The notes beneath the pieces were generated by a model. The model had not been told where the DNA came from. It ran no database searches and was given only the letters and a program-made list of their open reading frames with translations. This document shows, one piece after another, positions 1-32,000 of a DNA stretch of 32,000 nucleotides (its first letter is position 1; the number at the start of each line of letters is the position of its first letter). This DNA is from Bellilinea caldifistulae (lineage in GTDB: Bacteria; Chloroflexota; Anaerolineae; Anaerolineales; Anaerolineaceae). The position numbers and the translations under genes were made by a program. The stretch spans positions 1 through 32,000 of the forward strand of contig NZ_LGHJ01000014.1 of the NCBI RefSeq assembly GCF_001306055.1, read 5' to 3'.

Positions 1-206
1 ATGATCCTTTGCCGGTTTCTTCGAAACGCTGCTTTTCCATCCCGCTGATCTCCAAAGTGGTTTGGTTCGATTGTATTAAGGTTTTCCCCTTTTCGTCAAT
101 CCCAGTTGTTTGTTTTTCAACAATCTCTGGATTGAAAGTTTGGGTTGTTTTCTGCTTTAATAGAGCAATTGAAGAACCCGAATCTTACGCTTTACATATA
201 AGCCGG

Positions 207-212
207 TATAAT
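207..212 (+). promoter_or_regulatory. -10-like hexamer TATAAT abutting the ECF sigma start codon
   Basis: TATAAT lies at 207-212, followed by 6 nt (tcggtt) and then ATG 219. There is no purine-rich SD in between. The -35 is unconvincing (best candidate TTACGC, 185-190). This is compatible with a leaderless or near-leaderless transcript. Confidence 0.3.
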
Positions 213-218
213 TCGGTT

Positions 219-878
219 ATGATGGAAGAGCGTCGGACTAATCAGGAATGGCTGGCAAATTTACGTGCCTCCGGAGAGATTCAGGCGACGGCAATTCAGG
301 ATCTGAGCGAAATCATTCGCAAAGGATTGTTGAGTGGTTTGAGCAGATATCTGGCCAATGATCCAGCCCGCATTGAAAGTTTGATCGAGGAAGTAACCCA
401 GGAAGCTGTTTTGCGGGTTTTGAAATATCTGGATACCTTTGAGGGACGCAGCCAATTTACGACATGGGTTTATAAGATTGCCATTCGACTGGCTTTTTCA
501 GAATTGAGAAAAGGCCAATGGAAGAATGTTTCCCTTGAAGAGAATCTCGAACCGGATGACGGGGAAATCCGGTCTGTTTCCCCAAAAGAACTGGCTGAAC
601 CGTCATTCAGCCCTGAAGTGGTAACCGAACAGCGCGAGGTGATCCGTTTCCTGTGGCAAATCGTTCATCAAGGCCTGACCCGTCATCAACGCCAAGCCTT
701 TGTCGCCGTCATCATCAGGGGAATACCGATGGAAGTGGTGGCTGAAAAAATGGGGATGCAGCGCAATGCCCTGTATAAATTGCTGCACGATGCCAGAAAA
801 CATCTCAAGCAACATCTTCTTGACGCCGGTTATTCCGTTGAAGAGATATTTTCAATCTTTGGTTTGGAGCAAAAGTAA
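219..878 (+). CDS. ECF-type (group 4) sigma-70 family RNA polymerase sigma factor
   Basis: ORF 9..878 is trimmed to its first ATG (219, ATGATG). The upstream residues translate a T-rich promoter-like region. Region 2 is EEVTQEAVLRVLKYLDTFEGRSQFTTWVYKIAIRLAFSELRK. The region 4 HTH is LTRHQRQAFVAVIIRGIPMEVVAEKMGMQRNALYKLLHDARKHLK. A zinc anti-sigma-like gene follows. Confidence 0.85.
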   Translation: MMEERRTNQEWLANLRASGEIQATAIQDLSEIIRKGLLSGLSRYLANDPARIESLIEEVTQEAVLRVLKYLDTFEGRSQFTTWVYKIAIRLAFSELRKGQWKNVSLEENLEPDDGEIRSVSPKELAEPSFSPEVVTEQREVIRFLWQIVHQGLTRHQRQAFVAVIIRGIPMEVVAEKMGMQRNALYKLLHDARKHLKQHLLDAGYSVEEIFSIFGLEQK

Positions 879-909
879 GAATCGGTAGTAGAATCTTTCC
901 AATGAGTCA

Positions 910-1221
910 ATGATGATGTTAAATTCGATCCTTGGTTTTTTGAAAAAAATTTTCAGGTCACCTGCCGGCAAGACCCGCAAGCAGATGTCTGTTTCACTGA
1001 CGGAAGCCAAAATGATGGCAGAAATGATCGCCGCCACCCAAGAGGTGGAATTAACCTGTGACGAAGTTTTTGACTTATTGGATCAGTTCACCGAGATGGC
1101 CGTGCAGGGGGAGGATGTGGCTCACTTAATGCCGCTGGTGCACCGTCATCTGGAGATGTGCCCGGAGTGCCGCGAGGAGTACGAGACGCTGCGGAGTATA
1201 CTCGAAGCCAGATTGAATTAG
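910..1221 (+). CDS. Small soluble zinc-binding anti-sigma factor-like protein (ZAS / zf-HC2 motif)
   Basis: The gene sits 31 nt downstream of the sigma gene on the same strand. LTCDEVFDLLDQF...HRHLEMCPECREEY gives the C...H-x3-C-x2-C pattern of ZAS anti-sigma domains. No transmembrane segment is present. The start is uncertain because there is no clear SD at 910. Alternative ATGs are at 985 and at 1012, the latter with a weak GGAAG upstream. Confidence 0.6.
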   Translation: MMMLNSILGFLKKIFRSPAGKTRKQMSVSLTEAKMMAEMIAATQEVELTCDEVFDLLDQFTEMAVQGEDVAHLMPLVHRHLEMCPECREEYETLRSILEARLN

Positions 1222-1294
1222 GGCATGGACACGCGGGTATCCGGGCGAAAAGCTGCCCATGAAAACCAGAGGTGATTAATGGAAATGACTGGGG

Positions 1295-2773
1295 TCAACT
1301 GGCTGCCAGCCAGGCCACTCCCACCAACCCCGGCCCGGCGTGAGCGCCGATGACCGGCGTCATTTCGGTGATGTAGAGTTCGGTTGGGTTTAATTTATCT
1401 TGCAGGATTTGCGCCATTTGTTCTGCACAGGCCGCATCATCCGCGTGGAAGCAGATCAGCACACTGCCTTTGGCTTTAAGATTTTTTTCCAGCCAGGTCA
1501 CCATGCGTTCGATTGCCTTTCGGCGGGTACGTTCCATCCCTTCCAGTCGAATCTGGCCATCGCGCAGGGTGAGAATGGGGTACACCCGCAGAGCCGCGTT
1601 GAGGAGCGGACGAATGGCATTGACCCGTCCGCTGTGTTCCACGAAGGAGAGGGTATCCAGCACCCCGATCATCCCAACCTGCTGACGGGCTTCGTTAAGC
1701 GCGGTTTTAATTTTTTCCAAAGAAGCTCCCTGCCGGGCAAGACGGGCTGCCAAAATCGCCATCAAACCCTGTGCCGGGCCGGCAACCCCGCAGTCAACCA
1801 CCTCGACTTTCAACTGTTCCGCCAGTTGTTCGGCGGCTAAACGGGCAGAGTTGTAGCATTGAGTCAGGTCGGCAGGCGGAGTCAGCACCAGCGCAGCCGA
1901 AGCTTTGCCGTCCAATGCCTGCATGGCGCTGAGAAATTCACCGGGGGAGGGGGCTGCTGTGGTGGGGCGGGTGTGGGTGGTGCGTAGGGTTTGATAGTAT
2001 GCCCGCCGGTCAATGGTCTCATCATCGGGCAGAGCCTTTCCGTCCAGGATCAAACTCATAGGAATAATGTGGATGCCTTCCCGCTTTGCCAGTTCATCCG
2101 GCAGAGAGGCGATGCTGTCGGTAAAAATAGCCGGTGCAGTCTTGGCCAGCGGACGGGGGGAATAAGCCGGGAATAAATCCACCAGAATTTGCCGTTTGTC
2201 GCTCAGTTTCAGCCAACGCGGCAGCAAGCGCGGAATGGAACACACCGCCGTGGTGAACGCCATGATCAACGGCGACCAGATGACCAACGGATGCAGGTCG
2301 CGCAGGTAGTTCAAGTAGATAAGCAAAGGAAAGGCAACCAGGGTTGCCAGAATACCGCTACCCAGCGTCGCAAAGTAAACCAATCCATAAACCGGTAAGG
2401 CGATCAAAGTTGGAGCGGGGGTCAATGCCAGCAGCCCGCCTAATGAAGTGGCCAGCCCGCGCCCGCCTTTGAAACGGAAGTAAACCGGGTAGTTGTGCCC
2501 CACAACGGCGGCTACCACACAAAAGACGGCACAACCTTCACCCAGCAGAAGGATGCGGGCGACTACTACCGGCAGGCTTCCTTTGGCAATGTCCAGTAAG
2601 GCAACAAATGCAGCGGGAACTAATCCCACTGAACGAGCCACATTGGCTGTACCTGCGTTTCCATCCCCCAGCGAACGGATGTCGGTTCTCTTCCACAATC
2701 GGGTGATCAAAACTGCTGAAGAAACCGACCCCAGCAAATAACTGAAAATCATGGCGAGCACACACTGCAACAT
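1295..2773 (-). CDS. plsY: Fusion protein: PlsY (acyl-phosphate:glycerol-3-phosphate acyltransferase) N-terminal domain plus DegV/FakB-family fatty-acid-binding C-terminal domain
   Basis: The N-terminal ~195 aa are polytopic and carry PlsY motifs GDGNAGTANV and GHNYPVYFRFKGGRGLAT. The C-terminal ~290 aa carry DegV motifs IFTDSIASLPDEL, TTAAPSPGEF, HSGRVN and IGAHAGPG. The frame is single and uninterrupted. The SD AGGAGGTGG ends 4 nt before ATG 2773. Confidence 0.9.
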   Translation of the reverse strand: MLQCVLAMIFSYLLGSVSSAVLITRLWKRTDIRSLGDGNAGTANVARSVGLVPAAFVALLDIAKGSLPVVVARILLLGEGCAVFCVVAAVVGHNYPVYFRFKGGRGLATSLGGLLALTPAPTLIALPVYGLVYFATLGSGILATLVAFPLLIYLNYLRDLHPLVIWSPLIMAFTTAVCSIPRLLPRWLKLSDKRQILVDLFPAYSPRPLAKTAPAIFTDSIASLPDELAKREGIHIIPMSLILDGKALPDDETIDRRAYYQTLRTTHTRPTTAAPSPGEFLSAMQALDGKASAALVLTPPADLTQCYNSARLAAEQLAEQLKVEVVDCGVAGPAQGLMAILAARLARQGASLEKIKTALNEARQQVGMIGVLDTLSFVEHSGRVNAIRPLLNAALRVYPILTLRDGQIRLEGMERTRRKAIERMVTWLEKNLKAKGSVLICFHADDAACAEQMAQILQDKLNPTELYITEMTPVIGAHAGPGLVGVAWLAAS

Positions 2774-2846
2774 CGGTCCACCTCCTTCCTGTGTTTTACC
2801 TGAGGAGAAGCCGGGCTCAATGCGGTTGCTCGAAATCCTTAATTCG

Positions 2847-2855
2847 ATTGTAACA
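2847..2855 (-). promoter_or_regulatory. Extended -10 candidate (TGTTACAAT) for the plsY-degV gene
   Basis: The minus strand reads TGT-TACAAT (TGn extended -10 plus TACAAT) about 75 nt upstream of ATG 2773. The -35 is weak. A small CCCT-gaa-AGGG hairpin followed by a T-rich run (about 2883-2910) lies just upstream, after the small ORF. Confidence 0.35.
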
Positions 2856-2896
2856 AATAAATGTTGGACGAAAATTAACGATTGAGAGAAACCCTT

Positions 2897-3142
2897 TCAG
2901 GGCAAGGTTGAATCGAAGCCTTGCGGGTAAACCGGGGCAAAAATGGGATGTACGCTCTCGGCGCGGTAGTTTGCCTGCCGTGAGGATTGGATGGCGGGCA
3001 GTGTAGAGGCCGAGGCAGGATAGATCGGCGAAAAAACCAGCACCAGCAGGGTGGTGGTGAGGATGGCTGCAATCATCAGGGTCAGAATTAATTGCAGGGT
3101 CAGCCGGACAAATGGGGTGGGGGAAGCCGTCATTATTTTCAT
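2897..3142 (-). CDS. Hypothetical small single-pass membrane protein, translationally abutted to the cyclase gene
   Basis: Its ATG (3142-3140) directly follows the cyclase TAA (3145-3143), reading TAAATG. It has one hydrophobic helix (LTLQLILTLMIAAILTTTLLVLVF). No family is recognised and there is no clear SD. ATG 3133 is an alternative start. Confidence 0.35.
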   Translation of the reverse strand: MKIMTASPTPFVRLTLQLILTLMIAAILTTTLLVLVFSPIYPASASTLPAIQSSRQANYRAESVHPIFAPVYPQGFDSTLP

Positions 3143-5377
3143 TTATAAGGTGACTTCTACCTGAGGGATTTCTCGCGGGGCAGATAGACGATAAACCATC
3201 ACTCGTTCCAGTTTTCCCTTTACCGAGTGCAGTCCCAGGGGCTCCAGGGTAAAACGCTGCTGATTTTCTTCCAATGCGGTGAAAGTGGCGTGTCCGATGA
3301 CGGCCCCGGTTCCTTTGATCAACTGGCGGGTGAGGGCTTCAAGCCGCTGGGCGGTGTTGACCGTATCGCCGATGATGGTGTAGTGCAGACGGTCTTTTGC
3401 GCCTAAACCGCCGGCGATGACCACTCCCGTGTTAATGCCGATACCAGTAATCAGGGGCGGGTCACCGCGCTGCTCGCGGATGCGGTTGAGTTCGTCAATG
3501 GCGGTGGTCATCTCCACGGCTGCCTGACAGGCCGCCAGCGCACTCTTTTTGGGGCTGAGCATACGCGGCAGAATCCCGAAGAATGCCAGCATGGCATCCC
3601 CATCAAATTTGTTGACCACCCCGCCGTGCTTGACAATGATTGGCACAATGCGGTCAAAATACTCATTGAGCCAGTTCATCACCCGTGCCGGGTCGGCCTG
3701 TTCACTCAGGGTGGTAAACCCGCGAATGTCGCTGATGAGTACGGTGGCAACGGCTTGCTGGCCTTCCAGGCGCACATTTCCGGAGCCGAAGGTCTGGCGC
3801 AGCTGCTCGCGCACCTCCGGCGAAACCGTCCGTCCCAGCAGGTCGCGGTAGATGAAACCTTCCTGCAAGCCGGCAATCATCGCGTTGAAGGCGTGCGCCA
3901 GAACGGACAACTCATCGTTCCCGTCCACACTGACTTTGACCCCTAAATTTCCCTGAGCGACCTGTGAGGTGGCCCGCACCAGCCGTAACAAGGGGCGAGT
4001 GATCAGGTTGGCTAAATAAATCCCCACCAGAATCACCAGCAGGATCGAAATGGTGATCAGCAAAAAGACCTGCAAACGGGTGATCTGGCTGGTGCGCACC
4101 AGAAAAGCCTGGGGCAGTGCCACACCCAGCACCCCCAGATCTTCTCCGCTGCGCGCTTCCCACGCCCCAAGCAGCTCGGTGTAGTTGATACCGTTGATGT
4201 CCAGCGGCCGCGACTTGCTGGCCTGATCCTGAGTTTGCAGCACTTCTAAAGCCAGTGCCGGATCGAGAGTGGGCTGAAAAGCGGGGAATGTGGAAGCAAT
4301 CCGGCGTCCGTTGAGGGTGTAGAGGGTGGTGTCGCTGAGGGTGTCCAGTTTCATCTCTCGCACCAGCGAGGCGGCCGACTTCCCGATCAGCACCACTCCC
4401 CTCAATTGACCCTCGGTGTCCAAAATCGGCCCGCTGATGTAAAAATAATCCCCCCACGGTGCCTGAACAAAGGCGGCAAACTTGTCGCCGCGGGCATCCT
4501 GTTCACGGCGTAAGACCCGCTGGACGAACGGTTGCTGGCTGAAAAATGGGTCATCCCGCGAATAGGTGTATTCACCGCGGGGTGCATCGGGCGGTCGGCG
4601 GGCAGAGAAGACCGATACCCCTTGGGTGTCCAAGATTTCGATGGCCTCCTCATTACTATTGAGGGCTAACGGCAGACTGAGCAGGCGCAGTTGTTCGGCA
4701 TCACCCGCCTGAATGGCTTCGGCAACTCCCTGGGTATTGGCGATCAGGCGCAGAGTAGCCAGCAGGCGGTCTTCTTCGCGCACCATCCAGTCGGTCGTTT
4801 GCCGTCCGGCTGCCACCAGTTGATTGAAGAAGCGGTCCTGCACCGATTCGATCACCACCTGCGTAATGATATAAGCCGAGGCCAGCGCAAATAACAATGC
4901 AAGGATCAGGTACGGGAGGGTGATTTTGAGCCTAACCGGCACCTTAACCGCCGGCGGTTGCCCTACGGGCAGCGCAACCGCGGCTGGCTGTTGGCGGGGC
5001 TGGGTAGGCACATCCACGGATTCGAGACGCCGTAATGCCTGTTCGATCCAGCGCGCCTGAAACGGCTGGCGCAGGAACACGTGAAAACCGTTCGATTTTG
5101 CCAGCATCTCGCGCTGGACATCTGGATACTGGTTGGTGAGAATGACTTTGACCTTTGGATCGGTGGCTTGAATGCGGCGCAGAAATTCCAGCCAGCCCTC
5201 ACCGGGAAAGTGCAGATCCAGCAAAATCAGGTGGGGTTTGATTTGCTTGAAGAGCGCTTCGGCCTGTCCAATTTCCCACGCCTCCCATACTTGATCGCCC
5301 CGGCTGCGAAAGTGGCGAGTCAATAACTGAGCTGGCTGAGCTTGCTGTTGAACAATGAGGACTCGCTGGGCAGGCAT
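3143..5377 (-). CDS. Receiver-like domain / two-TM extracytoplasmic sensor / HAMP / class III adenylate-guanylate cyclase
   Basis: The N-terminus has a CheY-like fold (LILLDLHFP, KVILTNQ). TM1 (LPYLILALLFALASAYIITQVVI) and TM2 (VFLLITISILLVILVGIYLANLI) flank a ~270-aa loop. The HAMP segment is ITRPLLRLVRATSQVAQGNLGVKVSV...ELSVLAHAFNAMIAGLQE. The cyclase core is VLISDIRGFTTLSE, NKFDGDAMLAFFG, GINTGVVIAGGLG and IGDTVNTAQRLE. The SD GAGGA lies 4 nt before ATG 5377, only 20 nt after the rpoD stop. Confidence 0.9.
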   Translation of the reverse strand: MPAQRVLIVQQQAQPAQLLTRHFRSRGDQVWEAWEIGQAEALFKQIKPHLILLDLHFPGEGWLEFLRRIQATDPKVKVILTNQYPDVQREMLAKSNGFHVFLRQPFQARWIEQALRRLESVDVPTQPRQQPAAVALPVGQPPAVKVPVRLKITLPYLILALLFALASAYIITQVVIESVQDRFFNQLVAAGRQTTDWMVREEDRLLATLRLIANTQGVAEAIQAGDAEQLRLLSLPLALNSNEEAIEILDTQGVSVFSARRPPDAPRGEYTYSRDDPFFSQQPFVQRVLRREQDARGDKFAAFVQAPWGDYFYISGPILDTEGQLRGVVLIGKSAASLVREMKLDTLSDTTLYTLNGRRIASTFPAFQPTLDPALALEVLQTQDQASKSRPLDINGINYTELLGAWEARSGEDLGVLGVALPQAFLVRTSQITRLQVFLLITISILLVILVGIYLANLITRPLLRLVRATSQVAQGNLGVKVSVDGNDELSVLAHAFNAMIAGLQEGFIYRDLLGRTVSPEVREQLRQTFGSGNVRLEGQQAVATVLISDIRGFTTLSEQADPARVMNWLNEYFDRIVPIIVKHGGVVNKFDGDAMLAFFGILPRMLSPKKSALAACQAAVEMTTAIDELNRIREQRGDPPLITGIGINTGVVIAGGLGAKDRLHYTIIGDTVNTAQRLEALTRQLIKGTGAVIGHATFTALEENQQRFTLEPLGLHSVKGKLERVMVYRLSAPREIPQVEVTL

Positions 5378-5397
5378 TGATCCTCAGGAAGATGGGC

Positions 5398-7047
5398 TTA
5401 TGACAGGTATTCTCGCAGGTGACGGCTACGGGTGGGGTGGCGGAGTTTGCGAAGCGCTTTGGCTTCAATCTGACGGATGCGTTCGCGGGTTACATTGAAG
5501 TAGCGGCTGACTTCTTCAAGGGTGTGATCTTTGCCGTCAATCAAGCCGAAGCGCAGTTCCAGTACCTGTCGTTCACGTTCGGAAAGCGCCCCCAGAGCGT
5601 TTTGTACCTGTTCGCGCAGCATCTCGCGGGCGGCAGCGTCCATCGGCTCCATCGCATCGTCGTCTTCGATGAAATCCCCCAATTGGCTGCTGTCCTCGTC
5701 CCCAACCGGCCGTTCCAGCGAGACGGGCTCTTCCGCCGATTGCAGAATGCGCTGGACTTTGGCGGCTGCCCAGTTCCAGCGGCGCTGCACTTCGGGGTCA
5801 AGCGGGAGATTGGCGGCCTGGGCTTTTTTGATGAGACTGACGTCCTCGTCACTCAGAAAGCCGCCCTCCAACGCCAGTTCTTCGTTGGTCGGTTCGCGCC
5901 CCAATTTTTGGACAAGGCTGCGCTGAACGCGCAGCAATCGGGTGATGGCTTCGAAAAGATGGACCGGGATGCGGATGGTGCGGGCCTGTTCGGCAATGTA
6001 GCGGCTGATGGACTGGCGTATCCACCAGGTTGCGTAAGTGCTGAACTTGAAACCTCGGGTTGGGTCAAACTTGTTGACCGCCCGCAGCAGCCCTAAATTA
6101 CCTTCCTGAATCAGGTCAAGGAAGGTGATTCCCCGTCCCAGATAACGTTTGGCAATACTGACCACCAGCCGCAAGTTGGCCCGAATCAGGGTCTGGTTGG
6201 CTTCTTCGGCGAGTTCCTGAATGTTCTGGATTTCTTTTTCAAGGTCAACCTTAACCAGCCGGGCTTCAAAGAAGTCAATTCCCGGCAGGTCTTCGCCTTT
6301 TTGCAGAATCTCAAAAAGTTCCTGCGCCAGTTCCGCCGGCAGCAGGTAAAGACACAGATACAGGGTGAAGGCGTTGCGCACCAGTCCATCCCAAAGCGAG
6401 TCCTTTCCCCATAAACCGTTATCCAGGAAAGAGCGCATGTAGGAAGGCGTATCGGACTGCCAGGACTGGCGCAGGGCCTGCGCTTCCAGCAAAATCAGGC
6501 CCAAATCGGGTATCCCTTCGCTGCTCAGGCGGTTGACATCCTGTTTAAAACGTTCCCACGAGGTATACAGGTCTTCAACAACGGCCAGATATAACTGTAA
6601 ATTGGGGTCCATGGCCGGATTTTTGCCGTCCAGATGGCGGCGCAGGGTTTGCAGGTACTGACGGGCTTCAATACGGGCCGCCAGCCGAAATTCGCTGTCG
6701 GCGTCCAGCAGATTGATTTGCCCAATCTCTTTGAGGTACAGGCGAACCGGATCTTCGGAAAGTTCAACCGCTAAAGCCGGATCTTCCAGAATTTCCAGGG
6801 GGTCTTCCAGGGGAACTTCGGCTTCGACCCATTCTTCGGCAGGGACGAGCGGCAAGACCTCTTCCATATCATCGTTGAGTACAGCGCTGAGGTCAGCGGT
6901 TTCCAAATTACCCGCAGCCGCTAAATTCAGCGGATCCAGTAATTCACCGCTCGATTCGGGAGGGGATGCCTCGCCGCTTTTCCTGGCGGGGCGTTTTTTG
7001 CCGGTGGATGGGGAAGGAGGTTGGTTTTTTTTCGGGGTGCGAGCCAT
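5398..7047 (-). CDS. rpoD: Primary (housekeeping) RNA polymerase sigma factor
   Basis: Region 1.2 is [16 protein letters not shown]. Region 2 is [61 protein letters not shown]. Region 3 is RTIRIPVH. Region 4.2 is [30 protein letters not shown]. It lies directly downstream of dnaG, as in the classical dnaG-rpoD arrangement. Confidence 0.95.
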
Positions 7048-7054
7048 GGTTAAT

Positions 7055-7063
7055 AATATACCA
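7055..7063 (-). promoter_or_regulatory. Extended -10 candidate (TGGTATATT) 7 nt upstream of the rpoD ATG
   Basis: The minus strand reads ...TTTTTATGGTATATT-ATTAACC-ATG, with no SD. A weak A/T hairpin (AGAAAAA-gagat-TTTTTCT) plus a T run overlaps the dnaG stop just upstream. This suggests an internal, possibly leaderless, rpoD promoter. Confidence 0.4.
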
Positions 7064-7085
7064 TAAAAAGAAAAAATCTCTTTTT

Positions 7086-8999
7086 CTATTCCACTTCGCC
7101 AACTTTTGCAAGGGCTTTTTCCAGACGGTTGCGGGCTTGCAGGTAATCTGGGATCAGTTCCAGATAGGGAGAAATGGCCGATGTGCTTTGTTCCTGTAAG
7201 TCTTGCTGCAAAAAACGCATTTGCAGCAGATTTTCATTGATGCGGATCAAGCGGAGCATTAAGAAGGTGCGCAATAAATCTTCCGTGGTTTGATTGGCTT
7301 TGGGTTCACCGAATGGGAGTGGTTGTTGTAGGTCCTCCAGCAGGGATTTCAGTTCGGGCGGACAAATTTGATTAAGAAAGGTGGTTGGCTCCATTTGATC
7401 CTGTGCAAGCGATTGAAGCACAAGCGCAGCCAAACTCTGATGTTCGCCCAATTCAAAATCCAGCGCCGAAAAGCGGCTCAGGCCGTTGGCTTGCAGGTGT
7501 CGGTCGAGCGTGTAAAGCGCTTCCGGGTTGCGCACCAGCAGCCGCAGACAGTGCTTTTCCATCTCATGCGCCCGCCGCTCCGGTTGAGTTTCCTGTAATG
7601 GAGCGGGTCTTTCGGGGCGGGGCTGACGCGGGCGGGCCGGCGCTTTGCGGGTGACAGACCCGGATGACGGCGAGATGGTCTGCAAGGCGCGTTCGTCAAT
7701 TTTCAGTAAGCGCGCCAATCGCTGGCGGTAGGCATCGCGCTCAATCGCATCCGGTACATCGTTGATTAAAGTTAACACCTGTCGGGCAATTTCGCTTTTC
7801 GCCTTAGGGTCATCCATCTCACGGCTGGCCGCCAGCGATTCCATGACATGAATGACCACCGGCCGGGCGTTGGCGACAATTTGCTCCCATTGGTGAGGGT
7901 CATGAAGGACGACATCATCCGGGTCTTTACCGGCGGGTAAAGTGGTGACGCGCAAATCGGCCTGTAAACGGGCTTCGTGGCGCAGTAAACCGCGCGCATC
8001 GAAGACGACCTCATCCTGATGATCAAATGCCTGACGGGCAACTTCCAGCCCACGCAAAGTTGCCTTTTCGCCGGCGGCGTCTGCATCCAGCGCCAGCACA
8101 ATCCGGCGGGTAAAGCGTTTGAGCAGGCGCAGCTGGTCTTCGCTGAGGGCAGTTCCCATTGGCGAAACGGCATTGGTGAATCCGGCCTGATGCAGGGCGA
8201 TCACGTCCAGATAGCCCTCGACAATCACAGCCTGATCCTGGGCGCGGATGGACTTGCGCGCCAGATGAAGTCCGTAAAGCAGGCGGCCTTTGTCGAAAAG
8301 CGGGGTTTGCGGTGAGTTGAGGAATTTGGGCTGATCTTCGGCGCGCAGAACCCGCCCCCCGAAACCGGTGATTTTTCCGCTCATATCGCGGATGGGGAAC
8401 ATGATTCGGTGGCGGAAGCGGTCATAACCGCTACCGTCTTGCCGTTCGGTCAGCAGGCCGGCCTCGCGGATTTCTTCAAAGGTGTATCCTTTACCGCGCA
8501 GGTAGTTCAAAGCTGCGTCCCATGAGTCAGGAGCGTACCCCAGTTCGAAAATCTCCGTGGTTTGGGGCTGAATGCCGCGTTGCTGCAAGTAAGCCATCGC
8601 CTGATTGCCGGCGGGGGTATTGAGTAATTGATGGCGGTAGTACACCACCGCTTCTTCCAGCAGGCTGCATAACCGGTCGTACTCTTCGGCTTGGGCCTGC
8701 TGCTGGGGAGATGGCGTTTCGAGTGTAACACCGGCACGCTCGGCCAGATAGCGGAGCGTTTCGCTGAAATCCCAGCCTTCTTTTTTCATGACAAAGCGGA
8801 AAATATCGCCGCCTTCGTTGCATTGACCGAAACAGCGCCATGTCCCTGAATCGGGGAAGACGACAAAAGCGGGGGTGCGGGTATTGGTGTGAAATGGACA
8901 AAAGCCAATGTAGTTCTTTCCCGTCCGGCGCAGTTTGACTGTTTCCGAGACCAGTTCCACGATGTCAATTCGGGCTTTGATTTCATCAATCGCGCTCAT
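7086..8999 (-). CDS. dnaG: DNA primase
   Basis: The CHC2 zinc finger is [36 protein letters not shown]. The RNA polymerase core and TOPRIM segments include [32 protein letters not shown] and [13 protein letters not shown]. The size of 637 aa is typical. Confidence 0.95.
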
Positions 9000-9005
9000 A
9001 ATTTG

Positions 9006-9034
9006 ATTTTAACGGTGAATCCCGCTGTGGTTAA
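9006..9034 (-). promoter_or_regulatory. Candidate sigma-70-type promoter TTAACC-17-TAAAAT ending 6 nt before the dnaG ATG
   Basis: The minus strand reads TTAACC (9034-9029), a 17-nt spacer, TAAAAT (9011-9006), caaatt, then ATG (8999). No SD is present. Confidence 0.35.
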
Positions 9035-9143
9035 GAAAATAACCATAGACATTCCTTGCAAATTGTTAATTCGCTATAAGGTCTTCTTTTATATAATAAA
9101 GCTATATCTTTGTCTTTTTTCGCTATTATTCAGGGGAGCAAAA

Positions 9144-9284
9144 ATGAAACGAGAAAACGGAGGTCAGGGGCTGGTTGAGTATGCGTTGATTATGTTGCTG
9201 GTTGCGCTGGCGGTGATTGTCATTCTGGCCCTTCTGGGGCCGACGATTGGCAGTTTGTTCAGCAATATCATCCCCCTCATTTGA
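9144..9284 (+). CDS. flp: Flp/Fap-family type IVb pilin precursor (46 aa)
   Basis: This is an internal start of ORF 8889..9284. MKRENGG-QGLVEYALIMLLVALAVIVILALL fits the Flp G/XXXXEY processing motif followed by a hydrophobic helix. The SD GGGGAG lies 7 nt upstream of ATG 9144. Confidence 0.75.
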   Translation: MKRENGGQGLVEYALIMLLVALAVIVILALLGPTIGSLFSNIIPLI

Positions 9285-9370
9285 CGCATTGCTCATTCCG
9301 TACTCAATTTTTTTTCACCAGCCGGAGGATTATTTCGGAGGGTATTGTTTTAAGGCGAGCTTTAAGCGGT

Positions 9371-9414
9371 CTGCGCCTTTCCTGAGTGTGTATGACAAAA
9401 CCGGAAAGGCGCAG
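9371..9414. terminator. Perfect 12-bp inverted repeat between the convergent flp and glyQS genes (possible bidirectional terminator)
   Basis: CTGCGCCTTTCC (9371-9382) pairs with GGAAAGGCGCAG (9403-9414) across a 20-nt loop. There is no adjacent U tract and the loop is large, so terminator function is uncertain. Confidence 0.4.
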
Positions 9415-9438
9415 GCTCAATCACTGATTTTTGAGAAT

Positions 9439-12400
9439 TTAGAAGCCTTCCAGACGTGAGAAGTCAGCCACGCCGCGTGCCAATCCGGCAATCCGTTGTA
9501 ACATCCCCAGACGGTTGGCGCGTTGAACAGCATCCTCCGACATCACCAGCACTTCGTCAAAGAAGTGGTTGATCACCGGAATCATGGGCAGGAAGACGTT
9601 AAAGAAATCCTCAACCGAGCCGCTGCGGCGCGGGGTGGTTTCGGCTTGCAGCAGGGCGCTGAGCAAGGCCTTTTCGGCGTCCTCAACCAGCGCGTCTGGT
9701 TCGATGGAGAAAGTTTCCTGCTGATCGCGGGTGATGCGTACACAACGGGCGTAGGCCGGTAAAATCCGGTTCCAATCCTCGCGCTGCACCCATTGCTGCA
9801 GTTGCTGAACAGCGCGGAAAGCGGCCGCCGGATTGTGACCCTGCTCTGCCAGCACGGCGGCAATCACATCGTAGCGATAGCCTTCTTCCAGCAGGTAGCT
9901 TTGCAAGCGCCCGATGATGAACTCCAGACAGGTTTGCAGGCTTTCGGGACTGGCGGGGATGGGCAGTCCCTTGGCGGCGGCTTGTAGCCCGGCTCGCAGG
10001 TCAAAATCCAGATTCCAGTGAATCAGGTTTTGTACCAATCCCAGGGCAGCCCGACGCTGAGCAAAGGGGTCTTTGGTTCCGGAAGGGGCTAATCCGGCAG
10101 CAAACAGTCCGGCGAGCGTGTCCAGCCGGTCGGCCATACCGACCAGCAGGCCAGCCGGCGATTGCGGATAATCGTCCCCGGCGTAGCGCGGTAGGTACGA
10201 TTCAAAGATGGCCTGGGCAACGGCGGGAGACTCGCCGCTGTGCAGCGCGTAATAGCGTCCCATCAGCCCTTGCAGGCTGGTCATTTCGATGACCATGTTG
10301 GTGACCAGGTCGGCTTTGCACAGGTGAGCGGCACGGCGAGCGGCAGCTGCCTGTTCGTCCTTCAATCCGACTGTGGAAATCAATTGCTCCACCAGCCTTT
10401 CGATCCGCTGGGTTTTATCCAGCATCGAACCCAGTTTGACTTGAAAAGTGAGGGTGTGCAGGCGGGGCAGGAAGGCTTCCAGCGGTTGTTTCAGGTCTTC
10501 CTGAATGAAAAAGGCTGCATCGGCAAAGCGGGCGCGGATGACCTGCTCGTTGCCGTCCACCACCACTTCCTTAAAACGTTCATCCCCATTGCGGATGACG
10601 ATAAAGTAAGGTAAGAGACTGCCATCCGTTTTGTAAACCGGGAAGTAACGCTGGTACTTCTTCATCACCGAAATCAGCACTTCTGCCGGTAATTGGAGAT
10701 GGGCTTCGTCGAATGACCCGCGCAATGCGGCAGGCGCTTCCACCAGACCGGTGACTTCGTCCAGCAGGTTTTCATCCAGATGAGCCGGGTCTCCCCCGCA
10801 TTCGGCAATCAATTGCTCCGCCTGTCGGCGGATGCTGGCGCGCCGTTCCTGCGGGTCGAGCAGGATACCCTGACTGGCGAGGAACTCCAAATAGGCCGAA
10901 ACGCCGGTGATTTCGGTGGTTTCCGGCTGGCGAAAGCGCAGCCCGCGGGTCTGGTTGCCGCTGGTCAAACCGGCATACTGGAACGGGATGACCTGATCAT
11001 CCAACAATGCCAGCAGCCAGCGGATGGGGCGGGAAAAACTCACCCCGGATTGGTTCCAGCGCATGGATTTGGTGAAACTGAGTGAGTCAATCAACGGGGG
11101 TAGAGCGGGGGCCAGAACTTCAACGGCCGGCTTACCGGCTTCAAAGACGCGCGCAATGGCATATTGACCGCCGTCCATTTCCGCTACCTGCAATTGACTG
11201 ACATCCAGACCGCGGCTGCGGGCAAACCCGATGGCGGCCGGGGTGGGGTTGCCGTTTTGATCAAAAGCGCGCTGAGCAGGCGGCCCTTTGACCACTGTTT
11301 CGCGGTCAGTTTGACGGTCTGCCAGATCCTCCACAATGACGGTTAAACGGCGCGGTGTACCCAGAACATGCACCTTGCCGTGGGTCAGGCGTAATTCTTC
11401 CAGCAATTGCGGAACGCGCTGCTGCAATTGGCTCAGGGCATCCTCCAAATCGCCGGCGGGAAGTTCCTCTGTGCCGATTTCCAGCAGGAAGCTGGCCGGC
11501 CGGCTGAGAGGACGGGGTGCAGCGGAGGGGGCTGCCGCAATGTCAGCCGAAGAGGGCTGGCTTTTGCCGGTTAGCATGGGGTATCCAAGCCGTTCGCGCT
11601 GTTCCAGATAGGCGCGCGCCACTTTGGCCGAAAGGTCACGCATGCGCGCGAACATGGCAGCTCGCTCGGTCACGCCGACCGCCCCGCGGGTATCCAGGAT
11701 ATTGAAGGTGTGGGAGCATTTCAGCACATAATCATGGGCGGGAAGAACCAACCCGTGTTCGAGTGCGTTGAGCGCTTCGGCTTCGAACAGGCTCATCATC
11801 TGGCGTGCCCGTTCGACATCGGCGATTTCGAAGTAGTACTTGCTGTGTTCCTGTTCGCCCTGCAGATTCACATCCCCATAAGTGCGTTCCGGGCTCCAGC
11901 GAATATCGCGGAAATTACGCACTTTTTGCAGCGCCATGGCAATTCGTTCCAGCCCGTAGGTAATTTCCACCGAAACCGGATCCAGCACAATTCCGCCGGC
12001 CTGCTGGAAGTAAGTGAACTGGGTGATTTCCTGCCCATCCAGCCAGACTTCCCAACCCAGCCCCCAGGCGCCCAGCGCCGGGGATTCCCAGTTATCCTCG
12101 ACGAAGCGGATATCGTGTTGATCGGGATCAATGCCCAGCGCTTGCAGAGATTGGAGGTAAATCTCCTGCGGGTTGCCGGGGTCTGGTTTGAGGATGACCT
12201 GGAACTGGTAGTGCTGCTGCAAGCGGTTGGGGTTTTCGCCGTAGCGCCCATCGTCCGGGCGGACGGATGGTTCGACATAGGCTACTTTCCAGGGCTCCGG
12301 GCCGAGAACCCGCAGAAAAGTTGCCGGGTTGTAGGTACCGGCACCGACCTGTGTGTAATAGGGTTGCCAGATCAGGCAACCCTGTTCGGCCCAAAAGCGC

Positions 12401-12444
12401 TGCAAATTCATGATGATGGTTTGGAAATCGAGCGGTTCAGACAT
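9439..12444 (-). CDS. glyQS: Glycine--tRNA ligase, fused alpha (GlyQ) and beta (GlyS) subunits
   Basis: The N-terminal ~290 aa are GlyQ ([71 protein letters not shown]). A ~28-aa Ser/Pro/Ala linker follows. GlyS starts at [13 protein letters not shown] chose ATG 12444 as the start because GGAG lies 5 nt upstream. The track start at 12450 is a GTG two codons earlier. Confidence 0.95.
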
Positions 12445-12479
12445 GCGCACTCCACAAAACGGGTTGAGATTGCCAACCG

Positions 12480-12510
12480 ATTATACTACGGATGAGAATT
12501 GATTTGTCAG
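12480..12510 (-). promoter_or_regulatory. Candidate glyQS promoter (CTGACA-19-TATAAT)
   Basis: On the minus strand, TATAAT is at 12485-12480 and CTGACA at 12510-12505, with a 19-nt spacer, which is long. The predicted 5' UTR is about 30 nt and contains the GGAG SD. The -35 overlaps, on the opposite strand, the -35 of the divergent regulator promoter. Confidence 0.4.
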
Positions 12511-12532
12511 CAGCCGAAAATTGCACTACAAT
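12504..12532 (+). promoter_or_regulatory. Candidate sigma-70-type promoter TTGTCA-17-TACAAT for the STAND/SARP regulator
   Basis: TTGTCA is at 12504-12509 and TACAAT at 12527-12532, with a 17-nt spacer. ATG 12543 lies 10 nt after the -10, so any leader would be about 3-4 nt, which is effectively leaderless. Confidence 0.45.
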
Positions 12533-12542
12533 CGAAGATGCT

Positions 12543-15500
12543 ATGGCATTTCGAGATCTGGTCATCCAAAGCCAGTTGATCCCGCCGCTGCCGCGCAAAG
12601 CCATACTCCCCCGTCCCCGGATTCGTTCGTTGCTGCAACGCGCCCTGCAGCATCCCTTGACCTTGCTGTTGGCCGGTACGGGTTACGGAAAGTCCACCGC
12701 CTTGCTCGATTTGAGCCAGGAAGGCCGGCGCATCTTCTGGTACACCGTCAACGAGCCGGAGCGTGATCCACTGTTGTTTCTGGTTCATCTGATCAATGCC
12801 TTTGCTCAGCAAAATGAAGAATACGGGCGAGATGCTTTGCGCTACCTGGAAGAACATAACGGCCGGGCGGTGCCTTCGGCATTGACGCCGCTTTTGAACG
12901 CTTTGACTGCCCACCTGTTGGAAGATGGCGTGCTGGTGATGGATGATTATCACTGGGTGCACGACGTGCCGGAAATTGCTGCGCTGGTACGTCATCTGAT
13001 TCAATACCGTCCACCGCGCTTGCAGGTGGTCATCGCAACCCGGACAATGCCGGATAATCTGGACTTGAACCGCTGGCGGGTCAAGGGTGAATTGAGTGTG
13101 GTGACGCATAGCGATCTGGCATTTACAGCCGAAGAAATTGAAGCCCTTTTTCGCGAGGGATATGGCTTTCCGATTACCTCTCAGCAGGCTGCCCGCCTTG
13201 CACAAGAAACCGAGGGGTGGGCGCTGGTGCTGCAAATGATCTGGCAAAGTGTCCAGCGTCGGCCTTCCGCTTCGTTGGATCAGGTGCTGGAAAATTTGCC
13301 GGAAACTCTGGAAAGTTTGTTTGACTATCTGGCGCCGGAGGTGCTTGCCCGCCAGCCGCAGGACATTCAGCAATTTTTGATAGACACCTCCATTTTGCGT
13401 CAGCTGGAAGGCGAGATTTGCGATGGATTATTAGGTATCGAAGATAGTGCAGCCCTGTTGCGGCGGTTGTACGAGAGCGGAATGTTCATTGAGGCGGCCG
13501 GCGGACAGGTTTACCGTTACCAGCGGCTTTTTCAGGAGTTTTTACAAACCCGCCTGAATCAGCAGCCTGCCGAAGCACGCGCTTTACACCTGCGCGCCGC
13601 AACCCTCTACCTGGATCGAAAGCGCTCCGAAGAAGCCATCTACCACCTGCTCAAAGCCGGTGAGGCTGCTTTTGCGGCGGATGTCATTGAACAGATCGGC
13701 ATGGGGTTGATTCGCAGCGGACGGCTGGAAAGTTTGCAATACTACCTCAGCCGTTTGCCAGCCGAGTTGAAGGCCGAGCGGCCGTTGCTTCAATTGCTGC
13801 TGGGAGACCTTCATCGTTTGCGTGCCGATTTTGAACCTTCATTGCTGCATTTCCGCGCTGCCGAGCAACTCTACCGTCAGCAGGGGGATCGCTGGGGCTG
13901 CAGCCGGGCATTGCGCGGCCAGGCTCAGGTCTTTCTGGATACTATCCGTCCGTTACAAGCCGATGCCCTGCTGGAAGAAGCCCTACGTTTGCTGGAACCG
14001 CAAGAGCACCGCGAAGAAGTTGCTGCCTTGCTGGATCAACTGGCGGAGAACAAACTGAACCTCGGTAAGCCGGATGAGGCCCGCGTGCTGCATCGAGAAG
14101 CTCAGTTGCTGCGTGCCGAGACCAGCCCGAACGATGTGTATCTGGAAGGGCGCGCTCTGCTGCGTACCGGCCGACTGATCGAGGCCCGTCAGTTGATGTT
14201 GAATCAGGCTGCTGAGGAAAGACGCCATGAGGCACAGCGCGCCCAACGGTTTCACCGTGAAACGCTGCTGCTGCTTTCGTTGATTTGTTCAATGCTGGGC
14301 AGCGCAGAAGAAGCCGAGCGTTACGCCCGCGAGGGAATTGCCATCGGCAAGCGTTTGCAATCCGAGTTTGTTGAAGCCGTAGGTTTGATCCGCCTGGGAC
14401 ATGCCTTGCAGGTGGGCCATGTTCAGCCGTGGGGTGAGCCCTCTCTTCGGAAAGCCATTGATTTATATCGGCGAGCCATTGAATTAATGCACCCTTTCAA
14501 AGTGGCGCGGGTGGGCGTGGAACCGCTGTGGGGTCTCACCCGGGGGTTGGGTTACGCAGGAGAGCTGGCAGAAGCCGAGGATTGTGCCCGCCGAGCGCTG
14601 GCGATTTCTGAAAAGGCCGGCGATGAGTGGATTGGCAATCTGGTGCGCACCAGTATGGGGGCTTCGTTCGCGCTTGACGGGCAATTTCGTACGGCAAGGG
14701 AGTGGCTGGAGCGCGCCGCGCAGGGTTTTGAGTCGGTGCGTGACCGCTTTGGTTGGACGGCTGCCAGGTTGTGGCTGGCGTGGATGGACTGGTACGGCGA
14801 GGAGCGCGGCCGGGCTTTGATGGAATTGGAGCAGATTTTAGAGCGACAGGAAGGGCCGGATGCTGCGGTGCTGTTTACCAGCCCAACCCTGCTGGGCTGG
14901 AAGGACGAACAGACCCTTGTCCCCATTCTGCTGGCAGCCCGTCGTCAGGGAATTGGCGGAGAATACCTGCTTAAAGTGCTGAACAATTTCTCGATAGAAG
15001 GTGACTATCACCCGGCTTACACGCTGTATGTGCGAACGCTGAGTGATTTTGGGGTGTGGCGCGGGGATCAAAAAGTCCACTCCGCTGAGTGGCAGCGCGA
15101 AAAAGCCCGCCAGTTGTTTCAATTGTTGATTACCAACCGCCAGCGCTGGCTGCTGCGCGATCAGATTGTTGACCTGCTCTGGCCGGAACTGGATGGTGAA
15201 TCGGCGGTGCGGGACTTCAAAGTGGCCCTGAATGCGCTTAACCGCACCATTGAGCCGCAGCGTCCCCGCGAGACAGCTCCTTTCTTTGTGCGACGCCAGG
15301 AGAATATGTACGGAATCAATCCGCAGGCAAAGGTGGTTGTGGATGCAGATGAATTTGAAAGACTGGCTTCCGAAAGTCTGAGTGATGAAGAAAGTCTGCG
15401 TCGGGCGCTTGACCTTTATCAGAATGATTATTTGCACGAATGTTGTTACGAGGATTGGAGCAGTATTGAACGCGAGCGGCTGCGTCAGGTTTACTTCACC

Positions 15501-15755
15501 GCCGTCCAGCGGCTGGGGGAGTTACTGGGCAGTCAGGGCCGTTGGGATGAGGTGATTGCGGTTTGCAATGCCGCTCTGCTACGCGATCGCACCTGGGAGC
15601 CGGCTTACCGCTTGATCATGCAGGCCTACGCTGCCAAAGGCAATCAGGCGCAGGTCATTCAGACCTATCAGCGCTGCTGGAAGATCCTTTGGGACGAAGT
15701 GGGGGTTGAACCATCTCTGGAAACGCGTGATTTGTTGCGCCGCCTGACCGCCTGA
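12543..15755 (+). CDS. Large transcriptional regulator: MalT/LAL-type STAND ATPase N-terminus, helical/TPR-like middle, C-terminal SARP-type winged helix + BTAD domain
   Basis: The N-terminus is LIPPLPRKAILPRPRIRSLL, like the MalT N-terminus. Walker A is LLLAGTGYGKST and Walker B is GVLVMDDYHWV. A long helical repeat region follows. The C-terminal 245 aa (from nt 15018) have an OmpR/SARP-type wHTH (REKARQLFQLLITNRQRWLLRDQIVDLLWPELDGESAVRDFKVALNALNRTIEP). They also have a BTAD domain (LDLYQNDYL...WEPAYRLIMQAYAAKGNQAQVIQTYQRCWKILWDEVGVEPSLETRDLLRRL). The start is moved from 12492 to ATG 12543 because 12492-12542 holds the promoter elements. Confidence 0.85.
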   Translation: MAFRDLVIQSQLIPPLPRKAILPRPRIRSLLQRALQHPLTLLLAGTGYGKSTALLDLSQEGRRIFWYTVNEPERDPLLFLVHLINAFAQQNEEYGRDALRYLEEHNGRAVPSALTPLLNALTAHLLEDGVLVMDDYHWVHDVPEIAALVRHLIQYRPPRLQVVIATRTMPDNLDLNRWRVKGELSVVTHSDLAFTAEEIEALFREGYGFPITSQQAARLAQETEGWALVLQMIWQSVQRRPSASLDQVLENLPETLESLFDYLAPEVLARQPQDIQQFLIDTSILRQLEGEICDGLLGIEDSAALLRRLYESGMFIEAAGGQVYRYQRLFQEFLQTRLNQQPAEARALHLRAATLYLDRKRSEEAIYHLLKAGEAAFAADVIEQIGMGLIRSGRLESLQYYLSRLPAELKAERPLLQLLLGDLHRLRADFEPSLLHFRAAEQLYRQQGDRWGCSRALRGQAQVFLDTIRPLQADALLEEALRLLEPQEHREEVAALLDQLAENKLNLGKPDEARVLHREAQLLRAETSPNDVYLEGRALLRTGRLIEARQLMLNQAAEERRHEAQRAQRFHRETLLLLSLICSMLGSAEEAERYAREGIAIGKRLQSEFVEAVGLIRLGHALQVGHVQPWGEPSLRKAIDLYRRAIELMHPFKVARVGVEPLWGLTRGLGYAGELAEAEDCARRALAISEKAGDEWIGNLVRTSMGASFALDGQFRTAREWLERAAQGFESVRDRFGWTAARLWLAWMDWYGEERGRALMELEQILERQEGPDAAVLFTSPTLLGWKDEQTLVPILLAARRQGIGGEYLLKVLNNFSIEGDYHPAYTLYVRTLSDFGVWRGDQKVHSAEWQREKARQLFQLLITNRQRWLLRDQIVDLLWPELDGESAVRDFKVALNALNRTIEPQRPRETAPFFVRRQENMYGINPQAKVVVDADEFERLASESLSDEESLRRALDLYQNDYLHECCYEDWSSIERERLRQVYFTAVQRLGELLGSQGRWDEVIAVCNAALLRDRTWEPAYRLIMQAYAAKGNQAQVIQTYQRCWKILWDEVGVEPSLETRDLLRRLTA

Positions 15756-15764
15756 GCCAGGTTG

Positions 15765-15782
15765 TGTAACCCTTTTGTAACC
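15765..15782 (+). promoter_or_regulatory. Two direct heptamer repeats TGTAACC-N4-TGTAACC (11-bp phasing); candidate SARP box
   Basis: TGTAACC occurs at 15765-15771 and again at 15776-15782. The second copy ends 9 nt before a -10-like TATCCT (15792-15797). The repeats sit 10 nt after the stop of the SARP-domain regulator and about 90 nt before the first operon gene. Confidence 0.45.
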
Positions 15783-15870
15783 ATTGCGCTGTATCCTATT
15801 CAACAGGGGGCGGTTAATTTACCCTGTCGGCTGGCAGGATTCCAACATCTTTTCAGGAGGCGAGGGAAAC

Positions 15871-16635
15871 ATGCGGTTAAAGGATAAGGTGTGTCTGATA
15901 ACGGGAGGCGCAGCCGGAATCGGGAAAGCCACAGCCCAGCGTTTTGCTGAGGAAGGGGCCATTGTGGTGATTTGCGATGTCAACCGTGAAGCCGGCGAAG
16001 CCCTGGTAAAGGAGCTTGGGGAACCAGCCTGCTTTTACGCGGTCAATGTCGCCGACCGGGCTGAGGTGCAGGCCTGGGTTGACGACGTGGTGCGTCGTTT
16101 TGGGCGGGTAGATGTGCTGGTCAACAATGCCGGTATCACCCGCGATGCGCTCTTCGTCAAGGTCAAAGACGGTGAACTGGTTAAGCAGATGGAAGAAAGC
16201 GCCTTTGATCAGGTGATTGACATCAACCTCAAAGGGGTCTTCAATTGCGCCCAGGCAGTTGCTCCGTTCATGATTCGGCAGGGCGGTGGCGTGATCCTCA
16301 ATGCCTCTTCGGTGGTGGGTCTGTACGGCAACGTCGGTCAGACCAATTATGTTGCCACCAAAGCCGGGGTGATTGGGATGACGAAGGTGTGGGCGCGGGA
16401 ATTGGGACGGTACAATATCCGTGTCAATGCGGTGGCACCCGGTTTCATTGCCACCGAAATGGTGCAAAAGATGCCCGAAGAGATCTTAGCCGGTATGAAA
16501 GCCAAGACCCCGCTTGGCCGGCTGGGAGATCCGCGCGATATTGCCAATGCCTATCTCTGGCTGGCCAGTGATGAGGCCAGTTTTGTGCATGGCGCCACCA
16601 TCAGTGTGGATGGCGGTATTGTGATGGGTACATAA
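15871..16635 (+). CDS. Short-chain dehydrogenase/reductase, FabG-like 3-oxoacyl/3-hydroxyacyl (CoA or ACP) oxidoreductase
   Basis: The cofactor-binding motif is TGGAAGIGKA, and NNAG is present. The catalytic Ser is in ASSVVG and the catalytic Tyr/Lys in YVATK. An SD-like AGGAGG is at 15856-15861. This is an internal ATG of ORF 15784..16635. Confidence 0.9.
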   Translation: MRLKDKVCLITGGAAGIGKATAQRFAEEGAIVVICDVNREAGEALVKELGEPACFYAVNVADRAEVQAWVDDVVRRFGRVDVLVNNAGITRDALFVKVKDGELVKQMEESAFDQVIDINLKGVFNCAQAVAPFMIRQGGGVILNASSVVGLYGNVGQTNYVATKAGVIGMTKVWARELGRYNIRVNAVAPGFIATEMVQKMPEEILAGMKAKTPLGRLGDPRDIANAYLWLASDEASFVHGATISVDGGIVMGT

Positions 16636-16673
16636 AGCCCATCCATTCTTTGAAAAGGAGGTTGAAAAAGGAT

Positions 16674-17660
16674 ATGTCTCGATTTGCTACCATCATTGGA
16701 ACGGGTCACTATCTGCCGCCAATTGAACGCCCTAACCGGGAAATGCGCGAGCGTTTCGGCGAAGTGATTGATAAGTTCGAAGCCTCGTCTGGCATTACCA
16801 CCCGCTGGTACGCCCCGGATGACTGGGTAACCTCGGATCTGGCGGTAGAAGCTGCGCGGGAGGCATTGAAAGACGCCGGCATCCAGGCCGAGGATCTGGA
16901 CATGATCATTCTGGGCACCGACAGCCCCGACTACATTACCCCGGCCACCTCGGTGGTCGTTCAGCACAAATTGGGGGCCGTCAAGGCCGGCACATTTGAT
17001 ATTGGATGTGCGTGTGCGTCGTTTCCTACCGGCCTGAACATCGCTGCCGGATTGCTGGCAACCTCTTACCAGATGAAATATGTGCTGGTGGTGGGTGCTT
17101 ATATGATGCACAAATTGTGCGACTGGCAAAATGATGTGATGTCCTTCTTCTACGGCGATGGGGCCGGTGCCGCGGTATTGACCTATTCGGATAAGCCGGG
17201 TTTCATCAGCTCAACCTTCTTTGCGGATGGTTCTTACCACAAACATTGGGGAATTTACTCCGGTGGCACCTACGAACCGGCAACGGTGGAAAGTGTGCAG
17301 GCCGGCCGAACGCAGGTGCGCTTCATCACTCCCTTCCCGCCGGAGGTCAATAACGAGGGCTGGCCGAAGCGGATGCGCGAACTGGCCGCCAACGGCAATT
17401 TTGACCTGCAGGATGTGGACATGGCGCTGTACACTCAGGTGCGCCTGAACAGCATCAAACTGGTGCAGGAAACCCTCGGTCTGCCGCTGGAAAAGACCCA
17501 CTGGATCATGGATAAATGGGGCTATACCGGTTCGGCTTGCATTCCAATGGTGTTTGATGACGCCCGTAAACAGGGCAAGATCAAATCCGGCGATCTGGTG
17601 ACCTTTGTCGGTTCGGGGGTGGGCTACAATCAGGCCGGTTCAGCCTTCATTATGCCCTGA
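16674..17660 (+). CDS. KAS III (FabH)-fold protein with a degenerate catalytic triad (Cys retained; His and Asn replaced)
   Basis: FabH-like blocks are DIGCACASF (Cys114), FYGDGAGAAVL and a C-terminal GSGVGYNQAGSAF. The HQAN block reads YTQVR (His to Thr254). The GNTSAAS block reads GYTGSAC (Asn to Tyr284). The SD AAGGAGG is at 16654-16660. ATG 16674 is preferred over TTG 16650. Confidence 0.85.
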   Translation: MSRFATIIGTGHYLPPIERPNREMRERFGEVIDKFEASSGITTRWYAPDDWVTSDLAVEAAREALKDAGIQAEDLDMIILGTDSPDYITPATSVVVQHKLGAVKAGTFDIGCACASFPTGLNIAAGLLATSYQMKYVLVVGAYMMHKLCDWQNDVMSFFYGDGAGAAVLTYSDKPGFISSTFFADGSYHKHWGIYSGGTYEPATVESVQAGRTQVRFITPFPPEVNNEGWPKRMRELAANGNFDLQDVDMALYTQVRLNSIKLVQETLGLPLEKTHWIMDKWGYTGSACIPMVFDDARKQGKIKSGDLVTFVGSGVGYNQAGSAFIMP

Positions 17661-17673
17661 TGGCAGGAGGAGT

Positions 17674-19038
17674 ATGAATCCCGCTGAAGTCTATAAAAGT
17701 AAATTGATCTCCATCCCCGAGGCGGTCAGCCTTGTTCAATCTCACCAGACGATTGGGGTGGCGATTGCTGCTTCGGAGCCGCCAGGATTGTTGAGCGAAT
17801 TGGGCAATCACAAGGATCGCCTGGAAGATGTGACGGTGTGGGTGTGCCTGCCCTTACGGGCGTATGAATATGCTACCAACCCGGAGATGGCTGGCCACTT
17901 CTTTGTGGAAAACTGGTTTTATGGCGCGCCGGATCGCAAAGTTCACCCGCAGGGGCGCATGTCTTACATCCCCAATAATCTGCACCGTGCCTCGACCGAT
18001 AAATTGCTTGCCAGTGGCGGCAAAGTCAACATCTTTTGGGGAACGGCTACCCCGCCTGACTCGCGCGGCTATCTTTCGCTTTCTCTGGGGCTGGTTATCG
18101 AAAAACAATTGATGGAAGCCGCCGATCTGGTCGTTTTGGAAATCAACGAAAACCTGCCGTATACCCTCGGCGATACGCAGGTGCACATTTCGGAAGTGGA
18201 TTATGTTGTAGAAAACCATGTGCCGTTGTTTGAACTGCCTCCTGCTCCGCCAAGCGAAGCCGAACAGGCGATTGGCGGTTATATTGCCGATTTGATTCAA
18301 GACGGTTCCACGCTACAACTGGGCATCGGCGGCATCCCCAATGCCATTACTCCCTTCCTGATGAACCGCCGGGATCTGGGCATTCATACCGAGATGTTTA
18401 CAGATGGCATGGTGGATTTGTACGAAGCCGGGGTGGTGACTAACCGCCGAAAAACGCTCTGGAAAGGCAAAATGGTGGGGGCATTTGCGCTGGGCACCCG
18501 CAAGCTGTATGACTTTGTGGATCGCAATCTGGGGGTGGAGTTTCAGCAGGGCAAAGTGACCAACGATCCGTTTGTGATTGGCCAGAACTACCGCATGATC
18601 AGTGTCAATACCGCCTTGCAGGTAGATTTGTTCGGACAGGTCTGCTCGCAAAGCATCGGTTATCGCCATTTCAGCGGAACGGGCGGACAACTGGACACGC
18701 ACCGCGGCGCACAGCTTTCCCCCGGTGGACGCGGAATCATTGCCCTGCGCTCCACAGCGCGGGATGGACAGATTTCGACGATTGTACCCATCCTCTCGGA
18801 AGGCGCCGAAGTGACTGTGCCCAGTCAGGATGTGGATACGATTGTGACCGAGTACGGGGTGGCCGAACTACGCGGGCGCTGTGTGCGCGATCGCATGGAA
18901 GCCCTGATACGGATTGCCCACCCCGACTTTCGCGAGTGGCTGCGCGAGGAAGCCCACCGGCTGGGGATTGTCCCCCGCCTGGTTGTGCCGGGGGTGCGCC
19001 TTGCTGAACAAGAAGCCAGACCATCATCCGATTCATAA
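17674..19038 (+). CDS. Family I CoA-transferase of the acetyl-CoA hydrolase / 4-hydroxybutyrate CoA-transferase type
   Basis: The length is 454 aa. GIHTEMFTDGMVDL holds the catalytic Glu context, and FSGTGGQLD is the GGQxD motif. The SD AGGAGG sits in the 13-nt spacer after the preceding stop. Confidence 0.9.
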   Translation: MNPAEVYKSKLISIPEAVSLVQSHQTIGVAIAASEPPGLLSELGNHKDRLEDVTVWVCLPLRAYEYATNPEMAGHFFVENWFYGAPDRKVHPQGRMSYIPNNLHRASTDKLLASGGKVNIFWGTATPPDSRGYLSLSLGLVIEKQLMEAADLVVLEINENLPYTLGDTQVHISEVDYVVENHVPLFELPPAPPSEAEQAIGGYIADLIQDGSTLQLGIGGIPNAITPFLMNRRDLGIHTEMFTDGMVDLYEAGVVTNRRKTLWKGKMVGAFALGTRKLYDFVDRNLGVEFQQGKVTNDPFVIGQNYRMISVNTALQVDLFGQVCSQSIGYRHFSGTGGQLDTHRGAQLSPGGRGIIALRSTARDGQISTIVPILSEGAEVTVPSQDVDTIVTEYGVAELRGRCVRDRMEALIRIAHPDFREWLREEAHRLGIVPRLVVPGVRLAEQEARPSSDS

Positions 19039-19051
19039 ACAGGAGGAAATC

Positions 19052-20116
19052 ATGAACATGCCTCAACCTCTACCGGGTGTAACGTCGCAGATGATTCAAA
19101 CCCCGCGCCTGAACCTGCACGTTTTGACAAGCGGAGATGCGGCCGGTGTACCGGTGATCTTTCTGCATGGGAATTTTTCGGCTGCTCTTTACTGGGAGGA
19201 GACCATGCTGGCTCTGCCGGCCGGTTTTCGGGCAATTGCTCCGGATTTGCGCGGTTACGGCTGGACAGAAGATGTGCTGATCAATTCGACCCGCGGTTAC
19301 CGGGACTGGTGCGATGACCTCGCGGCTTTGATGGATGTGCTGGGTGTGGAAAAGGCGCATCTGGTGGGCTGGTCAATGGGTGCGGGCATCATTTACCGGT
19401 TTATCGGTGATTTTCCTGCCCGCGTACTGAGCGCAACCCTCATTTGTCCGGTTTCACCGTACGGTTTTGGCGGCACCAAGGGAGTAGAAGGTACGCCGTT
19501 GTTTGAGGATCATGCCGGCTCCGGCGGTGGAGTGGTCAATCAGGAATTTGTCAAGCGCATTCAGGCACAAGACCGTTCCAGTGATGACCCCAACTCCCCA
19601 CGAAATATCATCAACGCCTTTTATTATGTGCCGCCCTTCCGCGCCGCACGGGAGGAGGAATTTCTGACCGCATCCTTGATGGAAAAAACCGGCCCAGACC
19701 GTTATCCGGGAGATTTCGTTCCCTCGCCCAACTGGCCGTTCGTGGCGCCAGGGGTGCACGGGCCGGTCAATTGCTGGTCATTGAAATATCTCAAGGCGGA
19801 TGTACCGGACCTGCTGGCTGCTCAGCCAAAACCGCCTGTGCTGTGGGTGCGTGGTAGCCACGACCTGATTGTTTCGGACACCTCGTTTTTCGATATTGCC
19901 AATCTAGGCAAACTGGGGTACGTACCCGGCTGGCCGGGTGATGAGGTGGCGCCACCTCAGCCCATGTTGCAGCAAACCCGCGCTGTTCTTGAAAAATACG
20001 CGGCTGCCGGGGGGGCCTATGAGGAGCATGTCATCGAAAATACCGCCCACAGCCCGCACATCGAAAAACCGGATGTGTTTAATGCATTGTTCCACGAATT
20101 CTTGAAGAAAGCCTGA
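19052..20116 (+). CDS. Alpha/beta-fold hydrolase (Ser-Asp-His)
   Basis: IFLHGNFSAALYWEE forms the oxyanion region. The nucleophile elbow is GWSMGAG. Candidate Asp and His are in RGSHDLIV and NTAHSPHIE. The SD AGGAGG sits in a 13-nt spacer. Confidence 0.85.
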   Translation: MNMPQPLPGVTSQMIQTPRLNLHVLTSGDAAGVPVIFLHGNFSAALYWEETMLALPAGFRAIAPDLRGYGWTEDVLINSTRGYRDWCDDLAALMDVLGVEKAHLVGWSMGAGIIYRFIGDFPARVLSATLICPVSPYGFGGTKGVEGTPLFEDHAGSGGGVVNQEFVKRIQAQDRSSDDPNSPRNIINAFYYVPPFRAAREEEFLTASLMEKTGPDRYPGDFVPSPNWPFVAPGVHGPVNCWSLKYLKADVPDLLAAQPKPPVLWVRGSHDLIVSDTSFFDIANLGKLGYVPGWPGDEVAPPQPMLQQTRAVLEKYAAAGGAYEEHVIENTAHSPHIEKPDVFNALFHEFLKKA

Positions 20117-20129
20117 AGGAGAAATTTTT

Positions 20130-21392
20130 ATGAGCCAACGGAAATTAGGGCGAGGTGTGGCCGTTGTGGGTGCCGGCATGAGCAAGTTCGGCTGTTACAA
20201 CGGCATGGCCACACGGGATATCTTTGTTGAGGCTTATCGCGAAATGCTGTCCTCGGTTGACCGGGGTTTTGATCCGCATGACATTGAAGCCGTTTACATC
20301 GGCAACTACTCCGGCGATCTGTTTGAGGGTCAGGCGCACATGGCTCCACTGATGACCGATTGGGTGGGGCTTGCTCCTCGACCGGCAACCCGGGTCGAGG
20401 ATGCCTGCGCCAGCGGATCGGCGGCTCTGCGGCAAGGGATGCTGGCGGTGGCTTCCGGTTTGTACGATATGGTGATGGTTGGCGGGGTGGAGAAGATGAG
20501 TGAGCTGCCCACCGAGCGGGTAACCGATACGCTGGCAACCGCCTCGGATGTGATTTATGAGGCGGCGGTTGGTTTTACCTTCCCGGCGTTATATGCAGCC
20601 ATGGCAACTGCTTACCTGCACGAATATGGGGCCGACCCGGAAGTTTTTTTGCAGGTGGGTTACAAGAACCATGAACATGGCGCTCTGAACCCCAAAGCCC
20701 AATTCGGGCAGCGTATTCAGGAAATCATGGAAGCGCGCAAAGCCAGTGCAGCCCGCAAAGGTCTGCCCATTCCGGAGTGGAAAGATGAGTTTGAGTTTTT
20801 ACACGATCCGCGCGCCAATCCTTATATTGCCTGGCCGCTGCGGTTATACGACTGCTCACCAATTTCGGATGGGGCTGCAGTGGTCTTGCTGGTAAGTGAG
20901 GATCTTGCCCGCCGGTTCAGCGACGTACCGCTTTACATCATCGGCAGCGGGCAAGCCAGCGATGCCGCTACCCACGATCGGTCAACCCTGACCTCATTGC
21001 CGGCCGCCCGCCGGGCCGCCCGGCAGGCTTATGAGATGGCCAGAATCACCCCGCAGGATGTGGATGCGGTGGAAGTGCATGACTGCTTCACGATTGCGGA
21101 AATCATCGCCAGCGAGGATCTGGGCTTTTTTGCCCCCGGTGAGGGCTGGAAGGCAGCCGAGGACGGGGTGACTTCGTTGAAGGGAAATCGTCCGATCAAC
21201 TCTTCCGGTGGATTGAAATCCAAGGGTCATCCGGTCGGGGCTTCGGGTGTGGGGCAGGTAGTGGAGATCTGGCATCAATTGCGCGGCGAAGCGGGTGAGC
21301 GGCAGATTCCCGGCAGCCCCGCCATTGGTTTAACCCACAATGTCGGCGGCACCGGCCAGACCTGTGTGGTGAACATCTTTGAACGGAGATGA
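20130..21392 (+). CDS. SCP-x / archaeal-type thiolase (acetyl-CoA C-acyltransferase family, DUF35-partnered type)
   Basis: The N-terminus is VAVVGAGMSKFG. The nucleophile context is RVEDACASGSAAL (Cys93, nt 20406-20408). The C-terminal blocks are GGLKSKGHPVGASG and THNVGGTG. The SD AGGAG sits in a 13-nt spacer. Confidence 0.9.
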   Translation: MSQRKLGRGVAVVGAGMSKFGCYNGMATRDIFVEAYREMLSSVDRGFDPHDIEAVYIGNYSGDLFEGQAHMAPLMTDWVGLAPRPATRVEDACASGSAALRQGMLAVASGLYDMVMVGGVEKMSELPTERVTDTLATASDVIYEAAVGFTFPALYAAMATAYLHEYGADPEVFLQVGYKNHEHGALNPKAQFGQRIQEIMEARKASAARKGLPIPEWKDEFEFLHDPRANPYIAWPLRLYDCSPISDGAAVVLLVSEDLARRFSDVPLYIIGSGQASDAATHDRSTLTSLPAARRAARQAYEMARITPQDVDAVEVHDCFTIAEIIASEDLGFFAPGEGWKAAEDGVTSLKGNRPINSSGGLKSKGHPVGASGVGQVVEIWHQLRGEAGERQIPGSPAIGLTHNVGGTGQTCVVNIFERR

Positions 21393-21396
21393 GTGG

Positions 21397-21816
21397 ATGA
21401 GCGAAAACGGAGTGTATACCCATCAATTTTCTGAACATCTGGCGCAGCAGCATTTGACCGGTTCGCGGTGTAAAAAATGCGGGAGGCGGTTTTTCCCGCC
21501 GCGCATTTGGTGCCCGGATTGTCAGCAAAACGATCTGGAAGCCAGCGAATTTTCCGGAAGGGGCAAACTGGCTGCATTTACGGTGGTGTACGTTGCCCCA
21601 ACAGCCATGCTGGCTGCCGGTTATGACCGCAAAAATCCCTATTGTGTGGGGGTGGTAGAGTTAGAAGAAGGGGAACGCATCCCTGCCCAGATATTCGGTG
21701 TGGATGTTCATCACCCGGAAACGATCAAAATAGGGGCTCCGCTTAAGGCGGTTTTTGTGGAACGCGGTGATGGAGAAGGAAAAAAAGTCGTGTTAGGTTT
21801 TGAGGCGTTGGAGTGA
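21397..21816 (+). CDS. DUF35 family protein (N-terminal Zn ribbon + OB fold), thiolase-associated
   Basis: CKKCGRRFFPPRIWCPDCQ is a four-Cys ribbon, followed by an OB-fold-like GKLAAFTVVY...VGVVELEEGERIPAQI. ATG 21397 is 4 nt after the thiolase stop, with GGAG 8 nt upstream. Confidence 0.85.
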   Translation: MSENGVYTHQFSEHLAQQHLTGSRCKKCGRRFFPPRIWCPDCQQNDLEASEFSGRGKLAAFTVVYVAPTAMLAAGYDRKNPYCVGVVELEEGERIPAQIFGVDVHHPETIKIGAPLKAVFVERGDGEGKKVVLGFEALE

Positions 21817-22323
21817 GTGACTCTCGCTGTTCTGCATCATCTTCAAAGGCAGCCAATGGAAACTGACTTGCCGGATCCATCCAATCGCCGTCATCTTCAA
21901 CCGGAGTGGAGCGTGGGAAAGCGCGCCGCGTTGGTCAAGACAATTCAGCCGGCCGATCTGGAAAATTATGCCCGCCTGATGCGAGCAGATCGCGAGACAA
22001 TCGAGAAGGTGGAACACTCTGAGAGTGATCAAGAAGAGCGCACCGCAGTGCCCACCATGTTCCTCGGCGGATTAATCGGCGCAGCCATCCAGCAATATTT
22101 TTGTGAATCCGGTTCAATGTGCCTGAATCAGTATCTCGAATTCATCGCACCAGCGTACACTGGTGATACTGTGACGGCCGTCCTGGAGGTTGATCACGTG
22201 CAGACTGACCGTCCCATCCTTAGGTTGAAAACAGCCTGTACCAATCAAAACGGGCAAGCGTTGGTTACCGGTCAGGCTGTCATTCTCATGCCACAAGGAG
22301 GTGAGCCGCGATCGAAAAGTTAA
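21817..22323 (+). CDS. MaoC-like (R-hydratase-type) hotdog-fold protein lacking the canonical Asp/His dyad
   Basis: It aligns by eye along its length with PhaJ-type hydratases (VGKRAALVKTIQPADLENYA...; C-terminal GDTVTAVLEVDHVQTDRPILRLKTACTNQNGQALVTGQAVILMP). The hydratase motif region reads LMRADRETI instead of S-x-D-x-N-P-x-H. GTG 21817 abuts the DUF35 stop. ATG 21856 is an alternative start. Confidence 0.7.
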   Translation: MTLAVLHHLQRQPMETDLPDPSNRRHLQPEWSVGKRAALVKTIQPADLENYARLMRADRETIEKVEHSESDQEERTAVPTMFLGGLIGAAIQQYFCESGSMCLNQYLEFIAPAYTGDTVTAVLEVDHVQTDRPILRLKTACTNQNGQALVTGQAVILMPQGGEPRSKS

Positions 22324-22401
22324 CCTGAATTGCGGGCTTCTACCGTTGGGTAGACCAAGTCTAAAAGATTTCCCAATTCAATTCATCCGAAGGAGAAGAA
22401 A

Positions 22402-23784
22402 ATGAAAAGGTTGTTGACCATTTTGACTGTGTTGATCCTGGCTTCTTTGGTGCTGGGCGCCTGCGTGCAGCAGGTTACACCCACCGCCGAGCCAACCCAG
22501 CCGCCTGCCCCGACTCAGGCACCGCCCCCCACCCAGGCTCCGACCAAGGCTCCAGAACCGGTGCAAACCGAAGAACCAGTGGTGGAGCTCGGCCCGGTGC
22601 TGAAGATTGGGCAGATCGGCCAGCTTTCCGGTGCGCTGGCACTGTATGGTTTACAACAAACGCGCGGCTTTGAACTGGGGCTGGAATACGCCTCTGGCGG
22701 AAAGACAGATGAAGCCGGCCGCTATATCATTGCTAATCGTCCGGTGGAAGTGCTGGTGCGCGATGATGAAGGCAATCCCGAAAAAGCGGTACAACTGGCA
22801 CGCGAACTGATCGAAAAAGACGGTGTCGAGATCATTCAGGGACCCTCCAGCTCGGCTTCGGCAGCGGCGCTGACCACGGTTGCACTGGAAAACAAGATCA
22901 TCCTGATGGTTGACCCGGCTGCCTCGGCTTTCATTACCGGTCAGTACTTCAATCCATATGTCTTCCGCACCTCGCGAACCAACTACGATGATGTGCTGGT
23001 GATTGCCAAGTACCTGGTTGAGAATGTTGGTTCAAAATTTGCCCACATTGGCATTGATAACGCATTTGGACGCGGCTCCGGTGCGGCGCTGGCTTACGCG
23101 GTGGCGCAATACGGCGGCGAGGTGATTGCCGACATTTACGCTCCACTGGAAACCACCGACTTTACCCCCTACATCCAACAAGCGATGGATTCAGGTGCGG
23201 ACTGCCTGTTCCTGACCTGGGCTGGCACCGGCTATGTGACCCTCTTCCAGCAGTTAGGTGACCTCGGCGCATTGGATCAGATGCAGGTTGCTACCGGCTT
23301 TGGCGATAACGCCTCCTTTGCGGCAGTTTACGGTGCGGCGGTGGGGCAAATCGGGTTGAATGTCTACCACTACACCGCTGCCAATACCGAAATCAACAAG
23401 TGGCTGACCGAAAAGCACCTTGAAAAATACAACGAACCGCCCGATTTGTTCACGGCCGGCGGTATGGCTTCGGCACTGGCGCTGGCGGCTGCACTGGAAA
23501 AGACCGGCGGTGATGCTTCCGGCGATGCGATGATCCCGGCGCTGGAAGGCTTGAAATTTGAAGGCCCGAAAGGTACTTACTACATTCGGCCAGAAGATCA
23601 TGTCTGCCTGCAGCCGATGAACATCCTCAAACTGGTGGACATCAACCCGCCGCTGGATGACAAGGGCCGCCCGACCTATAAATTCTTCGAGACGGTTTAC
23701 GTGACCAAATACGATGAACTGGCAGTGCCCTGCACGCTGACCGGAGAGTACGAATCGCGCTGCGGTGACCTGCCGCGCCCGTAA
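22402..23784 (+). CDS. ABC transporter substrate-binding lipoprotein, LivK / family-4 (Peripla_BP_6-like)
   Basis: The signal peptide with lipobox is MKRLLTILTVLILASLVLGAC. A Pro/Thr/Ala/Gln linker follows (about nt 22474-22575). The type I periplasmic-binding fold is then seen (LKIGQIGQLSGALALYG...). The SD GAAGGAG lies upstream. Confidence 0.9.
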   Translation: MKRLLTILTVLILASLVLGACVQQVTPTAEPTQPPAPTQAPPPTQAPTKAPEPVQTEEPVVELGPVLKIGQIGQLSGALALYGLQQTRGFELGLEYASGGKTDEAGRYIIANRPVEVLVRDDEGNPEKAVQLARELIEKDGVEIIQGPSSSASAAALTTVALENKIILMVDPAASAFITGQYFNPYVFRTSRTNYDDVLVIAKYLVENVGSKFAHIGIDNAFGRGSGAALAYAVAQYGGEVIADIYAPLETTDFTPYIQQAMDSGADCLFLTWAGTGYVTLFQQLGDLGALDQMQVATGFGDNASFAAVYGAAVGQIGLNVYHYTAANTEINKWLTEKHLEKYNEPPDLFTAGGMASALALAAALEKTGGDASGDAMIPALEGLKFEGPKGTYYIRPEDHVCLQPMNILKLVDINPPLDDKGRPTYKFFETVYVTKYDELAVPCTLTGEYESRCGDLPRP

Positions 23785-23794
23785 GTATGATCAA

Positions 23795-23876
23795 GTGGGA
23801 TGGCTTGGCTCTCGATGGCTGCCATCCCACCAGATTGACAAGTGGTGGCAGCCGTTGGGTGAAAGGCGGCTGTCAC
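23795..23876 (+). other. Intercistronic GC-rich stem-loops with a mutually exclusive middle helix
   Basis: H1 pairs GTGGGATGGC (23795-23804) with GCCATCCCAC (23821-23830). H3 pairs GTGGCAGCCG (23845-23854) with CGGCTGTCAC (23867-23876) and includes one G-U. The alternative H2 pairs 23813-23826 with 23844-23857 (about 14 bp including wobbles) and excludes both H1 and H3. The T run at 23895-23900 is too far away for a canonical terminator. Confidence 0.4.
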
Positions 23877-23922
23877 CCCTCCCTGTTGATTAATCTTTTT
23901 TGAGAAGCGAAAGGGACCTTCC

Positions 23923-24729
23923 ATGACCGTTGAAGGGGAGATCCTCCTTGAGGCCAGAAGTTTACGGAAAGAATTTGGCGGACTGGTCGCCGTGGATGAT
24001 GTCAACATCCAGATCCGCGAGCGTACCTTGCACTCGATCATTGGGCCGAACGGCGCCGGTAAAACCACGCTGTTTAATCTGCTTAGCGGGATGATGCGTC
24101 CCACCCGCGGGCAGGTATATTATCGCGGACGGGACATTACCAACCTGCCGCCGCATCGGATTGCCCATTTGGGAATTGGACGTTCTTTTCAAATTACCAA
24201 CATCTTCCCGAATCTGACTGTTTTGGAAAATATCCGGCTGGCAGCCCAGGCACTGGGCAAAGATAATTTCCGTTTGTTCCGTCCGGCGGGTAGTTTTCGG
24301 CAATATGAAGAAAAGGCTTATGCTGTCGTCAAGCGGGTTGGCTTGCAAGGACGTGAATTTGACCTTGCCCTCAACCTCCCCCATGGCGATAAACGCAAAC
24401 TGGAATTGGGCATTATGCTGGCAGGCGAGCCGCAATTGCTGCTGCTGGATGAACCCACCGCCGGTATGTCTTCTGAACAGGTGCCGGCTCTGCTGGAAAT
24501 CATTCATTCCATCATGGCGGATGGCGATAAAACCATTGTGCTGGTGGAACACCGTATGGACATGGTGATGAGTATTTCGGATCGGATCACCGTCATGCAT
24601 CAGGGACAGATTCTGGCAGAAGGCACGCCGCAGGAAATTGCCCGCAATCAAACTGTACAGAGCGCTTATCTGGGGGAATTGTACGGGGATTTGGCCGCTG
24701 ATCTGGAGGACAAAGATGGGCAACGATAA
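23923..24729 (+). CDS. ABC transporter ATP-binding protein, LivG-like
   Basis: Walker A is GPNGAGKTT. The signature region is PHGDKRKLELG. Walker B is LLLLDEPTAG. The Liv-type N-terminal block is LEARSLRKEFGGLVAVDDV. Confidence 0.9.
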   Translation: MTVEGEILLEARSLRKEFGGLVAVDDVNIQIRERTLHSIIGPNGAGKTTLFNLLSGMMRPTRGQVYYRGRDITNLPPHRIAHLGIGRSFQITNIFPNLTVLENIRLAAQALGKDNFRLFRPAGSFRQYEEKAYAVVKRVGLQGREFDLALNLPHGDKRKLELGIMLAGEPQLLLLDEPTAGMSSEQVPALLEIIHSIMADGDKTIVLVEHRMDMVMSISDRITVMHQGQILAEGTPQEIARNQTVQSAYLGELYGDLAADLEDKDGQR

Positions 24730-25447
24730 TATCCTCGAAGTTGAATCCATCCACACCTTCATCGGTCAGTTTCATATTTTGGAGGGGGTCTCTTTGCAGG
24801 TGCCGCGCAGCAGCATTACCGTTTTGCTGGGCCGCAACGGCGCCGGTAAGACGACCACGCTCAAATCCATTTTGGGCCTGACCCCGCCGAGACACGGCGT
24901 AGTACGTTTTGATGGGCAGGAGATTCAGGGCAAACCTGCTTACGAAATTGCTGCCATGGGAATCGGCTATGTGCCGGAGCATCGCGCTATCTTCCGCAAT
25001 TTGAGCGTTGCCGAAAACTTGAAGATCGCCGAGCGGAAAAAGGGCGATCTTGACCGGAAGGCCGACTTCATCTTCAGCCTGTTCCCCGACCTGAAACGCC
25101 TTTACCGCTTGCCGGGCAATCACCTTTCGGGCGGCCAGCAGCAAATGCTGGCGGTGGCGCGGGCACTGGTTGCCGATAATCAATTGCTGCTGATTGATGA
25201 ACCCAGTGAAGGGCTGGCACCGATCCTGATCGAACAAATGATGGAGACAATCCGTAATTTGAGCGCGACAACGACTGTACTGCTGGTGGAACAGAACTTT
25301 ATCATGGCCAGTCAGTTGGCAGAAAATTATTATATTCTGGACGATGGGAAAACCGTGCATCAGGGGAAGATGGCTGATCTGGTGCAGGACAAGGAATTAA
25401 TACACCGCATGTTGGGAACGGCCGTGCGCAGCGGAGGTGCGGGATGA
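24716..25447 (+). CDS. ABC transporter ATP-binding protein, LivF-like
   Basis: Walker A is GRNGAGKTT, the signature is LSGGQQQMLAVARAL and Walker B is LLLIDEPSEG. ATG 24716 overlaps the upstream stop by 14 nt. Confidence 0.9.
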   Translation: MGNDNILEVESIHTFIGQFHILEGVSLQVPRSSITVLLGRNGAGKTTTLKSILGLTPPRHGVVRFDGQEIQGKPAYEIAAMGIGYVPEHRAIFRNLSVAENLKIAERKKGDLDRKADFIFSLFPDLKRLYRLPGNHLSGGQQQMLAVARALVADNQLLLIDEPSEGLAPILIEQMMETIRNLSATTTVLLVEQNFIMASQLAENYYILDDGKTVHQGKMADLVQDKELIHRMLGTAVRSGGAG

Positions 25448-26922
25448 TGCGGAATAATTTCTTCCGGGATAATGCTGCTCTGCTGGGTGTGGTGGTGATT
25501 CTCGCCGTGCTGGGAGTGGTGGGGTACACCAGCATGGGGCAGACCGCCTTTGTCCGCACGACGCTTTCTGGTTTAACGCTTGGCGCCTTGTTTTTCATGG
25601 TGGCTGCTGGCCTGACGCTGATTTTTGGACTGATGGATGTGCTGAACTTTGCGCATGGCGCCATGTTCATGCTGGGGGCTTATCTGGGCTGGCAGTTCTT
25701 TACCAACCCCACCTTTTTATTTGGGCTGGCGCCGCTGATTCTGGCGCTGCTGGCGCCCCTGTTTGGCTGGTTGTTTGCCAGGCTGGAAATACCGGAAGCG
25801 CTCCAAAAATCGGCACCGAGTCTCTTGGGCCTGGCCGGTGTGGTGGTTGTATTTCTGGCTGTTCGCGGGCTGGATATCCTCGATCTGGCTAAGACGGCTA
25901 TGGTGGCGACCATGACAGCCGCTGACCCGTTGGCCGAGGCGACCCCGCAGGAAGCCTTGAGCATTTTCTGGTTGAGGACTGCCGGAATGTTCATCGCCGG
26001 GGCCCTGCTGGCAATGGCAACTTCCCGGCCGGGGGACAAAACCCGCACCGTTCACACCGATCAGGTGCGGCGAGCTTTGATTGGCGCGGGCGTATTGCTC
26101 GTTTTCACCATTGTGGCAACGCTTTTTCGCGAGGCTGCACCCCGCGCGGTTTTGCTGTGGGATGCCAACTTGCGCTTCTTTGCGGCGCTGCTGGTTGGGG
26201 CATTGCTGGGGGCGGGGATCGGTGGCGCCATTGAAGTGACTCTGATTCGTCCTCTGTACGTGCGCCCGATTTATCAGGTGATTGTCACGCTTGGGTTGGC
26301 CTATGTCCTGCGCGAGGTGATTCAACTGCTCTGGCAGCCGCTGGCTTATCAAATGAGCCGACCGCCGCTCTTTTCGCAGCCCGGTAAAGCCGAAAATATC
26401 TTTGAGTGGTTTCGCACCAACTCGGTTACCGTGGATGTGCTGGGCGTGACTTTTCCCAGTTATCGGCTGTTCATCATCCTGCTGGGGGTGTTGATGCTGG
26501 TGGCGCTGGCCCTGTTGATGAACTACACCCGCCTGGGTATGATCATCCGGGCGGGGGTGCAGGATCGTCAAATGGTCGAAGCGCTGGGAATTAATGTCCA
26601 GCGGGTGTTCACGCTGGTATTCATGTTGGGGGCTGGTCTGGCGGCACTCGGCGGCATTGGTGCAGCGCCCTTCATCCCGGTGCAGCCGAATATGGGAGAT
26701 GCCTTCCAGTTACAGGCCTTTATTGTGGTGGTGATCGGTGGGATGGGCAGTTACGGCGGTGCAGCCATTGGGGCGTTGTTATTGGGACTGGCGCGGGCGT
26801 TTGGGGACTATCTGGCGCTCAAATACAGTCTTTCTCCGGCAATTGCGGAAGCCTCGACGGTGATCATCATGGCGATTGTGCTGTTGGTGCGGCCGGCGGG
26901 CCTGTTCGGGAGAAAGGAGTGA
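25444..26922 (+). CDS. ABC transporter permease, LivH-like, with a large internal hydrophobic insertion (492 aa)
   Basis: LivH blocks are LIFGLMDVLNFAHGAMFMLGAY near the N-terminus and RLGMIIRAGVQDRQMVEALGINV...IGGMGSYGGAAIGALLLG in the C-terminal part. The ATGA start/stop overlaps livF-like. Relative to E. coli LivH, an extra ~150 aa lie between these blocks. Confidence 0.85.
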   Translation: MMRNNFFRDNAALLGVVVILAVLGVVGYTSMGQTAFVRTTLSGLTLGALFFMVAAGLTLIFGLMDVLNFAHGAMFMLGAYLGWQFFTNPTFLFGLAPLILALLAPLFGWLFARLEIPEALQKSAPSLLGLAGVVVVFLAVRGLDILDLAKTAMVATMTAADPLAEATPQEALSIFWLRTAGMFIAGALLAMATSRPGDKTRTVHTDQVRRALIGAGVLLVFTIVATLFREAAPRAVLLWDANLRFFAALLVGALLGAGIGGAIEVTLIRPLYVRPIYQVIVTLGLAYVLREVIQLLWQPLAYQMSRPPLFSQPGKAENIFEWFRTNSVTVDVLGVTFPSYRLFIILLGVLMLVALALLMNYTRLGMIIRAGVQDRQMVEALGINVQRVFTLVFMLGAGLAALGGIGAAPFIPVQPNMGDAFQLQAFIVVVIGGMGSYGGAAIGALLLGLARAFGDYLALKYSLSPAIAEASTVIIMAIVLLVRPAGLFGRKE

Positions 26923-26925
26923 TCC

Positions 26926-28047
26926 ATGGCAACCACCAAAACCGAAACCCAGAACCTCTCTCTCAAACGCGAATCTCCGCTCAACCGCTTGCGAAAGGAA
27001 TGGGCCGGCGTGTTAATTTTGCTGCTGCTGGCAGCTTTCCCATTTTTGTTCGCGTGGTTCAGCGGCACATCCGTTACCGACGGCCCCAGTCGCTTCTGGC
27101 AGGGGCTGATGATCACTTTCTTCATTATGGCGGTGTACGCCATGAGCTACGATTTGTTGATCGGCTACACCGGCATCCTCTCCTTCGGTCACGCCGCCTT
27201 TTTTGGCGGAGGCGCTTACACGATGGCGTTGTGGCTGACCCACGCTGTACCGGTCATTTCCAGCCGTTACCGCATCACCCTTCCGGGTGGGGCAAATATT
27301 ACCGAGGTGGTGCTTTTTGTGGCGGGTATTCTACTGGTAGTGCTGGTGGTGACTCTGCTGGGGCTGTTGTTCAGCGCAGCCTCGGCCCGTGTGCGGGGGG
27401 TTTACTTTGCCATGATCTCCCTGGCCATGGCGGAGGCGCTCCACATTCTTTCCAAGGCAACCGATTTTGTGCGCTGGACGGGTGCGGACGAGGGTCTGCA
27501 TGGTGTTCCTGTGCCAGCGTGGATTAACCCCACCCAAAACCGGTTGCTGTTTTATTTTGTAGCATTGGCGTTTGCCTTGATCATGTATCTGCTGGTGCGT
27601 CGGATTGTCGATTCGCCAGCCGGGCGGGTGTTTGTTGCCATTCGTGAGAACGAATCGCGTGTCCGAATGATAGGCTATAATCCGGTGGTTTTTCGCTCCA
27701 TTGCCTTTGTGACGGCAGCCGTCATCGCCGGGCTGGCGGGGGCGCTGTTTTCTTTGTGGAATATGTCGGCTACCCCGACCATGACCGGAGCGATTATGAC
27801 CATCAACGCCCTGATCATGACCATTCTTGGCGGTATCGGTACGCTGGTTGGGCCGATCCTTGGCGCGGGCTTGATGCAAATTGTCGGGCAGTTCTTCTAT
27901 CAGTGGTTTGGTCCGCGCTGGCCGCTGGTGTTTGGCCTGATTTTCATTGCGCTGGTCATTTTCCTGCCGTATGGCGTGATCGGCACATGGCGGCAGAAGC
28001 GATATGCATGGAAGCGCGCCATCCAAAAAATGTTTGGTAAAGGCTGA
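26926..28047 (+). CDS. ABC transporter permease, LivM-like
   Basis: LivM blocks are YDLLIGYTGILSFGHAAFFGGGAY, VAIRENESRVRMIGYN and ILGGIGTLVGPILGA. The SD AAGGAG is at 26914-26919. Confidence 0.85.
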   Translation: MATTKTETQNLSLKRESPLNRLRKEWAGVLILLLLAAFPFLFAWFSGTSVTDGPSRFWQGLMITFFIMAVYAMSYDLLIGYTGILSFGHAAFFGGGAYTMALWLTHAVPVISSRYRITLPGGANITEVVLFVAGILLVVLVVTLLGLLFSAASARVRGVYFAMISLAMAEALHILSKATDFVRWTGADEGLHGVPVPAWINPTQNRLLFYFVALAFALIMYLLVRRIVDSPAGRVFVAIRENESRVRMIGYNPVVFRSIAFVTAAVIAGLAGALFSLWNMSATPTMTGAIMTINALIMTILGGIGTLVGPILGAGLMQIVGQFFYQWFGPRWPLVFGLIFIALVIFLPYGVIGTWRQKRYAWKRAIQKMFGKG

Positions 28048-28071
28048 AGCGCTGGAAACGATCAACCCACT

Positions 28072-28103
28072 CTCTCCCCTTGCCGTTCAGGGCAGGGGGA
28101 GAG
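28072..28103. terminator. GC-rich hairpin between the convergent livM-like and hydrolase genes (probable bidirectional terminator)
   Basis: 28072-28084 (CTCTCCCCTTGCC) pairs with 28091-28103 (GGCAGGGGGAGAG), giving 13 bp with one G-U and a 6-nt loop. An outer ATCAAC/GTTGAT pairing is possible (28061-28066 with 28103-28108). The T-rich TTGATTGGTTATT follows on the plus strand. Confidence 0.55.
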
Positions 28104-28111
28104 TTGATTGG

Positions 28112-29197
28112 TTATTCGGGTAATCCTGGACTGGGTTGAGCCTGCTCGATTAATGCCGGGGTGTCTGCGGAGGCAAAGCTTGAATTTTCCAACGCGTCCA
28201 GCCGGTTGAGCAAGAAGTCAGCCACTCGTTCGCCAATCGGGCGGGCGTAAAAGGCCACACTGGCATGCCCGCAGGGAAACCATAACAGGCGGGGTTTTTG
28301 CCAGGCCTGCCACAATTTTCGCACATTTTTCGGGGTGATGATCGGGTCATGTTCACCGCCGACCAGTAATATGGCTTCGCGCGGCAGGGCTGGTTTGAAG
28401 TTGCCCGGCGCGAGCATATACCACCACTTTTCGAGATCCGCCGGGTACACCCCGGCTTCTTGCAGTTCTTTACGGATCAGCCGGAAGGAAAACCCGGCAA
28501 AGATGATGTTCGCCAGCGAAGCCCCGCCTAGCAGGGAAATCAGCCCAAAGGGGCGGTCATCTACCACACCAGCCATTAAGGAGGTGAATGCCCCCAGACT
28601 AAGACCGCCAATAGCCACCGGCTTTTTCTGCACCTGAGTAATCCAGGTGATCATTGCGCGCAGGTCTAACACTCCCTGGCGGAAGGATTGCACCGTGCGC
28701 TGGACATCCGCGCTTAGCCCATACTGGCCGCTCCAGCTGCCCCGCGGGGCGCGCTGCATGTGATAGGGCAGGGCGAGGTAGTAAACATCCATTCCGGCGC
28801 GGGCTGCTGGTTCGGCAAACCATTTGAGCGGTGCAAAGGTGTTCATCTGGTAGCCGTGCAGTAAAATCAGGGCTGCGCTGGATTCCCCCTCGCTTTGCAG
28901 GTCGGCCATACCGTGGACAATGTTGTTTTCCGGATGTGGGGATTGGAAGAAACTGGGAAAACGAAAGCGGGCGTGGGTTCTCCCGTCCAGCCAGCGGTGA
29001 ACCGAGTCGAATTCAATCTCGGGTGGAGTTGGCGGAATCGAATAAAATACGGATGGGTCTTGGGGTTCGGTCGGGCTGATTTCCCAAACATTGCTGTGGA
29101 ATTGGGGACTGGCAGCCAGCAGGCGCAGCGAACCAAGCGTGACCTCGATGAAATTATCAATCAAATGGGCAAACGTGCGGTTCAAAAGGAATTCCAA
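28112..29197 (-). CDS. Alpha/beta-fold hydrolase of unknown specificity
   Basis: The oxyanion region is ALILLHGYQ. The nucleophile elbow is GGLSLGAF. Candidate Asp and His are in VGGEHDPII and FPCGHAS. The track start at 29197 is a TTG with no clear SD, so the start is uncertain. Confidence 0.7.
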   Translation of the reverse strand: MEFLLNRTFAHLIDNFIEVTLGSLRLLAASPQFHSNVWEISPTEPQDPSVFYSIPPTPPEIEFDSVHRWLDGRTHARFRFPSFFQSPHPENNIVHGMADLQSEGESSAALILLHGYQMNTFAPLKWFAEPAARAGMDVYYLALPYHMQRAPRGSWSGQYGLSADVQRTVQSFRQGVLDLRAMITWITQVQKKPVAIGGLSLGAFTSLMAGVVDDRPFGLISLLGGASLANIIFAGFSFRLIRKELQEAGVYPADLEKWWYMLAPGNFKPALPREAILLVGGEHDPIITPKNVRKLWQAWQKPRLLWFPCGHASVAFYARPIGERVADFLLNRLDALENSSFASADTPALIEQAQPSPGLPE

Positions 29198-29352
29198 TCT
29201 AAATCGGGTATGATCGGTTTGAGTATATCCTGTTTTTCAGCGGAATGGAATTATTGACCCTTTAAACCCTTTTGTTCCAGAGCGTTTCAAACGGCGTGAA
29301 AGTTGCACCGCAGGCATTCACAGAAAAAATGGAAGCACACAAGGAAAGCGTG

Positions 29353-31257
29353 ATGAAATACATCCGGATCATCTGGCTGGGATTGGTCATCGGTTTGGTG
29401 GGGCTGCTATATATTAAACCGACACTGGCACAAAGCGGCGGCGGAGAGACCAGCCGCCTGTTCCTGCCTTTAATCAGCCGGATGAGCGAACCGGTCTGGC
29501 TTGGGCCGGAAAGCGCCGATGTGGTCAGTATTGCCTATGACCGGCGGGTGGAGGATCGTGTCTATCTCGGCACGTGGGGGGCGGGTGTTTTCGTCAGCGA
29601 GGATGGGGGCATTCGCTGGAAACGGCAAAGCAGTGGCCTGGATAATTTGTACATTCAGCGTCTGGCGGTTGATCCGCTGCAAGCAGGAGTAGTTTACGCC
29701 GGCACTTATGGAAGCGGTATTTACAAGACGAACGATGGCGGCTGGAACTGGTATCCGGTCAATCAGGGGGTGATGAACGGGGCAATTGTCTATGGTTTGA
29801 CGGTTGACCCGCAACAACCCCAGCGAGTATATGCTTCGGCGCGGGTGGCGAACCGGAACGAAGAGCCATGGGGCGGGGTGGTTTACCGCAGTCTGGATGG
29901 CGGCCTGACCTGGCAGGCGGTGTTGCAAAACATTGGCGGAAGTAATGTTCAGGATTGGGTGTACTCCCTGGCGGTTGACCCGCAGAATCCTCAACGGGTG
30001 CTGGCAGCCAGTCATGAGCATGGGATTTACCGAAGCCAGGATTATGGCACTACCTGGCAGGCAGCCAATTCGGGAATCAGCGACCTTTCCGGGCGGGCAG
30101 TGGTTTTTGACCCGCGCGGCCGGATTGCTTATCTGGGGGTGTGGCATCGCACCGGCGAGTTCAAAACGCTCAACGGTGGGGATGGCTGGATCTTACAATC
30201 CAACGGCCTGACGGGTTCAAAAATTTACGATCTGGTGGTCAACCCCCATAACCCCGAGCAATTGCTGGCGGCTACCTTCATGATGAATTTTTCGGATACC
30301 GAGCGCGGGGTGGCGCGCAGTGACAACGGCGGCGAGCTGTGGGTCAAATCCGGCTTACAGCCGTATTTTATCTACACGGTGGCGGTCAATCCGTTCAACG
30401 GCAATGAGATGCTGGCCGGTACGGTGGATTACGGTGTTTTCCGCTCGACGGACGGCGGTAAAAACTGGATTGCCCGCAATGAGGGTTTAATCAACGCAAC
30501 CGTCACGCATCTGACTTTCGATCCGAATTTACCGCAGGTCTGGTATGCTGCCGTGCAGGGACGGGGGGTGTGGCGTTCGCCGGATGGCGGAAACCACTGG
30601 CAACCGTTCGGCGAGGGGCTGGAAACCACGAGCGTTTACAGCCTTGCCTGGGAGGGACAAGACTCCCGGCGTATTCTTGCCCTCACGCCGGCTGGCTGGA
30701 TGGCAGCGGATAGTGACGGAGAAGGGACATGGGAAGCGGTTGAGCCGACTCAAATAGCGGTGGATGAGATGACTTACCGGTCTTTTACGGACTGGCAGGA
30801 GTACCAACCGCCAAAGCCGGGGTTTGAATTTGAGGTGCACCCCAGCCGGTCGGTTCAACCTGTCCTGAACGGAATGTCCCTTCCTGGTAACGGTGTCATG
30901 AGTGACGCATTGCCGGTTGATGTGAGGATTTACACTTTGCTTCAAGCCCCGTTAGAAGGCTGGCTGGCTGGGACGAGCGATGGGATTTATCAACGAGAGA
31001 GCGGGGCTGCCTGGCAACCAGTCGGTTTGCAGGGGCAGACGGTGGTGGGGCTGGCGATTGATCCGCTTCGCAGAGATTGGATTGTGGCTGTTACCCCATC
31101 CCAAATCTGGTTGAGCCGGGATGCTGGACGTACCTGGCAGATGCAGGATGCCGGCATGCCCCTGGACGGCATTCAAGGGGTCTGGTTTAACCCGCAGGGA
31201 CGTTTGTTGGTCAGTCTTGTTCACCGCGGGCTGCTTTGCCTTGACCGGCCATGGTGA
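29353..31257 (+). CDS. Secreted or membrane-anchored BNR/Asp-box repeat (beta-propeller) protein
   Basis: The signal or anchor is MKYIRIIWLGLVIGLVGLLYIKPTLAQ. There are nine Asp-box-like S-x-D-x-G-x-x-W motifs: SEDGGIRW, TNDGGWNW, SLDGGLTW, SQDYGTTW, TLNGGDGW, SDNGGELW, STDGGKNW, SPDGGNHW and SRDAGRTW. The SD AAGGAAAG lies before ATG 29353. ATG 29329 is an alternative start. Confidence 0.8.
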   Translation: MKYIRIIWLGLVIGLVGLLYIKPTLAQSGGGETSRLFLPLISRMSEPVWLGPESADVVSIAYDRRVEDRVYLGTWGAGVFVSEDGGIRWKRQSSGLDNLYIQRLAVDPLQAGVVYAGTYGSGIYKTNDGGWNWYPVNQGVMNGAIVYGLTVDPQQPQRVYASARVANRNEEPWGGVVYRSLDGGLTWQAVLQNIGGSNVQDWVYSLAVDPQNPQRVLAASHEHGIYRSQDYGTTWQAANSGISDLSGRAVVFDPRGRIAYLGVWHRTGEFKTLNGGDGWILQSNGLTGSKIYDLVVNPHNPEQLLAATFMMNFSDTERGVARSDNGGELWVKSGLQPYFIYTVAVNPFNGNEMLAGTVDYGVFRSTDGGKNWIARNEGLINATVTHLTFDPNLPQVWYAAVQGRGVWRSPDGGNHWQPFGEGLETTSVYSLAWEGQDSRRILALTPAGWMAADSDGEGTWEAVEPTQIAVDEMTYRSFTDWQEYQPPKPGFEFEVHPSRSVQPVLNGMSLPGNGVMSDALPVDVRIYTLLQAPLEGWLAGTSDGIYQRESGAAWQPVGLQGQTVVGLAIDPLRRDWIVAVTPSQIWLSRDAGRTWQMQDAGMPLDGIQGVWFNPQGRLLVSLVHRGLLCLDRPW

Positions 31258-31270
31258 CCGCTGCGATACG

Positions 31271-31675
31271 TTATTTGCGCATACGCTGGATTTTTTCTGC
31301 CAGTCGTTCGTCGAACCGGCTGCGATCCATCAGAAAGCGCTCGTGTTCACCTTCGGCGATCTTCTCGATTTCATCCCACGCCTCAACCTTGAAACGCAAC
31401 CGGCGGCCGTCCACTTCCATTAACTCGGCGCAGAATCGCACCTGCATGCCGACCGGTGTGGCGGCCAGATGGCGGATGTTGATGCACGTCCCTACGCTGC
31501 CTTGATTTTCTTTGAGGTAAGGCAGAAGAGATTGATGGGCGGTGCGTTCCAGATAACCGACCAGTCGCGGAGTGCTCAAAACGGGGGGAAAGCCCTCGCC
31601 GGCAGAAAAACGAGCGGTATCGCTTTCCTGAACGGTGATGGTCAATTCAGCCTTCAAGCCGGGTTGTATACTCAT
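31271..31675 (-). CDS. Hotdog-fold thioesterase (FlK-like family)
   Basis: The 134-aa protein has VLSTPRLVGYLERTAH, GSVGTCINIRHLAATPVGMQVRF, VDGRRLRFKVEAWDE and AEGEHERFLMD, which match the pattern of this thioesterase family. The SD GAGGAG lies 9 nt upstream. Confidence 0.8.
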   Translation of the reverse strand: MSIQPGLKAELTITVQESDTARFSAGEGFPPVLSTPRLVGYLERTAHQSLLPYLKENQGSVGTCINIRHLAATPVGMQVRFCAELMEVDGRRLRFKVEAWDEIEKIAEGEHERFLMDRSRFDERLAEKIQRMRK

Positions 31676-31873
31676 GATTGGCTACTCCTCATCGTTTATT
31701 TTGTGCAGGTGAGATCACTGGCTTTATTTTACCGGAATCCGATTGTGCGCGGGATTTTGGCGCTAAAAAAGTCGGAATCACAAAAGTTTTACAAAGTCAT
31801 AACACAGCCAGACTTTGAAAGGTTTATAATAAATTCAGGTACGTAAAATCCGATTCACAAAGGAGAGGAAAAA

Positions 31874-32000
31874 ATGCTCAGCAAACGTTTACTTGACGAA
31901 ATGAACACGCAGATCAAGCTGGAGCTGTACTCCGGCTATCTGTACCTGGCAATGTCGGCTCACTTTGACGAGGCCAATTGGGGCGGTTTTGCCAAATGGC
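31874..32000 (+). CDS. Ferritin-like iron storage protein (5' partial; runs off the window end)
   Basis: MLSKRLLDEMNTQIKLELYSGYLYLAMSAHF matches the ferritin N-terminal helix pattern (N-x-Q-x-x-x-E-L-Y-S-x-x-x-Y-x-x-M-S-A). The SD AAAGGAGAGG lies upstream. Only 42 codons are visible. Confidence 0.75.
   Translation, partial: MLSKRLLDEMNTQIKLELYSGYLYLAMSAHFDEANWGGFAKW

Follow-up and report, generated by a model that had tools for sequence, protein, structure and literature searches.

The PlsY-DegV gene and the reality of the fusion

The window analyzed here (the whole 32,000-nt stretch of Bellilinea caldifistulae DNA) carries on its minus strand, at positions 1295–2773, a single open reading frame (ORF) of 492 amino acids with the stop codon at 1295–1297, in which two Pfam domains, G3P_acyltransf (PF02660) and DegV (PF02645), are joined. 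The ATG start at 2773 is preceded by a strong Shine-Dalgarno sequence, GGAGG (2781–2785, minus strand), which was read directly from the sequence and lies 7 nt 5' of the ATG; a scan for sigma-70 promoters found none, but such a scan is uninformative for Chloroflexota. From the N-terminus, the product consists of a PlsY-family domain with seven transmembrane helices (7-TM; aa 1–189, nt 2207–2773), an interdomain linker (aa 190–214, nt 2132–2206) and a cytoplasmic DegV/FakB-type fatty-acid-binding domain (aa 215–490, nt 1304–2131), all encoded on the minus strand. An earlier note on this DNA had claimed a single 492-aa PlsY-DegV frame, and the claim was borne out by the one minus-strand ORF, by the presence of both Pfam domains and by orthologous ORFs in other genomes; the junction, which the note placed near nt 2176 (approximately aa 199), falls inside the linker.

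Over 12.7 kb the window is 100% identical to DF967971.1 of B. caldifistulae GOMI-1, which belongs to another assembly of this strain (GCA_001050215.2) and has a scaffold gap of 602 N in place of 13 nt of the gene. In that assembly, the single scaffold of which is described as made up of 43 contigs, the locus is annotated as a pair of genes, of 262 and 226 aa, as would be expected if the fusion were an assembly or annotation artefact in which a sequencing error had joined neighbouring genes. Since the window and both flanks of the gap show 100% identity and no more than 13 nt are missing, the split call is itself an artefact of the gap and not the result of a frameshift.

The domain-architecture search found PF02660 and PF02645 together in 72 further protein clusters (43–90% identity); when the identity is lowered to 50%, only 3–5 of these clusters remain among 1.84 billion representatives. 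The uninterrupted orthologous ORF is present in about 26 species-representative Anaerolineales genomes, including those of the cultured isolates Thermanaerothrix daxensis GNS-1 (orthologue L026, 55% identity) and T. solaris 4228-RoL. We rejected the artefact explanation, the probability of which is practically negligible: independent projects have yielded the intact ORF, at identities as low as 43% and with a linker of constant length, in more than 70 clusters and about 26 genomes, and the two-gene call originates from a scaffold gap. One lineage of Anaerolineales carries the fusion as a stable trait, and thermophiles are not its sole carriers, apparently mesophilic lineages being included. 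Both halves of the protein are under purifying selection, with dN/dS of 0.03–0.11 for the PlsY-family as well as for the DegV domain. When the genes located up to 5 kb from 27 fusion loci were clustered, no conserved operon partner emerged, synteny being observed at the genus level only.

The PlsY-family domain

The N-terminal domain was assigned to the PlsY family by the PF02660 match (aa 11–170, E 1e-36, 126.7 bits against the cutoff of 24.1), by phmmer comparison with Aquifex aeolicus PlsY (aaPlsY; 5XJ5, E 2e-22), by the Foldseek match to the same structure (TM 0.78 over approximately 200 columns) and by the seven helices of the AF2 model. The description of this domain as a complete PlsY, given in the earlier note, is valid for the fold with its seven TM helices, but not for the sequence, as the Pfam match spans profile positions 2–149 of 164 only, the NCBIfam PlsY equivalog model TIGR00023 scores 119.4 bits (under its cutoff of 137.2) and the canonical motif 3 is absent. 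The best NCBIfam models of PlsY paralogues (PRK144xx) score about 100 bits, under their cutoffs as well. With the canonical enzyme (A. aeolicus, 5XJ5–5XJ9) the fused domain shares the 7-TM fold, the cytoplasmic position of the active-site loops, and, in A. aeolicus numbering, N37, R45, H92 and the G102-G103-K104-G105 loop; it differs in the replacement of Ser35 by N/D and of Thr41 by Ala, in the absence of His177 and Asn180, and in being extended at the C-terminus by some 300 aa.

The remodelled motif 1 lies in a cytoplasmic loop (aa 29–50, nt 2624–2689, minus strand) that aligns with 5XJ5 without gaps. In the window this loop contains D37 in place of aaPlsY Ser35, N39, T42-A43 in place of Ala40-Thr41, and R47; over the 71 family members counted, position 37 is occupied by N (54), D (16) or S (1), position 43 by Ala in 65, and R47, corresponding to aaPlsY R45, is present in 70. 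Motif 2, the acyl-phosphate 'phosphate hole' loop (aa 92–108, nt 2450–2500, minus strand; G92-H93 and G103-G104-R105-G106-L107-A108 in the window), is intact, with H93 found in 70/71 sequences, G103 in 71/71, G104 in 69/71, G106 in 70/71 and A108 in 67/71, while position 105 is K in 47 and R in 17 of the 71. The equivalent of H93 and the residues of the GGKG loop participate in acyl-phosphate binding (Li et al., 2017, Nat Commun 8:1691), and this site is common to the fusion and the PlsY of Firmicutes. The loops of motifs 1 and 2 are the best conserved stretches of the whole fusion protein (mean pairwise identity 79 and 80%, respectively).

At the end of TM7 (aa 176–189, nt 2207–2248, minus strand), where the canonical enzyme has motif 3 (H-x-x-N-I-x-R-L), the sequence is AVCSIPRLLPRWLK, with conserved C178, P181 and W187 and neither His nor Asn. 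The position of aaPlsY His177 is occupied by C in 66/71 members, or by T/A/S if aligned otherwise, and never by His; that of Asn180 is occupied by P or by Q/R/E, again depending on the alignment (C178-x-x-P181 or T/A/S179...Q/R/E182). An H..N pair anywhere in aa 165–200 was found in only 2 of the 71 fusion proteins, as compared with 72 of the 126 nearest standalone PlsYs. Two of the four residues of the G3P phosphate clamp (Ser35/Arg45/Lys104/Asn180) are kept, namely R47 and K/R105, and the pocket positions covary, D37 occurring with R105 and N37-R38 with K105.

The weight of these replacements can be judged from the work of Li et al. (2017), in which Ser35, Thr41, His177 and Asn180 were each found to be 86–92% conserved in nature, and single mutants of aaPlsY at any of them retained no more than 7% of the activity. 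The Thr41 hydroxyl (86% conserved) binds the acyl-phosphate carbonyl, T41A having 4.75% activity, and His177 (91% conserved) binds the 2-OH of G3P, with all tested substitutions leaving ≤6.5% activity (Li et al., 2017). Judged from the alignments, the PlsY half is non-canonical, since the equivalents of all four residues are replaced family-wide. Thus, the earlier interpretation of this half as a G3P acyltransferase agrees with its family, fold and acyl-phosphate site, but is overstated with respect to the acceptor, and transfer to glycerol-3-phosphate becomes an assumption. At the same time, the covariation in the pocket, together with purifying selection, implies that the ligand site is specific and has been selected.

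Standalone PlsY paralogues of non-canonical type (PRK144xx 'membrane protein'; P0121, P0122, P0124 and P0125) have the motif 1 variant G[DN]-x-N-A-G-x-A-N in common with the fusion, likewise do not possess motif 3, and differ from it in having no DegV domain. Two of them, P0121 and P0122 (211 and 216 aa), represent the same subtype as the fused domain, with 46–50% identity.

The DegV domain, the linker and membrane topology

The C-terminal half matches PF02645 almost from end to end (aa 215–490, profile positions 3–279 of 280, E 1e-63, 215.8 bits) and scores 233.5 bits with TIGR00762, over the cutoff of 99.7. Its PDB matches are FakB1, FakB2 and DegV proteins, and Foldseek revealed the two-lobed EDD fold (TM 0.84–0.90 to 2DT8, 1MGP, 5UTO, 4X9X and 7W7H_E). 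The residues that form the fatty acid carboxylate network and those which dock FakA were defined in SsFakB2 as T61, S93, H264, R170 and as L181, R202, respectively; L181 and R202 are required for FakA binding, and R170 is the catalytically required carboxylate arginine (PMC10848957). In the fusion family the carboxylate network (T272, T/S304, R383 and H478) is present in 71/71 sequences at each position, and the FakA-docking positions are L/I395 in 69/71 and R415 in 71/71, in full agreement with the earlier designation of this half as FakB-like. The NCBIfam FakB1 equivalog NF038249, a model specific to the staphylococcal type, scores 126.3 bits, under its cutoff of 350. In comparison with the Firmicutes systems of FakA/FakB and a separate PlsY (Staphylococcus aureus, Streptococcus pneumoniae, S. 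suis), the fusion shares the FakB fold together with the carboxylate and docking residues, whereas its identity to FakB1/FakB2 is only about 21–26%, and its FakB-type domain is covalently tethered to a membrane protein, the Firmicutes FakB being soluble.

The two domains are connected by a K/R-rich linker of fixed length with a conserved D192-K193 pair. The equivalent segment (aa 188–214) comprises 25–27 aa in 71/71 sequences, its mean pairwise identity is 33%, and its dN/dS exceeds that of either domain in 6 of 8 pairs. Residues 183–216 include 7 K/R against 2 D/E, and AF2 predicts a disordered hinge at aa 205–210 (pLDDT <50). With this hinge, the AF2 model (pTM 0.59) has no confident interdomain interface. 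The loops of motifs 1 and 2 and the segment following TM7 are rich in K/R, i.e., charges follow the positive-inside distribution, and in the PlsY crystal structure the motif 1/2 loops and the G3P entrance are on the cytoplasmic side. AF2 helices, charge distribution and crystal topology agree in a PlsY-type arrangement with seven TM helices, an external N-terminus and a cytoplasmic C-terminus, so that the DegV domain is cytoplasmic, as the proposed function demanded.

FakA, PlsX and the plsY-degV linkage in other lineages

The earlier note had seen no fakA-like gene in the window, and our search of the window found none either; no FakA, PlsX or PlsC gene was detected in it or within 10 kb of any of the 27 fusion loci. 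Locus ORFs were probed with approximate sequences of Escherichia coli PlsY, S. aureus FakA and Bacillus subtilis PlsX, and the FakA and PlsY matches were confirmed with Pfam; the PlsX probe found nothing near the fusion loci, which, having no positive control, is a weak negative. Genes for FakA (Dak2 + FakA_M + FakA_C) are abundant in the class Anaerolineae, metagenome-assembled genomes (MAGs) included. When a Pfam-validated FakA of Ardenticatenaceae and a profile of six Anaerolineae FakAs were used as queries, none of the matches was labelled Bellilinea or Thermanaerothrix. Three candidate cases of FakA and the fusion in one genome were discarded: P0048 with P0371 proved to be a coincidence, P0062 and P0385 had no samples in common, and P0446 derives from JAXHUO01 and not from JBFLVL01; thus, none of the FakA matches was linked to a genome with the fusion. 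The fusion, with no fakA gene nearby, differs in this respect from standalone fakB genes of Anaerolineae, which lie within asp23-fakA-degV-recG operons.

Separate plsY-like and degV genes adjoin each other in 8 loci of Dehalococcoidia, Actinomycetota and Patescibacteria/Saccharibacteria. This adjacency of unfused genes is an independent link between the two families and upholds the association which the earlier note had deduced from the fusion; the degV-adjoining PlsY-like proteins of these phyla are non-canonical, too. In two MAGs (L015 and L024), additional PlsY-like genes lie no more than 2 kb away from the fusion, and none of the genomes with the fusion showed a canonical PlsY in the approximately 20 kb examined of each.

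Proposed function and competing explanations

We assume, with a probability of roughly 55%, that the fusion protein is a membrane-tethered FakB, from which acyl-phosphate is passed in cis to the PlsY-family domain and the acyl chain further to an acceptor. The short basic linker would hold the DegV domain at the cytoplasmic face of the 7-TM domain, where it would bind a free fatty acid in the cytoplasm. A separately encoded FakA would then dock via R415 and L395 and phosphorylate the carboxylate held by T272, T304, R383 and H478. The labile acyl-phosphate thus formed would move in cis to the PlsY-family domain with its intact phosphate hole (H93, G103-G104-[K/R]105-G106), and this domain would give the acyl chain to the acceptor, most simply glycerol-3-phosphate. 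The partnership with FakA and the hand-off in cis we infer, as well as the acceptor, whose identity is left in doubt by the remodelled G3P pocket.

In favour of the tethered-FakB scheme are the domains and folds, the FakB residues, the topology, the acyl-phosphate site, the conservation of the loops, the covariation and low dN/dS, as well as the linkage of unfused plsY-like and degV genes, the abundance of FakA in Anaerolineae and the published rationale (see below). Against it are the lack of FakA, PlsX and PlsC genes within 10 kb of the 27 loci, the four replaced pocket residues, the TIGR00023 score and the absence of a confident interdomain interface in the AF2 model. On the whole, the interpretation offered in the earlier note is partly supported.

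According to a competing explanation, the PlsY-like half would be a specialised paralogue, which has kept the acyl-phosphate site and remodelled the acceptor pocket, and which either acylates another acceptor with the acyl-phosphate formed on its own DegV domain or acts mainly as a membrane portal or anchor, while a canonical PlsY encoded elsewhere makes lysophosphatidic acid. Replacement of the four equivalents family-wide with retention of H92, R45 and the GGKG loop (A. aeolicus numbering), the sub-cutoff TIGR00023 score and the covarying pocket under purifying selection all suit such a paralogue, as do the existence of a standalone class which lacks motif 3 and has D/N and Ala at positions 35 and 41, respectively, the extra PlsY-like genes near the fusion in the two MAGs, and the non-canonical nature of the DegV-adjacent PlsY-likes in other phyla. 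However, the canonical PlsY which this explanation needs was not found in the portions of the fusion genomes examined, R47 and K/R105 of the phosphate clamp are kept, and the gene neighbourhood suggests no alternative acceptor. Moreover, in the loci examined, Saccharibacteria with their tiny genomes have only non-canonical PlsY-likes beside degV, so that glycerol-3-phosphate acyltransferase (GPAT) activity may tolerate the loss of motif 3. We therefore consider the specialised paralogue a possible, though rather unlikely, explanation. In its portal/anchor version, the bilayer and the DegV domain would exchange a fatty acid or acyl-phosphate. A somewhat bolder statement, to which we give slightly less credence, is that the fused domain is not a GPAT at all and belongs to a distinct DegV-coupled PlsY subfamily, which would acylate another acceptor with acyl-phosphate from its own FakB domain or serve as a membrane gate for loading and unloading of FakB, the DegV-adjacent non-canonical PlsY-likes of Dehalococcoidia and Patescibacteria being its unfused version; the pocket of such a subfamily would be in one of two states, D37/R105 or N37-R38/K105, with the four canonical residue equivalents replaced. 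Quite improbable, in our opinion, is the third explanation, that DegV serves as a regulatory sensor of fatty acid or acyl-phosphate and exerts, independently of FakA, allosteric feedback of lipid supply on the PlsY-family enzyme. It is compatible with the lack of FakA near any fusion and with the fixed linker length expected of a defined domain coupling; besides, not all DegV proteins have been shown to be Fak substrates, and one DegV protein of Streptococcus pyogenes is reported to have a regulatory phenotype (PMC10138225). Nevertheless, the equivalents of SsFakB2 L181 and R202, which bind FakA (L/I in 69/71 and R in 71/71), and of R170 (R in 71/71) are hard to explain without a FakA partner.

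Relation to published work and significance

In the earlier note the architecture was believed to be undescribed. This does not hold, as PlsY-DegV ('DagV') fusions of B. caldifistulae and T. daxensis (two entries in all, UniProt A0A0P6X7I7 and A0A0P6XUK7) were noted by Li et al. (2017), and the window is strain GOMI-1 itself. The authors proposed for these fusions channeling of acyl-phosphate from FakB to PlsY, with thermophily as the rationale. The organism, the domain order (PlsY N-terminal, DegV C-terminal) and the proposed function are the same, and no architectural difference from the protein of the window exists; both the fusion architecture and the channeling idea are already published, and our main explanation is essentially the 2017 hypothesis for the same protein. 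The finding itself adds nothing new, because the argument has been in print since 2017 for this very protein. Neither the PlsY active site of the fusions nor their FakA-docking residues were examined by Li et al. (2017), who likewise did not deal with phyletic spread and the presence of FakA. The present analysis adds that the fusion is lineage-stable and extends beyond thermophiles, that the fatty-acid-binding residues and the FakA-docking surface are invariant or near-invariant, that the acceptor pocket is remodelled, covarying and selected, that the topology places DegV in the cytoplasm, and that other phyla have plsY-like and degV side by side as unfused genes. Occurrence of the fusion in apparently mesophilic lineages weakens the thermophile rationale.

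The question addressed by such proteins is how acyl-phosphate, which is labile and detergent-like, gets from FakB (or PlsX) to PlsY in the membrane. No cleaner handle on this question is available than a naturally occurring protein in which FakB and PlsY are covalently joined, and a structure would reveal the docking geometry. The lack of the four G3P-pocket residues in the PlsY half, previously unreported, matters to those who would use the fusion as a model of canonical FakB-to-PlsY channeling, and the remodelled pocket makes a new acceptor specificity in the PlsY family conceivable.

The fusion gene and its distribution

The PlsY-DegV gene (1295..2773, minus strand) is a single uninterrupted frame of 492 aa; its ATG (2773) is preceded, at a distance of 7 nt, by a strong ribosome-binding site, GGAGG (2781-2785, minus strand). 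Pfam matched G3P_acyltransf (PF02660) to aa 11-170 (E 1e-36) and DegV (PF02645), over its whole profile, to aa 215-490 (E 1e-63), which confirms the one frame joining PlsY to DegV reported in the earlier note; the junction, placed there near nt 2176, falls within the interdomain linker (aa 190-214, nt 2132-2206, minus strand). The claim that both domains are complete held for DegV, which also passed TIGR00762 of NCBIfam (233 bits vs cutoff 99.7), but needs a qualification for the PlsY part, which has the complete fold, did not reach the cutoff of the PlsY equivalog TIGR00023 (119.4 vs 137.2) and has no alignable motif 3.

A search among 5.8 billion protein clusters returned 72 further clusters (43-90% identity, ~490-530 aa), all with both Pfam domains and with the source names Bellilinea, Thermanaerothrix, Anaerolineales and Chloroflexi. 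When every prokaryotic species was scanned through one genome, the full-length fusion gene was detected in ~26 genomes, all Anaerolineae, being a single ORF in each; cultured isolates carrying it are Thermanaerothrix daxensis GNS-1 and T. solaris 4228-RoL. Between the PlsY core and the DegV start lie 25-27 aa in 71/71 aligned members, and dN/dS of each domain among close relatives (Nei-Gojobori) is 0.03-0.11, these values being approximate since dS is ~1, near saturation.

One public assembly, GCA_001050215.2 (DF967971.1, 3,698,317 bp), which consists of 43 contigs in one scaffold according to the genome announcement and is also linked to B. caldifistulae GOMI-1 in PMC10937449, splits the fusion between a 262-aa and a 226-aa gene. 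This two-gene reading was rejected: DF967971.1 and the window share 100% identity across the 10,785 nt and 1,933 nt flanking a 602-N scaffold gap (10786-11387 of L102, a stretch of DF967971.1), which stands for only 13 nt of the gene (window ~1976-1988) and, by interrupting the 492-aa frame, produces two truncated gene calls. This identity also establishes the window as B. caldifistulae GOMI-1. An assembly or annotation artefact is thus excluded as the source of the fusion.

The fusion is real, yet a published description of this very protein exists. Contrary to the earlier supposition of novelty, the architecture, the Rosetta-stone reasoning and the organism itself all appear in Li et al. (2017, Nat Commun 8:1691), who proposed FakB-to-PlsY channeling and presented the PlsY-DegV entries A0A0P6X7I7 and A0A0P6XUK7 (UniProt) from B. 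caldifistulae and T. daxensis, the DegV part being 22-26% identical to FakB1/B2. No later paper following up this fusion was found in the searchable literature.

Topology and the DegV half

The AF2 model has seven helices within its first 189 residues, the same as the crystal structure of Aquifex aeolicus PlsY (aaPlsY, 5XJ5), whose motif 1 and 2 loops lie, like the G3P entrance, on the cytoplasmic side. Basic residues of the window protein are grouped at the motif 1/2 loops and past TM7 (7 K/R vs 2 D/E in aa 183-216), while the remaining loops of the PlsY domain are short and carry little charge. Considering the helix number, the crystal loop orientation and the basic segments, the DegV domain is predicted to be cytoplasmic, the location on which the earlier proposal depended. 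How the two domains are oriented to each other is not predicted, because pLDDT falls below 50 at the hinge (aa 205-210) and pTM is 0.59.

In sequence, the DegV half is similar to DegV/FakB proteins of known structure (E 1e-29 to 1e-9), and its model (AF2, mean pLDDT 88) matches 2DT8, 5UTO, 4X9X and 7W7H_E with Foldseek TM of 0.84-0.90. In the S. suis FakA-FakB2 complex (PMC10848957), residues T61, S93, H264 and R170 of FakB2 bind the fatty-acid carboxylate, and L181 together with R202 is needed for FakA binding. Placed on the window protein through the SaFakB1 alignment, they correspond to T272, T304, H478, R383, L395 and R415, respectively. The carboxylate residues are present in all fusion proteins (T272, T/S304, H478 and R383, 71/71 each), and the docking residues nearly so (L/I395 in 69/71, R415 in 71/71). 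By these comparisons the DegV half looks like a functional FakB, and among the indirect evidence at hand, the conserved docking pair speaks most strongly for a FakA partner.

The altered pocket of the PlsY half

Residues were mapped by ungapped alignment to aaPlsY and interpreted with the structure-function data of Li et al. (2017). Asn37, Arg45 and His92 of aaPlsY are kept in the window protein (N39, R47 and H93), Ser35 is replaced by D37 and Ala40-Thr41 by T42-A43, Lys104 is changed to R105, and nothing can be aligned with motif 3 (H-x-x-N-I-x-R-L, with His177 and Asn180). Across the 71 members, position 37 is N in 54, D in 16 and S in 1, position 43 is A in 65, R47 and H93 occur in 70 each, and position 105 is K in 47 and R in 17. 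The place of motif 3 is taken by a conserved C178-x-x-P181...W187; two alignments of this region, one residue apart, give neither His nor Asn at the catalytic positions, and any H..N within aa 165-200 is found in 2/71 fusion members vs 72/126 nearest standalone PlsYs. Among 7,288 PlsYs, Ser35, Thr41, His177 and Asn180 are conserved at 92.5, 86.4, 91.4 and 89.1%, respectively (Li et al., 2017, Table 2), and S35A, T41A and all tested substitutions of His177 and Asn180 leave ≤7% activity (Li et al., 2017). Judging from the alignments, the PlsY half is non-canonical, with the acyl-phosphate ‘phosphate hole’ intact and half of the G3P pocket replaced.

Mean pairwise identity is highest in the motif 1 and 2 loops (79-80%), reaching 58% in DegV and 33% in the linker, and the pocket positions covary: D37 goes with G/A38, T42 and R/H105 in 15/16 sequences, and N37 is mostly paired with R38 and K105. 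Since these loops are the best conserved and the pocket positions change together, the alteration is, as far as the sequences tell, not decay. When 1.84 billion representatives were searched exhaustively, the domain proved isolated: only 5 matches fell below E 1e-30, three of them fusions and the other two standalone proteins (211-216 aa) that belong to the same subtype, and scores then dropped to ordinary PlsYs. Of the 126 standalone PlsYs closest to the domain, 63 are canonical throughout and at least 14 combine D/N35 and Ala41 with the lack of motif 3.

FakA and the gene neighbourhood

The earlier note saw no fakA-like gene in the window, and indeed the window contains no fakA, plsX, plsC or second plsY. 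A FakA probe gave 16 strong matches in 1.2 Mb of flanking sequence, all directly upstream of standalone degV genes (in Dehalococcoidia, Ardenticatenaceae, Dormibacterota and others), while the 27 fusion loci gave none; three of the 16 were confirmed by Pfam as Dak2 + FakA_M + FakA_C. MAGs with the labels Anaerolineae, Anaerolineales, Ardenticatenaceae or Caldilineaceae often carry FakA, usually in the context rpe / rpmB / asp23-fakA-degV-recG, and none of the FakA matches was traced to a fusion-bearing genome.

The neighbourhood of the fusion loci provided no further functional clue. A PF04060 ‘FeS’ domain protein (~175 aa), absent from the window, adjoins the fusion gene in ~7 Anaerolineales loci, often 13-40 nt upstream (L011:12269-12787, L016:5063-5677, L017:9443-9979, L023:8743-9945, L025:9443-9979, L082:2133-2669, L101:427-963); L082 has thioredoxin, DsbD and CooT genes alongside it, and no lipid-metabolism link of these neighbours is evident. 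Just upstream of the fusion in the window, a response-regulator / dCache / HAMP / nucleotidyl-cyclase protein (3143-5377, minus strand, 744 aa) is followed, with zero gap, by an ORF of 81 aa (2897-3142, minus strand) that has a hydrophobic stretch but matches nothing in Pfam, the pair being kept in four Bellilinea-group loci (L001-L004). Convergent with the fusion gene, positions 9-1221 (plus strand) encode a sigma-70 region 2 protein (289-aa ORF; 258-277 aa in public records) and then a Cys-rich (CPECREEY) 103-aa ORF with no Pfam match; the 73 nt separating them from the fusion gene showed no terminator-like hairpin. A lipid- or acyl-CoA-type cluster (15784-21392, plus strand; SDR/enoyl-ACP-reductase-like, KAS III-like, acetyl-CoA hydrolase/transferase, alpha/beta hydrolase and thiolase-like with Thiolase_C_1) lies 13 kb from the fusion. 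At 9439-12450 (minus strand), glycyl-tRNA synthetase alpha and beta (PF02091 + PF02092) are fused (~1,000 aa) beside dnaG and rpoD.

PlsY-DegV linkage beyond the fusion

The weaker ‘full-length’ matches of the genome scan proved to be separate neighbouring genes. A plsY-like gene precedes degV in a Dehalococcoidia MAG (L040, 95-nt gap, Pfam-validated) and a Patescibacteria MAG (L052, 33-nt gap), degV precedes a plsY-like gene in Dehalococcoidia (L030, L047) and Actinomycetota (L046, Pfam-validated; L062), and tightly spaced plsY-degV-plsY triplets occur in two Saccharibacteria MAGs (L066:6182-8471; L074:10001-12122, the latter Pfam-validated). These arrangements support a functional PlsY-DegV link extending past the fusion, with the reservation that ranking by a fused query favours loci with both genes.

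The DegV-adjacent PlsY-likes likewise depart from the canonical residues at Ser35, Thr41 or motif 3, and both PlsY-likes of each triplet lack the canonical H-x-x-N motif 3. They can be read as a putative DegV-coupled PlsY subfamily with a different pocket; alternatively, since Saccharibacteria genomes are minimal, such pockets may still allow G3P acylation. Saccharibacteria are thought to rely on scavenged lipids, and the triplets are notable given this presumed dependence.

MAG CAYZIQ01 has two fusion genes (L015:9980-11470 and L027:9959-11485, 81% identical) and a standalone non-canonical PlsY-like gene (L015:8120-8725) 1.3 kb upstream of one of them, and another MAG has an extra PlsY-like gene (L024:2129-2614) beside its fusion; these extra genes may reflect paralogy or a mixed bin.

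Proposed mechanism and significance

We favour, at a probability of roughly 55%, a mechanism in which the DegV domain would act as a membrane-tethered FakB, phosphorylated in trans by FakA, and the attached PlsY-family domain would receive the acyl-phosphate in cis. Which acceptor this domain acylates is uncertain, G3P being the probable one. The main alternative, possible though distinctly less probable, is that the PlsY-like half is a specialised paralogue, using another acceptor or serving as a gate or anchor. That the DegV domain is purely regulatory is improbable, because the residues for FakA docking are conserved.

The published rationale for the fusion is shielding of acyl-phosphate at high temperature (Li et al., 2017), and both Bellilinea and Thermanaerothrix are thermophiles (Li et al., 2017; PMC10937449). 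The fusion was also found in a MAG that bears the name Pelolinea, which PMC10937449 lists among mesophilic genera, as well as in MAGs and contigs named for deep-lake, Black Sea and mine-borehole sources, habitat temperature being judged from names alone. The fusion seems to be a lineage trait more than a thermophile-specific adaptation, and its remaining interest lies in the unreported non-canonical pocket of the PlsY half.

Follow-up and report, generated by a model that had tools for sequence, protein, structure and literature searches.

A conserved gene cluster around a KAS III-like protein in Bellilinea caldifistulae and its possible role in catabolism of a hydroxy or oxo acid

In FabH, the acyl-enzyme is made on Cys112, the oxyanion hole consists of the Cys112 and Gly306 backbone amides, and the enolate arising from decarboxylation is stabilized by His244 and Asn274 (PMC10054515). 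The catalytic tetrad of HMG-CoA synthase (HMGS) is E82/C114/H238/N270 (PMC12960953). The catalytic motifs of acetoacetyl-CoA thiolase (ACAT) have also been defined, and the His of the HDxF motif has been described as a mark of true thiolases that is lost in the PhlC/MucB acyltransferases (PMC12960953). DUF35 scaffolds additional enzymes in the fatty acid synthase complex of Sulfolobus, the ketoacyl-CoA reductase of which is strictly NADPH-dependent. An earlier note on the locus studied here had made a KAS III/HMGCS-like protein, a thiolase and a DUF35 protein its headline, as a triad of the kind seen in the archaeal and PhlACB complexes. Our analysis does not support this assignment: by sequence and predicted structure the KAS III-like protein is of FabH lineage, and DUF35 was found in Chloroflexota loci only.

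Gene arrangement and conservation

The window (the whole stretch of 32,000 nt of B. caldifistulae DNA that was analyzed) contains a block of seven genes, G1-G7 (15871-22323), all of which were found on the + strand, as had been described. The folds previously assigned to all seven products hold in profile-HMM and PDB matches, for G7 by a weak match only. The spacers from G1 to G6 measure 38, 13, 13, 13, and 4 nt, in agreement with the first description; the three 13-nt spacers are tggcAGGAGGagt, acAGGAGGaaatc, and AGGAGaaattttt. The 0-nt gap reported between G6 and G7 is obtained only with a GTG start at 21817, and the ATG at 21856, which leaves 39 nt, is favored by the public annotation and the ortholog alignment. 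Position 15765, where the earlier note had set the start of the block, is intergenic, between the stop of the regulator gene (15755) and the start of G1 (15871). Consensus promoter and terminator scans of the locus gave nothing above chance, so the operon structure is read from spacing and synteny only. As judged in this way, the block appears to be a real and widely conserved operon. The ORFs of the window that were scanned include no genes for ACP, malonyl-transferase, PKS, HMG-CoA reductase, acyl-CoA dehydrogenase, or ligase, as had been noted before.

The block is preceded by a gene for a large regulator (12492..15755, +), a MalT-like STAND NTPase with TPR repeats and a C-terminal BTAD domain (Pfam BTAD and TPR matches), the N-terminal half of which matches NCBIfam MalT with 260 bits. 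It is followed by a gene for the Liv-type substrate-binding protein of a linked ABC importer (22402..23784, +; Pfam Peripla_BP_6, 7e-68); the nearest structures, 3nnd and 3n0x (188 bits), are uncharacterized Liv-type binding proteins. The importer itself (23923..28047, +) was recognized from Pfam ABC_tran and BPD_transp_2 matches, gene calls of the public record, and synteny, and comprises two ATPases (23923-24729 and 24716-25447, +) and two permeases (25444-26922 and 26926-28047, +).

Conservation was counted in 30 Acidobacteriota loci and in those 24 Chloroflexota loci that had sufficient flanking sequence. Genes for the SDR adjoin the KAS gene in all 24 Chloroflexota loci and in 27/30 of Acidobacteriota. 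The CoA-transferase, thiolase, and DUF35 genes each accompany it in 22 of the 24 Chloroflexota loci, the CoA-transferase gene adjoining it there and also in loci L091, L093, and L047. The importer is linked in 21/24, with the substrate-binding protein gene kept downstream (21/24), and a regulator ortholog lies upstream in 13/24. The gene arrangement is thus more than chance and recurs in Chloroflexota; the neighborhood suggested earlier is kept as a block in 22/24 loci, with the Liv-type importer. Acidobacteriota loci retain the SDR, KAS, hydrolases, and SCP-x thiolase. An AMP-forming acyl-CoA ligase (26/30) takes the place of the CoA-transferase, a TonB-dependent receptor (20/30) that of the ABC importer, and a TetR regulator is present in 26/30. 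In Proteobacteria, the KAS gene recurs with a G3-type CoA-transferase gene, sometimes accompanied by a Liv-type ABC importer. Genes that constantly adjoin the KAS gene encode the SDR, an acid-activating enzyme, and PcaD-like hydrolases, but not the thiolase-DUF35 pair. One relative's locus adjoins methylcitrate-cycle genes, which hints at an odd-chain or branched substrate.

Predicted enzymes of the cluster

G2 (16674..17660, +) is a KAS III-fold protein that we place in a distinct 'D-C-T-Y' clade from alignments to FabH structures, family alignments, and an AF2 model (pLDDT 90.9). It possesses Asp83, Cys114, Asn226, Trp230, Thr254-Gln255, and Tyr284. The Gly-rich loop and Cys114 are retained; equivalents of FabH His244 and Asn274 are lacking, and Thr and Tyr are found there instead. 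The earlier note had missed this loss, the loss of the hydratase Asp and His in G7, and the NAD-type character that the sequence of its 'FabG-type' SDR indicates. The D-C-T-Y signature was found in 93/93 G2 homologues from Chloroflexota, Acidobacteriota, and Proteobacteria, with one Thr-to-Ser change; Asp83 is invariant and is part of a GTD(S/T) motif at the site of the catalytic Glu of HMGS. Foldseek aligned the model to FabH, BioZ, and PqsD with TM 0.86-0.90, and the best 50 structure matches were FabH, BioZ, PqsD, and a priming ketosynthase. Sequence matches in the PDB reached 149 bits for FabH, 95 for PqsD, 69 for OleA, and 47 for HMGCS, and PhlA was absent from the 60 matches listed. Both lines place G2 in the FabH rather than the HMGS/PhlA lineage. 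Since the His/Asn pair is replaced by Thr/Tyr, G2 is predicted to be unable to decarboxylate a malonyl thioester; the residues required for fatty-acid-type condensation are lost, and malonyl units would not be used.

G1 (15871..16635, +) is a classical SDR (Pfam adh_short_C2, 4e-71) that barely clears the NCBIfam FabG model (296.5 bits vs. a cut-off of 296). In SDRs, an Asp at the end of beta-2 marks NAD(H) use. G1 has Asp36 at this position, and the ICD36V / AWDV motif is kept in cluster-linked orthologs of both counted phyla. G1 is predicted to be an NAD(H)-type SDR with a FabG/PhaB-like fold and is proposed to be a 3-hydroxyacyl(-CoA) dehydrogenase. G3 (17674..19038, +; Pfam AcetylCoA_hydro N and C domains) belongs to the family I CoA-transferases, 4-hydroxybutyrate / butyryl-CoA:acetate type. 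Its catalytic Glu240 lies in HTEM, and it matches the solved 4-hydroxybutyrate CoA-transferases 9vag, 3eh7, and 3gk7 with 317-353 bits. G4 (19052..20116, +; 354 aa; Pfam Abhydrolase_1 and Abhydrolase_6) is a serine alpha/beta hydrolase with the motif GWS108MG and a large lid. Its top NCBIfam match is an intracellular scl-PHA depolymerase (77.5 bits, far under cut-off); found in 14/24 Chloroflexota loci, it is an accessory member of the cluster. Most relatives, but not the window, possess a PcaD-like 270-aa hydrolase, the best named relative of which is PcaD (3-oxoadipate enol-lactonase; 149 bits vs. a cut-off of 256). None of the hydrolases comes near the curated cut-offs of the PHA depolymerase or PcaD models that it matches. 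The C-C hydrolases HsaD and BphD were also among the hydrolase matches.

G5 (20130..21392, +) is an SCP-x / archaeal ACAT-type thiolase (NCBIfam PRK06064, 455 bits, over cut-off) with a complete catalytic set: Cys93-x-Ser, His317-Asp-Cys-Phe, and Gly-His367-Pro. Unlike PhlC/MucB, it retains the HDxF His. Its partner G6 (21397..21816, +; Pfam zf-ChsH2 and OB_ChsH2_C) combines an OB fold with a Zn ribbon of two CxxC pairs (C25xxC28...C39xxC42). The top PDB matches of the two are chains of one archaeal complex, the acetoacetyl-CoA thiolase 6esq_A (287 bits) and the DUF35 chain 6esq_E (77.6 bits), and the pair appears to be a true acetoacetyl-CoA thiolase of the archaeal type. Wherever a DUF35 gene is present it follows the thiolase gene (30/30 loci, all Chloroflexota). 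G7 (21856 with ATG or 21817 with GTG, ..22323, +) is a PhaJ/MaoC-like hotdog protein without a Pfam match and with a weak match (50 bits) to PhaJ 1iq6. The ortholog alignment shows the hydratase motif GDFNPxHxD intact in the G7 orthologs of L002, L006, L020, L024, L027, and L047, whereas L009-L014, L031, and the window have lost it. As other residues replace the hydratase Asp and His in this genome, we call its G7 degenerate. The Acidobacteriota loci yielded no hotdog gene of this family.

Proposed catabolic route

It is probable that the cluster is a catabolic, CoA-dependent module. The earlier suggestion that the module cleaves C-C bonds of an imported organic acid is supported by uptake systems linked in two phyla, interchangeable acid-activating enzymes, and the NAD(H)-type SDR; the same enzyme set is tied to two unrelated uptake types, an ABC importer and a TonB-dependent receptor. 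In its full form our preferred reading is tentative: the regulator, the seven enzyme genes, and the Liv-type importer may constitute a substrate-inducible operon, by which an imported short 3-hydroxy or 3-oxo acid, or its (oligo)ester or lactone, would be converted to acetyl-CoA via CoA thioesters. Each step of the route is drawn from homology and synteny. Ester bonds would be opened by G4, in most relatives also by the 270-aa hydrolase, and the free acid would be activated by G3 with acetyl-CoA as CoA donor. G1 would then oxidize the (R)-3-hydroxyacyl-CoA to 3-oxoacyl-CoA, which G5 with G6 would cleave thiolytically. G7 may be what is left, in decayed form, of an (R)-specific hydratase that some relatives still have intact. 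Characterized FabG/PhaB-like and PhaJ-like family members are (R)-specific.

Our best, though cautious, guess at the substrate is (R)-3-hydroxybutyrate, another short 3-hydroxyalkanoate, or an oligo-ester of these, as products of PHB breakdown. The best or near-best named relatives of the hydrolases include PHA depolymerases and PcaD. In Paucimonas lemoignei, the G2 ortholog gene lies between bdhA and scoAB; here and in two related MAGs (G2 orthologs about 61-62% identical) it stands among genes for alpha/beta hydrolases and 3-hydroxybutyrate dehydrogenase (374 bits vs. a cut-off of 258). The 3-oxoacid CoA-transferase genes scoA and scoB, both over cut-offs, adjoin the KAS gene in P. lemoignei itself. 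This link comes from three closely related Oxalobacteraceae loci, and other proteobacterial contexts are uninformative or different: in Alkalilimnicola the KAS gene adjoins E2/E3 of a 2-oxoacid dehydrogenase complex, and no informative neighbors were found at the Aquisalimonas locus. A KAS III-like enzyme is not known to be required for 3-hydroxybutyrate catabolism, and this substrate therefore does not account for the central KAS gene. A TonB-dependent receptor is also unusual for a very small acid.

Alternative roles and the KAS III clade

Catabolism of a ring-cleavage product or lactone, after the lower beta-ketoadipate or Brune-Schink phloroglucinol logic, is a rather doubtful alternative. 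The hydrolase would open an enol-lactone or cyclic beta-diketone, a CoA-transferase or ligase would activate the (hydroxy)oxo-acid, the SDR would oxidize it, and G2 and G5/G6 would make two successive thiolytic cuts. The hydrolase, CoA-transferase, and thiolase resemble the PcaD-PcaIJ-PcaF logic, PcaD, HsaD, and BphD are among the hydrolase matches, and two thiolase-superfamily enzymes are kept together in two phyla. Relatives of the substrate-binding protein include 4ey3, 4f06, and 4evs, which we take to be aromatic-acid binding proteins of Rhodopseudomonas palustris, and the cluster is common in Holophagae, which include phloroglucinol fermenters. However, the PcaD match is well under its cut-off and the window has no such hydrolase, genes of aromatic pathways (ring reductase, cyclohydrolase, dioxygenase, or others) are absent from the loci, and 3-hydroxybutyrate and acetoacetate are what the gene neighborhood in Paucimonas suggests. 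The phloroglucinol or cyclic-diketone substrate guessed at earlier may still apply, with less support than a 3-hydroxybutyrate-type one.

It is unlikely that DUF35 scaffolds G2 onto the thiolase in a tripartite channeling complex, in which the second enzyme would pull an unfavorable Claisen step, or an acyl group would be transferred to or from a beta-dicarbonyl acceptor. The similarity of G5 and G6 to 6esq, Cys114 and Asp83 of G2, and the DUF35 scaffold of Sulfolobus agree with such a complex. The earlier expectation that the KAS gene travels with the thiolase-DUF35 pair is correct for 22/24 Chloroflexota loci, but no DUF35 gene was found within 10 kb of the KAS gene in any Acidobacteriota locus and none was called in the proteobacterial loci examined, although their G2 orthologs have the same invariant active site. 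The thiolase gene is missing from L084, L089, and L091, two genes separate G2 from G5-G6, and G2 adjoins the SDR and CoA-transferase genes. The FabH lineage of G2 and the HDxF His of G5 argue in the same direction.

ACP-independent fatty-acid elongation, the other route considered earlier, or reverse beta-oxidation is very unlikely. The thiolase, DUF35, FabG-like SDR, and MaoC-like hotdog protein are counterparts of four components of the Sulfolobus complex (KT/DUF35, ketoacyl-CoA reductase, MaoC dehydratase), to which G2 would add a priming or condensing enzyme. It is disfavored because G1 has an NAD-type Asp whereas the archaeal reductase uses NADPH, enoyl-CoA reductase is absent from every locus, the dehydratase is degenerate here and not found in Acidobacteriota, and importers, hydrolases, and acid-activating enzymes are attached; nor would G2 use malonyl units. 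An OleABCD/beta-lactone or PqsD-type route to a lipid-like or signaling product is hardly credible: the Acidobacteriota loci and L084 hold exactly the Ole-type Pfam set (KAS III-like, SDR, AMP-binding, alpha/beta hydrolases) and G2 is weakly similar to OleA and PqsD, but the subfamilies differ (G1, a classical FabG-like SDR, is presumably not an OleD-type extended SDR), G2 is closer to FabH than to OleA and lacks the His/Asn that OleA keeps, conservation extends to uptake systems and TetR or MalT-type regulators, and the ligase swaps with a CoA-transferase, so its role would be thioester formation rather than beta-lactone synthesis.

Of all genes in the system G2 is the most conserved, and its product can probably still form an acyl-S-Cys114 intermediate from acyl-CoA. 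It may be an acyl transacylase that exchanges acyl groups between an ester and a thioester or between two thioesters, or a non-decarboxylative (retro-)Claisen or aldol-type enzyme with Asp83 as the base. The novelty of the locus lies in the uncharacterized KAS III clade to which G2 belongs.

Layout and surroundings of the seven genes

The cluster consists of seven genes on the forward strand, in which G1 (15871-16635) encodes a classical short-chain dehydrogenase/reductase (SDR) that barely passes the NCBIfam FabG model (296.5 bits, cut-off 296), and G2 (16674-17660) a protein with KAS III domains that scores under every curated FabH cut-off. G3 (17674-19038) is a family I CoA-transferase carrying Glu240, with 317-353 bits to solved 4-hydroxybutyrate CoA-transferases, and G4 (19052-20116) a 354-aa serine alpha/beta hydrolase with a GWS108MG motif. 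An SCP-x/archaeal-type thiolase with Cys93 is encoded by G5 (20130-21392; top PDB match 6esq_A, 287 bits), and a DUF35 protein with the Pfam domains zf-ChsH2 and OB_ChsH2_C by G6 (21397-21816; top PDB match 6esq_E, 78 bits); 6esq is the archaeal acetoacetyl-CoA thiolase (ACAT)/HMG-CoA synthase (HMGS)/DUF35 complex. G7, from 21817 (GTG) or 21856 (ATG) to 22323, encodes a weakly PhaJ-like hotdog protein (1iq6, 50 bits) with zero matches in the Pfam search. Searches of Pfam, NCBIfam and the PDB confirmed the folds named for all seven proteins in the earlier note, and its spacers of 38, 13, 13, 13 and 4 nt were borne out, as was the AGGAG(G) box in each of the three 13-nt spacers. The last junction is 0 nt, as had been read, if G7 starts at GTG 21817, but 39 nt if it starts at ATG 21856, the position favoured by the public gene call and by ortholog alignment. 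That gene call belongs to the record of an Anaerolineae isolate genome (GCA_001050215.2, contig DF967971.1), from which the window derives. The proposed operon start at 15765 had to be given up; it is intergenic, between the stop codon of the upstream regulator (15755) and the start of G1 (15871).

The upstream regulator combines a MalT-like NTPase, TPR repeats and a BTAD domain (Pfam, NCBIfam), and a five-gene Liv-type ABC importer begins 78 nt past G7. Promoter and terminator consensus scans gave nothing beyond chance level and the Rfam scan of the window returned zero matches, so we infer the operon from gene packing and synteny. A hairpin (GATGGGTACATAAAGCCCATC, 16623-16643) lies across the G1 stop codon within the 38-nt spacer between G1 and G2; it was flagged by the terminator-like scan, in which the count of such matches in the region was at chance level. 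An additional alpha/beta hydrolase of 361 aa with a weak ABHD18-like match (28112-29197, reverse strand) is encoded directly past the ABC permease genes and is followed by a BNR/sortilin-repeat protein (29272-31257, forward strand). Unusual fusions occur in the housekeeping neighbourhood of the window, namely a single-chain glycyl-tRNA synthetase (alpha plus beta, 1003 aa; 9439-12450, reverse strand), a PlsY-DegV fusion (492 aa; 1295-2773, reverse strand) and a receiver-dCache-HAMP-adenylate/guanylate cyclase protein (744 aa; 3143-5377, reverse strand).

Conservation across phyla and a proposed pathway

At least 597 relatives of G2 came out of a pattern scan that covered one genome for each GTDB species. 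The best 80 of these belong to the Chloroflexota (63-97% identity), the Acidobacteriota (59-66%; Holophagae, Thermoanaerobaculia, Vicinamibacterales and Terriglobia) and two Oxalobacteraceae; among the matches listed, the closest related locus is that of a MAG labelled Bellilinea sp., with a G2 97% identical. Neighbours of the KAS gene (G2 and its homologues with the Asp83-Cys114-Thr254-Tyr284 signature, here the D-C-T-Y clade) were counted in loci with enough flanking DNA, 24 from Chloroflexota and 30 from Acidobacteriota. The counts were made by tblastn and custom HMMs because our own ORF calls gave antisense shadow ORFs in the GC-rich acidobacterial loci.

An SDR was found beside the KAS gene in all 24 Chloroflexota loci and in 27 of the 30 Acidobacteriota loci, a PcaD-like 270-aa hydrolase in 21/24 and 28/30, and a thiolase in 22/24 and 23/30, the acidobacterial thiolases being about 30% identical to G5. 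CoA-transferases were present in 22 Chloroflexota and three Acidobacteriota loci, AMP-forming acyl-CoA ligases in four and 26, respectively. DUF35 (22/24), the G4-type hydrolase (14/24), the hotdog protein (14/24) and the MalT/BTAD regulator (13/24) occurred beside the gene in Chloroflexota and in 0/30 Acidobacteriota loci. Liv-type substrate-binding proteins (SBP; 21/24 and 2/30) and ABC ATPases (21/24 and 4/30) were common in Chloroflexota; TonB-dependent receptors (0/24 and 20/30) and TetR regulators (0/24 and 26/30) were common in Acidobacteriota. In a clean acidobacterial example (L040; L-numbers denote loci of relatives carrying a G2 homologue), the order is TetR, TonB-dependent receptor, SDR, KAS, hydrolase, ligase, thiolase, hydrolase, hydrolase and TPR protein. 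Among more distant members of the clade, locus L084 has two MalT/BTAD regulators, then KAS, ligase, hydrolase, SDR, ligase, hydrolase, SBP and ABC genes; the thiolase is missing there and from L089 and L091. In L087, a ligase-KAS pair adjoins acyl-CoA dehydrogenase and ETF genes.

These patterns indicate an evolutionary core of KAS, SDR, acid-activating enzyme and hydrolases. An uptake system is usually attached, its type set by the cell envelope; a thiolase is usual, and DUF35 is specific to the Chloroflexota. That the same enzymes go with transporters of two unrelated types, and with two unrelated ways of activating the acid, is the strongest evidence for import and degradation of a carboxylic acid. 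In one 5.4-Mb Chloroflexota genome (L002, 3906-7459), the cluster adjoins an MFS transporter and three genes resembling the methylcitrate set prpB-prpC-prpD (isocitrate-lyase/PEP-mutase, citrate-synthase and MmgE/PrpD domains), which hints at propionyl-CoA as a possible product there. The G4 ortholog of this locus was called in two pieces (177 and 183 aa). In 15 of the 24 Chloroflexota loci (L005, L008, L009, L011, L012, L014 and others, e.g., L010 12320-12628), a conserved gene encoding about 105 aa, whose matches to DUF5640 and lipocalin-like proteins are weak, separates the CoA-transferase gene from the thiolase gene; it is not present in the window.

Proteobacterial contexts are more varied. 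In the isolate genome of Paucimonas lemoignei, a classical PHB-degrading specialist, the order is hydrolase, bdhA, hydrolase, 210-aa protein, hydrolase and KAS, followed by scoB and scoA on the opposite strand and a LuxR-PAS regulator; bdhA (374 bits, cut-off 258), scoB (325, cut-off 244) and scoA (266, cut-off 128) all score above their cut-offs. The order bdhA-hydrolase-KAS was also found in two MAGs related to P. lemoignei. A Xanthobacteraceae contig carries a Liv-type ABC importer, then KAS and a G3-type CoA-transferase, and another proteobacterial contig carries Crp, KAS and CoA-transferase, with a further KAS gene on the other strand. In Alkalilimnicola ehrlichii (L092, 170-4334), genes for E2 and E3 of a 2-oxoacid dehydrogenase complex (pyruvate/acetoin type) come directly before the KAS gene, a context unlike all others, and the context of the Aquisalimonas gene was uninformative. 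Conserved proteins that match nothing in Pfam or NCBIfam are encoded on either side of the G2 ortholog in Oxalobacteraceae: one of about 210 aa upstream in both L079 (8102-8731) and L089 (8160-8792), and two of 182 and 290 aa downstream in L079 (11072-12482). They may be additional parts of the pathway.

The model with the best support is an operon that would degrade, in a CoA-dependent manner, a 3-hydroxy or 3-oxo acid taken up by the cell, or esters of such an acid. The general catabolic reading appears probable to us, and at this level comparative genomics bore out the earlier proposal of a CoA-dependent C-C cleaving module for an imported organic acid. In the proposed route, an ester would be opened by the hydrolase(s), the acid activated by the CoA-transferase, the 3-hydroxyacyl-CoA oxidised by an NAD-dependent SDR, and the 3-oxoacyl-CoA cleaved by the thiolase/DUF35 pair. 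In the classification of SDRs, an Asp ending beta-2 denotes NAD(H), as in dehydrogenases, and FabG uses NADPH. Asp36 closes beta-2 of G1 (VVICD36V) and is kept in the cluster-linked orthologs of both Chloroflexota and Acidobacteriota; G1 is predicted to use NAD(H). Both catalytic residues of PhaJ, Asp and His, are replaced in G7 (match to 1iq6 and ortholog alignment). The MaoC-like hotdog assignment of the earlier note stands for the fold, weakly and as PhaJ-like; an active MaoC hydratase is ruled out for the Bellilinea genome. The motif GDFNPxHxD is kept in the G7 orthologs of L002, L006, L020, L024, L027 and L047 and lost in the window and in L009-L014 and L031.

The leading substrate candidate, which we hold tentatively, is (R)-3-hydroxybutyrate together with PHB-derived oligomers. 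It leads because the characterised members of the enzyme families present (FabG/PhaB-like and PhaJ-like) are (R)-specific, because a short-chain-type CoA-transferase is combined with an acetoacetyl-CoA-type thiolase, because PHA depolymerases and PcaD turn up repeatedly as weak matches of the hydrolases, and because the Paucimonas KAS gene lies between bdhA and scoAB. Acid activation (putatively by G3) and an acetoacetyl-CoA-type thiolase (predicted for G5/G6), as needed for 3-hydroxybutyrate/acetoacetate utilisation, are both represented. The step logic is that of the 3-hydroxybutyrate/ketone-body route after PHB depolymerisation (BdhA, ScoAB or acetoacetyl-CoA synthetase, acetoacetyl-CoA thiolase), that is, ester hydrolysis, CoA activation, conversion of 3-hydroxy to 3-oxo, and thiolysis to acetyl-CoA. 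However, the Bellilinea dehydrogenase appears to be FabG/PhaB-like rather than a BdhA (BdhA models were not among the 25 best NCBIfam matches of G1) and probably acts on the CoA ester, the CoA-transferase is of another family, and an archaeal-type thiolase paired with DUF35 takes the place of the usual one. We know of no KAS III-like enzyme in the known 3-hydroxybutyrate pathway.

A substrate derived from ring cleavage, or a lactone, is a less probable alternative, either by a logic like that of the beta-ketoadipate pathway or by a phloroglucinol route, of which a classical CoA-dependent form exists. PcaD-like hydrolases and two thiolase-superfamily enzymes would fit such a substrate, but no further aromatic-pathway gene supports it. 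The sequence of hydrolase, CoA-transferase and thiolase is shared with the beta-ketoadipate pathway (PcaD, PcaIJ, PcaF), whereas all matches are below cut-off: against the PcaD model (cut-off 256), G4 scored 48 bits and the 270-aa hydrolases of the relatives, for which PcaD is the closest match, 84-149 bits; the PcaJ model gave 23 bits for G3 and the PcaF model 46 bits for G5. The PcaD-like 270-aa hydrolase is missing from the window, the CoA-transferase and thiolase are of other families, and the SDR and the KAS III-like protein are extra.

The thiolase/DUF35 pair and the atypical KAS III protein

The catalytic motifs of a thiolase are present in G5, namely C93-A-S (CxS), H317-D-C-F (HDxF) and G-H367-P (GHx). 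It has been reported that archaeal ACAT, PfACAT and BbsB require the HDxF His for activity as thiolases and that the C-acetyltransferases PhlC and MucB have lost it (PMC12960953). From these motifs, the HDxF His included, G5 is best read as a putative true thiolase which, with G6 as its DUF35 partner, resembles archaeal acetoacetyl-CoA thiolase, and not as a PhlC-like acyltransferase. A stretch of about 27 residues (EARKASAARKGLPIPEWKDEFEFLHDPRA..., residues about 203-229) is inserted in G5 relative to 6esq_A, and the phmmer match is split around it. The acidobacterial thiolases are about 390-400 aa long, G5 420 aa.

The earlier note had joined this pair with G2 in a triad of KAS III/HMGCS-like protein, thiolase and DUF35, which did not survive comparison of lineage and co-conservation. 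A tripartite complex retains some plausibility within the Chloroflexota only. In its favour, G5 and G6 are very close to the archaeal complex, the DUF35 gene starts 4 nt after the ACAT-like thiolase gene, and DUF35 is able to scaffold extra enzymes. Against it, G2 is of FabH lineage (D83-C114-T254-Y284), and a third subunit of the HMGS lineage (E-C-H-N or PhlA/MucA-type) was not found at the locus. Moreover, the KAS gene is conserved without DUF35 in other phyla: the three genes occur together in 22 of the 24 Chloroflexota loci and not as a unit in the loci examined from other phyla, a custom HMM run on six-frame ORFs found no DUF35 in the Acidobacteriota loci that keep the KAS gene, and none was called in the proteobacterial loci examined. 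PhlACB and MucABC are bacterial derivatives of the HMGS/ACAT/DUF35 complex of archaea (PMC12960953). Within this group, the thiolase and DUF35 chains of 6esq are the closest solved structures to G5/G6, and the Bellilinea operon likewise contains a third thiolase-superfamily gene; this gene, however, does not adjoin the thiolase-DUF35 pair, and mevalonate or polyketide genes are absent.

G2 has the Pfam domains ACP_syn_III and ACP_syn_III_C and a KAS III fold with a nucleophilic Cys. It shares with FabH the length, the Gly-rich oxyanion loop and 28-33% identity, and Cys114 aligns with FabH Cys112. In the same alignment to FabH structures, H244-Q-A-N of FabH is replaced by Y-T254-Q-V-R and G-N274-T-S by G-Y284-T-G-S. 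A family alignment extends this replacement (T-Q for H-Q, G-Y-T-G-S for G-N-T-S), together with an Asp in a GTD(S/T)PD motif, to a clade reaching down to about 31% identity, whereas the true FabHs in this alignment retain PHQAN and GNTS and lack an acidic residue at the GTD(S/T)PD site. Among 93 full-length homologues from 91 loci, D83, C114, Q255, Y284, N226 and W230 are invariant and T254 has a single exception (Ser). The AF2 model of G2 is confident (pLDDT 90.9); its 50 best Foldseek neighbours in the PDB are FabH, BioZ, PqsD and a priming ketosynthase (TM 0.86-0.90), and neither HMGS nor PhlA is found among these 50. The sequence searches agree: with the NCBIfam FabH models, whose cut-offs are 249 and 292, G2 reached 195 and 173 bits, respectively, and with HMGS 61 bits; in the PDB, FabH gave 149 bits and HMGS 47 bits, and PhlA was not among the matches listed. 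An HMGS/PhlA-like protein is ruled out by both sequence and predicted structure, and a housekeeping FabH by the loss of the His/Asn pair, the sub-cut-off scores and the catabolic context; neither the window nor the related loci examined contain an ACP or malonyl-transferase (FabD) gene.

The acyl-enzyme of FabH is made on Cys112, its oxyanion hole is built by the backbone amides of this residue and Gly306, and His244 and Asn274 stabilise the enolate from malonyl decarboxylation (PMC10054515). From these roles and the loss of His and Asn, the acyl-loading half would be retained in G2 and the decarboxylation half replaced. On sequence grounds, G2 should still take an acyl group on Cys114 and, as predicted, cannot use malonyl units. 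The catalytic tetrad of archaeal HMGS is E82/C114/H238/N270 (PMC12960953), and its counterpart in G2 is D83/C114/T254/Y284; judged by motif and numbering, Asp83 may be the equivalent of the HMGS base. As activity we favour either the transfer of an acyl group from an ester or thioester to CoA, or (retro-)Claisen or aldol chemistry without decarboxylation. In one candidate chemistry, oligo-esters or lactones of 3-hydroxyalkanoates would be cleaved by CoA ("thiolytically"), so that the ester bond is conserved in a thioester; in another, Asp83 would be the base of a retro-Claisen or aldol step that involves no decarboxylation. No characterised D-C-T-Y member was found in the PDB, NCBIfam or the searchable literature, and literature searches on the cluster, the KAS III clade and links to phloroglucinol or 3-hydroxybutyrate returned no paper describing this family. 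The D-C-T-Y proteins might represent a new catalytic class of the thiolase superfamily, with acyl-S-Cys chemistry and no decarboxylative condensation, at the core of an unrecognised catabolic pathway, a reading that we regard as rather doubtful. Its core would be the D-C-T-Y protein, an NAD-dependent FabG-like dehydrogenase and an acid-activating enzyme, and at least about 600 species representatives, drawn from Chloroflexota, Acidobacteriota and Proteobacteria, would have the pathway.

A second, highly divergent KAS III-like paralog (22-25% identical to G2) lies beside the D-C-T-Y gene in several loci (L021, L035, L045, L051, L055, L061, L047, L049, L093 and L083, the last with a tandem pair). 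These paired genes recall heterodimeric KAS III-like pairs such as PqsBC.

A biosynthetic, Ole-like role for the cluster matches only the Pfam composition of some loci. G2 matches OleA structures over residues 25-142 only (69 bits), the window is without an AMP-binding gene, and ligase and CoA-transferase are interchangeable in the relatives.

Relation to known systems and significance

Like G5/G6, BbsAB and Ltp2-ChsH2 combine an SCP-x-type thiolase fold with DUF35 in CoA-dependent catabolism, and the Ltp2-ChsH2 steroid aldolase also has a MaoC-type partner. However, G5 and G6 are far closer to the archaeal ACAT/DUF35 pair (for G5, 287 bits to 6esq_A and 150 bits to BbsB), G5 has the nucleophilic Cys that Ltp2 is without, and no bbs-type or steroid-pathway genes were found at the locus.

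The ACP-independent synthase of Sulfolobus acidocaldarius consists of KT/DUF35, a FabG-type reductase and a MaoC dehydratase, and the archaeal FabG-type reductase is strictly NADPH-dependent (bioRxiv 10.1101/2024.07.05.601840). The same set, thiolase-DUF35, FabG-like SDR and MaoC-like hotdog protein, is present in Bellilinea and would act on CoA esters; the attached CoA-transferase, hydrolases and importer indicate the degradative direction instead. ACP-independent elongation, the alternative offered in the earlier note, is contradicted by an SDR of predicted NAD type, a degenerate and dead dehydratase, the lack of any MDR- or SDR-type enoyl reductase gene in the window cluster and the attached importers.

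The pathway type, a route that resembles beta-oxidation or ketone-body utilisation and employs a thiolase/DUF35 pair, is already known; the part that appears new is the invariant D-C-T-Y KAS III clade at its core. If the catabolic model is true, the locus is a bacterial example of the archaeal-type acetoacetyl-CoA thiolase/DUF35 pair in a degradative setting, and a very common gene is labelled "ketoacyl-ACP synthase III" in databases though it is not a FabH. The KAS gene, with 60-65% identity between phyla and an invariant alternative active site, would then mark an undescribed catabolic pathway, and the D-C-T-Y enzyme would be a new reaction type for the thiolase superfamily; should the KAS III-like protein catalyse a new reaction, the interest would be considerably greater. 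Anaerolineae, Acidobacteriota and Oxalobacteraceae are abundant in digesters, sediments and soils, and with such hosts a dedicated route for 3-hydroxyalkanoate/PHB carbon, or for related esters or lactones, would bear on carbon turnover and bioplastic degradation.

Follow-up and report, generated by a model that had tools for sequence, protein, structure and literature searches.

A KAS III-fold protein with a histidine-free active site, encoded in a putative catabolic operon of Bellilinea caldifistulae

Results

Gene organization and fold of the KAS III-like protein

The window analyzed in this study is a stretch of 32,000 nucleotides of Bellilinea caldifistulae DNA, and all of the genes described below lie on its + strand. 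A stop-free open reading frame at positions 16674..17660 encodes a KAS III-fold protein of 328 amino acids (P0001), and a Shine-Dalgarno-like sequence, AAAGGAGG, was found 12 nucleotides upstream of its ATG. The operon contains a gene for a FabG-like classical short-chain dehydrogenase/reductase (SDR; 15871..16635) carrying the motif TGGAAGIGK, which is followed by the gene for P0001 and by those for a family-I CoA-transferase (17674..19038), an alpha/beta hydrolase with the Ser nucleophile elbow GWSMG (19052..20116), an archaeal/SCP-x-type thiolase that keeps its Cys (ACASGS) and His (GHP) (20130..21392), a DUF35 protein composed of a zinc ribbon and an OB fold (21379..21816; these are the coordinates of the longest open reading frame, and the start is uncertain), a MaoC-like hotdog protein (21817..22323), and a linked Liv-type ABC importer, the solute-binding protein of which is encoded at 22402..23784. 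A large TPR/BTAD regulator is encoded upstream (12492..15755), and its homologue is found beside the operon in L016, L029, L030, and L114. The nearest solved structures of the CoA-transferase are 4-hydroxybutyrate CoA-transferases (E-value 1e-104). Those of the Liv-type binding protein are Rhodopseudomonas palustris binding proteins (3nnd, 3n0x, and the 4ey3 group), some of which bind aromatic acids; LivJ/K were much farther away (E-value of approximately 1e-8).

Pfam searches of P0001 detected both ACP_syn_III and ACP_syn_III_C with E-values of 2e-19 and 1e-19, respectively. An AlphaFold2 model built from an 81-sequence input had a mean pLDDT of 96.4 and a pTM of 0.94, and FabH structures (8vd9, 4dfe, and 6x7r) were the top matches when this model was used in a Foldseek search, with a TM score of approximately 0.9 at 28-30% identity. 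Among these structures, 8vd9 is FabHA of Bacillus subtilis and 6x7r, like 1hn9, is FabH of Escherichia coli. The modeled fold of P0001 is a confident KAS III (FabH) fold, and P0001 further resembles FabH in having a nucleophilic Cys at the N-terminus of a helix and a GDGAGA motif.

However, P0001 missed the cut-offs of the FabH models (TIGR00747, 172.6 against 292.1 bits; NF006829, 195.1 against 249 bits) and those of the 3-hydroxy-3-methylglutaryl-CoA synthase (HMGCS) models (NF003274, 61.5 against 244 bits; TIGR00748, 42.8 against 353 bits). Its score with NF005308 (PRK06840, '3-oxoacyl-ACP synthase') was 162.3 bits, which is under the 315-bit cut-off; a genuine member of this family, scoring 386 bits, is KAS2, a separate paralogue co-located with the P0001 homologue in L111. 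None of the NCBIfam models scored on the P0001 clade (see below) attained its cut-off.

Replacement of the FabH catalytic residues

The residues of P0001 were assigned by HMMER alignment with solved FabHs (8vd9, 4dfe, and 4ryb) and by MAFFT alignment of 215 sequences including E. coli FabH (NC_000913.3). In the HMMER alignment, Cys114 (codon 17013..17015) falls on the FabH Cys, YTQVR corresponds to PHQAN, and GYTGSAC corresponds to GNTSAAS. The MAFFT alignment likewise placed Cys114, the acyl-accepting nucleophile, at Cys112 of E. coli FabH, Thr254 (codon 17433..17435) at His244, and Tyr284 (codon 17523..17525) at Asn274. The first-pass annotation, which had aligned the protein by eye and had suggested a multiple alignment as a check, is thus borne out with respect to the Cys/Thr/Tyr assignment.

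The position of the catalytic Glu of HMGCS, which is Thr81 in E. coli FabH, is occupied in P0001 by Asp83 (codon 16920..16922). The genome of B. caldifistulae encodes a genuine archaeal-type HMGCS on another contig (L012:278-1351; 538.6 bits with NF003274), and in a BLASTP comparison of P0001 with this enzyme GTDSPDY aligned on GSESHPY and both Cys residues were aligned. Asp83 is therefore located at the HMGCS general-base position; the earlier remark that GTDS stands where HMGCS has ATES agrees with this alignment of Asp83 with the Glu of GSES. P0001 and HMGCS (the genome copy; PDB 6esq) thus share a carboxylate on the same loop preceding the Cys. On the other hand, the Glu is replaced by Asp, the His and Asn of HMGCS are missing from P0001, with Thr at the His position, and the similarity is confined to the N-terminal half, as reflected in the low NF003274 score. 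Since the decarboxylation His and Asn of FabH and the His of HMGCS are all absent, FabH-type decarboxylative condensation by P0001 is unlikely, as had been proposed from the first reading.

Further differences from FabH were found around the site. The loop containing Met207, Gly209, and Phe213 of FabH is swapped for a segment with an invariant Asn, Asn226 (codon 17349..17351), and a near-invariant Trp230; Phe304 is replaced by an invariant Ser, Ser314 (codon 17613..17615); and the position of Phe87 is Ser or Thr in the clade. By homology, Asp83, Asn226, Thr254, Tyr284, and Ser314 would all be near Cys114. To the eye, Ser314 resembles the GSG motif of HMGCS, a weak likeness in a region that lies outside the alignment. 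At the positions of Trp32, Arg36, Arg151, and Arg249 of E. coli FabH, which are presumably the CoA-adenine-stacking and ACP-docking residues, P0001 has Lys34, Ser38, Asp154, and Asn259, and these positions vary within the clade. They are conserved in 47-65 of the 68 canonical FabHs in the alignment (Trp32 in 65, Arg151 in 60, and Arg249 in 52). With the adenine-stacking residues of FabH lost, binding of CoA by P0001 is putative.

The possibility that P0001 is the actual FabH of this organism, that is, the starter enzyme of fatty acid synthesis, was considered because P0001 is the best match to the FabH models in a genome of 99.7% completeness, in which a search for a canonical FabH found none, and because its relatives bear the public name ketoacyl-ACP synthase III. 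However, it misses the FabH cut-offs and has neither the His nor the Asn, and neither fabD nor acpP adjoins its gene; its surroundings are a catabolic operon instead of a fab operon. In addition, a PF00109 search of the genome found no FabF/FabB, the sole KS domain being in a 2878-amino-acid open frame, and P0001 would therefore have no elongation partner as a FabH. Most genomes with a clade member in the class sample also show a 30-35% FabH-like match. In view of the sub-cut-off scores, the loss of the decarboxylation pair, and the lack of fab neighbors, this reading was rejected as highly improbable.

Distribution and conservation of the clade

A protein search yielded 7063 relatives of P0001, the majority of which are probably ordinary FabHs. 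The best 120 of these 7063 were 78-92% identical to P0001, and the named ones came mainly from Anaerolineae/Chloroflexota. When the 50%-identity representatives were searched exhaustively, matches extended down to approximately 30% identity. In the joint alignment of 215 full-length homologues, 139 sequences had the Cys/Thr/Tyr combination and 68 had the canonical Cys/His/Asn. Asp was present at position 83 in the inspected Cys/Thr/Tyr representatives, the exceptions being P0206 (Ile) and fragmentary entries, whereas the canonical FabH sequences have Ser, Ile, Val, or Thr there.

Species-representative genomes were scanned and a genome search across the class was added, which together yielded 38 loci at 37% identity or higher, and the signature Asp83-Cys114-Asn226-Thr254-Tyr284-Ser314 was present in every one of them. 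At 36% identity and below there was a sharp switch: all of these loci had the pattern x-C-x-H-N followed by Phe, Val, Leu, Ile, or Gly. The 38 loci span about nine phyla, namely Chloroflexota, Acidobacteriota, Pseudomonadota, Myxococcota, Bacteroidota, Bdellovibrionota, KSB1, Caldiserica, and Elusimicrobia. Cultured bacteria carrying a clade member include Aquisalimonas lutea CECT 8326 (L022) and Phaeodactylibacter luteus KCTC 42180 (L037). No invariant or near-invariant His was found anywhere in the clade alignment. In a maximum-likelihood tree of KAS III homologues, obtained by a quick search in which the trait columns were kept, the Cys/Thr/Tyr sequences formed a single clade (SH-aLRT 99) nested among the canonical FabHs.

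With all six signature residues unchanged throughout the clade, the site was rebuilt once and held rather than having decayed, and the members of the clade look like active enzymes and not relics. The first-pass annotation had described P0001 as retaining only the active-site Cys. As far as the His and Asn of FabH are concerned this description holds, but Asp83, Asn226, and Ser314 are also invariant in the clade, and the site has been rebuilt rather than merely stripped. Both the public names of the relatives and the automatically assigned names of the protein Atlas clusters are ketoacyl-ACP synthase III. Literature searches found no description of a FabH homologue lacking both His and Asn, nor of the P0001 operon in Anaerolineae. 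The P0001 clade is a widespread and hitherto unstudied offshoot of FabH.

Conserved and optional members of the operon

Across phyla, the genes that recur with the clade encode an SDR, usually adjoining, at least one Ser hydrolase, and a fatty-acyl-CoA-synthetase-like ligase whose NF004837 scores are near or over the cut-off. Pairs of MaoC hotdog proteins are often present, and uptake genes, either for a TonB-type receptor or for a Liv importer, recur as well; the recurrent regulators are of the TetR or the large TPR/BTAD type, and STAND regulators are also linked. In the orthologue group of the window, the CoA-transferase stands in for the acyl-CoA synthetase of the other loci. That ligase and CoA-transferase replace each other from one orthologue group to the next suggests that both serve simply for CoA activation.

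Two apparent gene fusions were discarded during this survey. The SDR+KAS 'fusions' P0274 and P0275 are gene-call artefacts in which frameshifted junk separates the two parts, and an 863-amino-acid hydrolase-ligase fusion in L021 is merely an open frame in GC-rich DNA preceding the ligase.

All of the partner SDRs contain TGGxxGIG without the Arg of FabG, and in each of them strand beta2 ends with an Asp. An Asp at this site is the classical NAD(H) signature in SDRs, and the use of NAD(H) is therefore predicted for the partner enzymes, including that of the window. The solved structures closest to them are those of the NADH-dependent FabG set (4nbw, 4nbu, and 4nbv); FabGs and the (3R)-hydroxyacyl-CoA dehydrogenase 2et6 come next. 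4NBU is the NAD-bound FabG-like enzyme of a study on NADH-dependent FabG, as cited in PMC5264612.

The thiolase and DUF35 genes are optional members of the operon. Both occur in the window as well as in L014-L016, L029, L111, L115, and L116, but they are missing from the operons of L117-L120, which were retrieved with long flanks and whose P0001 orthologues are 78% identical, and from those of most of the loci that belong to Acidobacteriota, Bacteroidota, or Bdellovibrionota. The set of genes for a hydrolase, a CoA-transferase, a hotdog protein, and a dehydrogenase is otherwise complete in L117-L120, and the P0001 orthologue is the only thiolase-superfamily member encoded there.

These observations bear on the suggestion, also made in the first-pass annotation, that P0001 serves mainly as a structural component of a thiolase/DUF35 complex, occupying the position of HMGCS or PhlA as in PhlACB or in the archaeal thiolase/HMGCS complex. 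PhlA resembles HMGCS but has neither the Cys nor the Glu, and it functions only in combination with PhlB and PhlC, each of the three subunits being required (PMC6392133); a streptococcal ATase with an HMGS subunit resembles PhlACB (PMC12960953). P0001, too, belongs to the thiolase superfamily and has genes for an SCP-x-type thiolase and a DUF35 protein in its vicinity, the co-operonic arrangement recurs in the loci listed above, and the thiolase of the window comes near to NF053570, the model for the thiolase of the archaeal complex. Unlike PhlA, however, P0001 has an invariant Cys and an invariant carboxylate within its six-residue signature, and the genome already encodes, at another site, a genuine triad of HMGCS, a thiolase-like protein, and DUF35. 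Because the thiolase and DUF35 genes are dispensable in L117-L120 and the active site is invariant, an obligate structural role is unlikely. The structural reading as a whole is not supported, and we regard it as very improbable. A facultative association of P0001 with the thiolase and DUF35 proteins may nevertheless occur in B. caldifistulae.

Comparison with the OleABCD system

OleA establishes that non-decarboxylative Claisen chemistry exists within the superfamily, and a carboxylate (Glu117) is required for it (PMC8180931 and the work on Glu117 cited therein). Another reading is that P0001 acts in the biosynthetic direction, performing an OleA- or HMGCS-style, non-decarboxylative Claisen or aldol condensation between two CoA thioesters that is followed by reduction by the SDR and release by the hydrolase. 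Besides the OleA precedent, the carboxylate at the HMGCS base position is consistent with such a role, and P0001, which like OleA is related to KAS III, shares with the OleABCD system the four families of KAS, SDR, alpha/beta hydrolase, and AMP-ligase.

Several features speak against it. The nucleophile of the OleB hydrolase is Asp, whereas the operon hydrolase uses Ser (GWSMG). The linked ligases score as acyl-CoA synthetases, a CoA-transferase takes their place in the window, and the SDR is of the NAD type and FabG-like; accordingly, the set of OleB, the beta-lactone synthetase OleC, and OleD is not matched by the hydrolase, the ligase or CoA-transferase, and the SDR of the P0001 operon. Linked genes for uptake (importers and TonB receptors) and for regulators of the TetR or STAND type also argue against biosynthesis. 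The sequence match of P0001 to OleA chains (3row, 4kti, and others) is confined to residues 25-142. Furthermore, OleA retains the His, and its Glu is supplied by the partner subunit at a Phe87-type position. An Ole-like beta-lactone or olefin pathway was rejected on the grounds of the Ser hydrolase, the acyl-CoA-synthetase-like ligases, and the classical NAD-type, FabG-like SDR, and a forward condensing role in general is less likely than the catabolic reading given below but still a credible alternative.

Discussion

P0001 appears to be a catalytically active offshoot of FabH, distinct from FabH itself and not an inactive scaffold. As a tentative proposal, which we put forward at a confidence clearly short of even, P0001 may be an active acyl-Cys enzyme of a catabolic pathway whose C-C chemistry on CoA thioesters is thiolase-like and involves no decarboxylation. 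It is known that FabH transfers acetyl groups to its Cys without His and Asn, both of which are needed for the decarboxylation of malonyl groups; in OleA and HMGCS, the carboxylate is the hallmark of non-decarboxylative chemistry at the alpha-carbon. In the proposed mechanism, the acyl group would be held as a thioester on Cys114, and the alpha-proton would be shuttled by Asp83, sited as it is at the base position of HMGCS. The hydroxyls of Thr254 and Tyr284, and possibly Asn226, would form hydrogen bonds with the thioester or enolate oxygen in place of His and Asn.

The pathway itself would degrade a hydroxy-acid, or an ester of it, after import. The genomic setting suggests import, ester hydrolysis, and CoA activation in succession, with an NAD-type FabG-like dehydrogenase alongside. 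The neighboring SDR would oxidize a (3R)-hydroxyacyl-CoA to the 3-oxoacyl-CoA, and P0001 would then cleave the latter in a retro-Claisen reaction to acetyl-CoA and a shortened acyl-CoA. The choice of cleavage over condensation, as well as the nature of the substrate, is suggested by gene context. By analogy, P0001 would share with the degradative thiolases an acyl-Cys intermediate, shuttling of an alpha-carbon proton, and the use of CoA thioesters downstream of a 3-hydroxyacyl-CoA dehydrogenase; in contrast to P0001, those enzymes belong to another branch of the superfamily and possess a second catalytic Cys and a His. The thiolase-like reading is favored by the operons of L117-L120, which lack any thiolase, but serious points weigh against it. 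To our knowledge, no KAS III-family enzyme acts as a degradative thiolase. Moreover, the operon of the window already contains an intact thiolase together with DUF35, and a second thiolytic enzyme would therefore be redundant there.

A less likely but still credible alternative, also raised in the first-pass annotation, is that P0001 is an acyl-S-enzyme transferase without any C-C chemistry, passing the acyl group of a CoA thioester or an ester via Cys114 to an acceptor atom (O, N, or S), or in reverse. In this it would be comparable to the KAS III-like acyltransferases known from natural-product pathways. The invariance of Cys114 with loss of the decarboxylation residues would suit such an enzyme, ester hydrolases and CoA-activating enzymes are always encoded close by, and the replacement of the CoA/ACP contact positions of FabH fits a new acceptor or donor. 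However, the P0001 clade has no conserved His, and all of the KAS III-like acyltransferases that we know of keep theirs. The carboxylate fixed at the HMGCS base position and the obligatory partnership with a dehydrogenase of the 3-oxoacyl/3-hydroxyacyl type both suggest chemistry at the alpha-carbon instead.

If the thiolase-like reading is extended to the whole family, the clade could constitute a new catalytic class of the thiolase superfamily, derived from FabH, in which decarboxylative condensation has given way to C-C cleavage or formation on CoA thioesters that is His-free and assisted by a carboxylate and Tyr. Together with the NAD-dependent, FabG-like SDR, it would make up a fatty acid synthesis module run in reverse on (3R)-hydroxy acids or esters and spread by gene transfer over at least nine phyla. 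This broader proposal is more speculative than the assignment for P0001 itself, and we offer it with correspondingly greater reserve.

The label ketoacyl-ACP synthase III (FabH) is probably wrong for the P0001 clade. Anaerolineae and Acidobacteriota are common in digesters, sediments, and soils, and a FabH label on the clade would misdirect metabolic reconstructions, particularly of these two groups. A fixed His-free site on a KAS III scaffold would widen the catalytic repertoire of the thiolase superfamily, and an enzyme of the P0001 type could supply a new tool for C-C bond chemistry. The operon would mark an as yet unrecognized bacterial route for the uptake and breakdown of some ester or hydroxy-acid.

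Relatives of P0001 and its partner SDR

A second, highly divergent KAS III-like paralogue, with 23–25% identity, was found to share operons with 62–68% orthologues of P0001, the KAS III-fold protein of the window. The genes of this paralogue were located at L111:5981-6958, L113:6793-7773, L114:5090-6085, L112:13638-14633 (minus strand), and L018:5475-6473, and the paralogue corresponds to the NCBIfam PRK06840 family (386 bits). It retains the Cys residue and has TTEEW at the position of Asp83 of P0001. No His is present at the FabH His position, and the FabH Asn position is occupied by His in an IGHxGE motif. This combination of residues represents a further rebuilt active site. In addition, tandemly duplicated genes of the Asp-Cys-Asn-Thr-Tyr-Ser clade were observed in Caldiserica (L034:9008-9940 and 10001-10975; L036:1028-1960 and 2021-2995). 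Each copy has the complete six-residue signature, and the two products could form a heterodimer.

The FabG-like annotation of the SDR gene at 15871-16635 of the window corresponds to an NF004198 score of 296.3 bits, the cut-off being 296. The gene product has an NAD-type Asp after strand β2 and a Gly motif lacking Arg, and both features were shared by all 10 partner SDRs inspected at other loci. These features indicate that the window SDR is probably a dehydrogenase rather than an NADPH-dependent FabG. Two public proteins in which an SDR and a KAS appeared to be fused, P0274 and P0275, were rejected as genuine fusions; they are frameshift artefacts of gene calls that joined two neighboring genes, and could misdirect surveys of domain architecture.

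Thiolase and importer genes

In the B. caldifistulae genome, a thiolase-like gene (contig C13, L012:1348-2523, plus strand) adjoins the genes for a genuine HMGCS (L012:278-1351) and a DUF35 protein (L012:2634-3041). Its product has GQASGG at the site of ACASGS in the window thiolase, so that Gln stands in place of the nucleophilic Cys; moreover, it has GNP and DDAFS, whereas the window thiolase retains GHP and HDCFT as well as ACASGS. The archaeal acetoacetyl-CoA thiolase model scored the window thiolase higher than the HMGCS-linked product (415.8 versus 298 bits). By sequence, the latter looks catalytically dead.

For the Liv-type binding protein encoded at 22402-23784 of the window, Rhodopseudomonas palustris binding proteins (3nnd and 3n0x, E = 3e-54; the 4ey3 group) were far closer relatives than LivJ/K, which matched at E about 1e-8. 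Some of these R. palustris proteins bind aromatic acids. The cargo of the importer is probably an organic acid rather than a branched-chain amino acid.

Fatty acid synthesis

Neither a canonical FabH nor FabF/FabB was found in the whole B. caldifistulae genome, which is 99.7% complete. Its sole KS domain lies within a 2878-aa open frame (contig C26, about 235.6-242.9 kb) that also contains two PP-binding domains. These results suggest that the fatty acids of this organism are produced by a megasynthase, not by type II FAS.
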